This document shows positions 1-64,000 of a stretch of 64,000 nt of DNA, piece by piece. Source of the stretch: Oscillospiraceae bacterium (lineage in GTDB: Bacteria; Bacillota; Clostridia; Oscillospirales; CAG-272); assembly GCA_015064845.1 (NCBI GenBank), contig SVRL01000004.1:14398-78397 (forward strand), in the 5' to 3' direction. Each line of letters starts with the position of its first letter. The first letter of the stretch is position 1. The translations under genes were made by a program, and so were the position numbers. The notes beneath the pieces are model-generated. The model had not been told where the DNA came from, did not search any database, and worked only from the letters and a program-made list of their open reading frames with translations.

Positions 1-40
1 ACCCTTTTAACCTGATATGGATAATACCGGCGCAGGAAGA
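1..40 (+). promoter_or_regulatory. TPP (THI-box) riboswitch, 3' portion only; the 5' part lies outside the window
   Basis: ACCCTTTTAACCTGATATGGATAATACCGGCGCAGGAAG closely matches the conserved 3' half of the THI element (ACCCUUUGAACCUGAUCUGGAUAAUGCCAGCGUAGGGAA). It sits upstream of a thiT-like transporter gene. Confidence 0.8.
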
Positions 41-70
41 TTATGCAAACTCTCTTTTCAAAAAAGTAAG

Positions 71-103
71 GCTTGCCGTATCTCTTCTTGCGGCAAGCTT
101 TTT
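71..103 (+). terminator. Intrinsic terminator, probable expression platform of the TPP riboswitch
   Basis: Stem GCTTGCCG (71-78) pairs with CGGCAAGC (91-98) and is followed by TTTTT. Confidence 0.6.
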
Positions 104-216
104 GTCGTAAGAAAACGATATAAAAACAAACTCACGGTTTTCCGTCTCCGATGGAATAAACATATTGATAGCGAGCAATTTACCGTGGGAAGGACCCACA
201 GAAAAGGAGTTTTATT

Positions 217-1041
217 ATGCAAAACAAACGAGTAAAAAATCTACAGGCATTGACGGAAAGCGCGCTCTTGATTTCTCTTTCCGTTGTACTCAGTTTTTTG
301 AAACTGATCTCCATGCCGTACGGCGGCGCGGTTACGCTCGCTTCACTTTTGCCGATTGCCATCATCTCCTATCGACACGGAACGGGACGCGGCATTTTTG
401 CGGCAACGGTTTACGCGGTCATTCAGCAAATTCTTGACCTTTCTCTGCTCTCCTACGCCACTTCATGGCAAAGCGTGGTTGCCATCATGGTTCTTGACTA
501 TCTCCTCGCTTTTTCCGTTTCGGGAATTGCGGGAATCTTCCGCCGTCCGATTCAAAATCAAACCTTAGCGTTGACTGCGGGTTGTTTTCTCGTTTCCCTT
601 TGTCGATACGCCTGCCACGTCATCAGCGGCGCTACCGTCTGGGCGGGACTTTCCATCCCCACCGAAGCCGCGCTCTCCTTTTCCTTTGCATATAACGCCA
701 CGTATATGATTCCCGAAACCATTGTTTTATTGGCAACAACCATTTACATCGCCTCCAATATCAATTTCAAATCACATCGTCCCACCCGTTTGCAAAACCG
801 CACAACCAATCTCAAACACGGTTGGATTTCTCCGACGGCAGGTTTGATCGGACTGATTGCCGTCATTGCAGATACCGTTATCATTTTTCAAAACATTCAG
901 GATGAAAACGGCAATTTCGTGATCGAAAGTCTTTTGCATGTCAATTGGACACTTGTCATCGCAATCACAGCCGTTGCCATTCTTCTCGTATGTGCCCTTC
1001 TCGCCATCGGAAAAGTTCTTTCCGAACAATCCAAACAGTAA
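217..1041 (+). CDS. thiT: Thiamine transporter, ECF S-component ThiT-like, with an extra C-terminal membrane extension
   Basis: Polytopic membrane protein whose N-terminal ~180 aa have a ThiT-like layout (LTESALLISLSVVLSFL, GGAVTLASLLPIAIISYRHG). It is preceded by the TPP riboswitch and followed by thiamine pyrophosphokinase. RBS AAAAGGAG lies upstream. Confidence 0.75.
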   Translation: MQNKRVKNLQALTESALLISLSVVLSFLKLISMPYGGAVTLASLLPIAIISYRHGTGRGIFAATVYAVIQQILDLSLLSYATSWQSVVAIMVLDYLLAFSVSGIAGIFRRPIQNQTLALTAGCFLVSLCRYACHVISGATVWAGLSIPTEAALSFSFAYNATYMIPETIVLLATTIYIASNINFKSHRPTRLQNRTTNLKHGWISPTAGLIGLIAVIADTVIIFQNIQDENGNFVIESLLHVNWTLVIAITAVAILLVCALLAIGKVLSEQSKQ

Positions 1042-1052
1042 AGGAATTTTTT

Positions 1053-1688
1053 ATGAAAGCCATCGTCATCACACCGTTTCTTCTTTATCCCATCCGTGAG
1101 ATCATCACTCCCGAGGAGGGGGACTTGATTATTTGCGCAGATTCAGCTTATATAAAAGCGAAAGAAGAAAATATCACACCTCATACCGTCATTGGAGATT
1201 TCGATCACGGAATCCAAGAGGAACCGCAAGGAAATTTTCAAAAGCTTCTCCGTTTTTCTTCCGTCAAGGATGATACGGATACCATGCTTTGCATAAAACA
1301 CGCTTTAAACCGAGGCGCCAATGAAATTCAGATTATCGGCGGCATCGGCGGCAGACTGGACCACACCTTTGCCAATCTGCAAGCATTGGCATATATCCAC
1401 GATCGCGGCGCGATGGGAAAAATTTCAGACGGTGATCACGATGTCTTTTTGATTTCCGATTCGCTTTCCCTGCAAAAAGGAAAATTCGATTATGCTTCCA
1501 TTTTCGCTTATGACCCCATTTGCAAGGATATTTCGCTCAAAGGATTCAAATATGAAGGCGAACATTTAGAGCTTCAAAGCAATTTTCCGCTCGGTGTCAG
1601 CAATGAAATCACCGCCGAATACGCCAAAATCCATGTTGGCGAAGGCAGATTGCTCGTCATTCTCGCAAAAAACGAAACGGATTCCTGA
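1053..1688 (+). CDS. thiN: Thiamine pyrophosphokinase
   Basis: Motifs VIGDFDH, VKDDTDT and IGGIGGRLDHTFANL. ATG at 1053 follows AAAGGA. The longer ORF-track start at 945 overlaps thiT and is rejected. Confidence 0.85.
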   Translation: MKAIVITPFLLYPIREIITPEEGDLIICADSAYIKAKEENITPHTVIGDFDHGIQEEPQGNFQKLLRFSSVKDDTDTMLCIKHALNRGANEIQIIGGIGGRLDHTFANLQALAYIHDRGAMGKISDGDHDVFLISDSLSLQKGKFDYASIFAYDPICKDISLKGFKYEGEHLELQSNFPLGVSNEITAEYAKIHVGEGRLLVILAKNETDS

Positions 1689-1737
1689 TTTTCCGTACCA
1701 TAGCAAAAAGCCCTCTTTTTTCAAAGAGAGCTTTTTC

Positions 1738-2202
1738 TTATATGTCCATCGGCGGATGTCCGTTTGAAAACGTCAAATGCGCCGACCATTTTCCGAGTGC
1801 TGCATTGATTTTCGTCCCATCGGAAAGCGTTGTTTCCAAATAATAGCCAAACAGAAATAAACCGTCCTTGTATTCTCCGTTTACATATAAATCCGTACCG
1901 AAAATACCTCTGTAAAAAGTAATGTAATCTCCCGAAATTTCAAAGGTTACAAATTTGGAAGAAATCAAATCCGCAATCAAAAAGATAACGGAAGGCGTCA
2001 GCCCGAAAAAGCCGATGAAAACACCCCACAGAAAATCCGTGTTATATGTAACGGTTTGGTGCTTCACAGGTCCGAATCCGATTTCTTCCACCACCGCGCT
2101 CTGTTCATACAGTGCATAAAATACAACGATAATCACCAGAAAAAACAAAGTCAGAATCGCTTCCGTGATTCGGCGTTTCCGAATCCGTGTTTTCCAATTC
2201 AA
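1738..2202 (-). CDS. Hypothetical two-TM membrane protein, last gene of the immunity-like operon
   Basis: ORF with two hydrophobic helices (ILTLFFLVIIVVFYALY, WGVFIGFFGLTPSVIFLIADLI) and a ~70 aa C-terminal domain. It lies 20 nt downstream of the SUKH gene on the same strand. Confidence 0.55.
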   Translation of the reverse strand: MNWKTRIRKRRITEAILTLFFLVIIVVFYALYEQSAVVEEIGFGPVKHQTVTYNTDFLWGVFIGFFGLTPSVIFLIADLISSKFVTFEISGDYITFYRGIFGTDLYVNGEYKDGLFLFGYYLETTLSDGTKINAALGKWSAHLTFSNGHPPMDI

Positions 2203-2222
2203 TATGTTTCATCAAACGTTCC

Positions 2223-2660
2223 TCAAATTTCGTTCCGATAATATTTACCAATCAAATCGGCAATATTTTCAGCCACTTTCCGAATTTCAAAAAGCTCGTG
2301 TTCCCAGATGTAAATTGCCGAATCGTCCGTCTTGCCGTTCGGAAGAACACGGTAACAGTAATAATCTCCGCAACCGTTCGTGGCAAAGAAAACATAACGG
2401 TCGATTTTCTCACGAAATTCATCCGGTTCCAAATATTCGGGAAAGATCTCCCGATTGGTTTTCACATGTTTTATCATTTCTGCCACGGAAAGCAACAGCC
2501 AACCGTCGCCGTTTGTTTCCCGAAAAAGCGCTTTTAAGTCTTCGGGAAATGGAAAGCCCACATACTCTTCCGCTTTGGCAATTTCATTTTCGGAGCAAGG
2601 TTCCCGTAATTTTGCCCAACGATGGTCTTGAATAAAATTCTCGAGCAATTCCCGATACAT
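2223..2660 (-). CDS. SMI1/KNR4 (SUKH-1) family protein, immunity-protein-like
   Basis: NEIAKAEEYVGFPFPEDLKALFRETNGDG, then YVFFATNGCGDYYCY and IYIWEHE, which is the typical SUKH-1 pattern. The start is placed at MYRELL because AAGGGGG lies 8 nt upstream. Confidence 0.7.
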   Translation of the reverse strand: MYRELLENFIQDHRWAKLREPCSENEIAKAEEYVGFPFPEDLKALFRETNGDGWLLLSVAEMIKHVKTNREIFPEYLEPDEFREKIDRYVFFATNGCGDYYCYRVLPNGKTDDSAIYIWEHELFEIRKVAENIADLIGKYYRNEI

Positions 2661-2709
2661 GATACAGCCCCCTTCAACATTCAATCATCTTTCGACCTTA
2701 TGACACAAA

Positions 2710-3222
2710 TTAAAATTTATCATCGTAATATCCCGCAATACCGACACCGACGGTTGCAAAATAATTCGCCCGCTTACTTTCGTATTCGATTTCATCCGAT
2801 GTCATGGGATTGCCGAAAGCGGCAGCTTCTTCGATCATCTCCGAAATCTCTTGCGGTACTGCTTCCCGATAAAGACCGATACTGATGTCAGCAAACTGAT
2901 AACAATGTCCGTTTTCCATATCGCAAATTTTTCCGTTATTTTTGGTTTTTAATATCTCAATCAACTCCTCTGCCATGATATCAAATACGGAAACACCGTA
3001 AATCCTCGGCTGATATACGCCATCCGCACCACCCAAAAATTCAATAAATTCCACTTTATTTTCATTGTAATCAATCGCCACTTCGCCGTTGCAGTAATAA
3101 TATCGGTTTCCGATTTTCCGTCCCGGTCCGATTAAAACTTCGACTTCGGATTGCGTCATTCCAAAACAAATGGCAATACCGTTTATTACGACTTTTTCCA
3201 ACGGATATATTTCTGTTTTCAT
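2710..3222 (-). CDS. Hypothetical cytoplasmic protein, possibly an immunity-type protein
   Basis: Clean ORF with AAGGAGA upstream of the GTG/ATG start. It has no TM segment or signal peptide and is in an operon with the SUKH gene. I do not recognise the family. Confidence 0.55.
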   Translation of the reverse strand: MKTEIYPLEKVVINGIAICFGMTQSEVEVLIGPGRKIGNRYYYCNGEVAIDYNENKVEFIEFLGGADGVYQPRIYGVSVFDIMAEELIEILKTKNNGKICDMENGHCYQFADISIGLYREAVPQEISEMIEEAAAFGNPMTSDEIEYESKRANYFATVGVGIAGYYDDKF

Positions 3223-3233
3223 CACTTTTCTCC

Positions 3234-3413
3234 TTATGAATCCTTTTGGTTTTTCTTATCGGGCAAAAATGTCATAACACAGCCCGCAATACCGGAAAGG
3301 GAAAAAATCAAAGACCAATCGAAATCCAAATCAAAAACCGAGCTGTCTCCGCATACAATCATTAAAAGAATGCTGACTAAAATCAAAGATATTCCCTGCA
3401 ACTGTTTTCTCAT
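3234..3413 (-). CDS. Small (59 aa) membrane protein, below the ORF-track length cutoff
   Basis: Hand translation gives MRKQLQGISLILVSILLMIVCGDSSVFDLDFDWSLIFSLSGIAGCVMTFLPDKKNQKDS. GAGAGGG lies 6 nt upstream of the ATG, and the stop is 11 nt before the next gene. Confidence 0.45.
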   Translation of the reverse strand: MRKQLQGISLILVSILLMIVCGDSSVFDLDFDWSLIFSLSGIAGCVMTFLPDKKNQKDS

Positions 3414-3490
3414 ATCTTGCCCTCTCTTTTTGAAATAAAGTTATTTGTTCAGATTATATCATAAATTGAATAAAATGTAAATAACCAAAC

Positions 3491-3534
3491 AATAAAATCC
3501 CTGCGTCATGCTAAAATTCGGCAAAACGCAGGGA
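3491..3534 (-). terminator. Intrinsic terminator downstream of the serpin gene
   Basis: A 9-bp stem, TCCCTGCGT (3498-3506) with ACGCAGGGA (3526-3534), has a T-tract on the minus strand. Confidence 0.6.
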
Positions 3535-3547
3535 CAATGTATATTTT

Positions 3548-4984
3548 TTATAATTGATTGACCACACCGACGAACATAACCGAACCGTCCTCGCCTTTAA
3601 TCACAAAGATATACGGTCTGTCAACCACAAAATCAATTTCTTCATAAGTAGGTTTTATACCATCCATAGACTCCAGCATAATCACGGAATAGGACATACC
3701 CGTTACACCGTCTTCATCAATGGAAACGCGCGTACCGTGCTGCAACTCATCGACTACAACGCCCTTTCCTGTGCTCGCCTCCAACAAATGAGAAAAATCG
3801 GAATTTTCATAAGAAAAACAATCGGTCAACCCAAGATTTTTCAGATTTTCAACCAAATCCGTATCAAAAGAAACGTCAAACTTCGGAACGGAAAGATTGA
3901 CCTTCATTTTTTTACCGTTTTCATAAGTTCCGGTAGAACCAATGAAACGCCAAACATCTTCATCCTGCAAAAGCATTTCGGCCGTAACGTTTTCATCGGG
4001 CAAAATCCAGTACATACAGCCGCTTCTCTCTAAAGCTTTCACTGTTGCGGAAAAGTTTTCACCCCACCAATAATATACATTCGAGGTTGTGTTCATAAAA
4101 TCTACGGTAACATCCTTGTTTGCGCCGTGAAAAACTCCTTTTTTCGTTTTTGTTTCAGAAAACTCATCATACCATTTCGCACGAAAATAAACGGTTGTCG
4201 CAAGTCCGAGAACCGTCCTCGGATCGAAAGCAATATCATCAATCTGATCTTTCAACTGTCCGCCCGTTTGTTCGTTCAGCCATTCACGCAGAGCAAGATT
4301 CAGCTCCTCGGAGCCCATTTCTCCGCTAAAAGAAGAAGCATAATAAAATTCTGCTAAAATATCCAGTATTTCCTTTTGGTAAGCAATATCGTTATCCAAC
4401 CAAAGAGAGCTTGCTAAAATGCTCGTAACCGCACCGTCATCGTTATAATTGGCATTCCAAATACCATGCGCTTGCGTTCTCAACGCTTCAATACTTTCCG
4501 CGCCGAGCAAATTCAAAATTTGTGCGCGGGTATTGCCGTCCGAAATTTCCGCAAGCATGGCAAGCGCCATATAAAGGCTCATCGGAGAATATACGCGGTT
4601 TTCCGTTCCGTCTCCCGAAAGAATTTCGGAAGCGGTCGCACGGACAAAAGATTCCAAGCCCTTGCTTGAACCGAAATAAGCATGCTGTTTCGCTTGATCC
4701 TCATCCCAAGCTTTCCAATTCAAATCATGAGAATTCCAGCGAGTGCCGGCAGGATATTTGCTCATTTCCGGATACTGTGCAACAGAAATTGCGTGGACGG
4801 ATAAATCAACAGGACTTTGATTTCCGAAAAATATCCCCAACCCAATCGCACAAACCAAAATGGCGGCAACAGCTGCTGTGATTTTTATTTTGATTTTCCG
4901 TTTCTTTTTCATCGGTTTTTCGCTCCTTTTCAAAAGATCGGCATCGATCATACCGATCGCATTTTGCAAACGTTCGGATTTCAT
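3548..4984 (-). CDS. Membrane-anchored serpin-domain protein in the anti-sigma-factor position
   Basis: The N-terminus is MKSERLQNAIGMIDADLLKRSEK, then a Lys-rich stretch, then one TM helix (ITAAVAAILVCAIGLGIFF). The rest is a serpin core (SPMSLYMALAMLAEISDGNTRAQILNLLG, hinge/RCL DEDGVTGMSYSVIMLESMDG, DRPYIFVIK). Its start overlaps the sigma gene stop (ATGA). Confidence 0.8.
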   Translation of the reverse strand: MKSERLQNAIGMIDADLLKRSEKPMKKKRKIKIKITAAVAAILVCAIGLGIFFGNQSPVDLSVHAISVAQYPEMSKYPAGTRWNSHDLNWKAWDEDQAKQHAYFGSSKGLESFVRATASEILSGDGTENRVYSPMSLYMALAMLAEISDGNTRAQILNLLGAESIEALRTQAHGIWNANYNDDGAVTSILASSLWLDNDIAYQKEILDILAEFYYASSFSGEMGSEELNLALREWLNEQTGGQLKDQIDDIAFDPRTVLGLATTVYFRAKWYDEFSETKTKKGVFHGANKDVTVDFMNTTSNVYYWWGENFSATVKALERSGCMYWILPDENVTAEMLLQDEDVWRFIGSTGTYENGKKMKVNLSVPKFDVSFDTDLVENLKNLGLTDCFSYENSDFSHLLEASTGKGVVVDELQHGTRVSIDEDGVTGMSYSVIMLESMDGIKPTYEEIDFVVDRPYIFVIKGEDGSVMFVGVVNQL

Positions 4985-5541
4985 ATCAAAAATCCCTCAC
5001 TTTCTAAATATAAACGTAATTTTTCTCTTGTACGTTTCAGCATCATTTTCACTTTGCTTTCGCCGAAACCGTAAAGCTTCGCAATTTCGGCAACGGAACG
5101 GAAATGCCAATATCGGTGAATGAAAACAGAAGCTTCCGTTTCTGGCAAGGTGCGTAAAAAATCGGAAATTGCTCCCGCAAGCATTTTTTCTTCCATTTCT
5201 TCATCCAGACTTTTTCCGTTTGAAATACATTCTTCCAATTCATGCAAAGAAAGCGCCGTTTCTCCGCTTCCCCGTTTTTCGGCATAGTATTTACGAAATC
5301 GGTCAAGCGAGATTCTGCGTGTAATTGTCCCCAAAAATGTGGAAAACGGCTTGGGCTTTATCGGTGGAATCATATTCCATACATCCAGATACGTATCGTT
5401 TTCACATTCTTCCGCATCTTGTTCGTTCCGAAGAATGCGATATGCAACGGAATAACAATATCTTCCGTATTTTTTCTTGGTCTCCGAAATTGCTTTTTCT
5501 TGGCGCGCCCAGTATAATGCGATGATTTTTTCATCATCCAT
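4981..5541 (-). CDS. RNA polymerase sigma-70 family factor, ECF-type
   Basis: Region 2 (DAEECENDTYLDVW) and region 4 HTH (SVAEIAKLYGFGESKVKMMLKRTREKL) are present. The start is placed at MDDEKII because GGAGGTG lies 7 nt upstream. Confidence 0.85.
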   Translation of the reverse strand: MDDEKIIALYWARQEKAISETKKKYGRYCYSVAYRILRNEQDAEECENDTYLDVWNMIPPIKPKPFSTFLGTITRRISLDRFRKYYAEKRGSGETALSLHELEECISNGKSLDEEMEEKMLAGAISDFLRTLPETEASVFIHRYWHFRSVAEIAKLYGFGESKVKMMLKRTREKLRLYLESEGFLI

Positions 5542-5640
5542 GCCAATCACCTCCAAAAGCTTTGAAGCGCTTCATCTATATAATCGTAAAAAATCTCCTA
5601 AGGTCACATACTTTTATAAAATTCTGCCAATTTTTTCTAT

Positions 5641-5674
5641 AAATTAAAACAGCACCCGAAAGCACGGATGCTGT
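5641..5674 (-). terminator. Probable terminator after the small Zn-ribbon membrane protein gene
   Basis: Hairpin ACAGCA..TGCTGT (5649-5674) is followed by a T-rich run on the minus strand. Confidence 0.45.
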
Positions 5675-5685
5675 AATATCATTTA

Positions 5686-5931
5686 TTATACCGCTTTTTC
5701 ATCCTTAGACAACATACGGTCTTTACAACCGCAGTGCGGACATTTTACAAGCTTACTCTCATCACCAAAATTGATCAGAGAATTCAATGAAAAATTCGGA
5801 GAAAACCTTTTTTCGCATTTTACACAAACATACTCCTTGTTTTTAACATGAAGCATTTCTTTGATACTGATTCCAACAACAATGAAAAACGCGATAATAC
5901 CGATTGATAAAGCAATCCAAAGTCCCAACAT
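5686..5931 (-). CDS. Small membrane protein with a C-terminal CxxC...CxxC zinc ribbon
   Basis: MLGLWIALSIGIIAFFIVVGISI is a TM helix, followed by CVKCEKRF...CPHCGC. GGGAGGT precedes the ATG at 5931. Confidence 0.6.
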   Translation of the reverse strand: MLGLWIALSIGIIAFFIVVGISIKEMLHVKNKEYVCVKCEKRFSPNFSLNSLINFGDESKLVKCPHCGCKDRMLSKDEKAV

Positions 5932-6026
5932 ATCGTTTACCTCCCATATGGAATCTTTCAATTATAGTATATCATAAAAAAGATAAGAAGTAAATACTGT
6001 TGTTCCGTTTTTATGCAAAAATAACG

Positions 6027-6791
6027 TTATCTTTTTTTATACAGAACCAATTCCGGATTTTCGCCGTTTTCTTCATATGTGCAAACAAGCAAAAAATCCA
6101 TATTCGCAACGATGCCAAAGCATCTTTCACCGCCGAATTCACATTCGAGCTGACATCCGAGATACGTTGCATGATCGTCTAAAAATTTTACGGTTTTCCC
6201 ATTGGGAAGCTTATATTCCAAATTTACATAGCTTCCAATCAAGGCATTCAGACTTTCCACTTTGGGCATACCTTCAATTTGCAGAGCATTCAACTCATCC
6301 ATCAACTGATTTTTGAAAGCGTCAAACTGTTCTTCGCCGCCAATTTCAGCATATTTTTTCCAATAATTCAGTTTTGGCAACATTTCTTTCATATATTCCC
6401 TTACCTGTTCGGAAGAAAATTTTTCGTTCGCCATATGTTCCGCACAAAAATTGATCAGATCATCCATATTGTCATAAGTATATTCCCCTTCGGAATAACA
6501 CCATTTACAATATTCCTCATTAAAAATGCCGTCTTTCTCTTTGCTGATATCGGAATCTTTAAGGGGCATACCGCAACACTGACAGATCAACTGCTGCGGA
6601 GAACCCAGAAGTGTATTGATGGAAACGTCAAAAAATTTAGAAAGTAATTTCAAAGATTCCGTATTCGGAACGGTTTCACCGTTTTCCCATCTGGATACCG
6701 CTTGTCTGGTAACGTAAATTTTTTCCGCAAGTTCATCCTGCGATAATCCTCTTTTCGTTCGAAGTTCCAATATAATATCTTTTGTTGACAT
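6027..6791 (-). CDS. XRE-family HTH transcriptional regulator fused to a zinc-ribbon domain and a C-terminal domain
   Basis: LRTKRGLSQDELAEKIYVTRQAVSRWENGETVP is an HTH_3-type motif, followed by CQCCGMPL...YCKWCY (Zn ribbon). The start is taken at MSTKD. Confidence 0.8.
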   Translation of the reverse strand: MSTKDIILELRTKRGLSQDELAEKIYVTRQAVSRWENGETVPNTESLKLLSKFFDVSINTLLGSPQQLICQCCGMPLKDSDISKEKDGIFNEEYCKWCYSEGEYTYDNMDDLINFCAEHMANEKFSSEQVREYMKEMLPKLNYWKKYAEIGGEEQFDAFKNQLMDELNALQIEGMPKVESLNALIGSYVNLEYKLPNGKTVKFLDDHATYLGCQLECEFGGERCFGIVANMDFLLVCTYEENGENPELVLYKKR

Positions 6792-6854
6792 AAAAATCAC
6801 CGCCTTCCATAGACAGTATATCATAGTCTTATCAAAACCGCAAGCAACCTGCTG

Positions 6855-6892
6855 TTGCTTTCCACAGACTTTATTTTCCTATAGTATAAAAA
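6855..6892. repeat. Short, degenerate copy of the intergenic repeat, ending in TTTCCTATAGTATAAAAA
   Basis: It shares GTTGCT...TTTCCTATAGTATAAAAA with the full copy at 6912-6997 and is followed by hairpin GTGGGC/GCCCAC (6893-6907). Confidence 0.5.
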
Positions 6893-6911
6893 GTGGGCAA
6901 CGCCCACTGGA

Positions 6912-6997
6912 GGTTGCTCGCCTATCGCTGTTTTCTTGTATCCAAACAATGCAAACGGCGAGGTCGATTTTGCGCAATTTCCTATAGTATAAAAAAA
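6912..6997. repeat. Intergenic repeat, copy A (~86 nt); candidate sRNA or REP/MITE-like element
   Basis: GGTTGCTCGCCTATC...AAACAATGCAAACGGCGAGGT...TTGCGCAATTTCCTATAGTATAAAAAA recurs at 57289-57374. It has an internal CTCGCC/GGCGAG stem and is followed by hairpin CTCCG/CGGAG (6998-7016). Confidence 0.6.
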
Positions 6998-7026
6998 CTC
7001 CGAAAATCGGAGTTTTTGAAAATTTG

Positions 7027-7058
7027 ACCCCTGAATTTTGTTAGATTCAGGGGTTTTT
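7027..7058. terminator. Bidirectional terminator-like hairpin downstream of the 7097-7618 gene
   Basis: A 10-bp stem, ACCCCTGAAT with ATTCAGGGGT, is followed by TTTT on the plus strand. Confidence 0.55.
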
Positions 7059-7096
7059 CGTACCATACAATAGGAAATCACTCAAAATGTTTGAAC

Positions 7097-7618
7097 TCAG
7101 TTATTTTCGGGAATAGTCAAGGAGGCATCCGCCGTTACATTACTGTCGCCGGAATAAATTCCCCAACGAGGAGTAATGGTAACCATTGCATCTTCGGTTA
7201 CAATGATTTTAAAGGTTAATGTTTTTTCCTGAGCATCATTGTGTCGTTCAATATAATCCGTATAATATTTTTTTGCGGTAGATTCATCGGAGCCGACGGT
7301 AATGACAAGATAAGCAGAAGCACTGTCTTTGGGAAGTGTCATGGTAACCGTATACTCTCCGGAAGCCAAATTTTTTTCGAAAGGCGTATTAATATTCGCA
7401 GTTCCGATTGTTTCTTCTTTGGAAACAGATACGGAAACCAAGCATTTTTCTGCTGTTTTTATTTCATTGTGTCTGCTGGGCGCGTTATCTGAAAACCAAG
7501 CCCAAGTTGTGGAACAAAGGCAAAAAAGACACATAAGCAACCCAAAAATTGAGCTTAGCACCAGGCGTAAAAACGCCTTGTCCGTCAGCCGTTCCGTATT
7601 TTCATTTTGTTTATTCAA
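7097..7618 (-). CDS. Secreted protein with a SipW-dependent (TasA/camelysin-type) signal peptide
   Basis: The N-terminal anchor LRLVLSSIFGLLMCLFCLCS is followed by TTWAWFSD, which matches the T-x-A-x-F-[ST]-D motif of SipW-cognate signal peptides. The mature part looks beta-rich. Confidence 0.7.
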   Translation of the reverse strand: MNKQNENTERLTDKAFLRLVLSSIFGLLMCLFCLCSTTWAWFSDNAPSRHNEIKTAEKCLVSVSVSKEETIGTANINTPFEKNLASGEYTVTMTLPKDSASAYLVITVGSDESTAKKYYTDYIERHNDAQEKTLTFKIIVTEDAMVTITPRWGIYSGDSNVTADASLTIPENN

Positions 7619-7739
7619 AGCATTTCCTCCTTTGTACTTTTTGAATTGATCGCAGTTTATTTTTCAGCAATCAAAAGGCACAAACGGATTTATGCCCTTT
7701 GATCGCCGCCCAACCCCGAGGGGTTGGGGGGATAAAAAA

Positions 7740-8588
7740 TCAGTTTAATACTTCAAAGGTTACATTGGTAACTGTTACGCCATCAGCTTCGTTATACAAC
7801 GATTCGCTGTCCGTCGTATAAACAGCAGCATGTGCTTTATAACCATCATCGGGAGCAATCAGTTTAACGTCAGTTACAGTGCAATTTTCAAATTCAATCT
7901 TGTCGTTATTCGCTGCGTGAACAAATGCAACCATACCGGTAGTACAGAAGTCATAAGATGTTGCCTTTACAGTAACATTGGTTACATCGCAGTTTTTCAA
8001 AGTAGCGGTAATAGTACTTGCGCTTTCATTGTAAACGGTAGCAATAAGAGGAGCAACTTTATATCCGCCCGTGATTGTAGAATTCTTAACGTCAACATTG
8101 TCAAGAAGTACATTCTGATAGGACTGGACTGTGAGAATGGATGTATTAATCGCACTGCTGGTTACAGTCGCACCATCGAAAGTAAGATTTTTGATAGTAA
8201 CATCTCCGGAGCCTGCGAAGCGTGTAAACATTGCCTGACCGTTTACAGTGAGGTTGGAGATGGTTTTGCCATTACCGTCAATTTCGCTCAAAGTGAAAGC
8301 GGTATCAGCGTGGCTATCAACAGGGGTCCATGTTTTTCCGCTGAAATCAATATCAGAAAGCAGAGTGAATTTTACATTTTTTCCTGCTGTCTTATTTGCC
8401 ATCATCGCGTTGAGTGCTTCAAGTCCATTTGCATTGTCAACATAAAAGTTGTTGCTATTTTGTTCTTTATAAAGACCATCAGCAACGGAAGTCAAATATG
8501 TCTCGCCATCTACAGTTACAATAACTTCGCCTACGTTTGCAGGTTTGATTCTATAAAGACCATTGATAATACCATCGCCGACCAACAC
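7740..8588 (-). CDS. Right-handed beta-helix (adhesin/GLUG-like) repeat protein without a signal peptide; possibly a truncated gene
   Basis: LLSDIDFSGKTWTPV...IDGNGKTISNLTVNG...IKNLTFDGATV and repeated N-x-[TS]-V rungs. The only start options are GTG/TTG with no SD sequence, and there is an in-frame TAA three codons upstream. Confidence 0.6.
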   Translation of the reverse strand: MLVGDGIINGLYRIKPANVGEVIVTVDGETYLTSVADGLYKEQNSNNFYVDNANGLEALNAMMANKTAGKNVKFTLLSDIDFSGKTWTPVDSHADTAFTLSEIDGNGKTISNLTVNGQAMFTRFAGSGDVTIKNLTFDGATVTSSAINTSILTVQSYQNVLLDNVDVKNSTITGGYKVAPLIATVYNESASTITATLKNCDVTNVTVKATSYDFCTTGMVAFVHAANNDKIEFENCTVTDVKLIAPDDGYKAHAAVYTTDSESLYNEADGVTVTNVTFEVLN

Positions 8589-8621
8589 ATTTTCTATATT
8601 TACATTATAAAAAGCAAAAAA

Positions 8622-8657
8622 GCGGTTGAGGTTTTTACGCCTTAACCGCTGATTTTT
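8622..8657. terminator. Strong bidirectional hairpin between rpsI and the beta-helix gene
   Basis: A 10-bp stem, GCGGTTGAGG with CCTTAACCGC, is flanked by an A-tract and a T-tract. Confidence 0.6.
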
Positions 8658-8690
8658 TATATTTTTGAGCGTTCGGACATCAAACGGACA

Positions 8691-8739
8691 TCAAAACAGA
8701 AACGCCGTTCTGCAAAATCTCGCAAAAACGGCGTTTTTC
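8691..8739. terminator. Terminator downstream of rpsI
   Basis: An 8-bp stem, ACGCCGTT (8702-8709) with AACGGCGT (8727-8734), has T-rich runs on both strands. Confidence 0.6.
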
Positions 8740-8781
8740 TCTGTTTTTCTCTTGTTTTCTCGCTTTTTGATAATGTTGTAA

Positions 8782-9183
8782 TTATCTCTTGGAGAACTGG
8801 GGAGCGCGACGAGCGGCTTTGAGACCGTATTTCTTTCTTTCCTTCATTCTGGGGTCACGAGTGAGAAGACCTGCTCTCTTGAGCATGGGCTTGTAAGTTT
8901 CGTCAGCCTGAAGAAGAGCTTTTGCAACGCCGTGACGGATAGCACCTGCCTGACCGGAGATACCGCCGCCCTGAGCAGTGCAAACAATGTCAAACTTGCC
9001 TTCTGTGCCTGTTACAGCGAAAGGCTGGTTAACGATGAGTTTAAGAGTTTCAAGACCAAAGTAGTCGTCGATATCTCTCTTATTGATGGTGATTGCGCCT
9101 GTGCCGGGGTAAATACGAACACGAGCAACGGATTTTTTTCTTCTACCTGTACCGTAGAAGTAGGGTTTTGCACTTGTATACAT
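8782..9183 (-). CDS. rpsI: 30S ribosomal protein S9
   Basis: [14 protein letters not shown]...[14 protein letters not shown]...[25 protein letters not shown]. Confidence 0.97.
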
Positions 9184-9203
9184 GGTTCTTAAACCTTCCT
9201 TTC

Positions 9204-9635
9204 TTAGCCTACGGTGTAGGTAATGGGCTGCTGAGCCTGCTGTTTGTGTTCAGCACCTGCATAAACTTTGAGACGAGTGATGCTGCGGTCGCCGATCTTG
9301 TTGTGGGGGAGCATACCCTTAACAGCGAGCTGCATTGCGAGTTCGGGCTTGGTTGCCATCAAAGTTTTGTACTGAACTTCTTTCAAACCACCGATGTAAC
9401 CGGTGTGACGGCGATAGTATTTCTGTTCAAGTTTCTTACCTGTAAGAACAGCTTTGCTTGCATTGATGATGATAACAAATTCACCGCAGTCAACGTGGGG
9501 GGTGAATTCAGGGCGATGTTTACCTCTGAGAATGTTAGCGGCAGCTACAGCAGTTTTACCGAGGGGTTTGTTTGCTGCATCGATTACGTACCATTTACGT
9601 TCCAGAGTCTCTTTTTTTGCCATAAAAGTAGACAT
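9204..9635 (-). CDS. rplM: 50S ribosomal protein L13
   Basis: [39 protein letters not shown]...[14 protein letters not shown] lies 9 nt upstream. Confidence 0.97.
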
Positions 9636-9693
9636 TGATAACTTCCTCCATAAATAAATCTTCAGGACATAGGGTGTCCTTTCTTCGTGTAAC
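9636..9693 (-). promoter_or_regulatory. 5' leader of rplM with a hairpin, possibly an L13-type ribosomal-protein leader
   Basis: Hairpin AGGACACCCTATGTCCT lies between the predicted transcription start and the SD sequence. Only position and hairpin support the call. Confidence 0.3.
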
Positions 9694-9700
9694 GCAAGAG

Positions 9701-9729
9701 ATTATAACACATTCTTTTTCACTTGTCAA
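9701..9729 (-). promoter_or_regulatory. Sigma-A promoter of rplM-rpsI
   Basis: The minus strand reads TTGACA, a 17-nt spacer, then TATAAT, a perfect consensus. Confidence 0.75.
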
Positions 9730-9775
9730 CACCTTTTTTAAAAGTTTTTTGTTTTTTTTAATTTAGCAATTCAAC

Positions 9776-9810
9776 ATCTCTCGTTTTCTCTTAAAATCTC
9801 TCGTTTTCTC
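9776..9810. repeat. Direct repeat ATCTCTCGTTTTCTC x2 with a 20-nt period
   Basis: Identical 15-mers at 9776-9790 and 9796-9810. A 15/16 related copy, CTCTTGTTTTCTCGCT, is at 8749-8764 on the other side of the rplM-rpsI operon. Confidence 0.5.
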
Positions 9811-9901
9811 GCTCAAACGAAAATAGCGGAAAACATTTTTTGAAAAATAAATTTTAAATTTTCCCACTTCAGATTTTTTATCTTTTCTTTTATCTTTGTT
9901 A

Positions 9902-9930
9902 TTGCATTTATGAAAAATATGTAGTATAAT
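9902..9930 (+). promoter_or_regulatory. Sigma-A promoter of prfA
   Basis: TTGCAT, a 17-nt spacer, then TATAAT, about 40 nt upstream of the prfA start. Confidence 0.65.
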
Positions 9931-9971
9931 ATAAAATGGTATGAAATGGGAAGAAAAAGGAGGAGAGTTTT

Positions 9972-11063
9972 ATGTTTGAAAAATTATCGGAAATTGAATC
10001 CCGTTTTGAAGAAATCGAACAACGCTTCTCCATGCCCGAAATTACGGGAAATGCGGAACGTTTTCGTGAAATGATGAAAGAACATAAAAAACTCTTTCCG
10101 ATCGTTGAAAAATTCCGTGAATATAAAAAAGCAAAAGCAATGGAAGAAGAAGCGCTGCTTTTGCTTGAAGATTCCGACGGAAATGATCCGGAAATCCACG
10201 CGCTTGCCGAAGACGAGCTTGCCGAAGCCAAAGAAAAAATTCTTTCATGTGAAAAAGAATTGCAAATACTTCTCTTACCGCGTGATCCGAATGACGATAA
10301 AAACGTCATCGTGGAAATCCGAGGCGGCGCGGGCGGCGAAGAATCTGCGCTTTTCGCGTACGATCTTTACCGAATGTATTCCATGTATGCAACTTCCTCC
10401 GGTTGGAAAACGGAACTATTGTCTTTGAATGAAACGGAACTCGGCGGCTTCAAAGAAGTTTCCTTTTCCGTGGACGGAGACGGTGCTTATTCCAAACTGA
10501 AATTTGAAAGCGGTGTCCACCGCGTACAGCGCGTTCCGCAAACGGAATCGCAAGGAAGAATCCATACCTCAACAGTAACCGTAGCCGTGCTTCCCGAAGT
10601 GGAAGATGTGGAAGTGGAGATCAATCCCGCAGACTTGGAAATCGAAACCTGTAAATCCAGCGGTGCGGGCGGACAGCACATCAACAAAACCGAATCCGCG
10701 ATTCGCATTTTGCATAAACCGAGCGGCATTGTTGTGGAATGCCAGGAAGAAAGAAGCCAATTCAAAAACCGCGATAAAGCCATGAAGCTTTTGCGCGCCA
10801 AATTATACGATATAGAAAAAACAAAACGCGACAGTGAAATTGCCGATGAACGCCGCCGCCAAGTGGGAACAGGAGACCGAAGCGAACGCATCAGAACCTA
10901 TAATTTTCCGCAAGGCAGAATAACCGACCATCGCATAGGACTCACGCTTTATACTTTGGATACCTTTATGAACGGAAGAATCGAAGCAGTCGTCAACGCT
11001 TTGATTGCCGCCGATACCGCCGCAAAACTCGGAAAAGGCTCAGAAGAAGTCTCCGCAGAATAA
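9972..11063 (+). CDS. prfA: Peptide chain release factor 1
   Basis: RVPQTESQGRIHTS (PxT tripeptide position), SSGAGGQHINKTESA (GGQ motif). RBS AAGGAGGAG. Confidence 0.95.
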   Translation: MFEKLSEIESRFEEIEQRFSMPEITGNAERFREMMKEHKKLFPIVEKFREYKKAKAMEEEALLLLEDSDGNDPEIHALAEDELAEAKEKILSCEKELQILLLPRDPNDDKNVIVEIRGGAGGEESALFAYDLYRMYSMYATSSGWKTELLSLNETELGGFKEVSFSVDGDGAYSKLKFESGVHRVQRVPQTESQGRIHTSTVTVAVLPEVEDVEVEINPADLEIETCKSSGAGGQHINKTESAIRILHKPSGIVVECQEERSQFKNRDKAMKLLRAKLYDIEKTKRDSEIADERRRQVGTGDRSERIRTYNFPQGRITDHRIGLTLYTLDTFMNGRIEAVVNALIAADTAAKLGKGSEEVSAE

Positions 11064-11088
11064 ATGAAAATATTGATAAATAAATGAT

Positions 11089-12141
11089 ATGAAAACAGAA
11101 TTGATAAAAATTGATTTTGCCAAGCCTCTTTCGGGACAGCTTTCCCTCCCCGCAAAAATTCTTGCCGAAGGCGGGCTCGTTGCGTTTCCGACGGAAACGG
11201 TTTACGGGCTTGGCGGAAATGCTTTGGATGCAAGCGCCGCAGGAAAAATATATGCAGCAAAAGGCAGACCGAGCGACAATCCCTTGATCGTGCATATCGC
11301 CCGTCCCGGCGATGCCGAAAAATACGCTGATACAAACCCTCTTTACGAAGCTTTGGCAAAGGCATTTATGCCCGGACCGCTGACCGTCGTTCTTCCGAAA
11401 AAAGAAATTATTCCCTTTTCGGTAACGGGCGGTTTGCAGACTGTTGGAATCCGCTGTCCCGGCGACCCCGTTGCCAGAGAGTTGATCCGCCTTGCGGGCG
11501 TTCCCGTTGCCGCACCGAGCGCCAACGTTTCAGGCAGACCAAGCCCCACTGCGGCAAGCCATGTTGCCGATGATTTGAACGGAAGAATTGACTGCATTAT
11601 CGACGGAGGCGAAGCAGAAGTCGGCTTGGAATCCACCATCGTAAAAATTGACGGAGATCGTTTGATCCTGCTCCGTCCGGGCGCAATCACACCTGAAATG
11701 CTCCGAACGGTATGTGAAAATGTTGTTTTGGATAACGGTATTTTGGGAAAACTTCCCGAAGGCGTATCTCCGCAAGCACCGGGAATGAAATACCGTCACT
11801 ACGCTCCGCGCGCAAAAGTATATCTCGTCCGCGCGGAAAACGAAGAACAAGCAGACCGTAAAGCAATTGCTTTCTTCCGTGCGCGGCTTGCGGAAAACCC
11901 CCAAGTCGGCATCCTTTGCTATGATGAACATCTTCCGTTTTTAAGCGGAGAAAACGTATATTCTTACGGCAAAAAAGAAGACGATCTGGCGCATTCCCAT
12001 TTGCTTTTTGATTGCTTACGCCGTTTTGATGAAACGGAAGCACCCGCCATTTACGCCGTGATCGGCAAAACGGAAGGCATTGGACTTGCGCTTTATAACA
12101 GAATGCTGAAAGCTTCGGCATACACGGTCATATATATATAA
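11089..12141 (+). CDS. tsaC: L-threonylcarbamoyladenylate synthase, long Sua5/YwlC form
   Basis: FPTETVYGLGGNALD, APSANVSGRPSPT and a C-terminal Sua5 domain; 350 aa. Confidence 0.9.
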   Translation: MKTELIKIDFAKPLSGQLSLPAKILAEGGLVAFPTETVYGLGGNALDASAAGKIYAAKGRPSDNPLIVHIARPGDAEKYADTNPLYEALAKAFMPGPLTVVLPKKEIIPFSVTGGLQTVGIRCPGDPVARELIRLAGVPVAAPSANVSGRPSPTAASHVADDLNGRIDCIIDGGEAEVGLESTIVKIDGDRLILLRPGAITPEMLRTVCENVVLDNGILGKLPEGVSPQAPGMKYRHYAPRAKVYLVRAENEEQADRKAIAFFRARLAENPQVGILCYDEHLPFLSGENVYSYGKKEDDLAHSHLLFDCLRRFDETEAPAIYAVIGKTEGIGLALYNRMLKASAYTVIYI

Positions 12142-12191
12142 ACAGATTACTGACAAAAATCGCTTACGTTCGAAACCAAAGGAGAACTTTC

Positions 12192-12779
12192 ATGCTGATT
12201 GGATTAACAGGAATGTCGGGCGCCGGTAAAAGCACGGTTGCCGCATGGTTTGAAAAAAAAGGCTTTCGCCTGATTGATTGCGATGCTTTGGTCCATTCTC
12301 TTTACGAAGATAGACAATACATCGTTCTTGTGGAACAAGCTTTCGGCAGGAACTATATCAAAAACGGATCCGTTGACCGAAGAAAACTCGGCACTTTGGT
12401 TTTTTCCGATCCAAACGCGCTGAAAAAACTCAATGAAACGGTATCTCCCTTTATTATGAGCGCGGTAACAGCACGTATTCAATCCGCAAAACAAGAGGAT
12501 ATCGCCACCGTTTTGGATGCACCGCTTCTTTTTGAATACGGTCTGGATAAATTCTGCGATATCGTAGTCGGTGTAACAACCGACATTGAAACCGCAGTCA
12601 AACGTCTTTCCGCAAGAGACGGACGGAATGAAACGGAAATCCGTTCCCGTCTGGCCTCCCAACACAATCCTGCATTTTTCCGCGAGCACTGCGATCATAT
12701 TCTTGAAAACAACGGCGATCTTCCGACACTCGCGCGGAATTTCGAAGACATGATGGAAAAAATTTATATTTACCGATAA
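12192..12779 (+). CDS. coaE: Dephospho-CoA kinase
   Basis: IGLTGMSGAGKSTV P-loop at the N-terminus, ~195 aa, typical CoaE layout. Confidence 0.9.
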   Translation: MLIGLTGMSGAGKSTVAAWFEKKGFRLIDCDALVHSLYEDRQYIVLVEQAFGRNYIKNGSVDRRKLGTLVFSDPNALKKLNETVSPFIMSAVTARIQSAKQEDIATVLDAPLLFEYGLDKFCDIVVGVTTDIETAVKRLSARDGRNETEIRSRLASQHNPAFFREHCDHILENNGDLPTLARNFEDMMEKIYIYR

Positions 12780-12802
12780 ATTTTGTATAAGGTGGTGGTG
12801 GT

Positions 12803-13885
12803 TTGACTCATACGGAAGAAAGAAACAAGAAAAGGAACGTATTGCGTATCGTTTTCATTTGCCTTTTGATCCTTGCACTGCTTTTTTCCACCGCATCGGG
12901 ATACGCCAAATTTTTGATCGACCGGTCCTTTTATCCGCGAGAATACCGCGCGCATGTGGAACAGTATGCAAATCTTTACGGTATGGAACCGAATTTGGTT
13001 TATGCGATCATAAAAGCGGAAAGCAAATTTTCGCACAAAGCAGTTTCCTCCGCAGGCGCGGTAGGCCTTATGCAAATCATGCCCAAAACATTCTCTGAAG
13101 ACATTTGTCATAAAATCGGATTATCGGATGATCCCGATCTGCTTTTGGAGCCTGAAATAAATATTCAAGCGGGTGTCTGGTATTTTACCCGTTGGTACGC
13201 CTATTACGGAACCTCCGAAGAAGCCTTGGCAGCTTATAATGCAGGCATCGGAAACGTCAACCAATGGATTGAAGACGGACTTTTGGACGAATACGGTTTT
13301 CTGGACGTGGAACAAATCCCATTTGAAGAAACAAAAAATTATGTAAAAGAAGTTCTCGGTTATAAAGAACGCTATGACGAGCTTTATGGGTCCGTTGCGG
13401 AATCGGGGAAAAAAATCCATGAAAACATCTGCCATGAATGGGCATTGCGTTACGGTTCAAAATACGGAATCGACTCCAGACTGATTTTGGCTGTCATCCG
13501 TACAGAAAGCACGTTTGATCCCACTTGCCTCTCTTCCTCGGGCGCAAAAGGACTCATGCAAATTCTGAAGTCCACGTATGAAGATGACATCAAAGTGCAT
13601 TTAAACTTGAAGGAAGGTTACAATGACCTGGAAAACGGGGAATTCAACGTCATGTGCGGAACGTATTATTTATATTGGCTTTCCCGTTATCTAAAAGGAA
13701 ATGAACAAATTCTCGCCGCTTATAACGGCGGAATCGGCAATGTGCAGCGTTGGCTGAAAAATGAAAAATATTCCCTTAACGGAAAAACCTTGATTGTGGA
13801 AAATATTCCCAATGAGGGCGTCCGTAATTATGTCAAACGGGTTTCGAAATATTACGCGGAATATTGTGCCCGTTACCGCAGATAA
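12803..13885 (+). CDS. Membrane-anchored lytic transglycosylase with two SLT domains
   Basis: N-terminal TM helix, then two copies of the SLT motif: AIIKAESKF...GLMQIMP and AVIRTESTF...GLMQIL, each followed by AYNAG/AYNGG. Confidence 0.8.
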   Translation: MTHTEERNKKRNVLRIVFICLLILALLFSTASGYAKFLIDRSFYPREYRAHVEQYANLYGMEPNLVYAIIKAESKFSHKAVSSAGAVGLMQIMPKTFSEDICHKIGLSDDPDLLLEPEINIQAGVWYFTRWYAYYGTSEEALAAYNAGIGNVNQWIEDGLLDEYGFLDVEQIPFEETKNYVKEVLGYKERYDELYGSVAESGKKIHENICHEWALRYGSKYGIDSRLILAVIRTESTFDPTCLSSSGAKGLMQILKSTYEDDIKVHLNLKEGYNDLENGEFNVMCGTYYLYWLSRYLKGNEQILAAYNGGIGNVQRWLKNEKYSLNGKTLIVENIPNEGVRNYVKRVSKYYAEYCARYRR

Positions 13886-13942
13886 CTGCGAAAAACGAAT
13901 TTTAAAAAACGTAAATTTTTTGATGAGAAAGGAAATATATCC

Positions 13943-15349
13943 ATGGCAGACTACAAAGAAAAATCTCAGGCACAGCTTCTCAAGGAACAGCTCTTTTACA
14001 AAGTAAAAAATACTTATAACGAGCTCTCCGAAGAAGCAATCGAAGCAGCGTATGCTTATGCGGAAGGTTACAAAAAGTATCTGGATGCAAGCAAAATTGA
14101 AAGAGAATGCGTAAAGGAAAGCATTCAAATGCTGGAAGCGGAAGGCTTCGTTCCGTATACTTTCGGCATGAAGGTTGTTGCAGGCGGCAAATACTACTGT
14201 AATAACCGCGGAAAAGGACTTTCCGCTTTCGTAATCGGTACGGAAAGCATCGAAAACGGTGTTTATTTCGCCGCTTCCCATATCGACTCTCCCCGCGTAG
14301 ACCTCAAAGCACATCCCCTTTATGAAACAGACGGTCTCGGCTATCTGAAAACACACTACTACGGCGGTATCAAAAAATATCAGTGGACAGCAATTCCGCT
14401 TGCGCTCCACGGCTCCGTTGTGAAAGCAGACGGAACCGTTGTAGACATCGTAATCGGCGAAGATGATTCCGATCCCGTATTCTACATCGACGATCTTCTC
14501 CCTCATCTCGCGGCAAACCAGATGGCCAAACCCGCAAAAGATGTGATTGCCGGCGAACAGCTCAATATTCTCTCCGGCTCCAGACCTTTTGAAAAAGATA
14601 TGCACGAAGGCGTAAAGCTGAATATCATGAAGATTCTCTACGATAAATACGGTATGACCGAATCCGATTTCCTGAGTGCTGAAATTTCCGCAGTGCCCTC
14701 CTTCAAAGCACGCGACGTCGGCTTTGACAGAAGTTTGATTGGCTCTTACGGTCATGACGACCGCGTTTGCGCATATCCTTCCCTGACCGCATTGATGGCG
14801 GTAAAGGATCCCAAACATACCATCATGGCAGTTCTTGCAGACAAAGAAGAAGTCGGCTCCGACGGTAACACCGGTATGCAGAGCGCCGCTTACTTTGATA
14901 TCATTACCGACCTTGCACGTACTTTCGGTGTATCCGATATCGTTGTAAGAGCAAACTCCAAGTGCCTCTCCTCCGACGTTAATGCGGCGTTTGACCCCAA
15001 TTTCCCCGAAGTTTCCGAAAAGAGAAACTCCTGCTTCGTCAATAACGGCGTAGTTATCACGAAATATACGGGCGCTAAGGGTAAATCCAGCACAAACGAT
15101 GCTTCCGCTGAATTCACAGGCACCATCCGCAATCTTCTCGATAAAGCAGGTGTCATCTGGCAGACATCCGAACTCGGTAAGATCGACCAGGGCGGCGGCG
15201 GTACCGTTGCAAAATACATTGCAAAATACAACATCGACGTCATCGACCTCGGTGTTCCGGTTCTTTCCATGCACGCTCCTTACGAAGTTGTTTCCAAAAC
15301 CGACGTTTATATGGTACACAAAGCGTTGGAAGCATTCTTCCAGGCATAA
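13943..15349 (+). CDS. M18-family aminopeptidase
   Basis: SHIDSPRVDLK, GSYGHDDRVCAY, ADKEEVGSDGNTG, LSMHAPYE. Confidence 0.85.
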   Translation: MADYKEKSQAQLLKEQLFYKVKNTYNELSEEAIEAAYAYAEGYKKYLDASKIERECVKESIQMLEAEGFVPYTFGMKVVAGGKYYCNNRGKGLSAFVIGTESIENGVYFAASHIDSPRVDLKAHPLYETDGLGYLKTHYYGGIKKYQWTAIPLALHGSVVKADGTVVDIVIGEDDSDPVFYIDDLLPHLAANQMAKPAKDVIAGEQLNILSGSRPFEKDMHEGVKLNIMKILYDKYGMTESDFLSAEISAVPSFKARDVGFDRSLIGSYGHDDRVCAYPSLTALMAVKDPKHTIMAVLADKEEVGSDGNTGMQSAAYFDIITDLARTFGVSDIVVRANSKCLSSDVNAAFDPNFPEVSEKRNSCFVNNGVVITKYTGAKGKSSTNDASAEFTGTIRNLLDKAGVIWQTSELGKIDQGGGGTVAKYIAKYNIDVIDLGVPVLSMHAPYEVVSKTDVYMVHKALEAFFQA

Positions 15350-15378
15350 TATAGCTGATATTGAATAATATAAAAATT

Positions 15379-15408
15379 CCCCGTTCCGATTGGAACGGGG
15401 TTTGCTTT
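15379..15408. terminator. Bidirectional terminator between the aminopeptidase gene and the XRE gene
   Basis: CCCCGTTCC with GGAACGGGG, followed by TTTGCTTT. Confidence 0.7.
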
Positions 15409-15448
15409 ATAATCAGCTTGAATAACCGATAGACAATTTCTCATAATT

Positions 15449-15691
15449 TTATTTTAATTCTTGTTCTAAATTCAAAAAATCTTCCGTGTTAAAAAAATCG
15501 ACTATGGTAATGTTCAATCCATCGCAAATTTTTTTGATAGTAGAAACGGTAGCACTGTTGTTGCGTCCGCTTACGATGTTGTTAAGGGTGGATTGCGTGA
15601 TTCCGCTTATGGTCGAAAGTTTATTAATCGTTATATCATTTTCTTTGCACAACTCAAGAATTCTTTTCACTACTGCTTCGCCGATGTTCAA
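15449..15691 (-). CDS. Small XRE-family HTH regulator
   Basis: ITINKLSTISGITQSTLNNIVSGRNN is an HTH motif. The start is moved to TTG at 15691 (MNIGEAVV...) because GGGAGGA lies 6 nt upstream, whereas the ORF-track ATG at 15706 has no SD sequence. Confidence 0.75.
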   Translation of the reverse strand: MNIGEAVVKRILELCKENDITINKLSTISGITQSTLNNIVSGRNNSATVSTIKKICDGLNITIVDFFNTEDFLNLEQELK

Positions 15692-15704
15692 ATTGATTCC
15701 TCCC

Positions 15705-15731
15705 ATAACAATTTTATACCTATATTGTTAT
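15705..15731. promoter_or_regulatory. Candidate operator: perfect 8-bp inverted repeat ATAACAAT-N11-ATTGTTAT
   Basis: The repeat lies in the divergent promoter region, just upstream of the XRE gene start. Confidence 0.4.
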
Positions 15732-15769
15732 CATACCTTTAATATTTGCAAAAAGTTAACTCATTTGGG

Positions 15770-15798
15770 TTGACTTTCTGCAGAACTTATGATAAGAT
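15770..15798 (+). promoter_or_regulatory. Promoter for the 15841 gene
   Basis: TTGACT, a 17-nt spacer, then TAAGAT, with TG at the extended -10 position. Confidence 0.55.
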
Positions 15799-15840
15799 AA
15801 ATTTATCACAATCAACTATGTATTCAGGGAGGATATTTTT

Positions 15841-16542
15841 ATGGAAAAAAAGAATATAAAAAAAGCCATTTCTATACTTTATGATATGGAACTTCATAAT
15901 TACAAAATGACTAGAACAATTCAAAGATTGAACTATGAAATTTCTTGCTTAGGAAATTCTAAAAAAATCTATGAACCGAAAGAACCCAACCGTCCCAACG
16001 TATCTCGTGAACCGATTGGTTGTTTATCTCCTATTATTGGAATTATCATAGGTGCATTTGTGGGTATTTTTATAGGAGTTCTTACAGATCAATTTTTGCT
16101 AACTGCTTTTTGGATACTAATTTTAGGTCCACTGATAGGTTGTGGTCTTGCTTGCTTAATAACTTTTTTGATTAATGATTCAAAACGAGAAGAAGCTGAA
16201 GAAAAATTATATCAACAATATCTATCTTCGTATAAAGCAAGTAAAAGGAGATATTTAAACTTAGTTGAACTCGATAATATAAGAGTCGAAAAAGAACTTC
16301 GCAAAAAATCGATACTGCTGACCGAAAGAAACGAATTGATTACACGCCAACAAAAAGCTGAAAAAATTCTAACTGAATTTTACTTGAGAGTAGGTATTGA
16401 TAAAAAATTCAGAAGTTTGATTCCAATAAGCAAAATGCATGAAATCGTATCTTTGGGAATTACAACGGAATTTTATGGTGAAAACGGACTGAATGAGAGT
16501 GAGAAGGGAACTTCGCGAGGACGCGTTTTACATAAAACTTGA
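15841..16542 (+). CDS. Hypothetical membrane and coiled-coil protein; possibly the 5' part of a frameshifted gene
   Basis: AT-rich ORF with two TM helices (IIGIIIGAFVGIFIGVL, FWILILGPLIGCGLACLITFLI) and then a charged coiled-coil-like region. RBS GGGAGGA. It overlaps the next ORF by 50 nt in a different frame. Confidence 0.55.
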   Translation: MEKKNIKKAISILYDMELHNYKMTRTIQRLNYEISCLGNSKKIYEPKEPNRPNVSREPIGCLSPIIGIIIGAFVGIFIGVLTDQFLLTAFWILILGPLIGCGLACLITFLINDSKREEAEEKLYQQYLSSYKASKRRYLNLVELDNIRVEKELRKKSILLTERNELITRQQKAEKILTEFYLRVGIDKKFRSLIPISKMHEIVSLGITTEFYGENGLNESEKGTSRGRVLHKT

Positions 16543-16786
16543 TGAAATTTCACAAAAACTTGATACCATTATTGATAAAACAGACAGACTCTACGGTGAA
16601 ATTCTGAACTTGAACTCGCAATGTGAAACACTGATCGGCGAGACCATGAAATCTGCACAAATTGCAACGGACAACAATATTCTTTTGAACGAAGCGGTAA
16701 AAAATACGGAAATCGCAGCTTATAATAGCGAACGAATTGCAGCAGAACAAAAATATCAAAGTTTTATGATGACTTATGGTTATTAA
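16493..16786 (+). CDS. Hypothetical coiled-coil protein; either a separate overlapping gene or the 3' part of a frameshifted gene
   Basis: Heptad-like sequence (LDEISQKLDTIIDKTDRLYGEILNLNSQ). The ATG is immediately preceded by an in-frame TGA, and the ORF is in the +1 frame relative to 15841-16542. Confidence 0.45.
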   Translation: MRVRRELREDAFYIKLDEISQKLDTIIDKTDRLYGEILNLNSQCETLIGETMKSAQIATDNNILLNEAVKNTEIAAYNSERIAAEQKYQSFMMTYGY

Positions 16787-16840
16787 CAACATCAAAATAC
16801 CCCTTGGGTCAAAACAGGATTTGCTATTATTTCATTATTA

Positions 16841-16870
16841 ACGGGACGGCAATGCCGTCCCGTTTCTCTT
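16841..16870 (+). terminator. Terminator after the 16493-16786 ORF
   Basis: ACGGGACGGC with GCCGTCCCGT, followed by a T-rich run. Confidence 0.65.
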
Positions 16871-16881
16871 TGCTTCGCAAC

Positions 16882-16911
16882 AAAAAACCACGGAAAAATT
16901 CCGTGGTTTTT
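16882..16911. terminator. Bidirectional terminator, serving the minus-strand gene at 16941-17243
   Basis: AAAAAA, CCACGGAA paired with TTCCGTGG, then TTTTT. Confidence 0.7.
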
Positions 16912-16940
16912 CTGATCTTTGATGTTATTTTCAGTGCAAA

Positions 16941-17243
16941 TTAAGCTTCTTCCGTGGTATCGTTGCCGAAAAGTTCGGTATCGAGATCAAGGTCTTCGCC
17001 GCAGCAATCGCAGTCACAGCAGTCGTAATCTTCATCGCAATCCAGGCAACCGAAGGAAAGCTCTTCATCCTTCTTACAATCGTAGAGGAGATAGCCGCCG
17101 GCAACGCCGCAAACAGTCGCAAGAGCCATAAATGCGCCTGCAAGGCTCTTCTTCTTACCTAGAAGAATAAAGAACATGAACATTGCGCTTACAGCCTGAA
17201 CGAGAAGAGAAACGCCTACAAAAAGTTTGGTTTTCTTGAACAT
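16941..17243 (-). CDS. Small two-TM protein with an acidic, Cys-rich C-terminal tail
   Basis: Two hydrophobic helices are followed by DCKKDEELSFGCLDCDEDYDCCDCDCCGEDLDLD, with 8 Cys in about 30 aa. I do not recognise the family. Confidence 0.6.
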   Translation of the reverse strand: MFKKTKLFVGVSLLVQAVSAMFMFFILLGKKKSLAGAFMALATVCGVAGGYLLYDCKKDEELSFGCLDCDEDYDCCDCDCCGEDLDLDTELFGNDTTEEA

Positions 17244-17346
17244 GATAATAATCCCCTTTCTATAATTATTTTATTGTTTTATTATTTTTATAACGCCAAA
17301 GCCGTAAAGACACAAGCACTACATTTTCGCTCGATCAGCGAGCGAT

Positions 17347-18450
17347 TTACGCTTTGCTTTTCAGATAAGCGTTGATAAAACCGTCGATTTCGCCGTCCAT
17401 AACGGCATCGATGTTACCGTCTTCATAGCCCGTACGGGTATCCTTCGCCAAAGTATAGGGCATGAATACGTAAGAACGGATCTGAGAACCCCATTCGATT
17501 CTCGTTTTTTCGCCGCGGATATCTTCAATACGGTCAAGATTTTCTCTTTCCTTGATTTCCGCAAGCTTACTTTTCAGCATACGCAATGCGGTTTCCTTAT
17601 TTTGAAGCTGGCTTCTTTCCGTCTGACAGCCGACAACAATACCTGTGGGCTTATGCACAATACGGATTGCGGAGTCGGTTTTGTTGATGTGCTGACCGCC
17701 CGCGCCGCTGGAACGGTGCGCCGTTACTTCAATATCCTCTTCACGGATTTCAATATCCACGCTGTCATCGAGTTCGGGCGTTACTTCCACGGAAGCAAAA
17801 GAAGTCTGTCTTCTGCCGGAAGCATCGAAAGGAGATACGCGGACCAAACGATGAACGCCGTGTTCGCTCTTCAGAAAGCCGTATGCGTGCGTACCTTCCA
17901 CGATAAAGGTTGCGCTTTTCAATCCCGCTTCATCGCCGTCCAGCCATTCCAGAAGTTTCACGGTAAAGCCGTGATTTTCTGCCCAACGGGTATACATACG
18001 GTAAAGCATGGAAGCCCAGTCCTGCGCTTCCGTACCGCCTGCGCCGGGATGGAAAGAAACGATGGCGTTGCAGGAGTCGTATTCGCCCGAAAGCAAGGTT
18101 TCCAAACGCATACGTTCTTCGATTTCCGTGATTCTTTCAAGCTCTGCAAGAACTTCTTCCACAACACTCTCGTCGTTTTCTTCAATGCCCATGTCTGCTA
18201 ACATAATGGCATCGTCCAAAGCAATCTGCAAATTCTCATATTCTTCTATGGTATCTTTGATTTGTTTGAGTTCTCTCAAAATTTTGCTCGAATTCGCCGC
18301 ATCATCCCAAAAGTTCGGAACCAGAGTTTTCTGCTCCAATTCTTCCGCTTCTTCGCTGATTTTTTCGATTCTCAAAGCATTTCCGAGCTCGGCGATATCG
18401 CCTTTCATTCCCTGAAGCGTTCTTTTCGCTTCTTCCAACTGAATAATCAA
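17347..18450 (-). CDS. prfB: Peptide chain release factor 2, in a single frame with no programmed +1 frameshift
   Basis: VSPFDA (SPF motif), SSGAGGQHINKTDSA (GGQ motif). The N-terminal segment homologous to other RF2 proteins (..GNALRIEKISEEAEELEQKTLVPNFWDD) is in the same frame. TTG at 18450 is preceded by GGAGGA 6 nt upstream and gives 367 aa. Confidence 0.9.
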   Translation of the reverse strand: MIIQLEEAKRTLQGMKGDIAELGNALRIEKISEEAEELEQKTLVPNFWDDAANSSKILRELKQIKDTIEEYENLQIALDDAIMLADMGIEENDESVVEEVLAELERITEIEERMRLETLLSGEYDSCNAIVSFHPGAGGTEAQDWASMLYRMYTRWAENHGFTVKLLEWLDGDEAGLKSATFIVEGTHAYGFLKSEHGVHRLVRVSPFDASGRRQTSFASVEVTPELDDSVDIEIREEDIEVTAHRSSGAGGQHINKTDSAIRIVHKPTGIVVGCQTERSQLQNKETALRMLKSKLAEIKERENLDRIEDIRGEKTRIEWGSQIRSYVFMPYTLAKDTRTGYEDGNIDAVMDGEIDGFINAYLKSKA

Positions 18451-18561
18451 TGTTTGTCCTCCGATTTCTGCTGTATCATCAAAGCATTCCGCTCGGGAAT
18501 ACTTCTTTTTACTGTTTTCCTCATGCAAACGGATCGATTTGCAATCCGCCTTCATATGTTT

Positions 18562-18590
18562 ATTATACCAAATATGTTTCCGTTTGTAAA
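18562..18590 (-). promoter_or_regulatory. Sigma-A promoter of prfB
   Basis: The minus strand reads TTTACA, a 17-nt spacer, then TATAAT, with TGg at the extended -10 position. Confidence 0.65.
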
Positions 18591-18615
18591 CTGTTTTTTG
18601 CAGAGATTTTGAAAA

Positions 18616-19005
18616 TCATTCGCATTCTTTGTGTTTTTTGCAGGGGCTTTCAAACATACCGGTAAGATCGGCAAAAAGCGCGCCGTCTTTTTCACGGAAA
18701 CCGACCGCCATTGCGCCTCTTGTCTTTTCACCCTCGAAATAAGCGGTATGCACACCGCAAAGATCAATGAAATTCAAAGTTGCGCGACCCATGATGATCA
18801 AAGCCTCAAGGTCGTCCACACCATCCGTATTACAAAGATCGTAAAGATATCCGTTATCGTTTTTAATGCGGAATTGACAAATACCGATGGGTTCTCCGTT
18901 TTCATAAGCGGAATACGCCAAAGCGGACGGACGGTAAACCGTTTTGCAAAGCTCACAAAGCATTTTCTGCTGATTTTTATCCTGAATCGGTTTGATTTCC
19001 AACAT
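18616..19005 (-). CDS. Hypothetical protein, possibly with a GNAT-like fold
   Basis: Clean 129-aa ORF between rluB and prfB. No confident motif; the fold suggestion is a weak impression only. Confidence 0.45.
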   Translation of the reverse strand: MLEIKPIQDKNQQKMLCELCKTVYRPSALAYSAYENGEPIGICQFRIKNDNGYLYDLCNTDGVDDLEALIIMGRATLNFIDLCGVHTAYFEGEKTRGAMAVGFREKDGALFADLTGMFESPCKKHKECE

Positions 19006-19026
19006 AACCGTTTTTCCTCGTTTTCT

Positions 19027-19737
19027 TTATTTTTTCAAAGATTCCACCTGTGCTTTTGTGAGATGTCTCCATTCCCCCAAAGACAGATTACCCAATTTGA
19101 CATCTCCGATGGAAATGCGTTTCAACGTCATGATATGCAAAGAAAGCTGTTCGCACATTTTGCGTATCTGACGGTTTCTGCCTTCAAAAAGCTCCATTGC
19201 AAGCACGGTATAATCTTGTTTGCGCGTAATGACGGAAATTCCCACCGGTTTTGTACGATATCCGTCAATGACCATCGGCTTTCCGAGCGCTTCAATCTTT
19301 TCCGCGTCTATTTCTCCGCGTATTTTTACATGATAGATCTTAGGCTTGTGATACTTCGGATGCATAAGACGGTTCGCAAGTTCGCCGTCATTGGTAAAGA
19401 GCAAAAGTCCTTCGGATTCCAAGTCCAATCTTCCGATGGGATATACACGCACGCCGACGTTTTCCACCAGCTCGGCAACGCAGGGACGGCCTTTTTCATC
19501 GCTCATCGTAGTTACGTAGCCTACGGGTTTATTCAGCATGATATAAACTTTTCTCACGGCACCGCCCACACGCTTGCCCTTATATTCAACAACGTCCGTA
19601 TCCGGATTGATCTTCGTTCCCAATTCCGCAGAAACACCGTTTACCTTTACTTTTCCTTTTTTGATTTCTTCTTCCGCCGCACGTCTGGATAAAATTCCCT
19701 GCTCGGACAGAAATTTTTGAAGACGCATTTCTTCCAT
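19027..19737 (-). CDS. rluB: Pseudouridine synthase, RsuA/RluB family
   Basis: N-terminal S4 domain (RLQKFLSEQGILSRRAAEEEIKKGKVKVNG) and catalytic GRLDLESEGLLLFTNDG. Confidence 0.88.
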   Translation of the reverse strand: MEEMRLQKFLSEQGILSRRAAEEEIKKGKVKVNGVSAELGTKINPDTDVVEYKGKRVGGAVRKVYIMLNKPVGYVTTMSDEKGRPCVAELVENVGVRVYPIGRLDLESEGLLLFTNDGELANRLMHPKYHKPKIYHVKIRGEIDAEKIEALGKPMVIDGYRTKPVGISVITRKQDYTVLAMELFEGRNRQIRKMCEQLSLHIMTLKRISIGDVKLGNLSLGEWRHLTKAQVESLKK

Positions 19738-19757
19738 TGAAATATTCCTTTACTTTC

Positions 19758-20891
19758 TTATGATTCCCTTTTCCGCTCATTTAAAAACGGAAATATAATT
19801 TTCCAAAAATTTTTTTCTTCCCGATGAATCGGAACAGAATCCTGCGCATAAAGCAAAACCTCTCCGATTTTCACGCCGTCGGCATAAAAAACGTTTTTTC
19901 CGATTGCTTCTCCTTTTTCAACTCCCGCATATAAAAATCTGGGAAGTTCCGTCACAACCTTGATCTCTCCATGATTTTTCGGCAGTACCGCCGTAAGCGG
20001 TTCCCCGTTTTTTACCTCGACCGAGGAGACCTCGCCTCCGCAAACGGGGACAGTATAAGTAAACTTTCCCGCATCGGCAACCGTATTTTCCTCATAAAGT
20101 GAAAATCCAAAATCCAGCAGTGATCTGTGATCCACCCAATCGTTACCGTCATTCAACGTTACGCAAATCAAACGAACACCGTCTCTTTGCGCGGCGGAAA
20201 CGAGCGTTCTGCCGCATTTTTTCGTATATCCCGTCTTTACGCCGATGATATCGTCGTATTCTCTCAACAGACGATTGTGGTTAACCAAAAGCCTTGTTGC
20301 TTCTCCATTATGAAGCGGAATTGATTTTTTAACAGTGGAAACGATTTCAGCAAAAATCTCATTTTCCAGCGCTTTCGCTGCAATCAATGCCAATTCATAA
20401 GCAGTTGTATAATGCGTTTCTCCGTCCAAACCGTGTGGATTATCAAAATGCGTGGCAGTAAGCCCCATTTCATCTGCTTTTTCGTTCATCAAAGCAACGA
20501 AATCTTCCATCTCATCGCAAATCGCATATGCAATGGCTTCCGCGGCATCGTTTGCGCTTTGAAGCATAAGCGCATACAAAAGAGATTCCATGGTAATCTT
20601 TTCGTTTTCAAAAAGATAAACCGAAGAACCTTCCACACCGCAAGCGCGGGGATCCACGTTCACAAGCTGATCAAGCATACTGTTTTCCAAAGCCACCAGA
20701 GCCGTCATGATTTTGGTGGTGCTTGCCATGCCTCTTCTGCTATTCGCATCCTTTTCATACAGAATTTTTCCGTTTTTTGCATCGATAACCACCGCGCTTT
20801 TCGCGGAAATTTCAGGCGAAGCCGATACCGGAAGACCAAAAAGGAGTTGAGTGAGAAAGACCGCAAGCAATAAAACCGCTATTTTTTTCAT
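19758..20891 (-). CDS. D-alanyl-D-alanine carboxypeptidase (S11, PBP5/DacB-like)
   Basis: Signal peptide, ASTTKIMT (SxxK), SANDAA (SxN), KTGYT (KTG). Confidence 0.9.
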   Translation of the reverse strand: MKKIAVLLLAVFLTQLLFGLPVSASPEISAKSAVVIDAKNGKILYEKDANSRRGMASTTKIMTALVALENSMLDQLVNVDPRACGVEGSSVYLFENEKITMESLLYALMLQSANDAAEAIAYAICDEMEDFVALMNEKADEMGLTATHFDNPHGLDGETHYTTAYELALIAAKALENEIFAEIVSTVKKSIPLHNGEATRLLVNHNRLLREYDDIIGVKTGYTKKCGRTLVSAAQRDGVRLICVTLNDGNDWVDHRSLLDFGFSLYEENTVADAGKFTYTVPVCGGEVSSVEVKNGEPLTAVLPKNHGEIKVVTELPRFLYAGVEKGEAIGKNVFYADGVKIGEVLLYAQDSVPIHREEKNFWKIIFPFLNERKRES

Positions 20892-20969
20892 TTGAAATTC
20901 CTGCCTTTATCATATATAATCGATGCATATATATGAATAAGGCAGGAATGCTATGCCGAAACGTTTACT

Positions 20970-21482
20970 TTATTTCTGTTCGTCGGATTCGTCTGCAACG
21001 ATTTCCATTGCATCATCGGAAGTGGATTCGTCTTTTTTCTTTTTGGTAAAGACGTCCTTGATCTTGCTGATTGCTTCGGGAGCTTTGTCCAAAACGGTTT
21101 CAATTGCGGAACCGAGATCGGGAGCAGGCTTTGCAGCAGCTTCTGCACCCTTCTTGCCCGTCGGATTTGCAATATTCAGAAGTTCAACGGAACCGTCGGG
21201 AGAAACTACAAGAAATCCGAGAGGGATCATGGTAAGACCTGTGCCGCCGCCGCCGCTGAAGCTTGCTTTGCCGCTGGCGGTTTCTCCCTTCTGAGAATAG
21301 TCGTTACCGCCACCTGCGATACCGATGGAAACCTTGGAAACGGGAATAACGGTTGTTCCCGAAGCGGTTACGATCGGTGTGCCAATCACGGTGTTGGCAT
21401 CAACAAGACCGCGAAGGTTGTCAAGCGCGGTGTCAACGAGTTCATTTAATTTGTTTTTCTGTGTGTTTTTCTGATTATCCAT
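20970..21482 (-). CDS. ytfJ: Sporulation protein YtfJ (GerW family)
   Basis: VIGTPIVTASGTTVIPVSKVSIGIAGGG...GGGGTGLTMIPLGFLVV. Confidence 0.85.
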   Translation of the reverse strand: MDNQKNTQKNKLNELVDTALDNLRGLVDANTVIGTPIVTASGTTVIPVSKVSIGIAGGGNDYSQKGETASGKASFSGGGGTGLTMIPLGFLVVSPDGSVELLNIANPTGKKGAEAAAKPAPDLGSAIETVLDKAPEAISKIKDVFTKKKKDESTSDDAMEIVADESDEQK

Positions 21483-21501
21483 AATGTATTCCTTTCCGGC
21501 T

Positions 21502-22197
21502 TTAGCCGTTCTTTTTTATTGATGATGTTATAAAAGATTTGATGAATGTGAATATCACGCCGAAAACGACAGCCAATAAATCGTTTACGCATACGCTGAA
21601 ATCAATTTTCACGTTTGCTTTCGGTTTTTCTTCCAGAAAATTAACGTAAACACCGAAAGGCGCGTTTTTCACGATTTTAAAATTGATTGCTTTTTCCAAA
21701 CGCAAGAAAAGCGTATTGGAAAGCGTCTGTACCGTACCGTACATAACCGCAGTTTTTGCGGCATCCTCGGAAGCCACGCAAATTTCATAGGCGTGAACCC
21801 TGATTTTGAAATGCTGGCCGAGTTTTTTGAAAAGGGCAGTAACAATGTCCAAAAGCAAACGAACCCAGAAAACAATATCAATCTTTTTCTTTGGTTTTTT
21901 CTGCTGTTCTTCTCCGTTTTCCTTTTTCTTCTTTTTTTCTTCTTTTGATTTTTTGTCTTTTTTTGATTTTTTATCTTCTTTGGGCTTTTTTTCTTTTTTT
22001 GATTTTTGATCGGATTTTTTCTTATCTTTCGATTTCTTTTTCGTGGATTTCGGTCTTGGGAAAATAGGAATCTTCAAAAAGAGGATTCTGACCATAACGC
22101 TGACGTTCTCCCTTAAACCGACCGTAATGTGGATCGGCACGGAAAAAAGAAGGAAAAAGAAAAGAAAAATACCGAGAGCTATCCAAAGTCCTGTCAT
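21502..22197 (-). CDS. DUF2953/YtfI-like sporulation membrane protein with a Lys-rich low-complexity insert
   Basis: N-terminal TM helix, VPIHITV, the position upstream of ytfJ, and a long KSKDKKKSDQKSKKEKKPKEDKK... insert. Confidence 0.7.
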   Translation of the reverse strand: MTGLWIALGIFLFFFLLFSVPIHITVGLRENVSVMVRILFLKIPIFPRPKSTKKKSKDKKKSDQKSKKEKKPKEDKKSKKDKKSKEEKKKKKENGEEQQKKPKKKIDIVFWVRLLLDIVTALFKKLGQHFKIRVHAYEICVASEDAAKTAVMYGTVQTLSNTLFLRLEKAINFKIVKNAPFGVYVNFLEEKPKANVKIDFSVCVNDLLAVVFGVIFTFIKSFITSSIKKNG

Positions 22198-22745
22198 CCG
22201 CTTTCACCGCCGGCAATCGCAAGCGGAGGCAATTCCGAGATATCGGAAAGACCGAACACTCTCAAAAAAACTTCCGTCGTGCCGTAAAGACGGGGGCGGC
22301 CGGGAACATCCAAACGACCCATTTCCGTAATCAGCTCACGCTCCATCAAAACGCCGATGGAATACGCGCTTTCCACTCCGCGTACCTGATCGATATACGA
22401 ACGGGTAACGGGCTGATTATAAGCAATCACAGCCAGCGTTTCCAAAGAAGCTTTGGAAAGATTGCCGCCGTCCTTCACACCGAGCGTTTGCTTGACATAA
22501 GGCGCGAAAACTTCTTTCGTTACAAGCTGACAGGCATTTCCGAGCTGCAAAAGCTGAATTCCTCTGGGAAGTCCGCAGGATTCATATTCCTTCGCATATT
22601 CGCCGACCAGCTGCGCGATCTCTTTTTCGCTCACGCCAATGACATCCGCAAGCTTTGCGAAAGTTACCGGATGGCCTGCCGCAAACAGCACGGCTTCCAG
22701 AATCCTTTTGATTTCCTCGGGAGTCAAAATTTTTTCCTCGTCCAT
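22194..22745 (-). CDS. scpB: Segregation and condensation protein B
   Basis: ILEAVLFAAGHPV...LSKASLETLAVIAYNQPVTRSYIDQVRGV. Confidence 0.92.
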   Translation of the reverse strand: MDEEKILTPEEIKRILEAVLFAAGHPVTFAKLADVIGVSEKEIAQLVGEYAKEYESCGLPRGIQLLQLGNACQLVTKEVFAPYVKQTLGVKDGGNLSKASLETLAVIAYNQPVTRSYIDQVRGVESAYSIGVLMERELITEMGRLDVPGRPRLYGTTEVFLRVFGLSDISELPPLAIAGGESG

Positions 22746-22819
22746 AGCTTTTCCTTTCTTCTGTATTTTTTGAGATTTCTCTCGGTTCCGCGTATGCGGA
22801 TTTTTGCAAAAAACACATT

Positions 22820-23584
22820 TCAGGCTTTTTTGCGGTTATGATTCATATTAAACTCCAGAATCACATTGGAGTTGGTTATATCTCCGACCGCTTTCATCAA
22901 GGAAAGACGGCCTGCTTTGAGGAGTTCGAGAGTCGCATAAAATACGGCAATGATTTCCGAACGGCTTCTTGCCCCCTCAAAAAGCTCTTCAAAATGCGCC
23001 GTTCCCCTACGGTGCATAAAGCGAAGAACGGAAACGATCTTCACGGAAACGGGAACAATTTGCTTTTTGATGATAGGATGTATTTTTTCAATCGGACTTT
23101 CGTCCTTTTCTTCCCGTCTTTCGCCCATACGCAAGAGCATACGTTCCAAAGCTTTGGAAAGAACGTGAATATCCATGGGATCCAGGATTTCTTTATCGGG
23201 TTTGATTTCATCCGTGTCCTTTTCAAATCTGCCTGCAAAATCCTTTTCTCTGCCGGAAAGCCAATTTGCCGCTTCCTTTGCACTCTTATATTCCATCAAA
23301 ACGCGGACAAGCTCTTCTCTGGGGTCTTTTTCCTGCTTAGGGAGCAGCATTTTGCTTTTGATAAGCATAAGCTCCGATGCCATGGTAATAAATTCCCCCG
23401 CAATCTCCATATCCATGCGCTGCATGGTTTCCACATATGCCATATATTGCTCGAAAATCAAAGAAATTTTAATGTCCTTGATATCCATTTTATGTTTGGC
23501 AATCAAAGAAAGAAGCAAATCGAGAGGTCCTTCGTATATTTCGATTTTAAAAACAAGCTGTTCCAGAAAACACCTCCACGGCAA
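22820..23584 (-). CDS. scpA: Segregation and condensation protein A
   Basis: IEIYEGPLDLLLSLIAKHKMDI. The exact start is uncertain: TTG at 23584, with GGAGGTG lying inside the first codons. Confidence 0.88.
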   Translation of the reverse strand: MPWRCFLEQLVFKIEIYEGPLDLLLSLIAKHKMDIKDIKISLIFEQYMAYVETMQRMDMEIAGEFITMASELMLIKSKMLLPKQEKDPREELVRVLMEYKSAKEAANWLSGREKDFAGRFEKDTDEIKPDKEILDPMDIHVLSKALERMLLRMGERREEKDESPIEKIHPIIKKQIVPVSVKIVSVLRFMHRRGTAHFEELFEGARSRSEIIAVFYATLELLKAGRLSLMKAVGDITNSNVILEFNMNHNRKKA

Positions 23585-23608
23585 TACCGCCGATTTTGAT
23601 GATAATAA

Positions 23609-24346
23609 CTAAAATCGGAAAATGGGAATCCATTCTATCAATCGGAGCGTTCCGTTCAGAATGGCGCCGGTTACTGCGGAAAGTACTCCGTCAAAAACGC
23701 CGATCATCAGAAGCGCAAACATCGCAATCTGAATGACTCTTTCATAACGCATAATACCGAAATAGAATTTTACGGGAAGGAAAATAAACGCAATGCGCGA
23801 ACCATCCAAAGGAGGAATCGGCAAAAGGTTAAAGACGGCAAGGCTGGCATTCAAAATACAGAAATTCATTAAGAACATAAACCAAAGAAACATCAGCTTT
23901 GCGCCAATCTCTTCGGGAATTTCCAGTCCGCCCACACCTGCCCAAAGATTCCAGAAATAAGCAAAGGAATACTTGGGAGCCGTAGCAAGATCGTAAATAA
24001 AGTATGAAAGATGTACGAGAAACATGGAAAGAACCATCATAATCAGGTTGGAAACAGGTCCTGCCGCCGCAACCAAAGCCATATCGCGCCTCGGCTTTTT
24101 ATAATATCTTGCATTGACGGGAACGGGCTTTGCCCAACCGAAACGAAAGAATATCATGCAAAGCAAACCGATGGGGTCGATATGCTTGATAGGGTTGAGT
24201 GTCAGTCTTCCGAGGTTTCTCGCCGTCGGGTCGCCAAGCTGATAGGATGCCCAACCATGCGCACATTCATGAACCGCAAGGGTCAGAAATACGCCGGGGA
24301 TCGTCAACAAAAGAGAAATTATGTCCATTGCACTGAAATTCATCAT
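23609..24346 (-). CDS. M50 family (site-2 protease type) membrane metalloprotease
   Basis: HECAHG (HExxH) in a TM helix, polytopic, LLPIPPLDGSR. Confidence 0.85.
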   Translation of the reverse strand: MMNFSAMDIISLLLTIPGVFLTLAVHECAHGWASYQLGDPTARNLGRLTLNPIKHIDPIGLLCMIFFRFGWAKPVPVNARYYKKPRRDMALVAAAGPVSNLIMMVLSMFLVHLSYFIYDLATAPKYSFAYFWNLWAGVGGLEIPEEIGAKLMFLWFMFLMNFCILNASLAVFNLLPIPPLDGSRIAFIFLPVKFYFGIMRYERVIQIAMFALLMIGVFDGVLSAVTGAILNGTLRLIEWIPIFRF

Positions 24347-24365
24347 ATAAATTCCTTTCTTACCG

Positions 24366-24974
24366 TTATTTTACATGCTCGGAAAGAATCGCAAGGATGT
24401 CATTTTTTCCCATACCCGTTTGTGCGGAAAACATAATCACAGGAATTTTTTTATCGGTGTAAGGGGGATTCAGTAACGGATGGTCGGCAAGCGCCGCATA
24501 ATTTGCGTTTCTTGTCGTAGTATTCAATTTATCCGCCTTCGTTGCCACAACAACGTACGGAACTTTATTGGCGTTAAGCCAATCGATCATCATATAGTCG
24601 TCCTCGGTGGGACCGACTTTCAGATCGATCAACTGGAAAACGGTTTGCATGGTTCCCGCTTCCAGGTAATCGTTGGTCAAACTTGCCCAGATTTTGCGGG
24701 AATCTGCGGAACGGCGCGCATAACCGTATCCGGGGAGGTCAACGAGATAAAGCTTTTTGTCAACCTCATAAAAATTGATGGTAATCGTCTTACCCGGCTG
24801 CGCACTCGTGCGCGCAAAGCTTTTTCTGCCGAGCAAGGTATTGATCAGCGAGCTTTTTCCGACGTTAGAGCGTCCGGAAAGGGCAATTTGCACCTTTCCG
24901 TCCCTCGGAAACTGATCTTTTCGGCCCGCTGTCATTTTCAGAACAACATTTTGAGTATTCAGCATGGTTTTCAA
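24366..24974 (-). CDS. engB: Ribosome biogenesis GTPase YihA/YsxC
   Basis: GRSNVGKSSLINTL, DLPGYGY, ATKADK. It sits immediately downstream of lon, as in many Firmicutes. Confidence 0.92.
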   Translation of the reverse strand: MKTMLNTQNVVLKMTAGRKDQFPRDGKVQIALSGRSNVGKSSLINTLLGRKSFARTSAQPGKTITINFYEVDKKLYLVDLPGYGYARRSADSRKIWASLTNDYLEAGTMQTVFQLIDLKVGPTEDDYMMIDWLNANKVPYVVVATKADKLNTTTRNANYAALADHPLLNPPYTDKKIPVIMFSAQTGMGKNDILAILSEHVK

Positions 24975-24977
24975 TTC

Positions 24978-27326
24978 TCATTCTTTCTCAAAAGGATTTT
25001 TTTCAAGAATCACGGCAAGAACTTCTTCCACTTTGGAAACGGGCAGAATCTTTACGTTTTCCTTGACTTCGTCAGCAAGTTCGGCAATATCCTTTTCATT
25101 ATCCTTCGGAATCAGAATCGTGCGAACGCCTGCAAGGTATGCCGCCATCGTTTTCTCGCGGAGACCGCCGATCGCCATTACCTTACCGTGAAGAGAAATT
25201 TCGCCCGTCATGGCAACGTCGGCTCTTGCGGGAATGCCCGTCAATTCGCTGACAAGCGCACTGACCATGGTAACGCCCGCGGAAGGACCGTCCTTGGGAA
25301 TTGCGCCCTCGGGAGCATGAATATGAATATCTTTTTCTTTATAGAAATCGGGAGCAATCCCAAGCGCCTCTGCTTTGCTTCGGATATAACTGATTGCCGC
25401 CTTGGCAGATTCCTTCATCACATCGCCTAGAGAACCCGTGAGTTCCAGTTTTCCCGTACCGGGAAGTGCCAGTGCTTCAATCTGCAAAAGATCGCCGCCG
25501 AGTTCCGTCCACGCCATACCGTTGACGATACCGATTTCATTCACATCGGAAATTTTTTCTTTAATCAATTTCTGCTCGCCAACGTAGGAAGAAAGGTTTT
25601 TGGAAGTAATACGTACGCTCTTCTTTTCTTCGCAGGAAATCTGTTTTGCGGCACGGCGGCAACATTTTTCAACGCAGCGTTCCAGACTTCTCACTCCCGC
25701 TTCTCTCGTGTAACAGTCAATCAATTCATAAACGGAAGCATCGTCCATTTTGAACGTACGCGCCAAAAGTCCATGCTTTTTCATTTGTTTTGGAATCAGG
25801 TGTCCGCGCGCAATGGCAAATTTTTCGGGACGGGTATAGGCGTGAAGTTCAATGATTTCCATACGGTCAAGCAAGGGACGCTGGATAGTTTCCAGACTGT
25901 TTGCCGTTGTGATAAACATACAGTCGGAAAGGTCGATGGGAAGCTCAACAAAATTATCGCGGAACGTTTTGTTTTGTTCGCGGTCCAGAACTTCCAGCAT
26001 AGCGGAAGCGGGGTCGCCGCGCATATCGTGCGCCATTTTGTCGATTTCATCAAAAAGGATCAAGGGGTTCGAAGCCTTAGCTTCAATCAATGCGTTTACG
26101 ATTCTTCCGGGCATTGCGCCTATGTAAGTTTTTCTGTGGCCTCTGATTTCGGATTCATCGTGTACACCTCCGAGCGATACACGAACGAATTTACGGTTTG
26201 TGGCTCTGGCAATGGAAATGGCGATAGAGGTTTTACCTGTTCCGGGAGGACCGACGAGACAGATGATCTGTCCGCGGAGCGCGGGACTGAGTTTCAGCGC
26301 CGCCAGATATTCAATGATTCTTTCCTTAACCTTTGACAAGCCTTCGTGATCATCGTCCAGAATTTTCTGAACCTCCGCAATATCCAGGCGTTCTTCCGTT
26401 TTTACAAGATACGGAATTTCCAAACAAACTTCGATATAATTGCGGATCACGGTATTTTCCGCAGAGCCGAACGGAATGCGGGAGAGACGTTTGATTTCTT
26501 TGGTCAATGCGATTTTAACGTTTTCGGGATAGTTCCCTTTTTCCAAACGCATGGCGTATTCTTTCAAATCGTCATCGTCGTATTCATCGTCATCGCCGAG
26601 TTCATCGTGGATAACCTTGAGTTGTTCACGCAAATAATAGTCGCGCTGATTCTTTTTCATGCGTTCATCCACTTCTTTTTTGATGTGGACACGCTCTGCC
26701 ATGATCGCTCTTTCCGCTTCCAGAAGATCGATCAGTTTCTTTGCGCGTTCCGAAACAGAAAACTCCTCAAGGATCATCTGTTTATCCCAAGGCTCGGGGA
26801 TCAAGTTGCTTGCCGCAAAATCGCAGGCAGTTCCCAAATCACGAATGGTATCGAAAAGAAGCCAGAATTCTTTGGAAAAAGAAGGTGCGAATTTTGAAAA
26901 ATCGCGGATGATACCCTTGATTTCTCGAAGCAAGGCAAGCATGTGAGACGTTTCTTCCGTTTCCACATCTTCATCTTTTTCATAAATTTCGGCATATGTG
27001 AATTTATCGTCCGTAAAACCTGTCAGAACTGCTCTTGATTGCGGTTCCACGATGACGCGAAAAACACCGCTTTGTGTTTTGACCGTTTGCTTGATTCTTG
27101 CCGTAACACCCACGGAATATACGTCATGAACATCTTGCACTTCCTTCATGGGATCTTTCTGGCAAACGATAAAAACGGGAGAATTTTCTTTGATTGCGTT
27201 TTCAAAAATACGTTTTGCGGGTCCTTTATCCATATCAATCGTCATGGGGATTCCGGGAAACGCAACGAGATTGCGCATAATTGCGCAGGACATTGTTATT
27301 TTTTTGAGGGATTCGGTTGTAACCAT
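24978..27326 (-). CDS. lon: ATP-dependent Lon protease
   Basis: GPPGTGKTS Walker A, KDGPSAGVTM catalytic Ser region, 782 aa. Confidence 0.96.
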   Translation of the reverse strand: MVTTESLKKITMSCAIMRNLVAFPGIPMTIDMDKGPAKRIFENAIKENSPVFIVCQKDPMKEVQDVHDVYSVGVTARIKQTVKTQSGVFRVIVEPQSRAVLTGFTDDKFTYAEIYEKDEDVETEETSHMLALLREIKGIIRDFSKFAPSFSKEFWLLFDTIRDLGTACDFAASNLIPEPWDKQMILEEFSVSERAKKLIDLLEAERAIMAERVHIKKEVDERMKKNQRDYYLREQLKVIHDELGDDDEYDDDDLKEYAMRLEKGNYPENVKIALTKEIKRLSRIPFGSAENTVIRNYIEVCLEIPYLVKTEERLDIAEVQKILDDDHEGLSKVKERIIEYLAALKLSPALRGQIICLVGPPGTGKTSIAISIARATNRKFVRVSLGGVHDESEIRGHRKTYIGAMPGRIVNALIEAKASNPLILFDEIDKMAHDMRGDPASAMLEVLDREQNKTFRDNFVELPIDLSDCMFITTANSLETIQRPLLDRMEIIELHAYTRPEKFAIARGHLIPKQMKKHGLLARTFKMDDASVYELIDCYTREAGVRSLERCVEKCCRRAAKQISCEEKKSVRITSKNLSSYVGEQKLIKEKISDVNEIGIVNGMAWTELGGDLLQIEALALPGTGKLELTGSLGDVMKESAKAAISYIRSKAEALGIAPDFYKEKDIHIHAPEGAIPKDGPSAGVTMVSALVSELTGIPARADVAMTGEISLHGKVMAIGGLREKTMAAYLAGVRTILIPKDNEKDIAELADEVKENVKILPVSKVEEVLAVILEKNPFEKE

Positions 27327-27521
27327 AGTTTTTGCTGTTTTCCTTTCGCTGTTTTTTTATCGGAGCGACCCGATTTCCGTTATATAAGATTGCAGATATT
27401 CTCTGCAATGTATCATCAAATATAAAAGACCTTATTTTAGTATTATATCACAAACTTTTTTTATTTTCCATAGTTTTATAAAAATAAAATACGAGAGATT
27501 CATATTTTTTTATAAAAATTC

Positions 27522-27552
27522 AAAAAATTCTCCGCTCTTGCGGAGAATTTTT
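27522..27552. terminator. Bidirectional terminator downstream of the TauE-like gene
   Basis: AAAAAA, ATTCTCCGC paired with GCGGAGAAT, then TTTT. Confidence 0.7.
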
Positions 27553-27557
27553 GCTCT

Positions 27558-28343
27558 TTACAAGCCTTTTACGGCAAACATTAAAATGCCAAGCGCGGTT
27601 AAGACAACACCTGTAACGCGATTCAAAACGGTAGGAGAAGCCTTGTTGGCAAATTTCGCCGAAATCTGTGCAAAAATATATGTAAAAATCACGCAGAAAA
27701 ACAGCAAGGAAATATCAACGGGAACTTCTGAAAGCGCAAAGTGGGAAGATGCGCCGACAAACGCCGTAAACATCATAATAAAAACACTTGTACCCACTGC
27801 CGTCTTCAGTTCATATCCGAGCACACCTGTCAAAATCAAAAGCATCATCATGCCGCCGCCCGCGCCAACAAAGCCGCAAATAAAACCGATTACCACACCG
27901 CAAAAGATCGACTGAAAAATCTTGACCCAACGTTTTTTTTGCGCATTGACTTCCTTTGTGGTCATAACGGGCTTCACAATAAATTTAATCCCCAGAATCG
28001 TCGTCATAATCAAAGAAAAGGAGCCCATGGTATTCTGAGGAATGTGTGATCCCGCATAACTGCCCATAAATGTAAAAATCAAAACGGTAATCAACATGAT
28101 TTTTCCGTTCTTGATATCCAGATTGTCATTTTTCCAGTATGTATGAGCAGAAACGGCAGAAGCCAAGACGTCGGATGCCAGCGCAATGCCGACAGCCATA
28201 TAAGAATCCGTTCCGAGAAACGTGATCAGCATAGGAGAAATGATAGATGCTGCCGAAAGTCCCGAAAGTCCCGTGCCGATACCAGCGCCCAATCCCGCCA
28301 TCAAACAAACAAGTAATTCCACTAAAAATTCTTGCATAAGCAT
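27558..28343 (-). CDS. TauE/SafE (DUF81) family anion exporter
   Basis: Polytopic and Gly-rich, with internally repeated halves (GLGAGIGTGLSGLSAA / GFVGAGGGMMM). Confidence 0.8.
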   Translation of the reverse strand: MLMQEFLVELLVCLMAGLGAGIGTGLSGLSAASIISPMLITFLGTDSYMAVGIALASDVLASAVSAHTYWKNDNLDIKNGKIMLITVLIFTFMGSYAGSHIPQNTMGSFSLIMTTILGIKFIVKPVMTTKEVNAQKKRWVKIFQSIFCGVVIGFICGFVGAGGGMMMLLILTGVLGYELKTAVGTSVFIMMFTAFVGASSHFALSEVPVDISLLFFCVIFTYIFAQISAKFANKASPTVLNRVTGVVLTALGILMFAVKGL

Positions 28344-28360
28344 TCTCCTCTCCGTTATGT

Positions 28361-28397
28361 AAAAGAACAGACGCTATCGGGTCTGTTCTTTTATTTT
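28361..28397. terminator. Terminator downstream of the FKBP lipoprotein gene
   Basis: AGAACAGAC with GTCTGTTCT, flanked by an A-tract and a T-tract. Confidence 0.65.
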
Positions 28398-28418
28398 ATC
28401 AATCAAATTGTCATTGTT

Positions 28419-29855
28419 TTATCCGGGAATTTCCGGCATACCCGTGATGTATTCCATCAAAGGTTCCGTGATAAACGCAACGAGGAACGACGTGCGCAGC
28501 ACTTCTTCTCCGTACAAAGAAACAATATCCTTCGTCGTATACGTTTCTCCGTAATATTCCGTGTATTCCTCTGCCATCAGTTTCAGATCTCTTTCGTAAT
28601 CCTTTTCCGCATAATCCAAGTCAAGCTCTCTTTGAATGGCAACAGCTATCATATAACTGTATGCCGCCGCCTTGGAACCTTCTTCGATATAAGTCAGATC
28701 GCTGCCGTCCGGATAGAGCAACTCTTTCATTTCTTTTTTGTTATAAGAATACCCGGCTTCCGCATATTCGAGAACTCTTTCCGCAACGTCGCGTTTGACG
28801 TAATTCTTAAAAATCTTTTCAAAATTTTTCAAAAGCTTATCCGGATAGGAGATCAGTTCCGATTGATCTTCCACATAGGTAACCAAAGCGTAAAAAATAT
28901 AACTTTCAACGCGAAGCGCGTACTTCAATTCCCACATATTTTCGTAATCCGTAGCATTGCGAATGATTTCATTATCGTTATAGAGATCCTTGATTTCAAT
29001 GGAAAATACAACTTCCTTGCCTGCAACCGTTGCCACACCGCAGTCTTCGGGATACGTTACGGTAACGTTGAACTTCTCACCCAGAGTATGTCCGAGCAGA
29101 TGGCTTTCAAAATCCTCAACCAAAGAGAACAGCTTGATCAGCCTGCTTTGTCCGATAACGAACGAATAGTTGGAGCCCGCGCCCCCGTCAAATTCTTTTC
29201 CTTCAATCGTTCCTTTGAAATCAATGGTCAGCGTATCGCCTTTTTCCACGGTTTGTTTGGTCGTTTTCGCTGCTTTGAAAAAGTCGCCCAGTCTTTCCGA
29301 AATGTAACTGTCCGGATAAACGGCAGGAAGCGCTTTTTTGACGTTAACCGTAAACTTGACCGTTTTTCCTGCAAGAGCCGCGTCTTCGTAATCTTCATCC
29401 AATTTCATCGTAAAGAAAAATTCTTTTCCGATTTCCACCGTTCTTCCGACCGTGTTTTGCGCGCCCGCTTCGGTAACGGTATACATCAATGCCTCGTCAA
29501 ACAAAGAGAAAGAGGAATTTCTGCAAACGTCATAACCCTTTACCATATCGTTTTCCGTATTATGTGTCCATTTTTCAATGGTTTCCGTTGCCTTGCCTTT
29601 TTCGTCGAGAAGCTCAGCTTTCACGAAAAAGTCAATGGTATAGCCGGTGGAAAGCGCGCAGGATTTCATATCTTCGGAAAGATATTCACGGTAATCTTCA
29701 TATGCTTTGACAAGATTTTCATAAGGGATCTCCGAAATGTCCGCCAGTGTAACGTATTCGGAAATATCTGCATTTTCCATATCAAATTTTCCGCAGCCAG
29801 TAAAGAGAACTGCGCACATTGCCACGGAAAGAAGCAGGCAAAATATTTTTTTCAT
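28419..29855 (-). CDS. Lipoprotein with trigger-factor-like FKBP PPIase and C-terminal chaperone-like domains
   Basis: Lipobox LFTGC at the N-terminus. TIDFKGTIEGKEFDGGAGSNYSFVIGQS...LLGHTLGEKFNVTVTYPEDCGVATVAGKEVVFSIEIKDL resembles the trigger-factor PPIase domain. Confidence 0.7.
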   Translation of the reverse strand: MKKIFCLLLSVAMCAVLFTGCGKFDMENADISEYVTLADISEIPYENLVKAYEDYREYLSEDMKSCALSTGYTIDFFVKAELLDEKGKATETIEKWTHNTENDMVKGYDVCRNSSFSLFDEALMYTVTEAGAQNTVGRTVEIGKEFFFTMKLDEDYEDAALAGKTVKFTVNVKKALPAVYPDSYISERLGDFFKAAKTTKQTVEKGDTLTIDFKGTIEGKEFDGGAGSNYSFVIGQSRLIKLFSLVEDFESHLLGHTLGEKFNVTVTYPEDCGVATVAGKEVVFSIEIKDLYNDNEIIRNATDYENMWELKYALRVESYIFYALVTYVEDQSELISYPDKLLKNFEKIFKNYVKRDVAERVLEYAEAGYSYNKKEMKELLYPDGSDLTYIEEGSKAAAYSYMIAVAIQRELDLDYAEKDYERDLKLMAEEYTEYYGETYTTKDIVSLYGEEVLRTSFLVAFITEPLMEYITGMPEIPG

Positions 29856-30008
29856 GCTTTCAAGGTTCCTTTCTTTTCATACAACATTCCATTTCGATAC
29901 CCACAACTGTTTTCGGGTATCTTTGATTGATATGACCGCAATTTTAAGATAAATTCAACATTCAATTTTGCTTAAAAACAACAGTTGACCGCAAACTTCC
30001 TTAAAAAT

Positions 30009-30830
30009 TCAAACTTTCTGCATTTTTTGGCGTATAAAGGAAAGCGATCGGTTCAATTTATCCAAATCGTGCGTACCGTCGGAAAGCATGACGGGAGATT
30101 CCAGAGTAACCGTTTCTCCGTTGTAGGGCTGCATGGAACCAAATAACGCATGAAAATCGATCTTTCCCTCTCCGGGGTGCAAAATCGGCCGTGTTACCCC
30201 CCACATACCGGGGGCGGTTTGCCCGCAATGGTCGCTGATATGGAGATGACCGATTTTGCTTTTCCAAATCGGACTCTCCGTAAAACGGGCGGTTTCTCCG
30301 ATAAAATCCGCGTGCCTTGTGTCAAATGTAAAGCGAGCGTCCGGATAATGTTCGGCAATTTCCGAAACGGTTTCAAATGGAGAAATTCGGCATGGAACGG
30401 TTTCAACCAAAAGCTCCACACCGCGTTTCGCACAAATTTCATAAAGCGTTTCCAAAAGCGCAACAGCGTTTTTCAAATGCTCGCGGTCAAAACGACCGTC
30501 CCAAAGATGAAAAACCGCTCCCTTCGCGCCGACAGCTTGCGCCATGTCCGCATTTTCCGCAAAAATACGCAAGCCTTCGCACCGGCTTTCCTCATTGCCG
30601 AGACCGAGCAACGCGGTAATATCTTTTTCAAAATGGATCAGCGGCACCGGAATTGCCGCCCGTTCCAAATCTTTTGCAATCTTCGGAAGATTTCCGTAAT
30701 AAGCTTTGAGCATCATCAGTTCAAAGCCGTCTGCGCAAATCTCATTCCGATACTGCAATATTAAACGGTAATCAAAACCGTTGGCTTTGCCAACGATGGT
30801 TCCCGTTGAACATAAAAGCTGATGTTTCAT
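30009..30830 (-). CDS. Xylose-isomerase-like TIM-barrel protein (sugar phosphate isomerase/epimerase or AP-endonuclease-2 superfamily)
   Basis: Pattern of metal-ligand-like residues (VFHLW, LLVETV, FDTRH, HLHISDH, LES). It begins 3 nt after lexA ends. Confidence 0.65.
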   Translation of the reverse strand: MKHQLLCSTGTIVGKANGFDYRLILQYRNEICADGFELMMLKAYYGNLPKIAKDLERAAIPVPLIHFEKDITALLGLGNEESRCEGLRIFAENADMAQAVGAKGAVFHLWDGRFDREHLKNAVALLETLYEICAKRGVELLVETVPCRISPFETVSEIAEHYPDARFTFDTRHADFIGETARFTESPIWKSKIGHLHISDHCGQTAPGMWGVTRPILHPGEGKIDFHALFGSMQPYNGETVTLESPVMLSDGTHDLDKLNRSLSFIRQKMQKV

Positions 30831-30833
30831 CGT

Positions 30834-31439
30834 TTAATAATAACGGATATTCGCAATTACTTTTCCGAGGATATAAACTTCTTTCGTAATAATCGGTTCC
30901 ATCGTGCGGTTTTCCGGTTGTAAGCGGAAAATACCGTTTTCACGGTAAAAGGTTTTTACCGTGGCCTCTTCTCCGATCAAAACAACCGCGATATCACCGT
31001 TATCTACGTAATTGGTGCGGTTTACCACAACGTAATCGCCATCAAGGATTCCCGCTTCAATCATACTTTCCCCCTTGACCTTCAAGGCAAAAAGTTCGCC
31101 CTTGAGCGCACCCTTGGGCGGGCAGAATTCAAGATATCCATCGCAATTTTCCTGCGCGAGAATCGGCAAGCCAGCGGCAACCTGTCCCACAATCGGAATA
31201 TTGGCGGCACGGGCAGCGGCGCGTTCAACATCCACGCGGAGTGTTCTGCTTTTTCCTTGCGCTTTTTGGATATACCCCTTGGCTTCTAATTTATTCAAAT
31301 AGGAATGCACGGTAGCGGTGCTTTTGATTCCGAGCGCTTCCTGAATATCGCGCACGGAGGGAGAATAGCCGTTAGCTTCTGTTGCATCGCAAATATAACG
31401 GTATACTCCATTTTCTTTTTCGGTAAGATTCGGTTTCAT
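30834..31439 (-). CDS. lexA: LexA repressor
   Basis: N-terminal winged HTH (SVRDIQEALGIKSTATVHSYLNKLEAKGYI), VAAG cleavage site, GESM and a downstream Lys (S24 peptidase). Confidence 0.93.
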   Translation of the reverse strand: MKPNLTEKENGVYRYICDATEANGYSPSVRDIQEALGIKSTATVHSYLNKLEAKGYIQKAQGKSRTLRVDVERAAARAANIPIVGQVAAGLPILAQENCDGYLEFCPPKGALKGELFALKVKGESMIEAGILDGDYVVVNRTNYVDNGDIAVVLIGEEATVKTFYRENGIFRLQPENRTMEPIITKEVYILGKVIANIRYY

Positions 31440-31740
31440 AAAAGATCGTTCCTTCCTGTTTTTTGTTAAGACGGCTTTTCTTTTATCTTATCATATTTTT
31501 TTATAAAAATCAAACCCTTATCGGGCATTTTGATAAGATTTTTCATACTTTTTCTTAATTTTATTTAACATGGCAAGAAAAAACAACGGTTTCACACATA
31601 AATAAAACGGAAAAGTGAAATTCCGTAAAAAATCCGCAGTCTGAAAACAGGCGAAAACAAAGCTTTTCCTGCTTTCTTTCCGTCTGTTTTTTCTTTTTAC
31701 AAAAAACTATTGCAATTTGCGGTGTTGTTCTATTATAATA

Positions 31741-32010
31741 TTAAATGGAATGATCGTTGTGCAGGTATTCTCTCAGCATACTGCCAAGCAGATCGTCACG
31801 GTCAATTTTTCTGATGAGACTTCTTGCATTTTTATAGTTGGTAATATACGTGGGGTCCTCCGAAAGAAGATAACCGACAATCTGATTGATGGGGTTATAA
31901 CCTTTTTCAAGAAGCGCAGAATACACCTCCTGTAAAATCATTCTGTTTTGTCTTTCCTTATCACTCGCAAGAGGGAAGGTAACGGTTTGATCGGGTTGGT
32001 ACATGGGCAT
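31741..32010 (-). CDS. ireB: IreB family regulatory phosphoprotein (UPF0297)
   Basis: [47 protein letters not shown]. Confidence 0.88.
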
Positions 32011-32147
32011 AGTTCTGATCCTTTCTTTTTATAAGTTCTTTTCTATTGTATACCTAAAAATTTAATTTTTCAACATTTTTTTATAAAGATACGCAAAAAA
32101 TCTTAAAATTTTTTCAAAAAAAATCCATAAAAAGGAGATTTGTATAA

Positions 32148-32693
32148 ATGGAAATCAAACGCAAAAAAATCACAACGCAAGAAATTTACGCGGAGGAGCA
32201 AAAATTTGCTGAACAAGTTTCGGAAATCTGCAAAAACAAAAATCCCGACTTCAAAGCACTCGGATACGAACTTGATCTGGAATTCGGGCAAAAAGAAAAC
32301 GAAGCCCAGTCTCGTTTCGAAGTTTTTTCCAATGACGAAACGAAAAAATTCGAATCCGGTTATATCAGCCGCGCCATGATTACCGTCAAAAGACAAAAAA
32401 CGGAAGCTGAATTGGCAGAAGATGACCGTTTGATCAAAGAAAATCAAGCGATGATCGAAGCTTGCGAAACCGCAGAAGAAGCCGAACAGCTCGAAAACGA
32501 CGAAGCGCTCCGCAAAAGCGAAGATGACAGTAAACGTTCCGTTGCATTTACCTGCGCCATGCTTGTCCGTGCTTATAAATCCTTCTGGACGGAATGGGTA
32601 TGTCTCGGTGACGACTTGAACCGTTTGGAAGCCGATCTTTCTGAATTTCTCGATATTCTGGAACAAAAACAAACGGAAGATGAAAATTCATAA
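32148..32693 (+). CDS. Hypothetical acidic cytoplasmic protein
   Basis: Clean ORF with RBS AAAGGAGA. No recognised motif. Confidence 0.5.
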
Positions 32694-32767
32694 AATTTAT
32701 ATTGTATCTTGCTTACAATTATGATATAATATTTGATATTTTTGAAAATAAAGGCTTGATTACGATT

Positions 32768-33847
32768 ATGATTAAAAACGATCTTACAAAAACCGAATTA
32801 AAAACTTCAGATTTCGATTACGATCTGCCCGCGGAGTTGATTGCTCAATATCCGACGGAACAGCGCGATGCCGCGCGTCTTTTGGTGTTGGATAAAGAAA
32901 CGGGAGAAATTTCACACCGTATCTTTCACGATATCACGGAATATCTCAAACCCGGCGACGTTCTCGTCATCAACGATTCCAAAGTCATTCCCGCCCGTAT
33001 TTACGGCAAAAAGATCAGAAAAGATCTGACCGAAGGCGCAGACTGCGAATTTCTTCTTCTTCGCCAACGCTCCCTCGACCTCTGGGAAACGATTGTCCGC
33101 CCCGGAAAAAGACTCAAAGAAGGTGCGCGCGTCCGATTCGGAAACGGCTTACTGGAAGCCGTCATCGAAGACGTAACGGAAGAAGGAAACCGTATCGTGC
33201 GTTTTGAATACGATCGGACAGGCGGAAAAAATCTGTACGCCATTCTGGACGAAATCGGCAAAATGCCCCTTCCCCCTTATATCACGCAGGAACTTCGGAA
33301 CAACAGCGATTACCAAACCGTTTACGCAAGAGAAGAAGGCTCCGCTGCCGCTCCCACCGCAGGACTGCATTTCACGGAAGAACTGCTTGAAAAAATCCGC
33401 GCGATGGGAATTGAAATCGCGCCCGTCATGCTTCACGTCGGACTCGGAACCTTCCGTCCCGTGAAAGCTGACCGCATTACCGATCACGTTATGCACAGCG
33501 AATTCTTTACCGTAACCGAAGAAAGCGCTGAAAAAATCAACCGTGCCCGTAAAAACGGCGGCAGAATCATTGCCGTCGGAACGACATCCTGCCGTACACT
33601 CGAAAGTGCCTCCGATGAAAACGGAACGGTTCACGCGATGTGCGATGATACGGGAATTTTCATCTATCCCGGTTACCGATTCAAAGCGGTCGATGCACTG
33701 ATTACCAATTTTCATCTGCCGCAAAGCACCCTCATCATGCTCATTTCCGCATTTTCAAGCAGAGAAATCGTGATGAATGCTTACGAAACCGCCGTAAAAG
33801 AAAAATACCGTTTTTTCTCTTTCGGCGATGCCATGTTCATTCAATAA
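32768..33847 (+). CDS. queA: S-adenosylmethionine:tRNA ribosyltransferase-isomerase
   Basis: [36 protein letters not shown]. The start is taken at MIKND. Confidence 0.93.
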
Positions 33848-33912
33848 GGAAACCTTAAGCTTCGTTTTTTCATTAAAGTCGTTTTCCTCATATATTCAAG
33901 GAGTTTGAAATC

Positions 33913-35181
33913 ATGAAAATCGCAAAGGCTTCCCTTTTCGTACTTATTTTTACGCTCTTTGTTTTCGGCTGTTCTCACTCCGAATCCAAAGACTCTCCCG
34001 AAGGTTCGGTAAACGCCGTTTCGCAAGGTCTTTCGACCGAAAACACGGGAGAAGAAAACAGCAAAATCCTGCAAGGATTGATCGATTCACTTTCGGAAGA
34101 AGGCGGTACGATCTATATTCCCGCGGGAGAATATGCTTTTGCCCAAAATGGGAAACAGCGTTTGGGTGCGCACTGTATCAAAATGAAATCCAATGTCAGC
34201 ATCGTCGGAGACAAAGACCAAACGATATTAAAGCCGATCGGAGATTCCTACGCCGGGCTTGATATGTTTTATTTTAACGAATATCTGGATATCGGAGAAC
34301 CCATCTATCTGGAAAACTGCCGTTTTGAAAATTTTGTCATCGACGCTTCCCAAACCTCCTGCCGTATTTATACGTCCGCAGGAAAAGGTTTTATGTTCAA
34401 TCTGTTCCGCAATTGCCACTGGAAAAACGTAACGGTCAAAAATACCGATGCAACTGGATTCGGGGTAGACTGCCCCATCGCCAGCAGTATGACCGATTGC
34501 GCAGCCGTCGGATGCGGCAAAGGCGCAACCGACGAAAGCACGGGTGCTTCGGGTTTTGGCATCGGTTTCGGATATTGTGAAGAAGAAAGCATCCGCATTG
34601 TCGGATGCACTGCCCGAAACAATCGGAAATTCGGATTTTTCTTCGAACATCAAGGGCTTTTCAACGATGAACTTTACGGGGTTTCCGGTGTTGCCGAACT
34701 TCTGGTCCGCAACTGCGTTTCACAAGGGAATCTCTATAATTACGGCGGTTTGATGTCAAGAAATACCGTTTACGAAACATGTTCGTCTTCAGATGCCATT
34801 CGATACGGATTTTATTTTGAAAATTCCGCCGAAACAAAAATAAAAAACTGTACCAGCCGAAACGATACACTGGCAGGCTTTGCCATTACCCAAAAAGAAC
34901 CTTCTCCCCAACTTTCTTCCAAACCCAACGTTGAACTTTCCGATTGCATATGTGAAAACAACGACACCGGTGTAAAGATCACAGGTTCGGATACAGCACC
35001 ATCCATCTCGGAGATCAGCATTCTGTGCTGCATTTTCAAAAATGTTTCACAACCCGTACATACGGAAGGAAACATTCGAAAACTCTGCTTACGCGGAAAT
35101 GAATCCGATATCGGAATTCCCTGCTTTTCGGCGCAGATCAAAGACTTTATCAACGATGAAAACAGTTGGAACGAGAGCTGA
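33913..35181 (+). CDS. Lipoprotein with a pectate-lyase-superfamily right-handed beta-helix
   Basis: Lipobox VFGCS. ENSKILQGLIDSLSEEGGTIYIPAGEYAF is a Pectate_lyase_3-like N-terminus, followed by repeated beta-helix rungs. Confidence 0.7.
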   Translation: MKIAKASLFVLIFTLFVFGCSHSESKDSPEGSVNAVSQGLSTENTGEENSKILQGLIDSLSEEGGTIYIPAGEYAFAQNGKQRLGAHCIKMKSNVSIVGDKDQTILKPIGDSYAGLDMFYFNEYLDIGEPIYLENCRFENFVIDASQTSCRIYTSAGKGFMFNLFRNCHWKNVTVKNTDATGFGVDCPIASSMTDCAAVGCGKGATDESTGASGFGIGFGYCEEESIRIVGCTARNNRKFGFFFEHQGLFNDELYGVSGVAELLVRNCVSQGNLYNYGGLMSRNTVYETCSSSDAIRYGFYFENSAETKIKNCTSRNDTLAGFAITQKEPSPQLSSKPNVELSDCICENNDTGVKITGSDTAPSISEISILCCIFKNVSQPVHTEGNIRKLCLRGNESDIGIPCFSAQIKDFINDENSWNES

Positions 35182-35245
35182 TCCCATCGTACTTATTTTC
35201 AATATATGCTTTTCCATCACGTTATAAAACCGAAAGAGGTAAAAA

Positions 35246-36220
35246 ATGATAAACCGTAAAATTCCCGTAATTGCTGTTGCGGGTCCCACCGCAAGCGGAA
35301 AAAGTTCGCTTGCTCTCCGTCTTTGCAAAGATTACAACGGCGAACTGATTTCTTGCGATTCCATGCAGATCTACAAAGGTATGGATATCGGAACGGCAAA
35401 ACCGTCTCTTATTGAGCGCAGTGAAATTCCGCATCATTTAATTGATATCTGTGCCCCCAACGTTGACTTTTCTGCCGCCGCGTTTACCGAATTGGCATCT
35501 GCCGCCATTGCAGACATCCACGCAAGAGGAAAAATGCCCGTATTATGCGGAGGTACGGGATTGTATCTCGATTCCCTGCTGAAAGGGGTAAATTTCGGAG
35601 AAATGGACTCCGATCCCGACTATCGTGCAGAGCTTTTTGCTTTTGCGGAAAAGGAAGGCGCGGAAGCGCTCCACCGTCGCTTGCAAGCCGTTGATCCCGA
35701 AGCCGCTGCGGCAATCCACCCGAACAATATCAAGCGCGTGGTCCGCGCATTGGAAATCTGCAAACTTTCCGGCGTGACCAAAACAGCGTGGGATAAAAAC
35801 GCGGTAAAAAACGAATCGCCCTACGCGCCCTGTATTCTTGCACTCGATTACAAAAACCGCGAAAATCTGTATGCGCGAATCCATATGCGTGTGGATGAAA
35901 TGTTTGACATGGGATTGGAAGAGGAAGTCCGTTCCTTACTGAACGAGGGATATCTCTCGCCCGACACCACGGCAAGCGGCGCAATCGGTTATAAGGAGCT
36001 TCTCGGTTACCTCCGCGGAGAAATGACCAAAGACGAAGCGGCAAACGCAATCAAGACTGCAACCCGCCATTATGCAAAACGGCAATTAACATGGTTCCGA
36101 AGAAATCCCGACATCCATTGGCTTTATCCCGATGATGACCGTTATGAGGATTACGAGCAGTTGGTCTGCGCGGCTCACGCCATCATCGATATCCACGCCG
36201 TTCATTCTTGGAACACGTAA
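35246..36220 (+). CDS. miaA: tRNA dimethylallyltransferase
   Basis: IAVAGPTASGKSSLA, SCDSMQIYKGMDIGTAKP, YAKRQLTWFR. Confidence 0.95.
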   Translation: MINRKIPVIAVAGPTASGKSSLALRLCKDYNGELISCDSMQIYKGMDIGTAKPSLIERSEIPHHLIDICAPNVDFSAAAFTELASAAIADIHARGKMPVLCGGTGLYLDSLLKGVNFGEMDSDPDYRAELFAFAEKEGAEALHRRLQAVDPEAAAAIHPNNIKRVVRALEICKLSGVTKTAWDKNAVKNESPYAPCILALDYKNRENLYARIHMRVDEMFDMGLEEEVRSLLNEGYLSPDTTASGAIGYKELLGYLRGEMTKDEAANAIKTATRHYAKRQLTWFRRNPDIHWLYPDDDRYEDYEQLVCAAHAIIDIHAVHSWNT

Positions 36221-36239
36221 AAACAAAGGAGTCTCTCCC

Positions 36240-37457
36240 ATGCAAAACGGCAAACCAATCAATTCAAAAAAAATCCTGACCGTTTCTCTTTGTTTGCTGG
36301 CCGCAGTTTATCTCATTTATCATATCGCCCGCGGATTGCGGCCCGAAGCCGAATTTTTCGCGGTCCGGCCGTACACGGCATACGACAGCCAGATTTTCAC
36401 GGGATATATTTTCAGAGAAGAAACGGTTCTCACATCCCGGACGGCAGGCTCCCGTAACTATCATTATTATGACGGAGAAAAAGTTCCCGCCAATCGCTCC
36501 GTCGCCGACATATATACATTTGAAAACAAAGCGGTTTCCGCAAAAATCGCCGATATCAAAAAACAAATTGAAATTTTCCGTTCTGCAATGTCTCTCGGAA
36601 AACTGACCGTTTCCGAAGTCAATCAAAAAATTGAGCTGGTTTCGTATGAAATCATTCAGAAAAATGCAGCAGGCGATACTGCCGCGGCAAATACGCTCAG
36701 CGACAAACTTCTGGTGCTGATGGCAAAAAAAGAATTGCTTACTTCGGGAAAAAGCAATTATGATGCGGAAATCGCCAATTTGGAAAGTCAAAAAAATTCG
36801 CTCGTTGCCTCTTTGGGAACACCTGCGGAGAGCATTCTGACATCAACCTCGGGTTATTTCTATTCCCATACGGATGGATACGAAGAAATCTTCACAACGG
36901 CAGCGGCTAAACTTCTGACCGTGGAAAATTTTGATCTTTTAAGCATGACCGCTCCGGCAAACAAAACAAACGCAATCGGCACGCTGGTTACCAGCGCGCA
37001 ATGGTACTACGCCGCAAAAGTTCCCGAAGAAAACGCGGACGGTTTTCTTGTCGGCACCGTTTACGATTGCCTGTTTCTGGATAACGGCTACACGGAAACC
37101 ATTCCCATGAAACTGATTTCAAAAGAAACGGCATCCGGACAAACACTGCTTGTCTATTATTCTTCCTCCATGCCGCGTGACTTTGACACCACTCGCGTAC
37201 AGCGCATGCAGGCAACAAGAGGAACTTACGAAGGCTTTCGTATTCCCACCGAGGTTGTACGCGCGGAAAAAGGAAAAACTTTTGTATATATCTTTAACGA
37301 GGGGACTGCCAAGCGTAGAGAAGTCGTCATTCTTTGGGAACAAAACGGTTATTACATTGTTTCCGCAAACGAAAAAGCGGACGGTAATATGCTTGCGCTC
37401 AACGACCTTATCATTATAAACGACACCGATCTATACGAAAATAAATTTATCAATTAG
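36240..37457 (+). CDS. HlyD-like (membrane-fusion-type) single-pass membrane protein
   Basis: N-terminal TM helix, a central coiled-coil-like region and a C-terminal beta-rich domain. The start is placed at MQNGKP, so the miaA-overlapping extension is rejected. The family call is tentative. Confidence 0.5.
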   Translation: MQNGKPINSKKILTVSLCLLAAVYLIYHIARGLRPEAEFFAVRPYTAYDSQIFTGYIFREETVLTSRTAGSRNYHYYDGEKVPANRSVADIYTFENKAVSAKIADIKKQIEIFRSAMSLGKLTVSEVNQKIELVSYEIIQKNAAGDTAAANTLSDKLLVLMAKKELLTSGKSNYDAEIANLESQKNSLVASLGTPAESILTSTSGYFYSHTDGYEEIFTTAAAKLLTVENFDLLSMTAPANKTNAIGTLVTSAQWYYAAKVPEENADGFLVGTVYDCLFLDNGYTETIPMKLISKETASGQTLLVYYSSSMPRDFDTTRVQRMQATRGTYEGFRIPTEVVRAEKGKTFVYIFNEGTAKRREVVILWEQNGYYIVSANEKADGNMLALNDLIIINDTDLYENKFIN

Positions 37458-37482
37458 TCTATCTTTCAGAAAGGAAACCATC

Positions 37483-38184
37483 ATGACAGAAGCCAAACAG
37501 TCGGAAATCCGCGAAAATATTACCCGTATTCGCAAAGATATGTCTGCCTATCCGAATACCCAACTCATGGCGGTCATCAAAACGAGAACCGCAGAGGAAA
37601 TCAATTTTGCAATACGCGAATGCGGTATTACACTCGTCGGCGAAAACCGTGTACAGGAACTGCTTTCGCATTATGAAGAAATCGATAAAACCGCCGAACT
37701 GCATTTTATCGGTACATTGCAAAAAAACAAGGTCAAATATATTATTGACAAAGTTGACATGATTGAATCGCTCGACAGTGAAAGTCTTGCCGAAGAAATT
37801 CAAAAACGCGCGGCAAAAATCGGCAAATGCATTCCCGTTCTCATCGAAGTGAACATTGGCAGAGAAGAAGCAAAAAGCGGAATTTTCCCCGAAGATCTGG
37901 AAAATTTTTGTCTTGCTTTGAAAAACTGCCCAAACCTTTCCGTTCGCGGATTGATGACCATTGCGCCAAATTGTGAAGATAAAAATGAATATCATCGTTA
38001 TTTTTCGGAAATGAATCTTTTAAAAGATCGCGTTTTCCAGAAATATTTCCCCGAAACGGAAGCTCCCATCCTTTCCATGGGAATGTCCGGAAGCTTTTTC
38101 CAAGCGCTTGAAAACGGTTCCGACATCATCCGCATCGGTGAAGGTATTTTCGGGAAACGAAACGCTTTGCCTAAAAAAGAATAA
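37483..38184 (+). CDS. yggS: YggS/YlmE family pyridoxal-phosphate homeostasis protein
   Basis: LMAVIKTRTAEEI, GENRVQEL, HFIGTLQKNKVK, SMGMS. Confidence 0.9.
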   Translation: MTEAKQSEIRENITRIRKDMSAYPNTQLMAVIKTRTAEEINFAIRECGITLVGENRVQELLSHYEEIDKTAELHFIGTLQKNKVKYIIDKVDMIESLDSESLAEEIQKRAAKIGKCIPVLIEVNIGREEAKSGIFPEDLENFCLALKNCPNLSVRGLMTIAPNCEDKNEYHRYFSEMNLLKDRVFQKYFPETEAPILSMGMSGSFFQALENGSDIIRIGEGIFGKRNALPKKE

Positions 38185-38228
38185 TCCTTTTCAATTTGCA
38201 CAAATTTTTTATTTTTTTCAAAAAACGA

Positions 38229-38258
38229 TTGCAATTTCTATATCTATTATGTTATAAT
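38229..38258 (+). promoter_or_regulatory. Sigma-A promoter upstream of sepF
   Basis: TTGCAA, an 18-nt spacer, then TATAAT, with TGt at the extended -10 position. Confidence 0.55.
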
Positions 38259-38305
38259 AATGTATATATGAGATTTCATAACAGAAATAATTTCGGAGGT
38301 ATAAA

Positions 38306-38800
38306 ATGGGCTTGTTCAATTTCAATAAAATCAAGGACATGGTTTACATAGACGAAAATGATCCTTACAAATACGGAAAAGAAGAAAAGGTGGAAGAAAT
38401 GAAACAGGAAGAAACGCTCGCTCCCGCAAATACGACAGCACAAAAACCCGCGCTCGGCATTTCCGGTCAGGAAGATTCCGTTGTTGAACTCAAGGTTGTA
38501 AGACCCGAATCGTTCTCAAACGTAACGGAAATCGCAGACTACCTGCTTAACCATTGCACCGTTGTTCTCAACCTGGAAGCAACAAACAGAGAAGTTGCAA
38601 AAAGATTGATCGACTTCCTTGCAGGCGTTGCATATTCTATTGACGGTCAGCTGAAAAATGTTGCAAACAACACTTATATCATCACACCCTGCAATGTTGA
38701 TGTTGCCGATACACAAGTAAGAGCTGCGGAAGCACAGCAAAATTTTGCTAATCAGACAGCAAACACAAACTCCGGTTTGACAAGCGACAGTTTGTTCTAA
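38306..38800 (+). CDS. sepF: Cell division protein SepF
   Basis: VVRPESFSNVTEIADYLLNHCTVVLNLE...RLIDFLAGVAYSIDGQL. Confidence 0.9.
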   Translation: MGLFNFNKIKDMVYIDENDPYKYGKEEKVEEMKQEETLAPANTTAQKPALGISGQEDSVVELKVVRPESFSNVTEIADYLLNHCTVVLNLEATNREVAKRLIDFLAGVAYSIDGQLKNVANNTYIITPCNVDVADTQVRAAEAQQNFANQTANTNSGLTSDSLF

Positions 38801-38813
38801 TACGTAAAAGCAA

Positions 38814-38843
38814 GACGGGGCAACAAAGCCCCGTCATATTTTT
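38814..38843 (+). terminator. Terminator after sepF
   Basis: GACGGGG with CCCCGTC, followed by ATATTTTT. Confidence 0.6.
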
Positions 38844-38895
38844 CAATAACAAAAATATTTATTTTGATGCCATTCAGGTACAGGGAGAATTTTTC

Positions 38896-39702
38896 ATGAC
38901 ACCGCTTAAACCCGAATCGCTTTGCATACAGACTTTTTCAAAAACCGCTTCGGGATATGATCCAAATGAGGTGGACAGTTATATCCGCCGTCTGACCGAA
39001 AACTATTCCCTTTTATATCGGGAAAATGCCATGCTTTTGAAACAACTGCGCGAAACTTCCGCAAAGCTGAACGAACTTACTCAAAAACAGATGCTCAACG
39101 ATGCCAAAATACAAAACGCACAGGCAAAACATGACAAAATCATTGAAGATGCTTATATCAAAGCCGACGACATTTTAGCTTCCGTGCAAATGAACTGCGA
39201 TTCTATTCTGCGGCATTTCAAGGAAAAAGCCGAAACGGAAGAAAAAGCACTCGCCGAACTGAAAAAAAATATATTAAAATTCAAAAACGATCTGTTCGAA
39301 CAGTACCGCATGCACATTGAATGGATCGAAAATATCTTTCCCGAGCATGACGGAGAACCGGATTGGACGCCCGATAGTTATGCGCAGCATATCGTACTGG
39401 AATTAAAACGTAAAATATCCGATCAATACGGATTTTTCCCCGAATCAGAAGAATACGGGAAAACGTCCGAATCTTCTTTGGAAAAAGAATGCAAAAAAAC
39501 AAGCGCGCCCTCCTGCACTTGCTCCAAACGCGCGCAAACAAAGAAGAAAAATGTCAAAAAAGCACCTTCCGTCATGGAATTGATCGATGAATACGAAGAA
39601 CACGATGCACGGTTTGCAGAAAACACTGTTCCCGAGCAACAGTTTATGTTAGATTTCGATCATCCTTCGGGCAAAGGTGTTACAATGAAAAAAAAGAACT
39701 AA
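38896..39702 (+). CDS. DivIVA domain protein
   Basis: FSKTASGYDPNEVDSYIRRL is a DivIVA N-terminal motif, followed by a coiled coil. Confidence 0.8.
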   Translation: MTPLKPESLCIQTFSKTASGYDPNEVDSYIRRLTENYSLLYRENAMLLKQLRETSAKLNELTQKQMLNDAKIQNAQAKHDKIIEDAYIKADDILASVQMNCDSILRHFKEKAETEEKALAELKKNILKFKNDLFEQYRMHIEWIENIFPEHDGEPDWTPDSYAQHIVLELKRKISDQYGFFPESEEYGKTSESSLEKECKKTSAPSCTCSKRAQTKKKNVKKAPSVMELIDEYEEHDARFAENTVPEQQFMLDFDHPSGKGVTMKKKN

Positions 39703-39714
39703 AGGAGTTTTACC

Positions 39715-40257
39715 ATGCTTTTATGGATTTTGATTATTGCGGCTTCCATCATTCTGGATCAAGCAAGCAAATGGATCGTTGTCAGCACCATGGAATACGG
39801 CGAATCCATCGTACTGATCAAAAATATTTTTTCTTTCCAATATATCCACAATTACGGAGCTGCCTGGGGAATGTTCAGCAATCACCGTTGGGTCTTCATG
39901 CTGATTACATCTCTTGCACTGATTGCTATGCCGATCATCCTTTACCGTTACAGAAAGCTTCACTTTCTTTTCGGACTTTCCCTTTCTTTGTTCATCGGCG
40001 GCGCTGTCGGTAATATGATCGACCGTATATTTCTCGGTTATGTCGTAGATTTTCTGCAATTTACTTTCATTGATTTTCCCATCTTCAACGTTGCGGATAT
40101 CTGCGTGGTTTGCGGCGCAATTATCATGATGGTTTACGTGATATTTTTTGACAAAGAGCTTTTCACGGACAAAAAACAAACCCAAAAAATTGCAGTAGAG
40201 GAGAACACTGCCAATGACGGAACAGATCAAGAAAACGCTGACAACGGAAATGGATGA
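39715..40257 (+). CDS. lspA: Lipoprotein signal peptidase II
   Basis: NYGAAWG, IGGAVGNMIDR, FPIFNVADICV. Confidence 0.93.
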   Translation: MLLWILIIAASIILDQASKWIVVSTMEYGESIVLIKNIFSFQYIHNYGAAWGMFSNHRWVFMLITSLALIAMPIILYRYRKLHFLFGLSLSLFIGGAVGNMIDRIFLGYVVDFLQFTFIDFPIFNVADICVVCGAIIMMVYVIFFDKELFTDKKQTQKIAVEENTANDGTDQENADNGNG

Positions 40258-41158
40258 TATCGGAAAACGTCTTGACGTTTTTCTTTCGGAAACGGAAGAG
40301 GAACTGACCCGTTCTCAGGCGCAAAAGCTTTTGTCAGACGGTTTGGTTTCCGTCAATGGCGTTACCGTTGCAAAAAATTATAAAATCCGCAAGGATGACA
40401 TCGTTGAATTTTATTATCCTGCCCCGGTTCCCTGCCGCGCGGAAGCGGAAAATATTCCGATAGATATTATTTTTGAAGACGACGATATCATTGTTGTCAA
40501 CAAACCCAAAGGCATGGTCGTTCATCCCGCGGCGGGAAATTATACGGGAACACTCGTCAGCGCACTGCTTTATCACTGCGGAGAAAGACTTTCCGCCATC
40601 GGAGGTGTGATCCGTCCCGGAATCGTACACCGCATTGACAAAGACACAAGCGGACTGCTTGTGGTTGCCAAAAACGATGCCGCTCATCTTTCTCTTTCCG
40701 AACAGATCAAAGACCACAAGGTCTCCCGCATTTATCATGCAATCGCCATCGGAAAAACAGACTGGAATTTTACCGTAGATCTCCCCATCGGCAGACATCC
40801 CGTTGACCGAAAAAAAATGGCGGTAATCGAAAAAAATTCCAAAAATGCCATAACTCACGTCAGCGTATTGGAACAGTTTTCTTCCGCCTCTTATATCCGC
40901 TGTGAGTTGGAAACCGGACGAACACACCAGATTCGCGTACATCTTTCTCATAAAAACCACCCTTTGCTCGGAGATTTGATTTACGGAAGTCCCAAACTCC
41001 CGCTCAATCAAAAATTTGCGGGAATGTCTCAAGGCCAGTGCCTCCATGCGAAAGAGCTTCTGCTTACCCATCCGAAAACGGGAGAAGCTATGCATTTCGT
41101 TTGCGATATTCCCCCCTATTTCACAAAAATATTGGAAACGCTTCGAAAAACCAATTGA
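40214..41158 (+). CDS. rluD: RluA-family 23S rRNA pseudouridine synthase
   Basis: S4 domain, HRIDKDTSGLLVVAKN, GRTHQIRVH. Confidence 0.92.
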   Translation: MTEQIKKTLTTEMDDIGKRLDVFLSETEEELTRSQAQKLLSDGLVSVNGVTVAKNYKIRKDDIVEFYYPAPVPCRAEAENIPIDIIFEDDDIIVVNKPKGMVVHPAAGNYTGTLVSALLYHCGERLSAIGGVIRPGIVHRIDKDTSGLLVVAKNDAAHLSLSEQIKDHKVSRIYHAIAIGKTDWNFTVDLPIGRHPVDRKKMAVIEKNSKNAITHVSVLEQFSSASYIRCELETGRTHQIRVHLSHKNHPLLGDLIYGSPKLPLNQKFAGMSQGQCLHAKELLLTHPKTGEAMHFVCDIPPYFTKILETLRKTN

Positions 41159-41191
41159 TCGCCAAAACTTCGTTTCAGAAAAGGAATGCTT

Positions 41192-42031
41192 ATGAAAAAA
41201 TTTGAACACATTCTGATTGCCTCCGATATCGATGGCACTTTGCTTTGGAAATCACAATATATTCATCCCCGCAATTTTGAAAAACTTCGTTATTTCTGTG
41301 AAAACGGAGGACATTTCGCTCTTTCCTCAGGACGCAATTGTAAAGATATATTCGTAATTTCCGAAGAATTACAATCCTATATCAATATGCCCTGCATTTT
41401 GTGTAACGGAAGTTATCTTTTTGATTTTCAAACCAAAGAATTGTTGAATCCGTACTATGTGGATCCCATTCCTTTGATTGAAGCCTTTCAAGAAATGAAA
41501 CGCAAATATGACCATATCGGGTTTCGCGCAACGGTGGAAGAAGGATTTTTATGTCCTGAAGAAGATGACATTGCGATTGGATTTTTAAGAGACTCCCATT
41601 TGGGAGATATTGCGTTCCAATATCCAATTTCCGAATTTGCCGACAAAAAAATATTCAAAGCGGTTTTCGTATCCAATGACACGCAAGCATTACGGTCTTT
41701 GCAGAATGAACTTCACGATCACTACAAATCTGTCTTCGATATAACCACTTCAGATGATACCATTCTTGAGATTATGCCTTTGGGAATCTCCAAAAAAACG
41801 CAATTTCCATATTTGAAACAGCTTTATCCCCATACCGAGCTCTGGTGTATCGGAGATTTCCACAACGATGTGGAAATGCTTTCCGGCGCAGATGTTGCCG
41901 TTTGCCCCGCAAACGCCGTTGAGGAAATCAAAAAAATCTGTCAATTGCAGGTTTGCCATTGCAAAGACGGCGCCCTTGCCGAAATGATTGATGAAATTGA
42001 AAAAAGAATCGATGGACTTCACATCATTTGA
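41192..42031 (+). CDS. Cof-type HAD-IIB phosphatase
   Basis: ASDIDGTLL, GDFHNDVEM. AAAGGA lies 6 nt upstream of the second ATG. Confidence 0.85.
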   Translation: MKKFEHILIASDIDGTLLWKSQYIHPRNFEKLRYFCENGGHFALSSGRNCKDIFVISEELQSYINMPCILCNGSYLFDFQTKELLNPYYVDPIPLIEAFQEMKRKYDHIGFRATVEEGFLCPEEDDIAIGFLRDSHLGDIAFQYPISEFADKKIFKAVFVSNDTQALRSLQNELHDHYKSVFDITTSDDTILEIMPLGISKKTQFPYLKQLYPHTELWCIGDFHNDVEMLSGADVAVCPANAVEEIKKICQLQVCHCKDGALAEMIDEIEKRIDGLHII

Positions 42032-42036
42032 AACAA

Positions 42037-42081
42037 AATCGCCGAGGAAAACCATTACGGTTTCCTCGGCGATTATTTTTT
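42037..42081. terminator. Strong bidirectional terminator between the cof gene and ftsZ
   Basis: A ~16-bp stem, AATCGCCGAGGAAA..CC with GG.TTTCCTCGGCGATT, followed by ATTTTTT. Confidence 0.8.
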
Positions 42082-42092
42082 AACCAAAAAGA

Positions 42093-43247
42093 TTAATATC
42101 TCTTTTTATGATTCAAAATATTCATGATATCATCGACGTTGCGGGAAGGAACGAGAGTTTCCGCAGTGTCCTGACCACGGAACTGATTCATGTTCTGTGT
42201 TTCGGTGGTCTGTGCATAAGCTTTGTATGCGCTGAATGTATCGGTAGCGACAGGAGCACTCTTCTTTGTATCCTGGAAACCGGTTGCGATAACGGTAACC
42301 TTAATGGTATCGTCAAGCTTTTCGTCGAAAGCCAAGCCCCAGATGATCGTTGCTTCGGGGTGAGCTTCGTTGGAAACCATTGCGGAGGCTGTTTCAACTT
42401 CATCAAGGCTGATGTCGGGAGAAGCCGTGATGTTGATCAAAATACCGGTAGCGCCGGAAATAGAGGTTTCAAGCAGAGGGCTGGATACAGCCATTCTTGC
42501 AGCGATTTCAGCTTTGTCTTTGCCTTTGCCTTCGCCGATACCCATGTGAGCATAGCCCGCATCCTTCATAACGGAGGAAACGTCAGCAAAGTCAAGGTTA
42601 ACGATACCGTGGCTGCTGATCAAATCGGAAATACTCTGAACACCGTGGCGGAGAACGTCGTCGGCATAAACGAAAGCGTTGAGAAGTGTGATCTTGTTTT
42701 CAGAGATCTGTTTAAGTCTTTCATTGGGGATAACAAGCAAAGAGTCTACGTACTGGCGGAGATTTGCAATACCTGCTTCTGCCTGAATCATACGTTTTCT
42801 GCCTTCAAAGGAGAAAGGCTTCGTAACGATACCGATGGTCAGAATGCCCATTTCTTTTGCGAGCTTTGCAACAACGGGAGCCGCACCCGTACCTGTACCG
42901 CCGCCCATACCGGTTGTGATGAACACCATATGTGCTCCGCTAAGGATCTGCTTGAGATCGTCAACGTTTTCTTCGGCAGCCTGCTTACCAACCTCGGGAT
43001 TGGAACCTGCACCGTGGCCGTTTGTGATTCTTTCGCCAATGATAACTTTTGTTTTTGCATTGGATGCGGTAAGAGCCTGTCTGTCGCAGTTTACGGTAAT
43101 AAATTCAACGCCGCGGATGTTGGAGTCCAACATTCTGTTTACGGCGTTTCCACCGCCACCGCCCACACCGATAACTTTGATTTTTACACCGCTGTCATAG
43201 TATGCTTCGGTTTCAGTGGTTTCTGAAGTGTATCCAAATAAATCCAT
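42093..43247 (-). CDS. ftsZ: Cell division protein FtsZ
   Basis: [28 protein letters not shown]. Confidence 0.97.
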
Positions 43248-43422
43248 TTTTATATTCCTCCTAAAATAATGAACTTGATAAACATATACAATACCATTGT
43301 AATCTTTTTTTTCGAAATTTGCAATATGTTTTTTGAAATTTTATGAGGAAAAATCAAAATATTTTTTAAAAAACAGAGTTAAAAACAGAATTATTGACAA
43401 AATATGTAAAAATTATTTTCTG

Positions 43423-44220
43423 TCAAGCAACACCCGTAATTTCAAAAGTCACTTTTTCCGCCGTCCACGCATAAAGCGTTCCTGTAATACTTGCCATATT
43501 TTCGGTCAGGTAGACGACAGCTTCTTCGCAAAGATCGAGCTTTTCTTCCAAATCTTTTTTATTGCCGAACTTGATGGTATAGCGACCGTCCACCACCGCA
43601 GTCAGGTTCGCTTCTTCATCCAGATACAGTTTGGTAAAAGACTCAAACAAACTGCTTTCGGAAAGCGTTTTCATTAAAAGCGGAATCGTTTCTTTGTCAG
43701 CCTTTTCAAGAAAAACGATTTTTTTCCCGATTCCAAATTGTTTCTCATCCGTATCAATATCGGGCAAACGTAATTCAGCCGCTTCGATATCCAAAAGTTC
43801 CGAGTCGGAAATTTCTTCCAGAATCAAAAGCGAATCGGAAACCAGATAATATTTTTCATCGATCTTCACGTAAAAATCCGCAGTATATTCTACCGATTCA
43901 ATGATGATCTCCGAAGGAAATTTTCTCTTCACACTCACGGATTTGATATACGGACTGAGTGAAAGAACGGAAGATTCCGCTTTTTTCACATTGACGGAGA
44001 AAATATGGCGGTTTAACGGAATATCTGCCGCCGCAAGAATCTCATCTGCCGTCATTTTTTGATTATAAAGAACAGAAATCGTTTTCACTCGGAAAAAGAA
44101 AAGAAAAGAAAACGCAATGGAAAGCGCCGCCGCGCTCATAAAGAAAACGATTAAAAATTTTCGGCGCAGTATCTTCCCCGGAGAAGATTGAATCGTTTTT
44201 GTTTTTTTCTTTTGTTTCAT
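43423..44220 (-). CDS. ftsQ: FtsQ/DivIB-type cell division protein (POTRA domain)
   Basis: N-terminal TM helix and a POTRA-like segment (ISVLYNQKMTADEILAAADIPLNRHIF). It lies between murG and ftsZ. Confidence 0.8.
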   Translation of the reverse strand: MKQKKKTKTIQSSPGKILRRKFLIVFFMSAAALSIAFSFLFFFRVKTISVLYNQKMTADEILAAADIPLNRHIFSVNVKKAESSVLSLSPYIKSVSVKRKFPSEIIIESVEYTADFYVKIDEKYYLVSDSLLILEEISDSELLDIEAAELRLPDIDTDEKQFGIGKKIVFLEKADKETIPLLMKTLSESSLFESFTKLYLDEEANLTAVVDGRYTIKFGNKKDLEEKLDLCEEAVVYLTENMASITGTLYAWTAEKVTFEITGVA

Positions 44221-44343
44221 GAATGCCTTCCTCTTGCCATGGCACGGCTTTTATTTTTCAGTTTTTCCTTTTGCCGTATACAAGAAAATCACAGCTCCGT
44301 ATATACGGCAATGAAAGGACAAACTATTTCCGTTTTCAAACAT

Positions 44344-45462
44344 TCAGACTTCTTTTTGAGAAAGCAAAAGAAGATCTTCGTAAATATCAACGGCGGCATT
44401 GGGCTTTGCAAACGCTTGAATGGCGTGACTCAGAGCGACGCGCGCTTTTTCGTCATTCAAAATCTTGTTCACGCTTTCCGCAAGTATGCCGGGGGTCAGA
44501 TTTTTCTCTTCATGCAAAACGGCGGCACCGGCATCGGCAAGGCGTTTTGCATTTTCATATTGATGATTGTTTGCCACGTTGGGAGAAGGAATCAAAATAC
44601 AAGCCTTTCCGAGAAGTGCCATTTCCGCAATGGTCATCGCGCCCGCGCGGCAGATCACAAGATCGGCTACTTTTTCCCAAAGGGGCATATCGTAAATATA
44701 TTCCAGCAAACGAATATTGGGTTTATCTGTCAAACCGTATTCGGCAGCCTTTGCCATCGCCGCTTCATATTCGATTCTTCCCGTTGCATGAATGTGGAAA
44801 ATGTCGGGACGGTGCGCAATTTCATCGCGCATAAGAGCAAGGATTTCTTCGTTGACTCGCTCGGCACCCAAGCTTCCGCCAAAGGAAAGAAGGATTTTTT
44901 TCACGTTTTTCGGAATACCGAGCTTTTCCCGTAAACCCGCTTCCGCTTTTGTATCGGGAAGCGTAATCAAAGGATTGCCAACGCAAAGAACCTTTTCTTT
45001 CGCCTCAAACGCTTCCTCTGTCGTCGGAAAATTGATATAAATACGATCAACTTCCTTTTCCAGCATTTTGACGGCTTTACCGGGAATCGCATTGGATTCA
45101 TGGATGGCAGTCGGAATGCCGAGTTTGGCAGCGGCGTGAATTAGCGGCCAGGAAAGATAACCGCCCGTTCCCACAACAACGTCGGGCTGATAATCCAGAA
45201 GTAATTTTTTCGCTTTGATGGGTGCCGTAAAATAATAATATGCGGTTTTGATATTGGAAAGAGAAAGACTGCGGCGCAATCCGCGCATTTCAATATGATA
45301 AAGCGGATAACCTGCCTTACCGACAAGATTGTTCTCCATTCCCTTTTTCGTTCCGATAAACGCAATCTGCGCTTCCGGATCGTTTGCTTTGACTGTGTTG
45401 GCGATGGCAATGGCAGGATTGATATGACCGCCCGTTCCGCCGCCCGCAAGGAGAATTTTCAT
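44344..45462 (-). CDS. murG: UDP-N-acetylglucosamine--N-acetylmuramyl-(pentapeptide) pyrophosphoryl-undecaprenol N-acetylglucosamine transferase
   Basis: KILLAGGGTGGHINPAIA, VVGTGGYLSWP, CRAGAMT. Confidence 0.95.
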   Translation of the reverse strand: MKILLAGGGTGGHINPAIAIANTVKANDPEAQIAFIGTKKGMENNLVGKAGYPLYHIEMRGLRRSLSLSNIKTAYYYFTAPIKAKKLLLDYQPDVVVGTGGYLSWPLIHAAAKLGIPTAIHESNAIPGKAVKMLEKEVDRIYINFPTTEEAFEAKEKVLCVGNPLITLPDTKAEAGLREKLGIPKNVKKILLSFGGSLGAERVNEEILALMRDEIAHRPDIFHIHATGRIEYEAAMAKAAEYGLTDKPNIRLLEYIYDMPLWEKVADLVICRAGAMTIAEMALLGKACILIPSPNVANNHQYENAKRLADAGAAVLHEEKNLTPGILAESVNKILNDEKARVALSHAIQAFAKPNAAVDIYEDLLLLSQKEV

Positions 45463-45504
45463 GATGATGGATTCCTTTCTGAAAAATTGTATGAGTGATA
45501 GAAA

Positions 45505-46749
45505 TTACTGTTGAAAACCGGTTCTTTCTCCCGAAGAGAAACGGGAAATGGAAAGAATGATACCCATTTCCGCAAGCTGCATGACAAGCGCCGTACCGCC
45601 GTAACTGAAAAACGGAAGCGCTATACCCGTCGTGGGAATGGTTGTAGTAACTACGGCAATATTCAAAACCGCCTGAATCCCGACTTTCAAAGTCAGTCCC
45701 ATCACAACGAGAGCGGAAAACGTATCCGGCGCTTTGGTGGAAATCAAAAATCCCCTCCAGATCAGAAGCAAAAACAGCGTAATCAAAACCATCGCGCCGA
45801 CAAATCCCAATTCTTCGCAAACGATGGCAAAAATGAAGTCGTTTTGCGGTTCGGGAAGCCAAAGGTGCTTTTGATAACTGTTCCCCAGACCAACGCCGAA
45901 GAAACCGCCTGAACCAATGGCAAGCAGACTCTGATACGGCTGCCAAGCACCTCCCGTAGTATCGTTTTCGGGATGTAGCCATGCATCCACGCGCGCCTTC
46001 GTATAATCCGTAAAAAGCACAAGCCCCGCTGCCGCAGCAGCGAAAGAAGCACCAATACCGCCAACCCAACGCATATCCGCACCTGCAATAAAAATCATGC
46101 CGGCGCCGATGATAAAGAGAATGATCGTCGCGGACATATGCTTTTCCAACGCAACCGTTCCGCAAACCAGAACGACAATACAAGCGGGAGCCAGAATGCC
46201 GTATTTGAAGGTTTTGGTTTTTCGCTCAAATTTGGATATGTAAAGCGCCATCATCAGCACGAGCGCAAATTTCATAACGTCCGAGGGCTGAAACTGCACG
46301 ATCTTAAAGTCAACCCAACGGGTTGCACCCTTATTCGTTACGCCAATCCCCGGAATAAAAACGCATAGCAAAAGCAGATAACTGACTGCAAAGATGGCAG
46401 GCGTGGCTTTTTTCAGAAATCCGTAGTCCACGACAGACATGACGAGCATGGCAATAATTCCGATCGTTGCCCAAAGCAATTGTTTTTTGATAAAATAGAA
46501 GCTGTCTCCCATTTCCGAAAGTGAAAAAACGTAACTTGCGGAAGCAACCATGATCGAACCGTAACAAGTAAGAAGAACGACGATAATGAAAAACGGTCTG
46601 TCAACGCCTCCGCGGATACGGTAAACCGTTGAACGGTCGGGAGAAAGCAAAGTATTTAAAACCTCAAGAAAGAGGTTCTGTTTCGGTTGGGGAATCGGTT
46701 GTCTGACGGGGTGATTTTCGGTATTTTGATGTTTTGTCACATTGGGCAT
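45505..46749 (-). CDS. ftsW: SEDS-family peptidoglycan polymerase FtsW/SpoVE
   Basis: Ten-TM-like profile, QPSDVMKFALV, LPFFSYGGTA. Confidence 0.9.
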   Translation of the reverse strand: MPNVTKHQNTENHPVRQPIPQPKQNLFLEVLNTLLSPDRSTVYRIRGGVDRPFFIIVVLLTCYGSIMVASASYVFSLSEMGDSFYFIKKQLLWATIGIIAMLVMSVVDYGFLKKATPAIFAVSYLLLLCVFIPGIGVTNKGATRWVDFKIVQFQPSDVMKFALVLMMALYISKFERKTKTFKYGILAPACIVVLVCGTVALEKHMSATIILFIIGAGMIFIAGADMRWVGGIGASFAAAAAGLVLFTDYTKARVDAWLHPENDTTGGAWQPYQSLLAIGSGGFFGVGLGNSYQKHLWLPEPQNDFIFAIVCEELGFVGAMVLITLFLLLIWRGFLISTKAPDTFSALVVMGLTLKVGIQAVLNIAVVTTTIPTTGIALPFFSYGGTALVMQLAEMGIILSISRFSSGERTGFQQ

Positions 46750-46767
46750 AAACGCACCTCTTTTCGT

Positions 46768-47754
46768 TTAAATGGACAAACAATACATGACTGCGCACAA
46801 AACGGCGGTAATTGCACCTGCAACGAAAACGATTTTACGTTCGCTCCAGCCGCATTTTTCAAAGTGATGGTGAATGGGCGCCATTTTGAAAATTCTTTTT
46901 TTGAAAAGCTTATAGGAACCGACCTGCAAAATAACGGAAACGGTTTCAATGATATAAATGAGTCCCACGATCAGAATCAAAATGGGATTGTCACAAAGGA
47001 AAGCAAGTCCCGTAACCATGCCGCCGAGGAAGAGAGAACCCGTGTCTCCCATAAAAATTCTTGCGGGATTCCAGTTGTAAACAAGAAAACCTATCATACC
47101 GCCGCAAAGCGCGCCCGCAAAACAAACGACCGCATCGGCGAAAGCAAGACTCATGACGGTAAATCCGAAAAGCGCAAAGAAAGCGGAGATCACTGCCGTA
47201 ACGGAAGCACAAAGTCCGTCAATACCGTCCGTGAGATTGACACTGTTATCCACGCCTACAATGAGGATGACTGCAAGCGGATAAAACGCAATGCCGAGGT
47301 CCCATTCGATTTCCGTAAAAGGAATCGGAATCACGGTATCCATATAGCCGAGCGAACACATCATACCAACATAGAGAGAAGCAACAACAAGCTGCAACAA
47401 AAATTTCTGATACGCTTTTAATCCCTCATTTTGCTTTTTGATCAGTTTCGCATAATCATCCACCATTCCGACAGCGGCAAAAAGCGTTGCCATTGCAAGG
47501 GTAATCCAAAGGGGTACCAGCATTTCTTTGCTGACAGCAAAGAACGAAAGCACTGCCATAGTCAGCAAAATGGCGATAATAAAGAAAATTCCTCCCATCG
47601 TCGGCGTTCCCGCTTTGGATTTATGCCAACGCGGACCAATCTCGTAAATCGGCTGATTCATTTTTTTGCTGATCAGCACGGGGATATACTTTTTAGACAA
47701 CAGTACGGTAACGGCAAAAGACAGCAGTACCGAGAGAATGAAAAAAATGAGCAT
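46768..47754 (-). CDS. mraY: Phospho-N-acetylmuramoyl-pentapeptide transferase
   Basis: GMVDDYAKL, NLTDGIDGL, MGDTGSLFLGG, PIHHHFE. Confidence 0.96.
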   Translation of the reverse strand: MLIFFILSVLLSFAVTVLLSKKYIPVLISKKMNQPIYEIGPRWHKSKAGTPTMGGIFFIIAILLTMAVLSFFAVSKEMLVPLWITLAMATLFAAVGMVDDYAKLIKKQNEGLKAYQKFLLQLVVASLYVGMMCSLGYMDTVIPIPFTEIEWDLGIAFYPLAVILIVGVDNSVNLTDGIDGLCASVTAVISAFFALFGFTVMSLAFADAVVCFAGALCGGMIGFLVYNWNPARIFMGDTGSLFLGGMVTGLAFLCDNPILILIVGLIYIIETVSVILQVGSYKLFKKRIFKMAPIHHHFEKCGWSERKIVFVAGAITAVLCAVMYCLSI

Positions 47755-47814
47755 GGCAATTCCTTTCTGTTATGCATCGATAAATTTTATTTTTCTTTAC
47801 GGTTTGATGCCGGA

Positions 47815-49218
47815 TCAAAGCAATCGGATCAGCCGTTCGAGCGCAACGGCACGGCTTGCTTTGAAAAGAACGGCATCCCCCTCTTGCAAAACGGTTTTCA
47901 AGAGGCATACGGCGTTTTCCGCGTTCTCCGTATCTTCAATCGTAAAAACGTTTTCCGCGGGCATACCGGCTTCTTTTGCGCCTTCAGCAATATTGCTTGC
48001 CGATTTTCCGAACGTAATCAGTTTTTGAACGCCGACCCCTGCCGCATAAGCACCGACTGTTTTATGCGCCCCGTCGGATATGCTTCCCAATTCGCGCATA
48101 TCCCCAAGAACGGCAACGGGACGGCATTTTTTTGTGGTTGCCGTATGCAGAAGCACGTCTAATCCTGCGCGCATGGATTCGGGGCTTGCGTTATAGCAGT
48201 CTTCAATCACGATCATACCGTTTTTTTCCGAAATGGATTGGCGCATATCTGCGGAAACGAATTCCAGAAGTCCCTTGCGGATATTTTCCTCGGAAACACC
48301 GAGAAGCAACCCGCACACCGCGCCGATCAGCGCGTTATATATATTGTGCTTGCCAATGGCATTTATACGCACGTCGCTAAGAAAATCCTGTCCGTGGAAA
48401 GCGATATCAAAAAGCATTCCGTCCTCTTGCGTGCGGATATTTCTTGCGGAATACGCCGCATTTTCATTCTCGATTCCGATATATATTTTCGTTAAACCCT
48501 CGGCAGGAAGATCTGAGAGAAGCGGTTCATCGCCGTTCAAAATCAGAATTCCGCCTTTTCTCATTCCTTCTCTGATCTCCGCTTTAGCATCGCGGATGCC
48601 TTCACGTGAACCGAGATTTTCCAAATGTGCGCTTCCGATATTGGTAATAACGGCAATATCGGGTTCGGCAAGATGGGAAAGATAAGCGATCTCCCCCTTG
48701 TGATTCATCCCCATTTCCAAAAGAAGCGCACGATGGGCGGCATGGAGATCCAACATCGTCAAAGGCAATCCGATTTCATTGTTAAAATTGCCTTTCGTAA
48801 CGTTCGTCGGGTATTGCGTGCTCAAAACGGAATAAATAAATTGCTTCGTTGTGGTTTTTCCAACGCTTCCCGTAACGGCAAGCGTAATGGGATGGAACAT
48901 TTTTTTATAAGCGCGCGCAAACAATCCCAGCGCTTTCGTCGTATCGTTCACAAGAATGCACGGAAGCATACAGTTTTCCGGAACATATTCGGCAACGGCA
49001 AACACACAGCCCGCTTTTTGCGCAGCTTCCATGAAACGGTGTCCGTCAAAATTCTCTCCGCGGAGAGCAAAAAACACTTCTCCCTGTTTCGCCGTACGAG
49101 AATCGGTGGAAATCCCGTAGGCAAGCGGCAGAGATTCTGTCAGAGCGGGCGCAATGCCCTCGGTAAATTTTGCAAAGGTTTGAATATCCAAACCGTTTTT
49201 TTCTAAACTGAAATACAT
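47815..49218 (-). CDS. murF: UDP-N-acetylmuramoyl-tripeptide--D-alanyl-D-alanine ligase
   Basis: AVTGSVGKTTTK, LEMGMNHKGEI, IEDCYNASP. Confidence 0.94.
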   Translation of the reverse strand: MYFSLEKNGLDIQTFAKFTEGIAPALTESLPLAYGISTDSRTAKQGEVFFALRGENFDGHRFMEAAQKAGCVFAVAEYVPENCMLPCILVNDTTKALGLFARAYKKMFHPITLAVTGSVGKTTTKQFIYSVLSTQYPTNVTKGNFNNEIGLPLTMLDLHAAHRALLLEMGMNHKGEIAYLSHLAEPDIAVITNIGSAHLENLGSREGIRDAKAEIREGMRKGGILILNGDEPLLSDLPAEGLTKIYIGIENENAAYSARNIRTQEDGMLFDIAFHGQDFLSDVRINAIGKHNIYNALIGAVCGLLLGVSEENIRKGLLEFVSADMRQSISEKNGMIVIEDCYNASPESMRAGLDVLLHTATTKKCRPVAVLGDMRELGSISDGAHKTVGAYAAGVGVQKLITFGKSASNIAEGAKEAGMPAENVFTIEDTENAENAVCLLKTVLQEGDAVLFKASRAVALERLIRLL

Positions 49219-49255
49219 TTTTGTTTCCTTTTCTATTCGCTATGGCATTTGCTTT

Positions 49256-50701
49256 TCAGAGAATGCCCAAGGTCTTTTTTATGATTTCTTTTTCGGAAAA
49301 CGCATGCTTTCCGTTTTTGTCAATGATATAATTTTCGTGTCCCTTCCCCGCAAGCAGAATAATTTCTCCTTTTTCGGCTTGACTCAGAGCCATCATAATG
49401 GCTTTTTCACGGTTTTCGATTCGGATATGGTTTTGTTTTTTCATTCCTCTTTCGATATCGTCGAGAATCGCGCTCGGAGATTCGTTTCTCGGATTGTCAT
49501 TGGTAAGAATGACCAAATCCGCTAAAGTTTCCGCAGCACTTCCCATTTCGGGACGTTTTCCCCGATCCCGATCTCCGCCCGCTCCGAAAAGAACGGTCAG
49601 TTTTTTCGTGAAAGGGCGCAAAGAAGAAAGCGCGGCTGTCAGCGCTTCGGGAGAATGCGCATAATCAATATATACGGAAAAATCCGCGGGGAGTTCGATT
49701 TTTTCCAGTCTTCCCGCCGGGGAACGGAGTTTTTTAACGGCTTCGGCAATCGTTGCACCGTCAAGTCCTTCCAAATACGCGCAGGCGATAGCCGCCGCGC
49801 TGTTTTCAATGTGAAAAGAACCTATTATCGGAATATAAACGGGCAAAACGTCTTTTTCGGAACGCAGGGTATATCGAATTCCTCTGATATCGGATGTGGG
49901 AATGCGGATATGGAAATCAGCGTCGGGATTTCGTCCGTAATAATAGACGTTTCCTGCTGCAGAAAGCCCCATATATTTTGCCTCGGCATCATTGGAATTG
50001 AGCAATGAGTTTTTTGCTTGCGCGAAAAGTGCAGCTTTGGTATCCCGATAGGCTTCCCATGTTTTATGGTAATCGAGATGATCTCTGGAAAGTCCCGTGA
50101 AAACGGCTGTTTCAAATTGCAACCCGTAAAGCCTGTGTTGGGCAATGGCATGCGAGGATGCCTCCATGACAACGGTTTTTATGCCTTCTTGTTGCATTTG
50201 GCGAAGCATGGGATAAAGCACGTCGGGAGGCGGTGTGGTATAAGAAGATGGCAATCGAATTTCTCCGCTTACGTTTTCCACTGTGCCGATCAACCCCGCA
50301 GGAACTCCCGCTGCCAAAAGCAAGCTGTGCAGAAAAGAAGAAACGGAAGTCTTACCGTTCGTTCCCGTAACGGCAATCAGCCGGAGTTCTTTTTCGGGAT
50401 GATTTTCGTAACGGCTCCATGCAAGCGCATAGCTTTTTCGGACGTTTTCCACTTCGAAAACGGGAATGGAAAGAGTGCCGATCCGTTTGGAGCCGCCAAG
50501 GGATACGATCACGGCAACCGCGCCTTTTTCGGGAGCGTGAGAGACATAGGAAAAACCGCTTTCATGAAATCCGTCTTCACAGAAGAAAACATCGCCTTTT
50601 TGAAGTTTTCGGAAGTCGGACCGGGGCATACCGATTTCGGCATCAAACGGTTTTTCCGCAAATAAAATTTCTTCCGGTTTAATGATATGAGAAAATTGCA
50701 T
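49256..50701 (-). CDS. murE: UDP-N-acetylmuramoyl-L-alanyl-D-glutamate--2,6-diaminopimelate ligase
   Basis: AVTGTNGKTS, IDYAHSP, GAGGDRDRGKRP, TNDNPRNE (DNPR). The start at MQFSHII follows GGAGGA. Confidence 0.94.
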   Translation of the reverse strand: MQFSHIIKPEEILFAEKPFDAEIGMPRSDFRKLQKGDVFFCEDGFHESGFSYVSHAPEKGAVAVIVSLGGSKRIGTLSIPVFEVENVRKSYALAWSRYENHPEKELRLIAVTGTNGKTSVSSFLHSLLLAAGVPAGLIGTVENVSGEIRLPSSYTTPPPDVLYPMLRQMQQEGIKTVVMEASSHAIAQHRLYGLQFETAVFTGLSRDHLDYHKTWEAYRDTKAALFAQAKNSLLNSNDAEAKYMGLSAAGNVYYYGRNPDADFHIRIPTSDIRGIRYTLRSEKDVLPVYIPIIGSFHIENSAAAIACAYLEGLDGATIAEAVKKLRSPAGRLEKIELPADFSVYIDYAHSPEALTAALSSLRPFTKKLTVLFGAGGDRDRGKRPEMGSAAETLADLVILTNDNPRNESPSAILDDIERGMKKQNHIRIENREKAIMMALSQAEKGEIILLAGKGHENYIIDKNGKHAFSEKEIIKKTLGIL

Positions 50702-50788
50702 AAATCCTCCGATGAGCAGAAAATTTTTCTTGAAAAATATTTTCTTTTCACATCCGGGTCTTTGCAATATGTTTCATTTGTCGGGATA

Positions 50789-53101
50789 TCAATCCGTGAA
50801 ATTGGTATGGCGGATATCCACGGTTATGACAGTTCCTTTGGGAGCCACGGTTCCTGCGGCAAGAGATTGTGTCATTACGACCGCACCCGAACCGTTCAAC
50901 GCACCTTCCAAATGGATATTGAAGCCTGCATTCGCCAGCACTTTATTGGCTTGCGCGGCTGACATACCGAGTACATTCGGAACGGTGGCGTTCTTTTCCT
51001 CCGCCGCTTCACTCGTATACAGAATCACAAGTCCGTTATCCTTGGAAAGTGTGCTTTTTGCGGGCGGGATCTGATCGACAATGCTGTTTCCCGTACCCAC
51101 AATTTCATAAGAAAGTCCCGCTTCACTGAGGCGCATGATCGCTTCATCCAAAGAAAGTCCTCTGTAATTGGGGAGATTGATTTCAAGCTTTGCAAGCTCT
51201 TCATCGGTGTATTCGGGTTCAATGCCGAGATAAGGAAGTACGTCGGCAAGAATTTTGGAAACATAGGGAGCGGCAACCGTACTGCCGTAACGGGAACCGA
51301 TGGTAGGTTCATCCACGATAAGAAGGCAGATGACCTCGGGATCGTCCGCGGGCGCGTAAGCAACGGTGGACGCAATTCTTTTATTGCCCGAAGTACCTTT
51401 TTCGGTGGTACCTGTTTTCGCGGCAACGGAATAACCCTGAACGTAAGCGTTTTTCGCGCCGCCGTCTCCCGCAACACCGTCGGCAAGAATTTTGGAGATG
51501 GTATCGGCAGTCTCTTCGCTGATAACCTGACGAACTGCGGTCGTACCGAAGGAAGCAATAACACTGCCTTCGTCATCCACGATTTCTTTGACAATGTGGG
51601 GAACAACCATCGTTCCTCCATTTGCAACAGCGGCAACAGCCGCAATCTGCTGAATGGCAGTTACGTTATAGCGCTGACCGAAAGAATAAACCGCAAGGTC
51701 AACATTAGACATATTTTCAGCAGGCTTGTAAATAGAGCTCGCTTCGCCGGGCAGATCAATACCCGTTTTGCTGTCAAGCCCAAACGCTTTGAAATATTCC
51801 CCGTATATGGTAACACCGATTCGTTCGGCAAGCTGCATCATAGCAGGGTTGCAGGATTGCTGTAACGCTCCCGCGAAATCCAGAATACCGTGTCCCGTCG
51901 TTTTATGACAGCGGATGGGTTTTGACCAACCGCTGACAAGATATCCGCCCGTGCAGGTAAAAGTATTACTCAAGGAAGCGAGATTTTCTTCCAACGCCAT
52001 GGACGTTGTGAAAATTTTCGACGTAGAGCCGGGTTCATATGTATCCGTAAGACATTTATTGTTCCAAGTGGAAAAAAGCAATTCGGATTGATATGCCAAA
52101 TATTTTGTGGAATCCGCTCCATATTTTTCGGCATAATCGGCAAGCACCTCATCATAGTAGGAAGGAAGCGTTCTCGGTTTATTGAGATCGTAATAAGGGT
52201 ACGTTGCCATCGCGTAAATTTCGCCTGTTTTCACGTTCATAATGATTCCGCAGGCCCGGGAAGCGCATCCGGATTCCAAGGCGGCTTCTTCCAGATATTT
52301 TTCCAGATAACTCTGGATTTTATAGTCCAGTGTCGTCACAAGATTGGCGCCGTTTTCGGCATCCACGTAGGTTTCGTAGTTATACGGCATAGAGCCGTTA
52401 TTGCCGTCCTTCGCCGTCATGATCTTTCCCGACGTACCCGAAAGCGCCTTATTATACTGGTATTCCAATCCGTAAAGCCCGCCATCGCTTCCGCAAAAAC
52501 CGATGACGTGGGAAGCAAGCGTACCGAAGGGATATACGCGGGTCGTGCTTTCCGAAAAATAGATCATATCGGAAAGCGTCAGATCTTTATCTTTTTCGGA
52601 AAGTTGCATATCCTTGTTTTCCACCATAAACGCACGAATCTGATTGGTAATTTCCTTATCGACGTTTTTCTTGATGGTACGGTCTCTGTATTTGGATTTT
52701 TTTGCTTCCCCATACACGAAATCATATTCCACTTCCAGAATTTCGGAAAGTTTTTCCGCAATCATTACGCGCACTGCTTCGGGATCGTCTGCTTTGGCAA
52801 TATTGGAAGGATCTATAAAGACACGTTCGGTTGTGTAATTGGCGGCAAGCGTAATACCGTTTCTGTCTGTAATGGTGCCTCTGGAGGCAGAAATTTCCGT
52901 TTCATAGAGCATTTGCTCCAAAACAAGTTTTTTATAATGGGTATGGCGAATGATTTGCAGATAAAAAAGTCTGCCTATGACAACGAGTGTCAGTACCGTG
53001 CAAACGGAAAATACAATGAGCGCGCGCAATCTCATTTCCGAAGGCTGTCTGCCGAGGATGGATGCGGGTTTCTGTTCGTCGGGAGTGCGATAATTTGACA
53101 T
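50789..53101 (-). CDS. Class B penicillin-binding protein (SpoVD/PBP2B type) with two C-terminal PASTA domains
   Basis: N-terminal TM helix, STSKIF (SxxK), KTGTT, and two PASTA-like repeats (PNYRGLSLDEAIMRLSEAGL, VPNVLGMSAAQANKVLANAGF). Confidence 0.92.
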   Translation of the reverse strand: MSNYRTPDEQKPASILGRQPSEMRLRALIVFSVCTVLTLVVIGRLFYLQIIRHTHYKKLVLEQMLYETEISASRGTITDRNGITLAANYTTERVFIDPSNIAKADDPEAVRVMIAEKLSEILEVEYDFVYGEAKKSKYRDRTIKKNVDKEITNQIRAFMVENKDMQLSEKDKDLTLSDMIYFSESTTRVYPFGTLASHVIGFCGSDGGLYGLEYQYNKALSGTSGKIMTAKDGNNGSMPYNYETYVDAENGANLVTTLDYKIQSYLEKYLEEAALESGCASRACGIIMNVKTGEIYAMATYPYYDLNKPRTLPSYYDEVLADYAEKYGADSTKYLAYQSELLFSTWNNKCLTDTYEPGSTSKIFTTSMALEENLASLSNTFTCTGGYLVSGWSKPIRCHKTTGHGILDFAGALQQSCNPAMMQLAERIGVTIYGEYFKAFGLDSKTGIDLPGEASSIYKPAENMSNVDLAVYSFGQRYNVTAIQQIAAVAAVANGGTMVVPHIVKEIVDDEGSVIASFGTTAVRQVISEETADTISKILADGVAGDGGAKNAYVQGYSVAAKTGTTEKGTSGNKRIASTVAYAPADDPEVICLLIVDEPTIGSRYGSTVAAPYVSKILADVLPYLGIEPEYTDEELAKLEINLPNYRGLSLDEAIMRLSEAGLSYEIVGTGNSIVDQIPPAKSTLSKDNGLVILYTSEAAEEKNATVPNVLGMSAAQANKVLANAGFNIHLEGALNGSGAVVMTQSLAAGTVAPKGTVITVDIRHTNFTD

Positions 53102-53256
53102 ATTTTACGATTCCTTTCAATCGCATGGTCTGATTTGCTGATAAAAAACACGGGGAAAAATACAAAAAACAAGATAAAGAGAGGCGTACCGTTTTTTCGA
53201 TAAAGTCCTCTCTTTGTTCCATGCCGGTATAGTATGTATATTTTATTTCTTGAAAT

Positions 53257-53655
53257 TTATGATGGATCGTCTTCCGAATTTTCATTTTCTTCAGAGGTAT
53301 CCTGGTCTTTATCTTGCGTTTCGATATAAACAACTCTGCCGCCGTCCTCTGAAAATCCGAGTTCTTTTGCAGAGTCAATGATTTCGGCAAACGAATATCG
53401 GTGATCCAATTCATTTTCCAAGGAAGCTTTTTTGGCAGCGAGCGAAACGGTTTGCTTTTTCAGAGTTGCAATCTCCGATGAAAGTTCTGAAATGCGAACC
53501 AGAGAAAAAACCGTACAAAGGATCAGCACCGTGGAAATCAAAGCAAGAAAAACCGTTATAAAGGGAAAAGGCGTTTTCTTCGTATCGGCTTTCGTTTTAT
53601 ATTCTCTGCCGCCGAAAAAAATATCCAAAATGAAAATTTGCAGTTTTTGCTTCAT
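53257..53655 (-). CDS. ftsL: FtsL-like cell division protein
   Basis: Single TM helix followed by a coiled coil (ISELSSEIATLKKQTVSLAAKKASLENEL). It lies between rsmH and the PBP gene. Confidence 0.75.
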   Translation of the reverse strand: MKQKLQIFILDIFFGGREYKTKADTKKTPFPFITVFLALISTVLILCTVFSLVRISELSSEIATLKKQTVSLAAKKASLENELDHRYSFAEIIDSAKELGFSEDGGRVVYIETQDKDQDTSEENENSEDDPS

Positions 53656-53669
53656 GGTTCCAAGTCCTT

Positions 53670-54620
53670 TCAGAGAACATCAGCGTTTTTTTGAACGATA
53701 CGGAGTTTTGCGCTATGCGAACGGTGGTTATTTTGCAATTCTTCTTCACTCGGAAGAATCGGTTTTTTGTTGATCAGCGTAACGATCGGTTTTTTTCCGC
53801 AAACGCAAACGGGATACGAAGGAGGACAGGTGCAACCCGTCGCAAGAGAAGCAAAGGTATGTTTTGCGGCGCGGTCTTCCAAAGAATGGAAGGTGATAAC
53901 CGCGATTCTTCCGTTCGGATTCAGATGATACGCGATGGTTTTCAAAGTGGGTTCAATGATGGAAATTTCCGAATTGACTTCAATTCGAATCGCTTGAAAG
54001 GTCTTTTTTGCGGGATGGTGTCCGACAGCGAGCAATTTTTTCGGCGTTACGCTTTTGATGATATCCACAAGCTCCGTTGTGGTTTCGATCGGTTTTTCCG
54101 CACGCGCACGCACAATGGCACCGGCAATACGGGAAGCGTTATTATCCTCGCCGTACATGCTGATAATACGTCGGAGCTCGGATTCGGAATACGTATTGAC
54201 AACATCATAAGCGGAAAGCGCCGCACTTTCGTTCATGCGCATATCCAAGGGGGCTTCGGCATTATAAGAGAAGCCTCTTTCGGGCGTGTCAAGCTGATAA
54301 GAAGAAACGCCGAGGTCAAGGAGCGCGCCGTCTACTTTTTCGATGCCGAGTTGGGATAAAATTTCGGAAAAAGCAGAAAAGTTGTTTTTCACAAAAATAA
54401 TTTTATCTTTGTAAGCCGCCAGTCTTTGGCTTGCCGCTTCAATTGCGGCGGCATCTTGATCGATACAAATCAGTTTTCCGTTTTCCAGGCGTTTGACGAT
54501 TTCGAGAGAATGTCCGCCGCCCCCCAAAGTACAATCGACGTAGATACCGTTCGGATTGATATTCAACGCGTCGATGCATTCATGCAACAAAACGGATACG
54601 TGGGAAAATGTATGTTCCAT
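53670..54620 (-). CDS. rsmH: 16S rRNA (cytosine1402-N4)-methyltransferase
   Basis: [35 protein letters not shown]. The start is taken at MEHTF; the ORF-track start at 54644 is a TTG with no SD sequence. Confidence 0.94.
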
Positions 54621-54693
54621 AAAATTCAAATTCTTTCTTTTCAAAGTTTTGCTACGGGAAAGCAGAGTTTTCTGAGGAAAAACTTGTCAGGAT

Positions 54694-54931
54694 TGTGGAA
54701 ATGTTCGGACGAGGTTGTGGAAAACTCCGTGGAAACTGTGGAAAACTCTGATTTTTGCCGTATTTTTATTGGCAGTATATTTATTATAAAGGATATATAT
54801 TGAAAATGCAAGACTTTTTACCGAAAAATCCACAGGTTTTTTTCAGCATACGATGTGGAAAAGTTCCCTTTTCGGATGGGAAAACCTTGTGTAAATGCTC
54901 TTCGTAAAGAAACGAAAAAAGGTTTTCCACA
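54694..54931. promoter_or_regulatory. Cluster of seven DnaA-box-like 9-mers around the dcw promoter
   Basis: On the plus strand: TGTGGAAAT 54694, TGTGGAAAA 54716, CGTGGAAAC 54728, TGTGGAAAA 54737, TGTGGAAAA 54854. In the opposite orientation: AAATCCACA 54826 and TTTTCCACA 54923. The consensus is TGTGGATAA/TTATCCACA, and three of the boxes match 8/9. Confidence 0.5.
54783..54811 (-). promoter_or_regulatory. Sigma-A promoter of the dcw operon (rsmH...)
   Basis: The minus strand reads TTGCAT, a 17-nt spacer, then TATAAT. Confidence 0.6.
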
Positions 54932-55034
54932 GGGTTACCTGCGCAAAAGCAAATAAAAGCGCGGAATTTGGAAAAAATTTCGGACAAGTTCGTCGGCATT
55001 TTACCAAATAATAAAAATTCCAAACAAAATACAA

Positions 55035-55063
55035 TTGCGAAATTACAAAATATATGCTAAAAT
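55035..55063 (+). promoter_or_regulatory. Promoter of the GH3 gene
   Basis: TTGCGA, a 17-nt spacer, then TAAAAT, with TGc at the extended -10 position. Confidence 0.5.
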
Positions 55064-55104
55064 AAAATCACCGTATTATATTCCGAAAGAAAGGAAAATA
55101 AAAA

Positions 55105-57231
55105 ATGAAAGTATCGCAGGAAACAGAAAATAAAATCACGGAAATGCTTTCCGAAATGACTGTAGAAGAAAAAATCGGTCAGATGCAACAGATCAGTTAT
55201 GAAAGCTACCGTCCCGAAGTATTTGAACGCTTCCGCGCGTTGGGCGCAGGCTCTTTTTTGCACGTTCTGGGAGAAGAAGCGGATGAAATCCGTGCAGAAG
55301 CAAAGAAAACGCGTATGCAAATTCCCCCTATTTTCGGTATCGATGCCATACACGGCCACTCCCTTTGCAACGGTGCCGTTATTTTTCCCTCTCAGCTTTC
55401 GGCAGCTTGCTCCTGGAATCCCTCTCTTGTGGAAGAAATGGGCAGTGTTACCGCCAGAGAAGTAAATGCAGACGGTTTGGACTGGGTATTTTCTCCCGTT
55501 TTATGTTTGGGCAGAGATACGCGCTGGGGCAGAGTGGATGAAACGTTCGGCGAAGATCCGTATTTGGCCGGCACGATGGGCGAAGCCATCACAAAAGGCT
55601 ATGAAAAGGACGGGCTGGTTGCCGCTTGTCTCAAACACTATATCGGTTACGGAGAAGCCACGGGCGGAAGAGATTCCTATGACACAGAGGTTTCGATCCG
55701 CAAGGTTCGCGAAACCTTTTTACCTCCGTTTCGCCGCGCTGTAAAAGCAGGAGCATCGACCGTTATGACCGCTTACGGATCCATTTCGGGTATACCCATG
55801 ACTTTACACAAACAACTTTTGCGGGATATCTTAAAAGATGAAATCGGATTTGAAGGCTTTGTGGTTACAGACTGGTATAACATCCAATCCCTGCGCACCA
55901 AGCAAAAAGCGGTGGAAAGTTTTCATGACGGTGTACGTCTTGCCGTGGAAGCAGGAAACGATATGAGCATGAACACCTTCCGTTTCTACGATTCCGCAAT
56001 AGAACAAGCAAAAGCAGGAAAGCTTTCCATGCAGTTGATAGACGAAGCTGTCCGCCGTATTCTTCGCGTAAAATTTTCGCTCGGTCTTTTCGATCCCGAC
56101 AAAAAACGTTTGCCGCGTGAAGTGATCGGCTCTCCCGAGCATATTGAAGTCAACCGCAAACTGACCAGAGAAAGTCTTGTTCTTTTGGAAAACGACGGCA
56201 TTTTGCCTTTGAAGACCAAACCGAAAAGAATTGCCGTTATCGGACCGAATGCCGATGACATCCGCGCGCAATACGGAGATTGGACCTTTTTCTCCCACCC
56301 CAATGAATCGCCTGCCGATTGCAAGCCTCTCGGCGATTATTACACGGTTCTGCGCGGTGTGAAGACGGTCTTTTCCGAAAGCGAAGTGGTTTACGCCAAA
56401 GGATGCCATCTCATGGAAGAAACGGATGATTCCATGCTGGCAGAAGCCGTTACGCTTGCCGAAAGCGCGGATATCGTGATTGCTGTTATCGGCGACTGCC
56501 TCAAACAAAACGGTGAAGGAAAGGACCGCGCAAATCTTGAACTTTCAGGCAGACAAAACGAGCTCATGCGCCGTTTGAAACAAACGGGAAAACCCGTCAT
56601 CACCGTTCTTGTCAATGGGAAACCGCTCTGTATCGGAGAAGCCGTCAAAAACAGTGACGCTGTCATTGAAGCCTTCAACGGCGGGGACCTTGGAGGTCTT
56701 TGTGTTGCGGAATTGATTGCGGGCAAATTCAACCCTTCCGGCAAGCTTCCCATTTCATTCCCCCGTTCGTCTGCACAGATCCCCTGCTATTACAATCAAT
56801 ATTCCGGTTGGCACGGCGGAAAATACATGGATGTGGAAGAAGGAAATCTTTATGATTTTGGCTACGGACTTTCCTTTACAAATTTCTCCTATTCCAATCC
56901 GACACTATCTTCTGCCAAGGCCAAAGCAGGAGATACGGTAACCGTTTCCGTTGACATTACCAACACGGGAAATATCGACGGTTATGAAATCGCCGAACTT
57001 TATTACAATGACAGATTCAGTTCCGTTCTGACACCGGAAAAGCAGCTTTGTGGCTTTACAAAGCTTTGGATCAAAGCGGGAGAAACCGTTCGCGCGGAAA
57101 TTCCGCTTGCGGTGGATGAACTTTCCCTGATCGATGCCGAGGGAAAAACGGTACTCGAACCAGGCGTATTTGACATCATGATCGGCGGAAGCCTCGCTTC
57201 CTTGCAAACGGCTGAACTCATCGTAGAATAA
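55105..57231 (+). CDS. Glycoside hydrolase family 3 beta-glucosidase/xylosidase-like enzyme
   Basis: GIDAIHG, KHYIGYGEATGGRDS, GFVVTDW (nucleophile Asp region), and a C-terminal Fn3-like domain. Confidence 0.9.
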   Translation: MKVSQETENKITEMLSEMTVEEKIGQMQQISYESYRPEVFERFRALGAGSFLHVLGEEADEIRAEAKKTRMQIPPIFGIDAIHGHSLCNGAVIFPSQLSAACSWNPSLVEEMGSVTAREVNADGLDWVFSPVLCLGRDTRWGRVDETFGEDPYLAGTMGEAITKGYEKDGLVAACLKHYIGYGEATGGRDSYDTEVSIRKVRETFLPPFRRAVKAGASTVMTAYGSISGIPMTLHKQLLRDILKDEIGFEGFVVTDWYNIQSLRTKQKAVESFHDGVRLAVEAGNDMSMNTFRFYDSAIEQAKAGKLSMQLIDEAVRRILRVKFSLGLFDPDKKRLPREVIGSPEHIEVNRKLTRESLVLLENDGILPLKTKPKRIAVIGPNADDIRAQYGDWTFFSHPNESPADCKPLGDYYTVLRGVKTVFSESEVVYAKGCHLMEETDDSMLAEAVTLAESADIVIAVIGDCLKQNGEGKDRANLELSGRQNELMRRLKQTGKPVITVLVNGKPLCIGEAVKNSDAVIEAFNGGDLGGLCVAELIAGKFNPSGKLPISFPRSSAQIPCYYNQYSGWHGGKYMDVEEGNLYDFGYGLSFTNFSYSNPTLSSAKAKAGDTVTVSVDITNTGNIDGYEIAELYYNDRFSSVLTPEKQLCGFTKLWIKAGETVRAEIPLAVDELSLIDAEGKTVLEPGVFDIMIGGSLASLQTAELIVE

Positions 57232-57288
57232 CGAAATCTTTCTTCAAATTCTTTTCAACTGACAAAAAAGCGGCGAATCTCCGCTGAT

Positions 57289-57374
57289 GGTTGCTCGCCT
57301 ATCCAAGTTTTATTTATATCTAAACAATGCAAACGGCGAGGTTTGAATTGCGCAATTTCCTATAGTACAAAAAA
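57289..57374. repeat. Intergenic repeat, copy B (~86 nt)
   Basis: GGTTGCTCGCCTATC...AAACAATGCAAACGGCGAGGT...TTGCGCAATTTCCTATAGTACAAAAAA aligns along its full length with 6912-6997. Confidence 0.6.
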
Positions 57375-57400
57375 TCTCCCCCTGACAAGCAGGGGGAGAT
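57369..57400 (-). terminator. Terminator of the ispH-rpsA gene
   Basis: A 10-bp stem, ATCTCCCCCT with AGGGGGAGAT, is followed by TTTTTT on the minus strand. Confidence 0.75.
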
Positions 57401-57428
57401 GAAAGCAAACGATATGGATCGGCTGAAA

Positions 57429-59396
57429 TTATTCAGCAGCTTCTTCAGCAGCAGCTTCAATGAGTGCGCGGATAGAAAGGCTTACTTTGTGCTTTTCAGT
57501 ATCGATGTCGATGATCTTGGCATCAACAACCTGACCGAGTTCAAGAACTTCTGCGGGAGCAGCGATTCTCTTGTTAGCGATCTGTGTGATGTGAATAAGA
57601 CCGTCAACGCCGGGAATAATCTGTGCGAATGCACCGAAAGGCATCATGGAAACGATCTTAACGGAAGCAACGTCGCCGATGGAGTATTTATCGGTGAAGA
57701 GCTTCCAAGGATTGGTGTCTTCGGTCTTATAGCCGAGAGAGATTCTGTTCTTTTCACGGTCGAAGTCCTTAACGAATACTTCAAGAGTATCGCCGATGGA
57801 AACAACATCCTTGGGAGAAGAAATGCGCAACCAAGAAAGTTCGGTGGTGTGAACCATACCGTCAACGCCGCCGAGGTCAACGAATGCGCCGTAAGAAGTG
57901 AGGCTCTTAACCTTACCGGTGTAGTGCTTGCCTACTTCGATGTTTGCCCAGAAGTTTTCAAGAAGAGCTTTTCTTTCTTCTCTGATTACAACGCGGATAG
58001 AACCGATTGCACGTTTTCTGTCTTCTTTGATTTCAATGATTTTGAATCTCTGCTTTGTGCCTACGATGCTCTGAAGATCGCCGTTCTTGGGAACGTTGGT
58101 CTGAGATGCGGGAATGAAGATCTTCTGAGAGAGTGCGTATGCGATAACACCGCCCTTAACAGCTTCGGTGATCTTGCCTTCGATGATTTCTTCGTTTTCT
58201 TTTGCTTCAACAACTTTTGTCCAATTGTTGTGTGCATCAACTTTCTTCTTGGAAAGGGTTGCAATGCCGTCAAGATCGCTTACACGGACAGCAACAGCTT
58301 CAACTTCATCTCCAACCTTGAAAAGGTTTTCGAGTTTTGCCTGCGGATCATCGGTTACGTTTTCAATGGTCAGAACGCCGGTTACCTTAGAACCGATGTC
58401 TACGTGTACTTCGGTGTTGGTTACCGATGTTACGATGCCTCGAACGGTGTCTCCTGTATTTAAAGTTTTGAAAGATTCCTCAAGAAGTTGTGCGAAATTT
58501 TCCTGTTCGCTCATGGTGTTTTGTACCTCCTCAATTATGTAGCCGGGCGTGGAAGCTCCGGCAGCGATGCCGACTTTGCCGGTCATCTGTTTAATGTGAA
58601 ACGGGATATCGTGCGCGGTCTCAATAAAATGAGTTTCGGAACAATGCTCTCTGCTGATGTCATAGAGTTTCTTTGTATTGGAGCTTTCTCGACCGCCGAT
58701 GACGAGCATGGCATCGCATTCGCGGGAAAGCTTTTCAATTTCCTTCTGGCGCGTTTCCGTAACATTACATATTGTATCAAAAAATAAAGCATTTGTATAT
58801 AGGTTTTTGAGAAATTTTTTACATTTTTGATAATCCTCCAAATTGTGCGTCGTTTGAGAAGCTAAAATGATTGATTTTGCACCAATTTCTTGTGCAAAAT
58901 CACTTTCAAACGCTTTCGATAATTCAGAAAATCCCGAAAAAATGCGAAAATCTCCCCGAATATAGCTCGCAATACCGATCACCTCGGGATGCGTTGCCGT
59001 TCCGATCACAACCGTAAACGTGTCGTCAGAGGTATTTTTTTCCATGATTCTGTATATCTTTGCGACGAAGGGGCAAGTCATATCCGCAATTTCCGATTGC
59101 GGATTTTTTTGGACAAAAGTTTGCAGCGCAGCCAAAGCGGAAGAAGGGATACCGTGTGTACGCACGACGAAAACAGATTTTGAATCAGCATATTTCAGTT
59201 CTTCATCAAGATTGCTCTCCGAAAGTGTGTCGATTCCGTTTTCTCTCAACTTTTCATTCACATTCGGATTGTGAATCAACTCGCCCACGGTATAAATGTG
59301 GGCATCGGGTTTTTCCTTTGCCAACTGAAAAACGGCATCGACGGCGCGTTTCACACCGAAGCAAAAACCCGCATATTTCGCTGTGATAATCTCCAT
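57429..59396 (-). CDS. ispH: Bifunctional 4-hydroxy-3-methylbut-2-enyl diphosphate reductase / ribosomal protein S1 fusion
   Basis: The N-terminal ~280 aa are IspH (YAGFCFGVKRAV, three conserved Cys regions). They are followed by four S1 repeats (e.g. GKVKSLTSYGAFVDLGGVDGMVH). Confidence 0.9.
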   Translation of the reverse strand: MEIITAKYAGFCFGVKRAVDAVFQLAKEKPDAHIYTVGELIHNPNVNEKLRENGIDTLSESNLDEELKYADSKSVFVVRTHGIPSSALAALQTFVQKNPQSEIADMTCPFVAKIYRIMEKNTSDDTFTVVIGTATHPEVIGIASYIRGDFRIFSGFSELSKAFESDFAQEIGAKSIILASQTTHNLEDYQKCKKFLKNLYTNALFFDTICNVTETRQKEIEKLSRECDAMLVIGGRESSNTKKLYDISREHCSETHFIETAHDIPFHIKQMTGKVGIAAGASTPGYIIEEVQNTMSEQENFAQLLEESFKTLNTGDTVRGIVTSVTNTEVHVDIGSKVTGVLTIENVTDDPQAKLENLFKVGDEVEAVAVRVSDLDGIATLSKKKVDAHNNWTKVVEAKENEEIIEGKITEAVKGGVIAYALSQKIFIPASQTNVPKNGDLQSIVGTKQRFKIIEIKEDRKRAIGSIRVVIREERKALLENFWANIEVGKHYTGKVKSLTSYGAFVDLGGVDGMVHTTELSWLRISSPKDVVSIGDTLEVFVKDFDREKNRISLGYKTEDTNPWKLFTDKYSIGDVASVKIVSMMPFGAFAQIIPGVDGLIHITQIANKRIAAPAEVLELGQVVDAKIIDIDTEKHKVSLSIRALIEAAAEEAAE

Positions 59397-60008
59397 TTAA
59401 TTTTGCTCCTCTTTTCCAAGCTCGCAAATTTTTTCAAAAATATATTTGGAAGCCGCATTGTATTCTGCCATATTGCCCTTTTCAAAGCCCAGATCTTCAT
59501 AAGGAATCGGTTTACCGATGATAACCGTTACCTTACGGAACAAACGCACCCTGTAGTTTTTCGTCTTGATATGTACGGGAAGAATGCTGCACTTGGAACG
59601 GTAAGCAAAAAGGCCGACACCGCCCTTGGCATCTTCAACGGAAGGTTCTTTATCCGGAATACGCGTGCCCTGCGGAAACAGTCCGACGTAGTTTCCTTTT
59701 TCCAAAACTTCAATGGTAGATTTAATGGCTTTCAGATCGCCTGCGCCTCTGTTAACGGAAATCGTACCGAAAGAACGGAGAATTTTACCCAAAATCGGAT
59801 TTTTGAAAAGTTCTTTTTTTGCAAAGAAATAGATTTGACGTTTCAAATGGATTCCGATAAAGAAAATATCGTGCATACTGATGTGATTGGCGCAAATGAT
59901 GCAAGCGCCCTCTTTCATTTCATTTTCCAAGCCTTTGACTTCAATGCGGAAGAAAAGCTTATATATAGGCCAGAAAAGAATTTGGAAAAAACGGTACATT
60001 TTAGTCAT
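59397..60008 (-). CDS. plsC: 1-acyl-sn-glycerol-3-phosphate acyltransferase
   Basis: CANHISMHD (HX4D), FPQGTR. Its stop codon abuts the ispH start codon. Confidence 0.85.
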   Translation of the reverse strand: MTKMYRFFQILFWPIYKLFFRIEVKGLENEMKEGACIICANHISMHDIFFIGIHLKRQIYFFAKKELFKNPILGKILRSFGTISVNRGAGDLKAIKSTIEVLEKGNYVGLFPQGTRIPDKEPSVEDAKGGVGLFAYRSKCSILPVHIKTKNYRVRLFRKVTVIIGKPIPYEDLGFEKGNMAEYNAASKYIFEKICELGKEEQN

Positions 60009-60026
60009 GATAACAAGGTCCTTTCT

Positions 60027-60692
60027 TTAATTTTTTGTTTTTCTTTCAATAATTTCAAGAGCGGTTGCGATCACGGCATCAAAGTCGCCGGAATTATCGA
60101 GGAAAATGGCATCCTCCGCAGGAATTGCGGGCGCAATTTCTCTCGTGCTGTCCTGCAGATCACGCGCTTTCATCGCCTCGTAAACTTCTTGCTCGGTGGT
60201 ATTTTCGCCCTTGGCAATCAGTTCCAGATAACGGCGGCGCGCGCGTTCCTTATCGGAAACGGTTACAAAAAATTTTACCTGCGCATGCGGAAGAATCACA
60301 GTACCGATATCACGGCCGTCCATGATGACATTATTTGCTGCGGCAATATCGCGTTGTAAGGAAAGCAAATGCGCTCTTACCTCGGGAATGGCAGAAACCT
60401 TGGAAGCATAAGCGGAAATTTCATTTGTGCGGATCAAACCGCCAACATCTTCTCCGCTCAGATAAATTTTTTGTTCGCCGTTTTCAAAACCAAGCGAAAT
60501 TTTAACGGAAGGAAGCAAACCGATGACCGCTTCTTTCTCTTCGGGAGAAATTCCCGCGCGTTTTACGGCAAGACCGATCGTACGATACATCGCTCCCGTA
60601 TCGGTATAAATATAACCGAGTTTTGCGGCAAGCGCTTTTGCAAGAGTGCTTTTTCCCGCGCCGGAAGGACCGTCCAATGCAATGTTAATCAT
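60027..60692 (-). CDS. cmk: Cytidylate kinase
   Basis: IALDGPSGAGKST, DGRDIGT. The start is taken at MINIAL, with AAAGGA 9 nt upstream. Confidence 0.93.
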   Translation of the reverse strand: MINIALDGPSGAGKSTLAKALAAKLGYIYTDTGAMYRTIGLAVKRAGISPEEKEAVIGLLPSVKISLGFENGEQKIYLSGEDVGGLIRTNEISAYASKVSAIPEVRAHLLSLQRDIAAANNVIMDGRDIGTVILPHAQVKFFVTVSDKERARRRYLELIAKGENTTEQEVYEAMKARDLQDSTREIAPAIPAEDAIFLDNSGDFDAVIATALEIIERKTKN

Positions 60693-60732
60693 GAGAAACA
60701 TTCCTTTCTTAAATATATAAATGATAGATATT

Positions 60733-61989
60733 TTAATACTTTATCAATTCGGAAGCTGCCGAAAGCGCAGCAGTATAAGCGGTACAAAAAGCAATCTGAA
60801 GATTAAAGCCTCCCGTATATGCATCCAAATCCATAACCTCACCCGCAAAATAAAGGTTCGGACACTTCTTGGAGCGCATGGTCTGCGGTTCGATCTCCTT
60901 GACGGAAACCCCTCCGCTCGTTACGATGGCTTCCGTAATGGGACGAAAACCCGTAACGGAAACGGGAACACCCTTGATCAGCGCCGCTACGCGGCGGCGT
61001 TCCTCCGCAGTCACGGCATTGATTTTCTTATCGGGCGCGATTCCCGTCAGTTTGATGAACGGTTCGCGCAATTTAGAAGGTAAGAGCGCATCGAAGGCGT
61101 TAGCAAAATTGCGGTTTTTGTTTTTTTCAAAATCGGAAAGTAAGCGTTTGTCCAACGTTTGCATATCCAAAGCAGGCTTCAAATCAATGGAAAGGGTGTA
61201 ACGGTTTTTTTCCATCGGACGCAAATGCGCCGAAGCGGAAAGAATCATCGGACCGCTGACACCGAAATGGCAAAAAAGCATTTCGCCGAAATCCTTATAG
61301 ATAACCTTCTTTTTGACGGTATCCGTCACGCTGACAGCGACGTTTTTCAGCGCAAGTCCCATAGAAGCGGCGCAAATCTCGCTGTCTGAATTCAAGCCGA
61401 CCAGAGAAGGGATCACAGGCTTCACGGTATGCCCCACGGATTTCGCCAAAGCATAGCCGTCTCCCGTGGAACCCGTAACGGGATAAGAAACGCCTCCCGT
61501 GCAAAGAATAAAGGCATCAAAGCCCGCATGGCGCTGTTTCTCCGAAACGACACCCGCAATCGTTCCGTCTTCATTCATGATCCAATCGGTGATACGCTCG
61601 GTTATAATGCGCACACCGTTTTGCAAACAAAATTTTTTGAGAGCGAGAACAATATCCACAGCGTTATCCGAAACGGGAAATACGCGGTTTCCCCTCTCGG
61701 TTTTCAGCGGAACGCCAAGCCCCTCAAAAAATTCCATGGTATCGGCAGACGAAAAACGATTGATGGCGGAATAGAGAAATTTTCCGTTTGCCGTAATATT
61801 TTTGATAAATTCTTCGGGCGTGCAATTGTTGGTCACATTGCAACGTCCCTTTCCCGTAATGCCGAGCTTTTTACCAAGAAGGGAATTTCGTTCAAACAAA
61901 GTAACGTTTGCCCCCAGCTTTGCCGCATGGCCTGCGGCAAACATGCCTGCGGCACCGCCGCCAATGACGGCAATTTTTTTCGGATTCAT
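60733..61989 (-). CDS. HI0933/YhiN (BaiN-like) family flavoprotein
   Basis: IAVIGGGAAGMFAAGHAA dinucleotide fold, GKGRCNVTN, YFAGEVMDLDAYTGGFNLQ. Confidence 0.85.
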   Translation of the reverse strand: MNPKKIAVIGGGAAGMFAAGHAAKLGANVTLFERNSLLGKKLGITGKGRCNVTNNCTPEEFIKNITANGKFLYSAINRFSSADTMEFFEGLGVPLKTERGNRVFPVSDNAVDIVLALKKFCLQNGVRIITERITDWIMNEDGTIAGVVSEKQRHAGFDAFILCTGGVSYPVTGSTGDGYALAKSVGHTVKPVIPSLVGLNSDSEICAASMGLALKNVAVSVTDTVKKKVIYKDFGEMLFCHFGVSGPMILSASAHLRPMEKNRYTLSIDLKPALDMQTLDKRLLSDFEKNKNRNFANAFDALLPSKLREPFIKLTGIAPDKKINAVTAEERRRVAALIKGVPVSVTGFRPITEAIVTSGGVSVKEIEPQTMRSKKCPNLYFAGEVMDLDAYTGGFNLQIAFCTAYTAALSAASELIKY

Positions 61990-62029
61990 AAAATCATTTC
62001 CTTTTTATCATTATTTTAGAGAATAAACT

Positions 62030-63943
62030 TTACGGATTTTTATTTTCGGCAAGAAATGCTTCCGCTTCTTCCATTTCGAAAAACAATTCATCAATTTCGG
62101 CATCGATTTCCGAAATTCTTTCCGAAATTTCGGAAAGACGGACGTAATCGGTTGCCGCAGAAGAATTCATTTCTTCTTCCAACACGGATTTTTCTTCTTC
62201 CAACCGTTCAATTTCCGTTTCAGCCCTTTCAATCCGTTTTTCGGCTTTACGGATTTCAGCAGTCAATTTTTTTGCTTCCGCGTATTTGATTTTTCCTTCG
62301 GACTCCTGTTTTTCCGCTTTGACCGTCGTTTGCGCCGCCATACGGCGTTTTTCCTTAAACTCCAAATATTCGTCAAAGGTTCCGTGATAGTCATAAAAGC
62401 CGCCCGAAAGGTCAAAAATACGGGTAGCAAGCTTTTTCATGAAATAACGGTCGTGGGAAACGGCGATAATGGTTCCACCAAATGCGAGAAGCGCATTTTC
62501 CAAAGCTTCACGCGATGCAATGTCCAGATGGTTGGTCGGTTCGTCCAGAATCAGCAGATTGACTTTGGAAAGAATCATTTTGCAAAGCATAAGACGCGCT
62601 TTTTCGCCGCCGGAAAGAACGGAAACCTTTTTCTCGATATCCTCCGCAAAAAACAGGAAGCCTGCAAGCGCGGTACGTATTTGCGTGATCGTCAATTTTT
62701 CATGTGCGCTGCACAACTCTTCCAACACGGTTTTATTTTCGTCAAGCGTTTTCTGTTCCTGATCGTAATAGCCCGCAATAACACCCGTGCCGTATTCAAT
62801 GACACCGCTGTCGGCTTCAATAAATCCCCCCAACACTTTGATAAGCGTGGATTTTCCGCAACCGTTCGGTCCCATAATGATAACGTGATCCCGTTTTTTA
62901 ATCATAAATGAAAGATCGGAAAACAGATTTTTCTGTCCGAAGGACTTGGAAAGACCGTCCGCTTCCAGAACGTCGTTTCCGCTTTCGGCTGCTTCTGCGA
63001 AAGCAAGACGAATGCTTCCGGGCGCACGTTCCGGCGCATCGATTTTTTCCATGTGTTCGATCTGCTTTTTCTTGCTTGCTATGGTAATATAGTTATGCTC
63101 CTGACCGAAGTGAATCTGCGTCTGAATAATACCTTCTATTCGCGCGATCTCCTTTTGCTGAAGATCGTACATCTTTTGTTGACGCTTTCTCGCTTCCGTC
63201 TTTTGCACGGCAAACGCGCTGTAATTTCCCGTATAAAGCTCCGCCTTGGTATTTTCGATATCCAGAATTTTCGTAGCGGTACGGTCCAAGAAATAACGGT
63301 CGTGAGAAACGAGAAGCAATGTTTTGGGATAAGAGCGCAAATGTTCTTCCAGCCAATAGAGCGTATCGGTATCCAGATGGTTGGTCGGTTCGTCAAGGAT
63401 CAGGATATCCGGCTCAACGAGAAGCAACCGCACAAGCGCAAGTCTTGTCCGTTCTCCTCCGCTCAAAGTATCAATGGTTTTTCCCTGCTCCGATTCGGGA
63501 AAACCGAATCGGGTAAGCATGGAGCGAATTCTGGATTTATATTCGTAGCCTCCGATTTCGCGGAATTTTTCCGTAAGACTTGTAAATTCCGAAATGAGCC
63601 GTTCGGAAGCATTCACTTCGATTTCCGACTGCAACTTTGCAAGACGGGTTTCAATTCTCTTGCATTCGGGAAAGGCGCTTTCCATTTCCGCAGTCAGCGT
63701 TTTTTCGCTTTCCAGCATGGCGTTCTGTTCCAGCATACCGACAGACTTCCCTTTGGCAATAAAAACGTTGCCTCCGCTCGGCTCTGTGGTCCCCGCGATG
63801 ATGCGCAGCAGTGTGGACTTTCCCGCGCCGTTGACACCGACAATGCCTAAACGGTCGCCTTCATTGATGGAAAAATTTATTTTTTGTAAAATGATATCCG
63901 TTCCGTATTCCAAACGGATATCGCTTACGCTGAGTATGGTCAT
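62030..63943 (-). CDS. ABC-F family ATPase (two ABC domains, no TM domain, C-terminal coiled coil)
   Basis: GVNGAGKST and GPNGCGKST Walker A motifs, LSGGERTR and LSGGEKAR signature motifs, and a charged C-terminal arm. Confidence 0.9.
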   Translation of the reverse strand: MTILSVSDIRLEYGTDIILQKINFSINEGDRLGIVGVNGAGKSTLLRIIAGTTEPSGGNVFIAKGKSVGMLEQNAMLESEKTLTAEMESAFPECKRIETRLAKLQSEIEVNASERLISEFTSLTEKFREIGGYEYKSRIRSMLTRFGFPESEQGKTIDTLSGGERTRLALVRLLLVEPDILILDEPTNHLDTDTLYWLEEHLRSYPKTLLLVSHDRYFLDRTATKILDIENTKAELYTGNYSAFAVQKTEARKRQQKMYDLQQKEIARIEGIIQTQIHFGQEHNYITIASKKKQIEHMEKIDAPERAPGSIRLAFAEAAESGNDVLEADGLSKSFGQKNLFSDLSFMIKKRDHVIIMGPNGCGKSTLIKVLGGFIEADSGVIEYGTGVIAGYYDQEQKTLDENKTVLEELCSAHEKLTITQIRTALAGFLFFAEDIEKKVSVLSGGEKARLMLCKMILSKVNLLILDEPTNHLDIASREALENALLAFGGTIIAVSHDRYFMKKLATRIFDLSGGFYDYHGTFDEYLEFKEKRRMAAQTTVKAEKQESEGKIKYAEAKKLTAEIRKAEKRIERAETEIERLEEEKSVLEEEMNSSAATDYVRLSEISERISEIDAEIDELFFEMEEAEAFLAENKNP

Positions 63944-64000
63944 TCTTTTATATTCCTATCTTATGATTGATATCAGCGGAAAAATAACCGCTTTTTATTA

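Follow-up and report, generated by a model that had tools for sequence, protein, structure and literature searches.

The window (the whole 64-kb stretch of DNA that was analysed, from a gut member of the Clostridia) carries on its minus strand a two-gene module of about 2.1 kb, promoter and terminator included, in which an ECF-type sigma gene is followed directly on its 3' side by a gene for a membrane-anchored serpin. Along this strand the order is promoter, sigma gene, a 4-nt overlap, the gene encoding a cytoplasmic head, a transmembrane (TM) helix and a serpin, and terminator. The features of the locus are as follows:

5961..5686, minus strand: gene for a zinc-ribbon membrane protein, the upstream neighbour
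5649..5674, minus strand: intrinsic terminator of this upstream gene, a 10-bp stem with 6 GC pairs, then TTTTAATTTAT
5579..5608, minus strand: ECF-type promoter, a conserved motif upstream of the sigma gene
5608-5602, minus strand: promoter -35 element TGTGACC, then a 15-nt spacer
5586-5583, minus strand: -10-like element CGAT of the promoter
5582-5579, minus strand: TATA element of the promoter
5554-5550, minus strand: ribosome-binding site GGAGG of the sigma gene, 8 nt 5' of the ATG
5541..4981, minus strand: ECF-type sigma gene, 186 aa counted from the ATG
4984..4981, minus strand: ATGA shared by the sigma stop and the serpin start, a 4-nt overlap, translational coupling
4984..3548, minus strand: head-TM-serpin gene, 478 aa
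3486..3535, minus strand: intrinsic terminator beyond the serpin stop, with a hairpin at -24.4 kcal/mol (z=-4.7), then UUUUAUUGUUU

The ATGA overlap and the position of both genes on the minus strand agree with an earlier interpretation of this DNA made from the sequence alone (the sequence-only reading). That reading had also named a promoter belonging to the serpin gene itself as a finding that would speak against it; there was no promoter gap between the genes, and a terminator was found only after the serpin gene. The sigma ORF has an alternative TTG start at 5556. Given the terminator at 5649..5674, the module is insulated from read-through and is apparently self-contained. A mobile element was considered and rejected as the setting, the window being core chromosome (dcw cluster, release factors, ribosomal proteins). 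Nor is the arrangement due to chance, as it recurs in dozens of genomes.

In the sigma ORF, Pfam detected Sigma70_r2 (residues 24-84), r4_2 (124-175) and Sigma70_ECF, the region 2 and region 4 domains that had been expected there, and the NCBIfam model TIGR02937 scored 78.3 bits (cutoff 42.9). Pfam gave no match to r3 or r1, and with sigma-2 and sigma-4 domains alone and a length of 186 aa, within the range of about 150-200 aa, the protein falls into the ECF (group 4) class. Its nearest solved structure was SigW (5wuq, E=7.6e-9), and no equivalog-level NCBIfam model exceeded its cutoff for this protein.

The product of the second gene is made up of the following segments:

4916..4984, minus strand: cytoplasmic head, residues 1-23 (MKSERLQNAIGMIDADLLKRSEK), a putative anti-sigma domain
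4883..4915, minus strand: Lys/Arg-rich stretch, residues 24-34 (PMKKKRKIKIK), on the cytoplasmic side of the TM helix
4826..4882, minus strand: single TM helix, residues 35-53, Kyte-Doolittle 2.61, modelled by AlphaFold2 (AF2) as a helix over 34-52
4634..4825, minus strand: juxtamembrane extension, residues 54-117, conserved and structured, AF2 pLDDT 68-88
3551..4633, minus strand: serpin core, residues 118-478, PF00079
3641..3715, minus strand: hinge and reactive-centre loop (RCL), residues 424-448, with P17 = E424

The short cytoplasmic N-terminus, Lys-rich stretch and one TM helix proposed previously were thus recovered, as a head of 23 residues and a helix at 35-53. K/R residues number nine in the 15 positions before the helix and zero in the 15 after it, and because of this bias an N-in/C-out topology is predicted, which is the orientation that the sequence-only reading depended on; over 120 homologues the means were 6.3 before and 0.6 after the helix. 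AF2 predicted two short helices in the head (residues 4-10 and 15-21), joined at Gly11, and in conservation the head equals the serpin core (top-residue frequency 0.73 versus 0.70). A mis-called, longer signal peptide was also considered and rejected, as the head is conserved from Met1 in more than 100 clusters. The juxtamembrane extension carries the motif P58..[V/A]63-x-A65..A69-x-Y71-P72-x-M-x-x-Y77-P78..W93 (column statistics), which is kept in lipoprotein serpins too, and AXA-type signal-peptidase sites about 12-16 residues past the TM helix are candidates that we only infer.

No relative of the head was found in Pfam or NCBIfam, either for the window protein or for 10 paralogous partners (see below), and a head profile run against PDB sequences returned spurious engineered OspA repeats alone. 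Residues 1-117 as a whole had no Pfam or NCBIfam match and so contain no recognisable anti-sigma domain (class I/ZAS, RskA, FecR, DUF4179 or others), while some of the paralogous partners gave weak, sub-threshold DUF4179 matches. At about 23 residues, the head is also shorter than classical anti-sigma domains. It could therefore be argued from its very small size and its lack of a match to known anti-sigma domains that the head serves membrane insertion, localisation or some other partner, and that the serpin protein is merely co-transcribed with the sigma factor and does not regulate it; that we infer head-sigma binding from sequence speaks in the same direction. We consider this explanation distinctly improbable in view of how head and sigma gene are distributed.

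A sigma gene was located directly upstream in 23/23 loci encoding a head-bearing serpin and in 0/7 loci encoding a headless one, so that the neighbourhood survey suggested by the sequence-only reading gave the expected synteny. Sigma and serpin genes overlapped by 4 nt in 21 of the 23 loci and by 14 nt in the other two. The seven headless serpins (five lipoproteins, one with a bare signal anchor and one further lipobox form) represent at least four independent lineages, four of the five lipoproteins being one closely related clade. L047 and L050 are orthologous: they have Flavin_Reduct and Gly_transporter neighbours in common and serpin cores 79% identical. In L047 a deletion starts right behind the sigma ATG and stops where the head ends, so that sigma and head were lost together. 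The comparison shows that gains and losses of head and sigma coincide. Both the perfect co-occurrence over at least four independent losses and a single deletion that took exactly sigma plus head argue against mere co-transcription. The architecture is widespread: of the 150 nearest serpin clusters, about 70% have it. Related serpin clusters (E<=1e-30) number ~1500, and the carriers include a cultured species, Flavonifractor porci (P01024, locus L013).

The head was also found on other proteins. Sixteen intact loci with paralogous sigma genes, taken from IMG/VR contigs and from replicons of E. eligens, Monoglobus and Vescimonas, all had a head, a basic stretch, a TM helix and an unrelated ectodomain encoded after the sigma gene (16/16; sigma identity 41-48%), and the ATGA overlap was present in 15/16. 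An HMM of the head, built from the serpin proteins alone, ranked the paralogous partners highest among 1820 reading frames, in which the head recurred only directly 3' of sigma paralogues, a restriction that co-transcription alone would not lead one to expect. The heads of serpin proteins and paralogous partners align without gaps from Met1 and in the same register. By these alignments, the survey shows the head to be a modular element recurring on other ectodomains after paralogous sigmas.

Moreover, a second, unrelated type of head and sigma was joined to serpins in 2/2 loci (P0125 and P0225), where the ECF sigmas of 155-157 aa are 67% identical to each other and only remotely similar to that of the window; the contig P0211 was excluded, its upstream stretch being too short to reveal a sigma gene. 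That this second head type has its own sigma factor is a further point against co-transcription alone, as is the co-divergence of sigma and head. Sigma divergence correlated with head divergence at r=0.84 and with serpin core divergence at r=0.65, and the partial Mantel r for sigma and head was 0.75, a value reached by 0/2000 permutations. Head divergence thus follows the sigma factor and not the serpin, although physical linkage (a shared recombination history) rather than contact could partly account for this. Together, the co-occurrence, the modular head, the second lineage, the topology and the 4-nt overlap bear out the placing of the serpin protein in the anti-sigma position, as a conserved and selected architecture.

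As for the ectodomain, the serpin domain was predicted earlier to be complete and to cover residues ~90-478. It is complete (PF00079, E=1.2e-57, 196 bits against a cutoff of 27), but its Pfam extent is 118-476. The core matched conserpin and tengpin in sequence at ~1e-33. The AF2 model had a pLDDT of 81.8, and Foldseek matched it to tengpin and other serpin structures at E=2.6e-28 with target TM-scores up to 0.85-0.86, the best matches being loop-inserted (latent or cleaved) inhibitory serpins. The motifs quoted in the sequence-only reading were found at residues 423-442 (DEDGVTGMSYSVIMLESMDG) and 455-463 (DRPYIFVIK), and GMSY does occupy P12-P9 when P17 is E424. The predicted P1-P1' bond is Met440-Asp441. 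The distal RCL is hypervariable (110 distinct strings in 121 sequences), whereas the hinge is conserved, as are the shutter His416 and the P17 Glu424.

From the bulky hinge it had been proposed that the serpin is non-inhibitory and serves as a substrate-like bait, its loop being cut without trapping the protease and the cut initiating anti-sigma degradation. In the window clade, P11 is Met and P9 is Tyr, neither of which fits the inhibitory hinge consensus (classical inhibitors have Ala, Gly or Ser), and on the P' side the loop exceeds that of classical inhibitors by 4-6 residues. Still, these two bulky residues lie at outward-facing odd positions, and the buried, inward-facing even positions are small (P14 V, P12 G, P10 S, P8 S). 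The inhibitory consensus (P17 E, P15 G, P14 T/S/V, small residues at P12-P9) is matched by P17 E, P15 G, P14 V, P12 G, P10 S and P8 S. P17 E and P15 G, together with the conserved shutter His, count against a bait, as does the family hinge consensus EEGVTAAAYT, with AAA at P12-P10 in most of the family. AF2 likewise placed P15-P7 in an inserted strand, in keeping with the latent or cleaved inhibitory serpins that are its nearest folds; further along the loop, at residues 436-448, pLDDT was <50. In addition, related gut bacterial serpins are reportedly active inhibitors (siropins, PMC5127057; PMC13376542). On this evidence from sequence and model, the serpin looks inhibitory-type rather than substrate-like, and the bait proposal, which is not supported, is very improbable. 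P9 Tyr is nearly invariant in the family, and this, with the longer P' side, means that inhibitory behaviour is not certain.

The promoter motif was present upstream of sigma in every inspected sigma-serpin locus with upstream sequence. Its consensus, TGTGACC-N15-CG[AT][CT]-TATA, is a candidate for autoregulation by the sigma factor, and a further conserved element lies downstream of it (AGATGAAGCG in the window, AGGTGAAAGG in most loci). With a position weight matrix (PWM), the window site scored ~40 bits; no second site of at least 16 bits was found in the 64 kb of genome scanned, and in 365 kb of related loci no site exceeded 30 bits except upstream of sigma, where the sites above this threshold included four loci left out of training. 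Searching for the exact or 2-mismatch pattern likewise returned the autoregulatory site alone in the 64-kb window, and a looser regular-expression pattern returned noise only.

We therefore propose, with a probability of roughly 0.58, that the locus is an autoregulated bicistronic module of an ECF sigma factor and a single-pass anti-sigma factor, the latter having as ectodomain a complete inhibitory-type serpin on the outer face of the membrane. In such a module, the two-helix head of 23 residues would keep the sigma factor sequestered at the membrane. A serine protease from outside (pancreatic or neutrophil, from the host, or a competitor's) would attack the RCL, upon which the serpin would be consumed as a suicide inhibitor or the ectodomain clipped. 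The altered ectodomain would allow site-1 cleavage near a juxtamembrane AXA and then intramembrane site-2 cleavage, and the freed sigma factor would transcribe its own operon, so that spent surface serpin is replaced. The net effect would be a self-replenishing, consumption-sensing protease shield. It counts against this mechanism that the AF2 model leaves the juxtamembrane strand docked although the loop is inserted. A further point against it is that, in a monoderm cell, a protease reaches the ectodomain only after passing the wall. A scan of ten further window ORFs of 372-478 aa, all of them housekeeping genes, revealed no M50 (site-2) peptidase.

A more specific version of the trigger, which we offer tentatively and would not bet on, is that covalent capture of one serine protease, and not simple clipping, drives the stressed-to-relaxed transition that exposes the juxtamembrane site. 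If so, each trapped protease would release one sigma factor and yield one replacement inhibitor; this would be a stoichiometric surface protease counter and the first use of serpin loop insertion in bacterial transmembrane signalling.

The same genes could also be a true sigma/anti-sigma pair in which some other envelope signal frees the sigma factor and the serpin is cargo, a constitutive surface inhibitor. The persistence of headless relatives as lipoproteins or plain signal-anchored serpins fits this idea, as it indicates that the ectodomain has a function for which no sigma factor is needed, and so do the many unrelated ectodomains on the same head/sigma chassis and the lack of any sequence feature connecting RCL cleavage with degradation. 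Possible signals would be generic stress on the membrane or cell wall, site-1 cleavage by a PrsW-like protease or a signal peptidase, or unfolding, and serpin synthesis would be raised under stress. Nevertheless, the ectodomain of a characterised single-pass anti-sigma factor is usually the input domain (e.g., RsiV, PMC6066255). The recruitment of serpins into two sigma/head lineages is easier to explain if the serpin is the input, and the operon itself is the sole detectable promoter target, which fits a loop closed on the serpin. We regard the cargo explanation as rather unlikely.

The protease-sensing module proposed here has a close parallel in RsiV, whose ectodomain directly engages lysozyme, a host defence hydrolase, binding of which unmasks a signal-peptidase site and is followed by intramembrane proteolysis (PMC6066255). 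SigV-RsiV (Bacillus subtilis, Enterococcus, C. difficile) and RsiP likewise consist of an ECF sigma factor and a single-pass anti-sigma factor. Like the putative one of the window protein, the cytoplasmic anti-sigma segment of SigV-RsiV is short, and the RsiV signal-peptidase site lies just outside the membrane, as do the AXA-type motifs of the window family. The RsiV ectodomain, however, is not a serpin and binds lysozyme non-covalently, whereas the window locus would be triggered by a protease, which might be captured covalently; the window protein gave no match to DUF4179, and its head and sigma belong to other lineages than SigV-RsiV.

The SigI-RsgI and Sig24C-Rsi24C pairs of cellulolytic clostridia combine a conserved N-terminal anti-sigma segment and one TM helix with interchangeable extracellular sensors, several such paralogous pairs occurring per genome. 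This modular design resembles that of the window module, but the sensors are carbohydrate-binding or glycoside-hydrolase modules and not a serpin. PMC7826278 makes mention of SigI-like factors. SigI itself falls outside the canonical ECF sigma factors, and RsgI-type heads are unrelated in sequence to the window head. In E. coli SigE-RseA-DegS/RseP, an extracytoplasmic serine protease acts on the RseA ectodomain and regulated intramembrane proteolysis follows. In that system RseA is simply cut by an endogenous protease dedicated to it, while the window ectodomain is itself a predicted protease inhibitor.

According to work of Alvarez-Martin from 2012 (reference 138 of PMC8201313), the serpin operon of Bifidobacterium breve/longum is reportedly protease-inducible through a two-component system. 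A gut commensal serpin is in that case autoregulated and protease-induced, like the module proposed here, although the sensor there is a histidine kinase of its own, distinct from the serpin protein; in the window, the sensor, the regulator-binding segment and the inhibitor would be one polypeptide working with an ECF sigma factor. Tengpin, siropins, miropin and BL0108 have the serpin fold and inhibitory-type hinge in common with the window serpin. Tengpin, which is among its closest solved structures, has a functional N-terminal extension. Membrane-anchored prokaryotic serpins are a recognised class (PMC8233489). In the literature searched, no secreted, lipoprotein or cellulosomal bacterial serpin had a cytoplasmic head or was coupled to a sigma factor, and nothing linked serpins with anti-sigma factors, ECF sigma factors or regulated intramembrane proteolysis. 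The view that this architecture is novel therefore stands as far as the searchable literature goes, which suggests an unreported bacterial way to sense and answer attacking proteases.

The microbiota is shaped by proteases of the gut lumen, such as the elastases of pancreas and neutrophils and trypsin-like enzymes, whose levels rise in inflammatory bowel disease; bacterial serpins are pursued as therapeutics. If these serpins are anti-sigma factors, many uncultured Clostridia would have a direct, hard-wired means of noticing proteases of the host or of competitors and neutralising them, and the level of serpin expression in vivo would report proteolytic pressure. ECF signalling would also gain an input domain of a new kind, one that carries its own irreversible conformational switch. 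The module is compact, so that it would be easy to test and possibly reusable as a protease biosensor. The very short, unannotated putative anti-sigma head is widespread, occurring in Clostridia, on prophage-like contigs and on megaplasmids.

The sigma factor gene and the gene for the membrane-anchored serpin form a compact bicistronic operon, since a terminator, a promoter element, the two overlapping genes and a hairpin follow one another in that order.

5674..5649, minus strand: intrinsic terminator of the preceding gene, upstream of the module
5608..5579, minus strand: promoter-like element TGTGACC-N15-CGAT-TATA, a conserved motif
8 nt 5' of the sigma ATG (5541), minus strand: ribosome-binding site GGAGG, from the sequence
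5541..4981, minus strand: open reading frame of the sigma factor (186 aa)
4984..4981, minus strand: ATGA overlap of the sigma stop and serpin start, from the sequence
4984..3548, minus strand: open reading frame of the head-TM-serpin protein (478 aa)
3535..3486, minus strand: hairpin and U-tract 3' of the serpin gene (-24.4 kcal/mol, z=-4.7)

The sigma factor contained only the sigma-2 and sigma-4 domains (Pfam), scored 78 bits against the general ECF model TIGR02937 (cutoff, 42.9) and had SigW as its closest solved structure, and no named NCBIfam equivalog rose above its cutoff. Its domains place it in the ECF family. Two of its cysteines, C46 and C105 (gene at 4981-5541), are conserved in EEC-like motifs (DAEEC.ND and ELE.C), the first nearly family-wide, paralogues included, and the pair might form a redox or metal site.

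The serpin protein was divided into five parts.

Residues 1-23: head, predicted to be cytoplasmic
Directly after the head: Lys/Arg stretch of 11 residues
Residues 35-53: single TM helix
Residues 54-117: conserved extension
Residues 118-478: serpin core (PF00079, E=1e-57)

The sequence-only reading had expected PF00079 at about 90-478; the domain was found, but its start was misjudged, the core beginning at 118 behind a separate extension. Nine Lys/Arg residues precede the TM helix and none follow it (means in 120 homologues, 6.3 and 0.6), and from this charge bias the head is, therefore, predicted to be intracellular and the serpin extracellular, in agreement with the single outward-facing anchor proposed earlier. 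In an AlphaFold2 (AF2) model (56-sequence alignment, pLDDT 81.8), the head folded as a pair of short helices meeting at Gly11, the TM segment was helical, the juxtamembrane extension was confidently structured, and the remainder adopted a standard serpin fold with residues 436-448 disordered. Foldseek returned serpins only, led by tengpin, PAI-1, and conserpin (target TM-scores up to 0.85-0.86), and the protein is a member of the serpin family.

The complete architecture was kept in >118 clusters (90% identity), with the head (consensus MKS[DE]KLQ[DN]AIGM[IV]DxDL[VI]xR[AS]EK) conserved on a par with the serpin core (top-residue frequency, 0.73 vs 0.70). A gene for a 184- to 189-aa sigma factor lay directly upstream of the head-bearing serpin in the window and at 22 further loci, overlapping it by 4 nt in 21 of the 23 and by 14 nt in 2; the flanking genes varied from locus to locus, and the pair alone is, therefore, conserved. 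Related serpins without the head (five with a lipoprotein signal peptide, one with another lipobox, and one with a TM helix only) had no sigma gene upstream in 7/7 cases, so that the anticipated adjacency to a sigma factor held at 23/23 head-bearing loci and at none of the headless ones, which were interspersed among head-bearing relatives in at least four separate places. Two orthologous loci, with shared neighbors and serpin cores 79% identical, displayed such a loss: L050 (7104-8100) has both sigma factor and head, while in L047 (2724-3100) one deletion begins just past the start codon of sigma and stops where the head ends, the former sigma ribosome-binding site and ATG are now fused to MVKNKLKI-TM-serpin, encoding a headless TM-anchored protein, and the -35 element has decayed. 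Across the 23 pairs, head divergence followed sigma divergence (r=0.84, compared with 0.65 for sigma and serpin core; partial Mantel r=0.75, with 0/2000 permutations as high); since the head codons are physically linked to the sigma gene, linkage could account for part of this. In one Oscillospiraceae MAG (L015), serpin genes lie in tandem (4832-6235 and 6416-7519), the first encoding a lipoprotein form and having no sigma gene.

Sigma paralogues (41-48% identity) were found on 13 IMG/VR contigs and on large secondary replicons of Lachnospira eligens, Monoglobus pectinilyticus, and Vescimonas fastidiosa. For 16/16 intact paralogues, the next protein combined a similar head with a basic stretch and a TM helix and carried an unrelated ectodomain (176-463 aa; DUF4367, weak DUF4179 matches, or no known domain), with the ATGA overlap in 15/16. 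A head HMM trained on the serpin proteins alone ranked these partners top among 1820 reading frames (best E=4e-4) and detected heads nowhere else among them; 18 heads aligned gap-free from the initiator Met. Furthermore, three serpin clusters carried a second, unrelated type of cytoplasmic head, M[NEK]RY[KI]KA..GIH[AV]P..LK.K, with a 155- to 157-aa ECF sigma gene upstream and a 4-nt overlap on 2/2 usable contigs; the two sigma factors share 67% identity, and their likeness to the window sigma factor is confined to region 4.

L052 636-2554 and L054 2537-4455: second-head module, with head MNRYKKANEGIHAPDKLKK..., TM helix and serpin, coupled to the shorter ECF sigma factor

Conservation, synteny, natural knock-outs, modularity, the second lineage, and co-divergence together mark head and sigma factor as a functional module and the serpin as one among its interchangeable ectodomains, an arrangement to be expected of a sigma/anti-sigma system. 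The same evidence upholds the earlier placing of the serpin in the anti-sigma position, and we consider it very likely (probability of roughly 0.85) that the serpin protein acts as an anti-sigma factor.

All inspected sigma-serpin loci with upstream sequence had a promoter motif before the sigma gene, generally TGTGACC-N15-CG[AT][CT]-TATATAGGTGAAAGG, with TGTAACC as the Flavonifractor variant. With a weight matrix, the window site scored ~40 bits and all other window sites <16 bits, and in 365 kb of related loci every score >30 lay upstream of sigma, including four non-training loci. Motifs of the paralogous modules were analogous but differed in their -35 and -10 letters. Such conservation would be the usual signature of ECF autoregulation, and, within the limited sequence scanned (the 64-kb window and the 365 kb), it suggests that the operon itself may be the main sigma target. 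At locus L049 (315-377), a weak ECF-type match (18 bits) lies ~60 nt before the start of a headless lipobox serpin with no upstream sigma gene; the match could represent a relic or a site controlled in trans.

The sequence-only reading had also suggested, from bulky hinge residues, that the serpin might be a substrate-like sensor. In loop-inserted serpins, the even hinge positions face the protein interior. The window hinge reads E-D-G-V-T-G-M-S-Y-S from P17 (Glu424), so that its even positions (V, G, S, S) are all small and the bulky residues, Met P11 and Tyr P9, are odd; the consensus of 121 relatives, E-E-G-V-T-A-A-A-Y-T, is canonical except for the invariant P9 Tyr, and the argument finds no support. 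The hinge can, as modeled, fit into sheet A. In the relatives' alignment, His416 of the shutter is conserved, as are the s1C/s4B motifs, and no part of the protein varies more than the distal loop (110 distinct strings in 121 sequences), with the predicted P1 mostly Ala, Ser, Gly, or Thr in the family and Met440 in the window. The top Foldseek matches were latent or cleaved serpins, and AF2 modeled P15-P7 as a strand, which is no proof of inhibition since AF2 tends toward the relaxed state. On balance, the serpin domain looks inhibitory.

Sequence and comparison show how the operon is built, the predicted topology, a modular coupling of head and sigma factor, and a serpin of inhibitory type on the outer side of the membrane. 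The sigma factor would be held at the membrane by the head until a serine protease, attacking the reactive loop, consumed or clipped the serpin; a site-1 cut would then remove the changed ectodomain, a site-2 protease would release the head-sigma complex, and the freed sigma factor would re-express the operon and replace the spent inhibitor. Serpins are single-use inhibitors, and coupling consumption to resynthesis would thus be an economical design. AXA-type motifs ([V/A]63-x-A65 and A69), kept in the family 12-16 residues past the TM helix, resemble the RsiV signal-peptidase site (PMC6066255); since lipoprotein relatives retain the same motif, it may be structural rather than a cleavage site.

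The nearest mechanistic analogue is SigV-RsiV, where a host hydrolase is the ligand of the anti-sigma ectodomain. The modular design of RsgI anti-sigma factors in cellulolytic clostridia offers another analogue, and a third is the protease-inducible serpin operon of bifidobacteria, where the sensor is a separate two-component system. The domain test, run with Pfam, NCBIfam, and the head profile against the PDB, placed the head in no defined anti-sigma class, so that class membership is not demonstrable. Full-text literature searches found no published description of a serpin joined to a sigma factor, an anti-sigma factor or regulated intramembrane proteolysis, and the architecture is apparently undescribed, as previously supposed. 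A gut-serpin review (PMC8201313) mentions neither sigma nor transmembrane, a serpin phylogeny paper (PMC8233489) mentions membrane-anchored prokaryotic serpins with no sigma link, and an ECF reclassification paper (PMC7826278) leaves serpins unmentioned. ECF sigma/anti-sigma pairs are a known type; what appears new in this one is the input domain, which is unprecedented, and a head type that is unannotated.

Scanning all 1.84 billion cluster representatives gave 1498 relatives (E<=1e-30). Among the best 150, ~100-110 had the head and TM helix, 21 a lipobox, 12 a plain signal or anchor sequence, and a few other N-termini, one dockerin-like; from these counts, the sigma-coupled form is the majority form in this serpin clade of gut and rumen Clostridia. 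Carriers include Flavonifractor, Ca. Fimenecus, Ruminococcus, and Oscillospiraceae and Lachnospiraceae MAGs. The serpins with other N-termini (cluster representatives P0231, P0171, and P0139/P0164) include one with a dockerin-like repeat, probably cellulosomal, an 822-aa protein with ~410 extra N-terminal residues, and 570- to 578-aa forms with an additional domain.

A broader, unannotated module family occurs in Clostridia, prophage-like contigs, and megaplasmids (L024-L036, IMG/VR contigs; L039, 5001-6250; L040, 5001-6286; L041, 4992-6232), with a 184- to 190-aa sigma factor, ATGA overlap, head, basic stretch, TM helix, and variable ectodomain. Its head motif, [LF]xxA[ILM][GS]x[ILV]Dxx[YL][IV]xEA, had no Pfam or NCBIfam coverage, and the partners are hypothetical in RefSeq.

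In the window annotation, the module lies beside genes for ribosomal proteins S9 and L13, genes for release factors, and the dcw cluster; a mobile element was rejected for the module, its surroundings being core chromosome genes. Two PCRF/RF-1 release-factor genes (9972-11063, plus strand; 17347-18555, minus strand) and the dcw cell-division cluster (ftsZ, murG, ftsW, and a Mur ligase; 42093-49218, minus strand) mark the window as core chromosome. Just upstream of the module, and separated from it by the terminator, are genes for an HTH_3 and Zn_ribbon_2 regulator (6027-6824, minus strand) and a small zinc-ribbon membrane protein (5686-5961, minus strand). Immediately downstream is a gene for an SMI1/KNR4 (SUKH-1) family protein (2223-2684, minus strand), adjoined by genes for two small proteins without a Pfam match (2710-3225 and 1738-2202, both minus strand); SUKH proteins are frequently immunity proteins.
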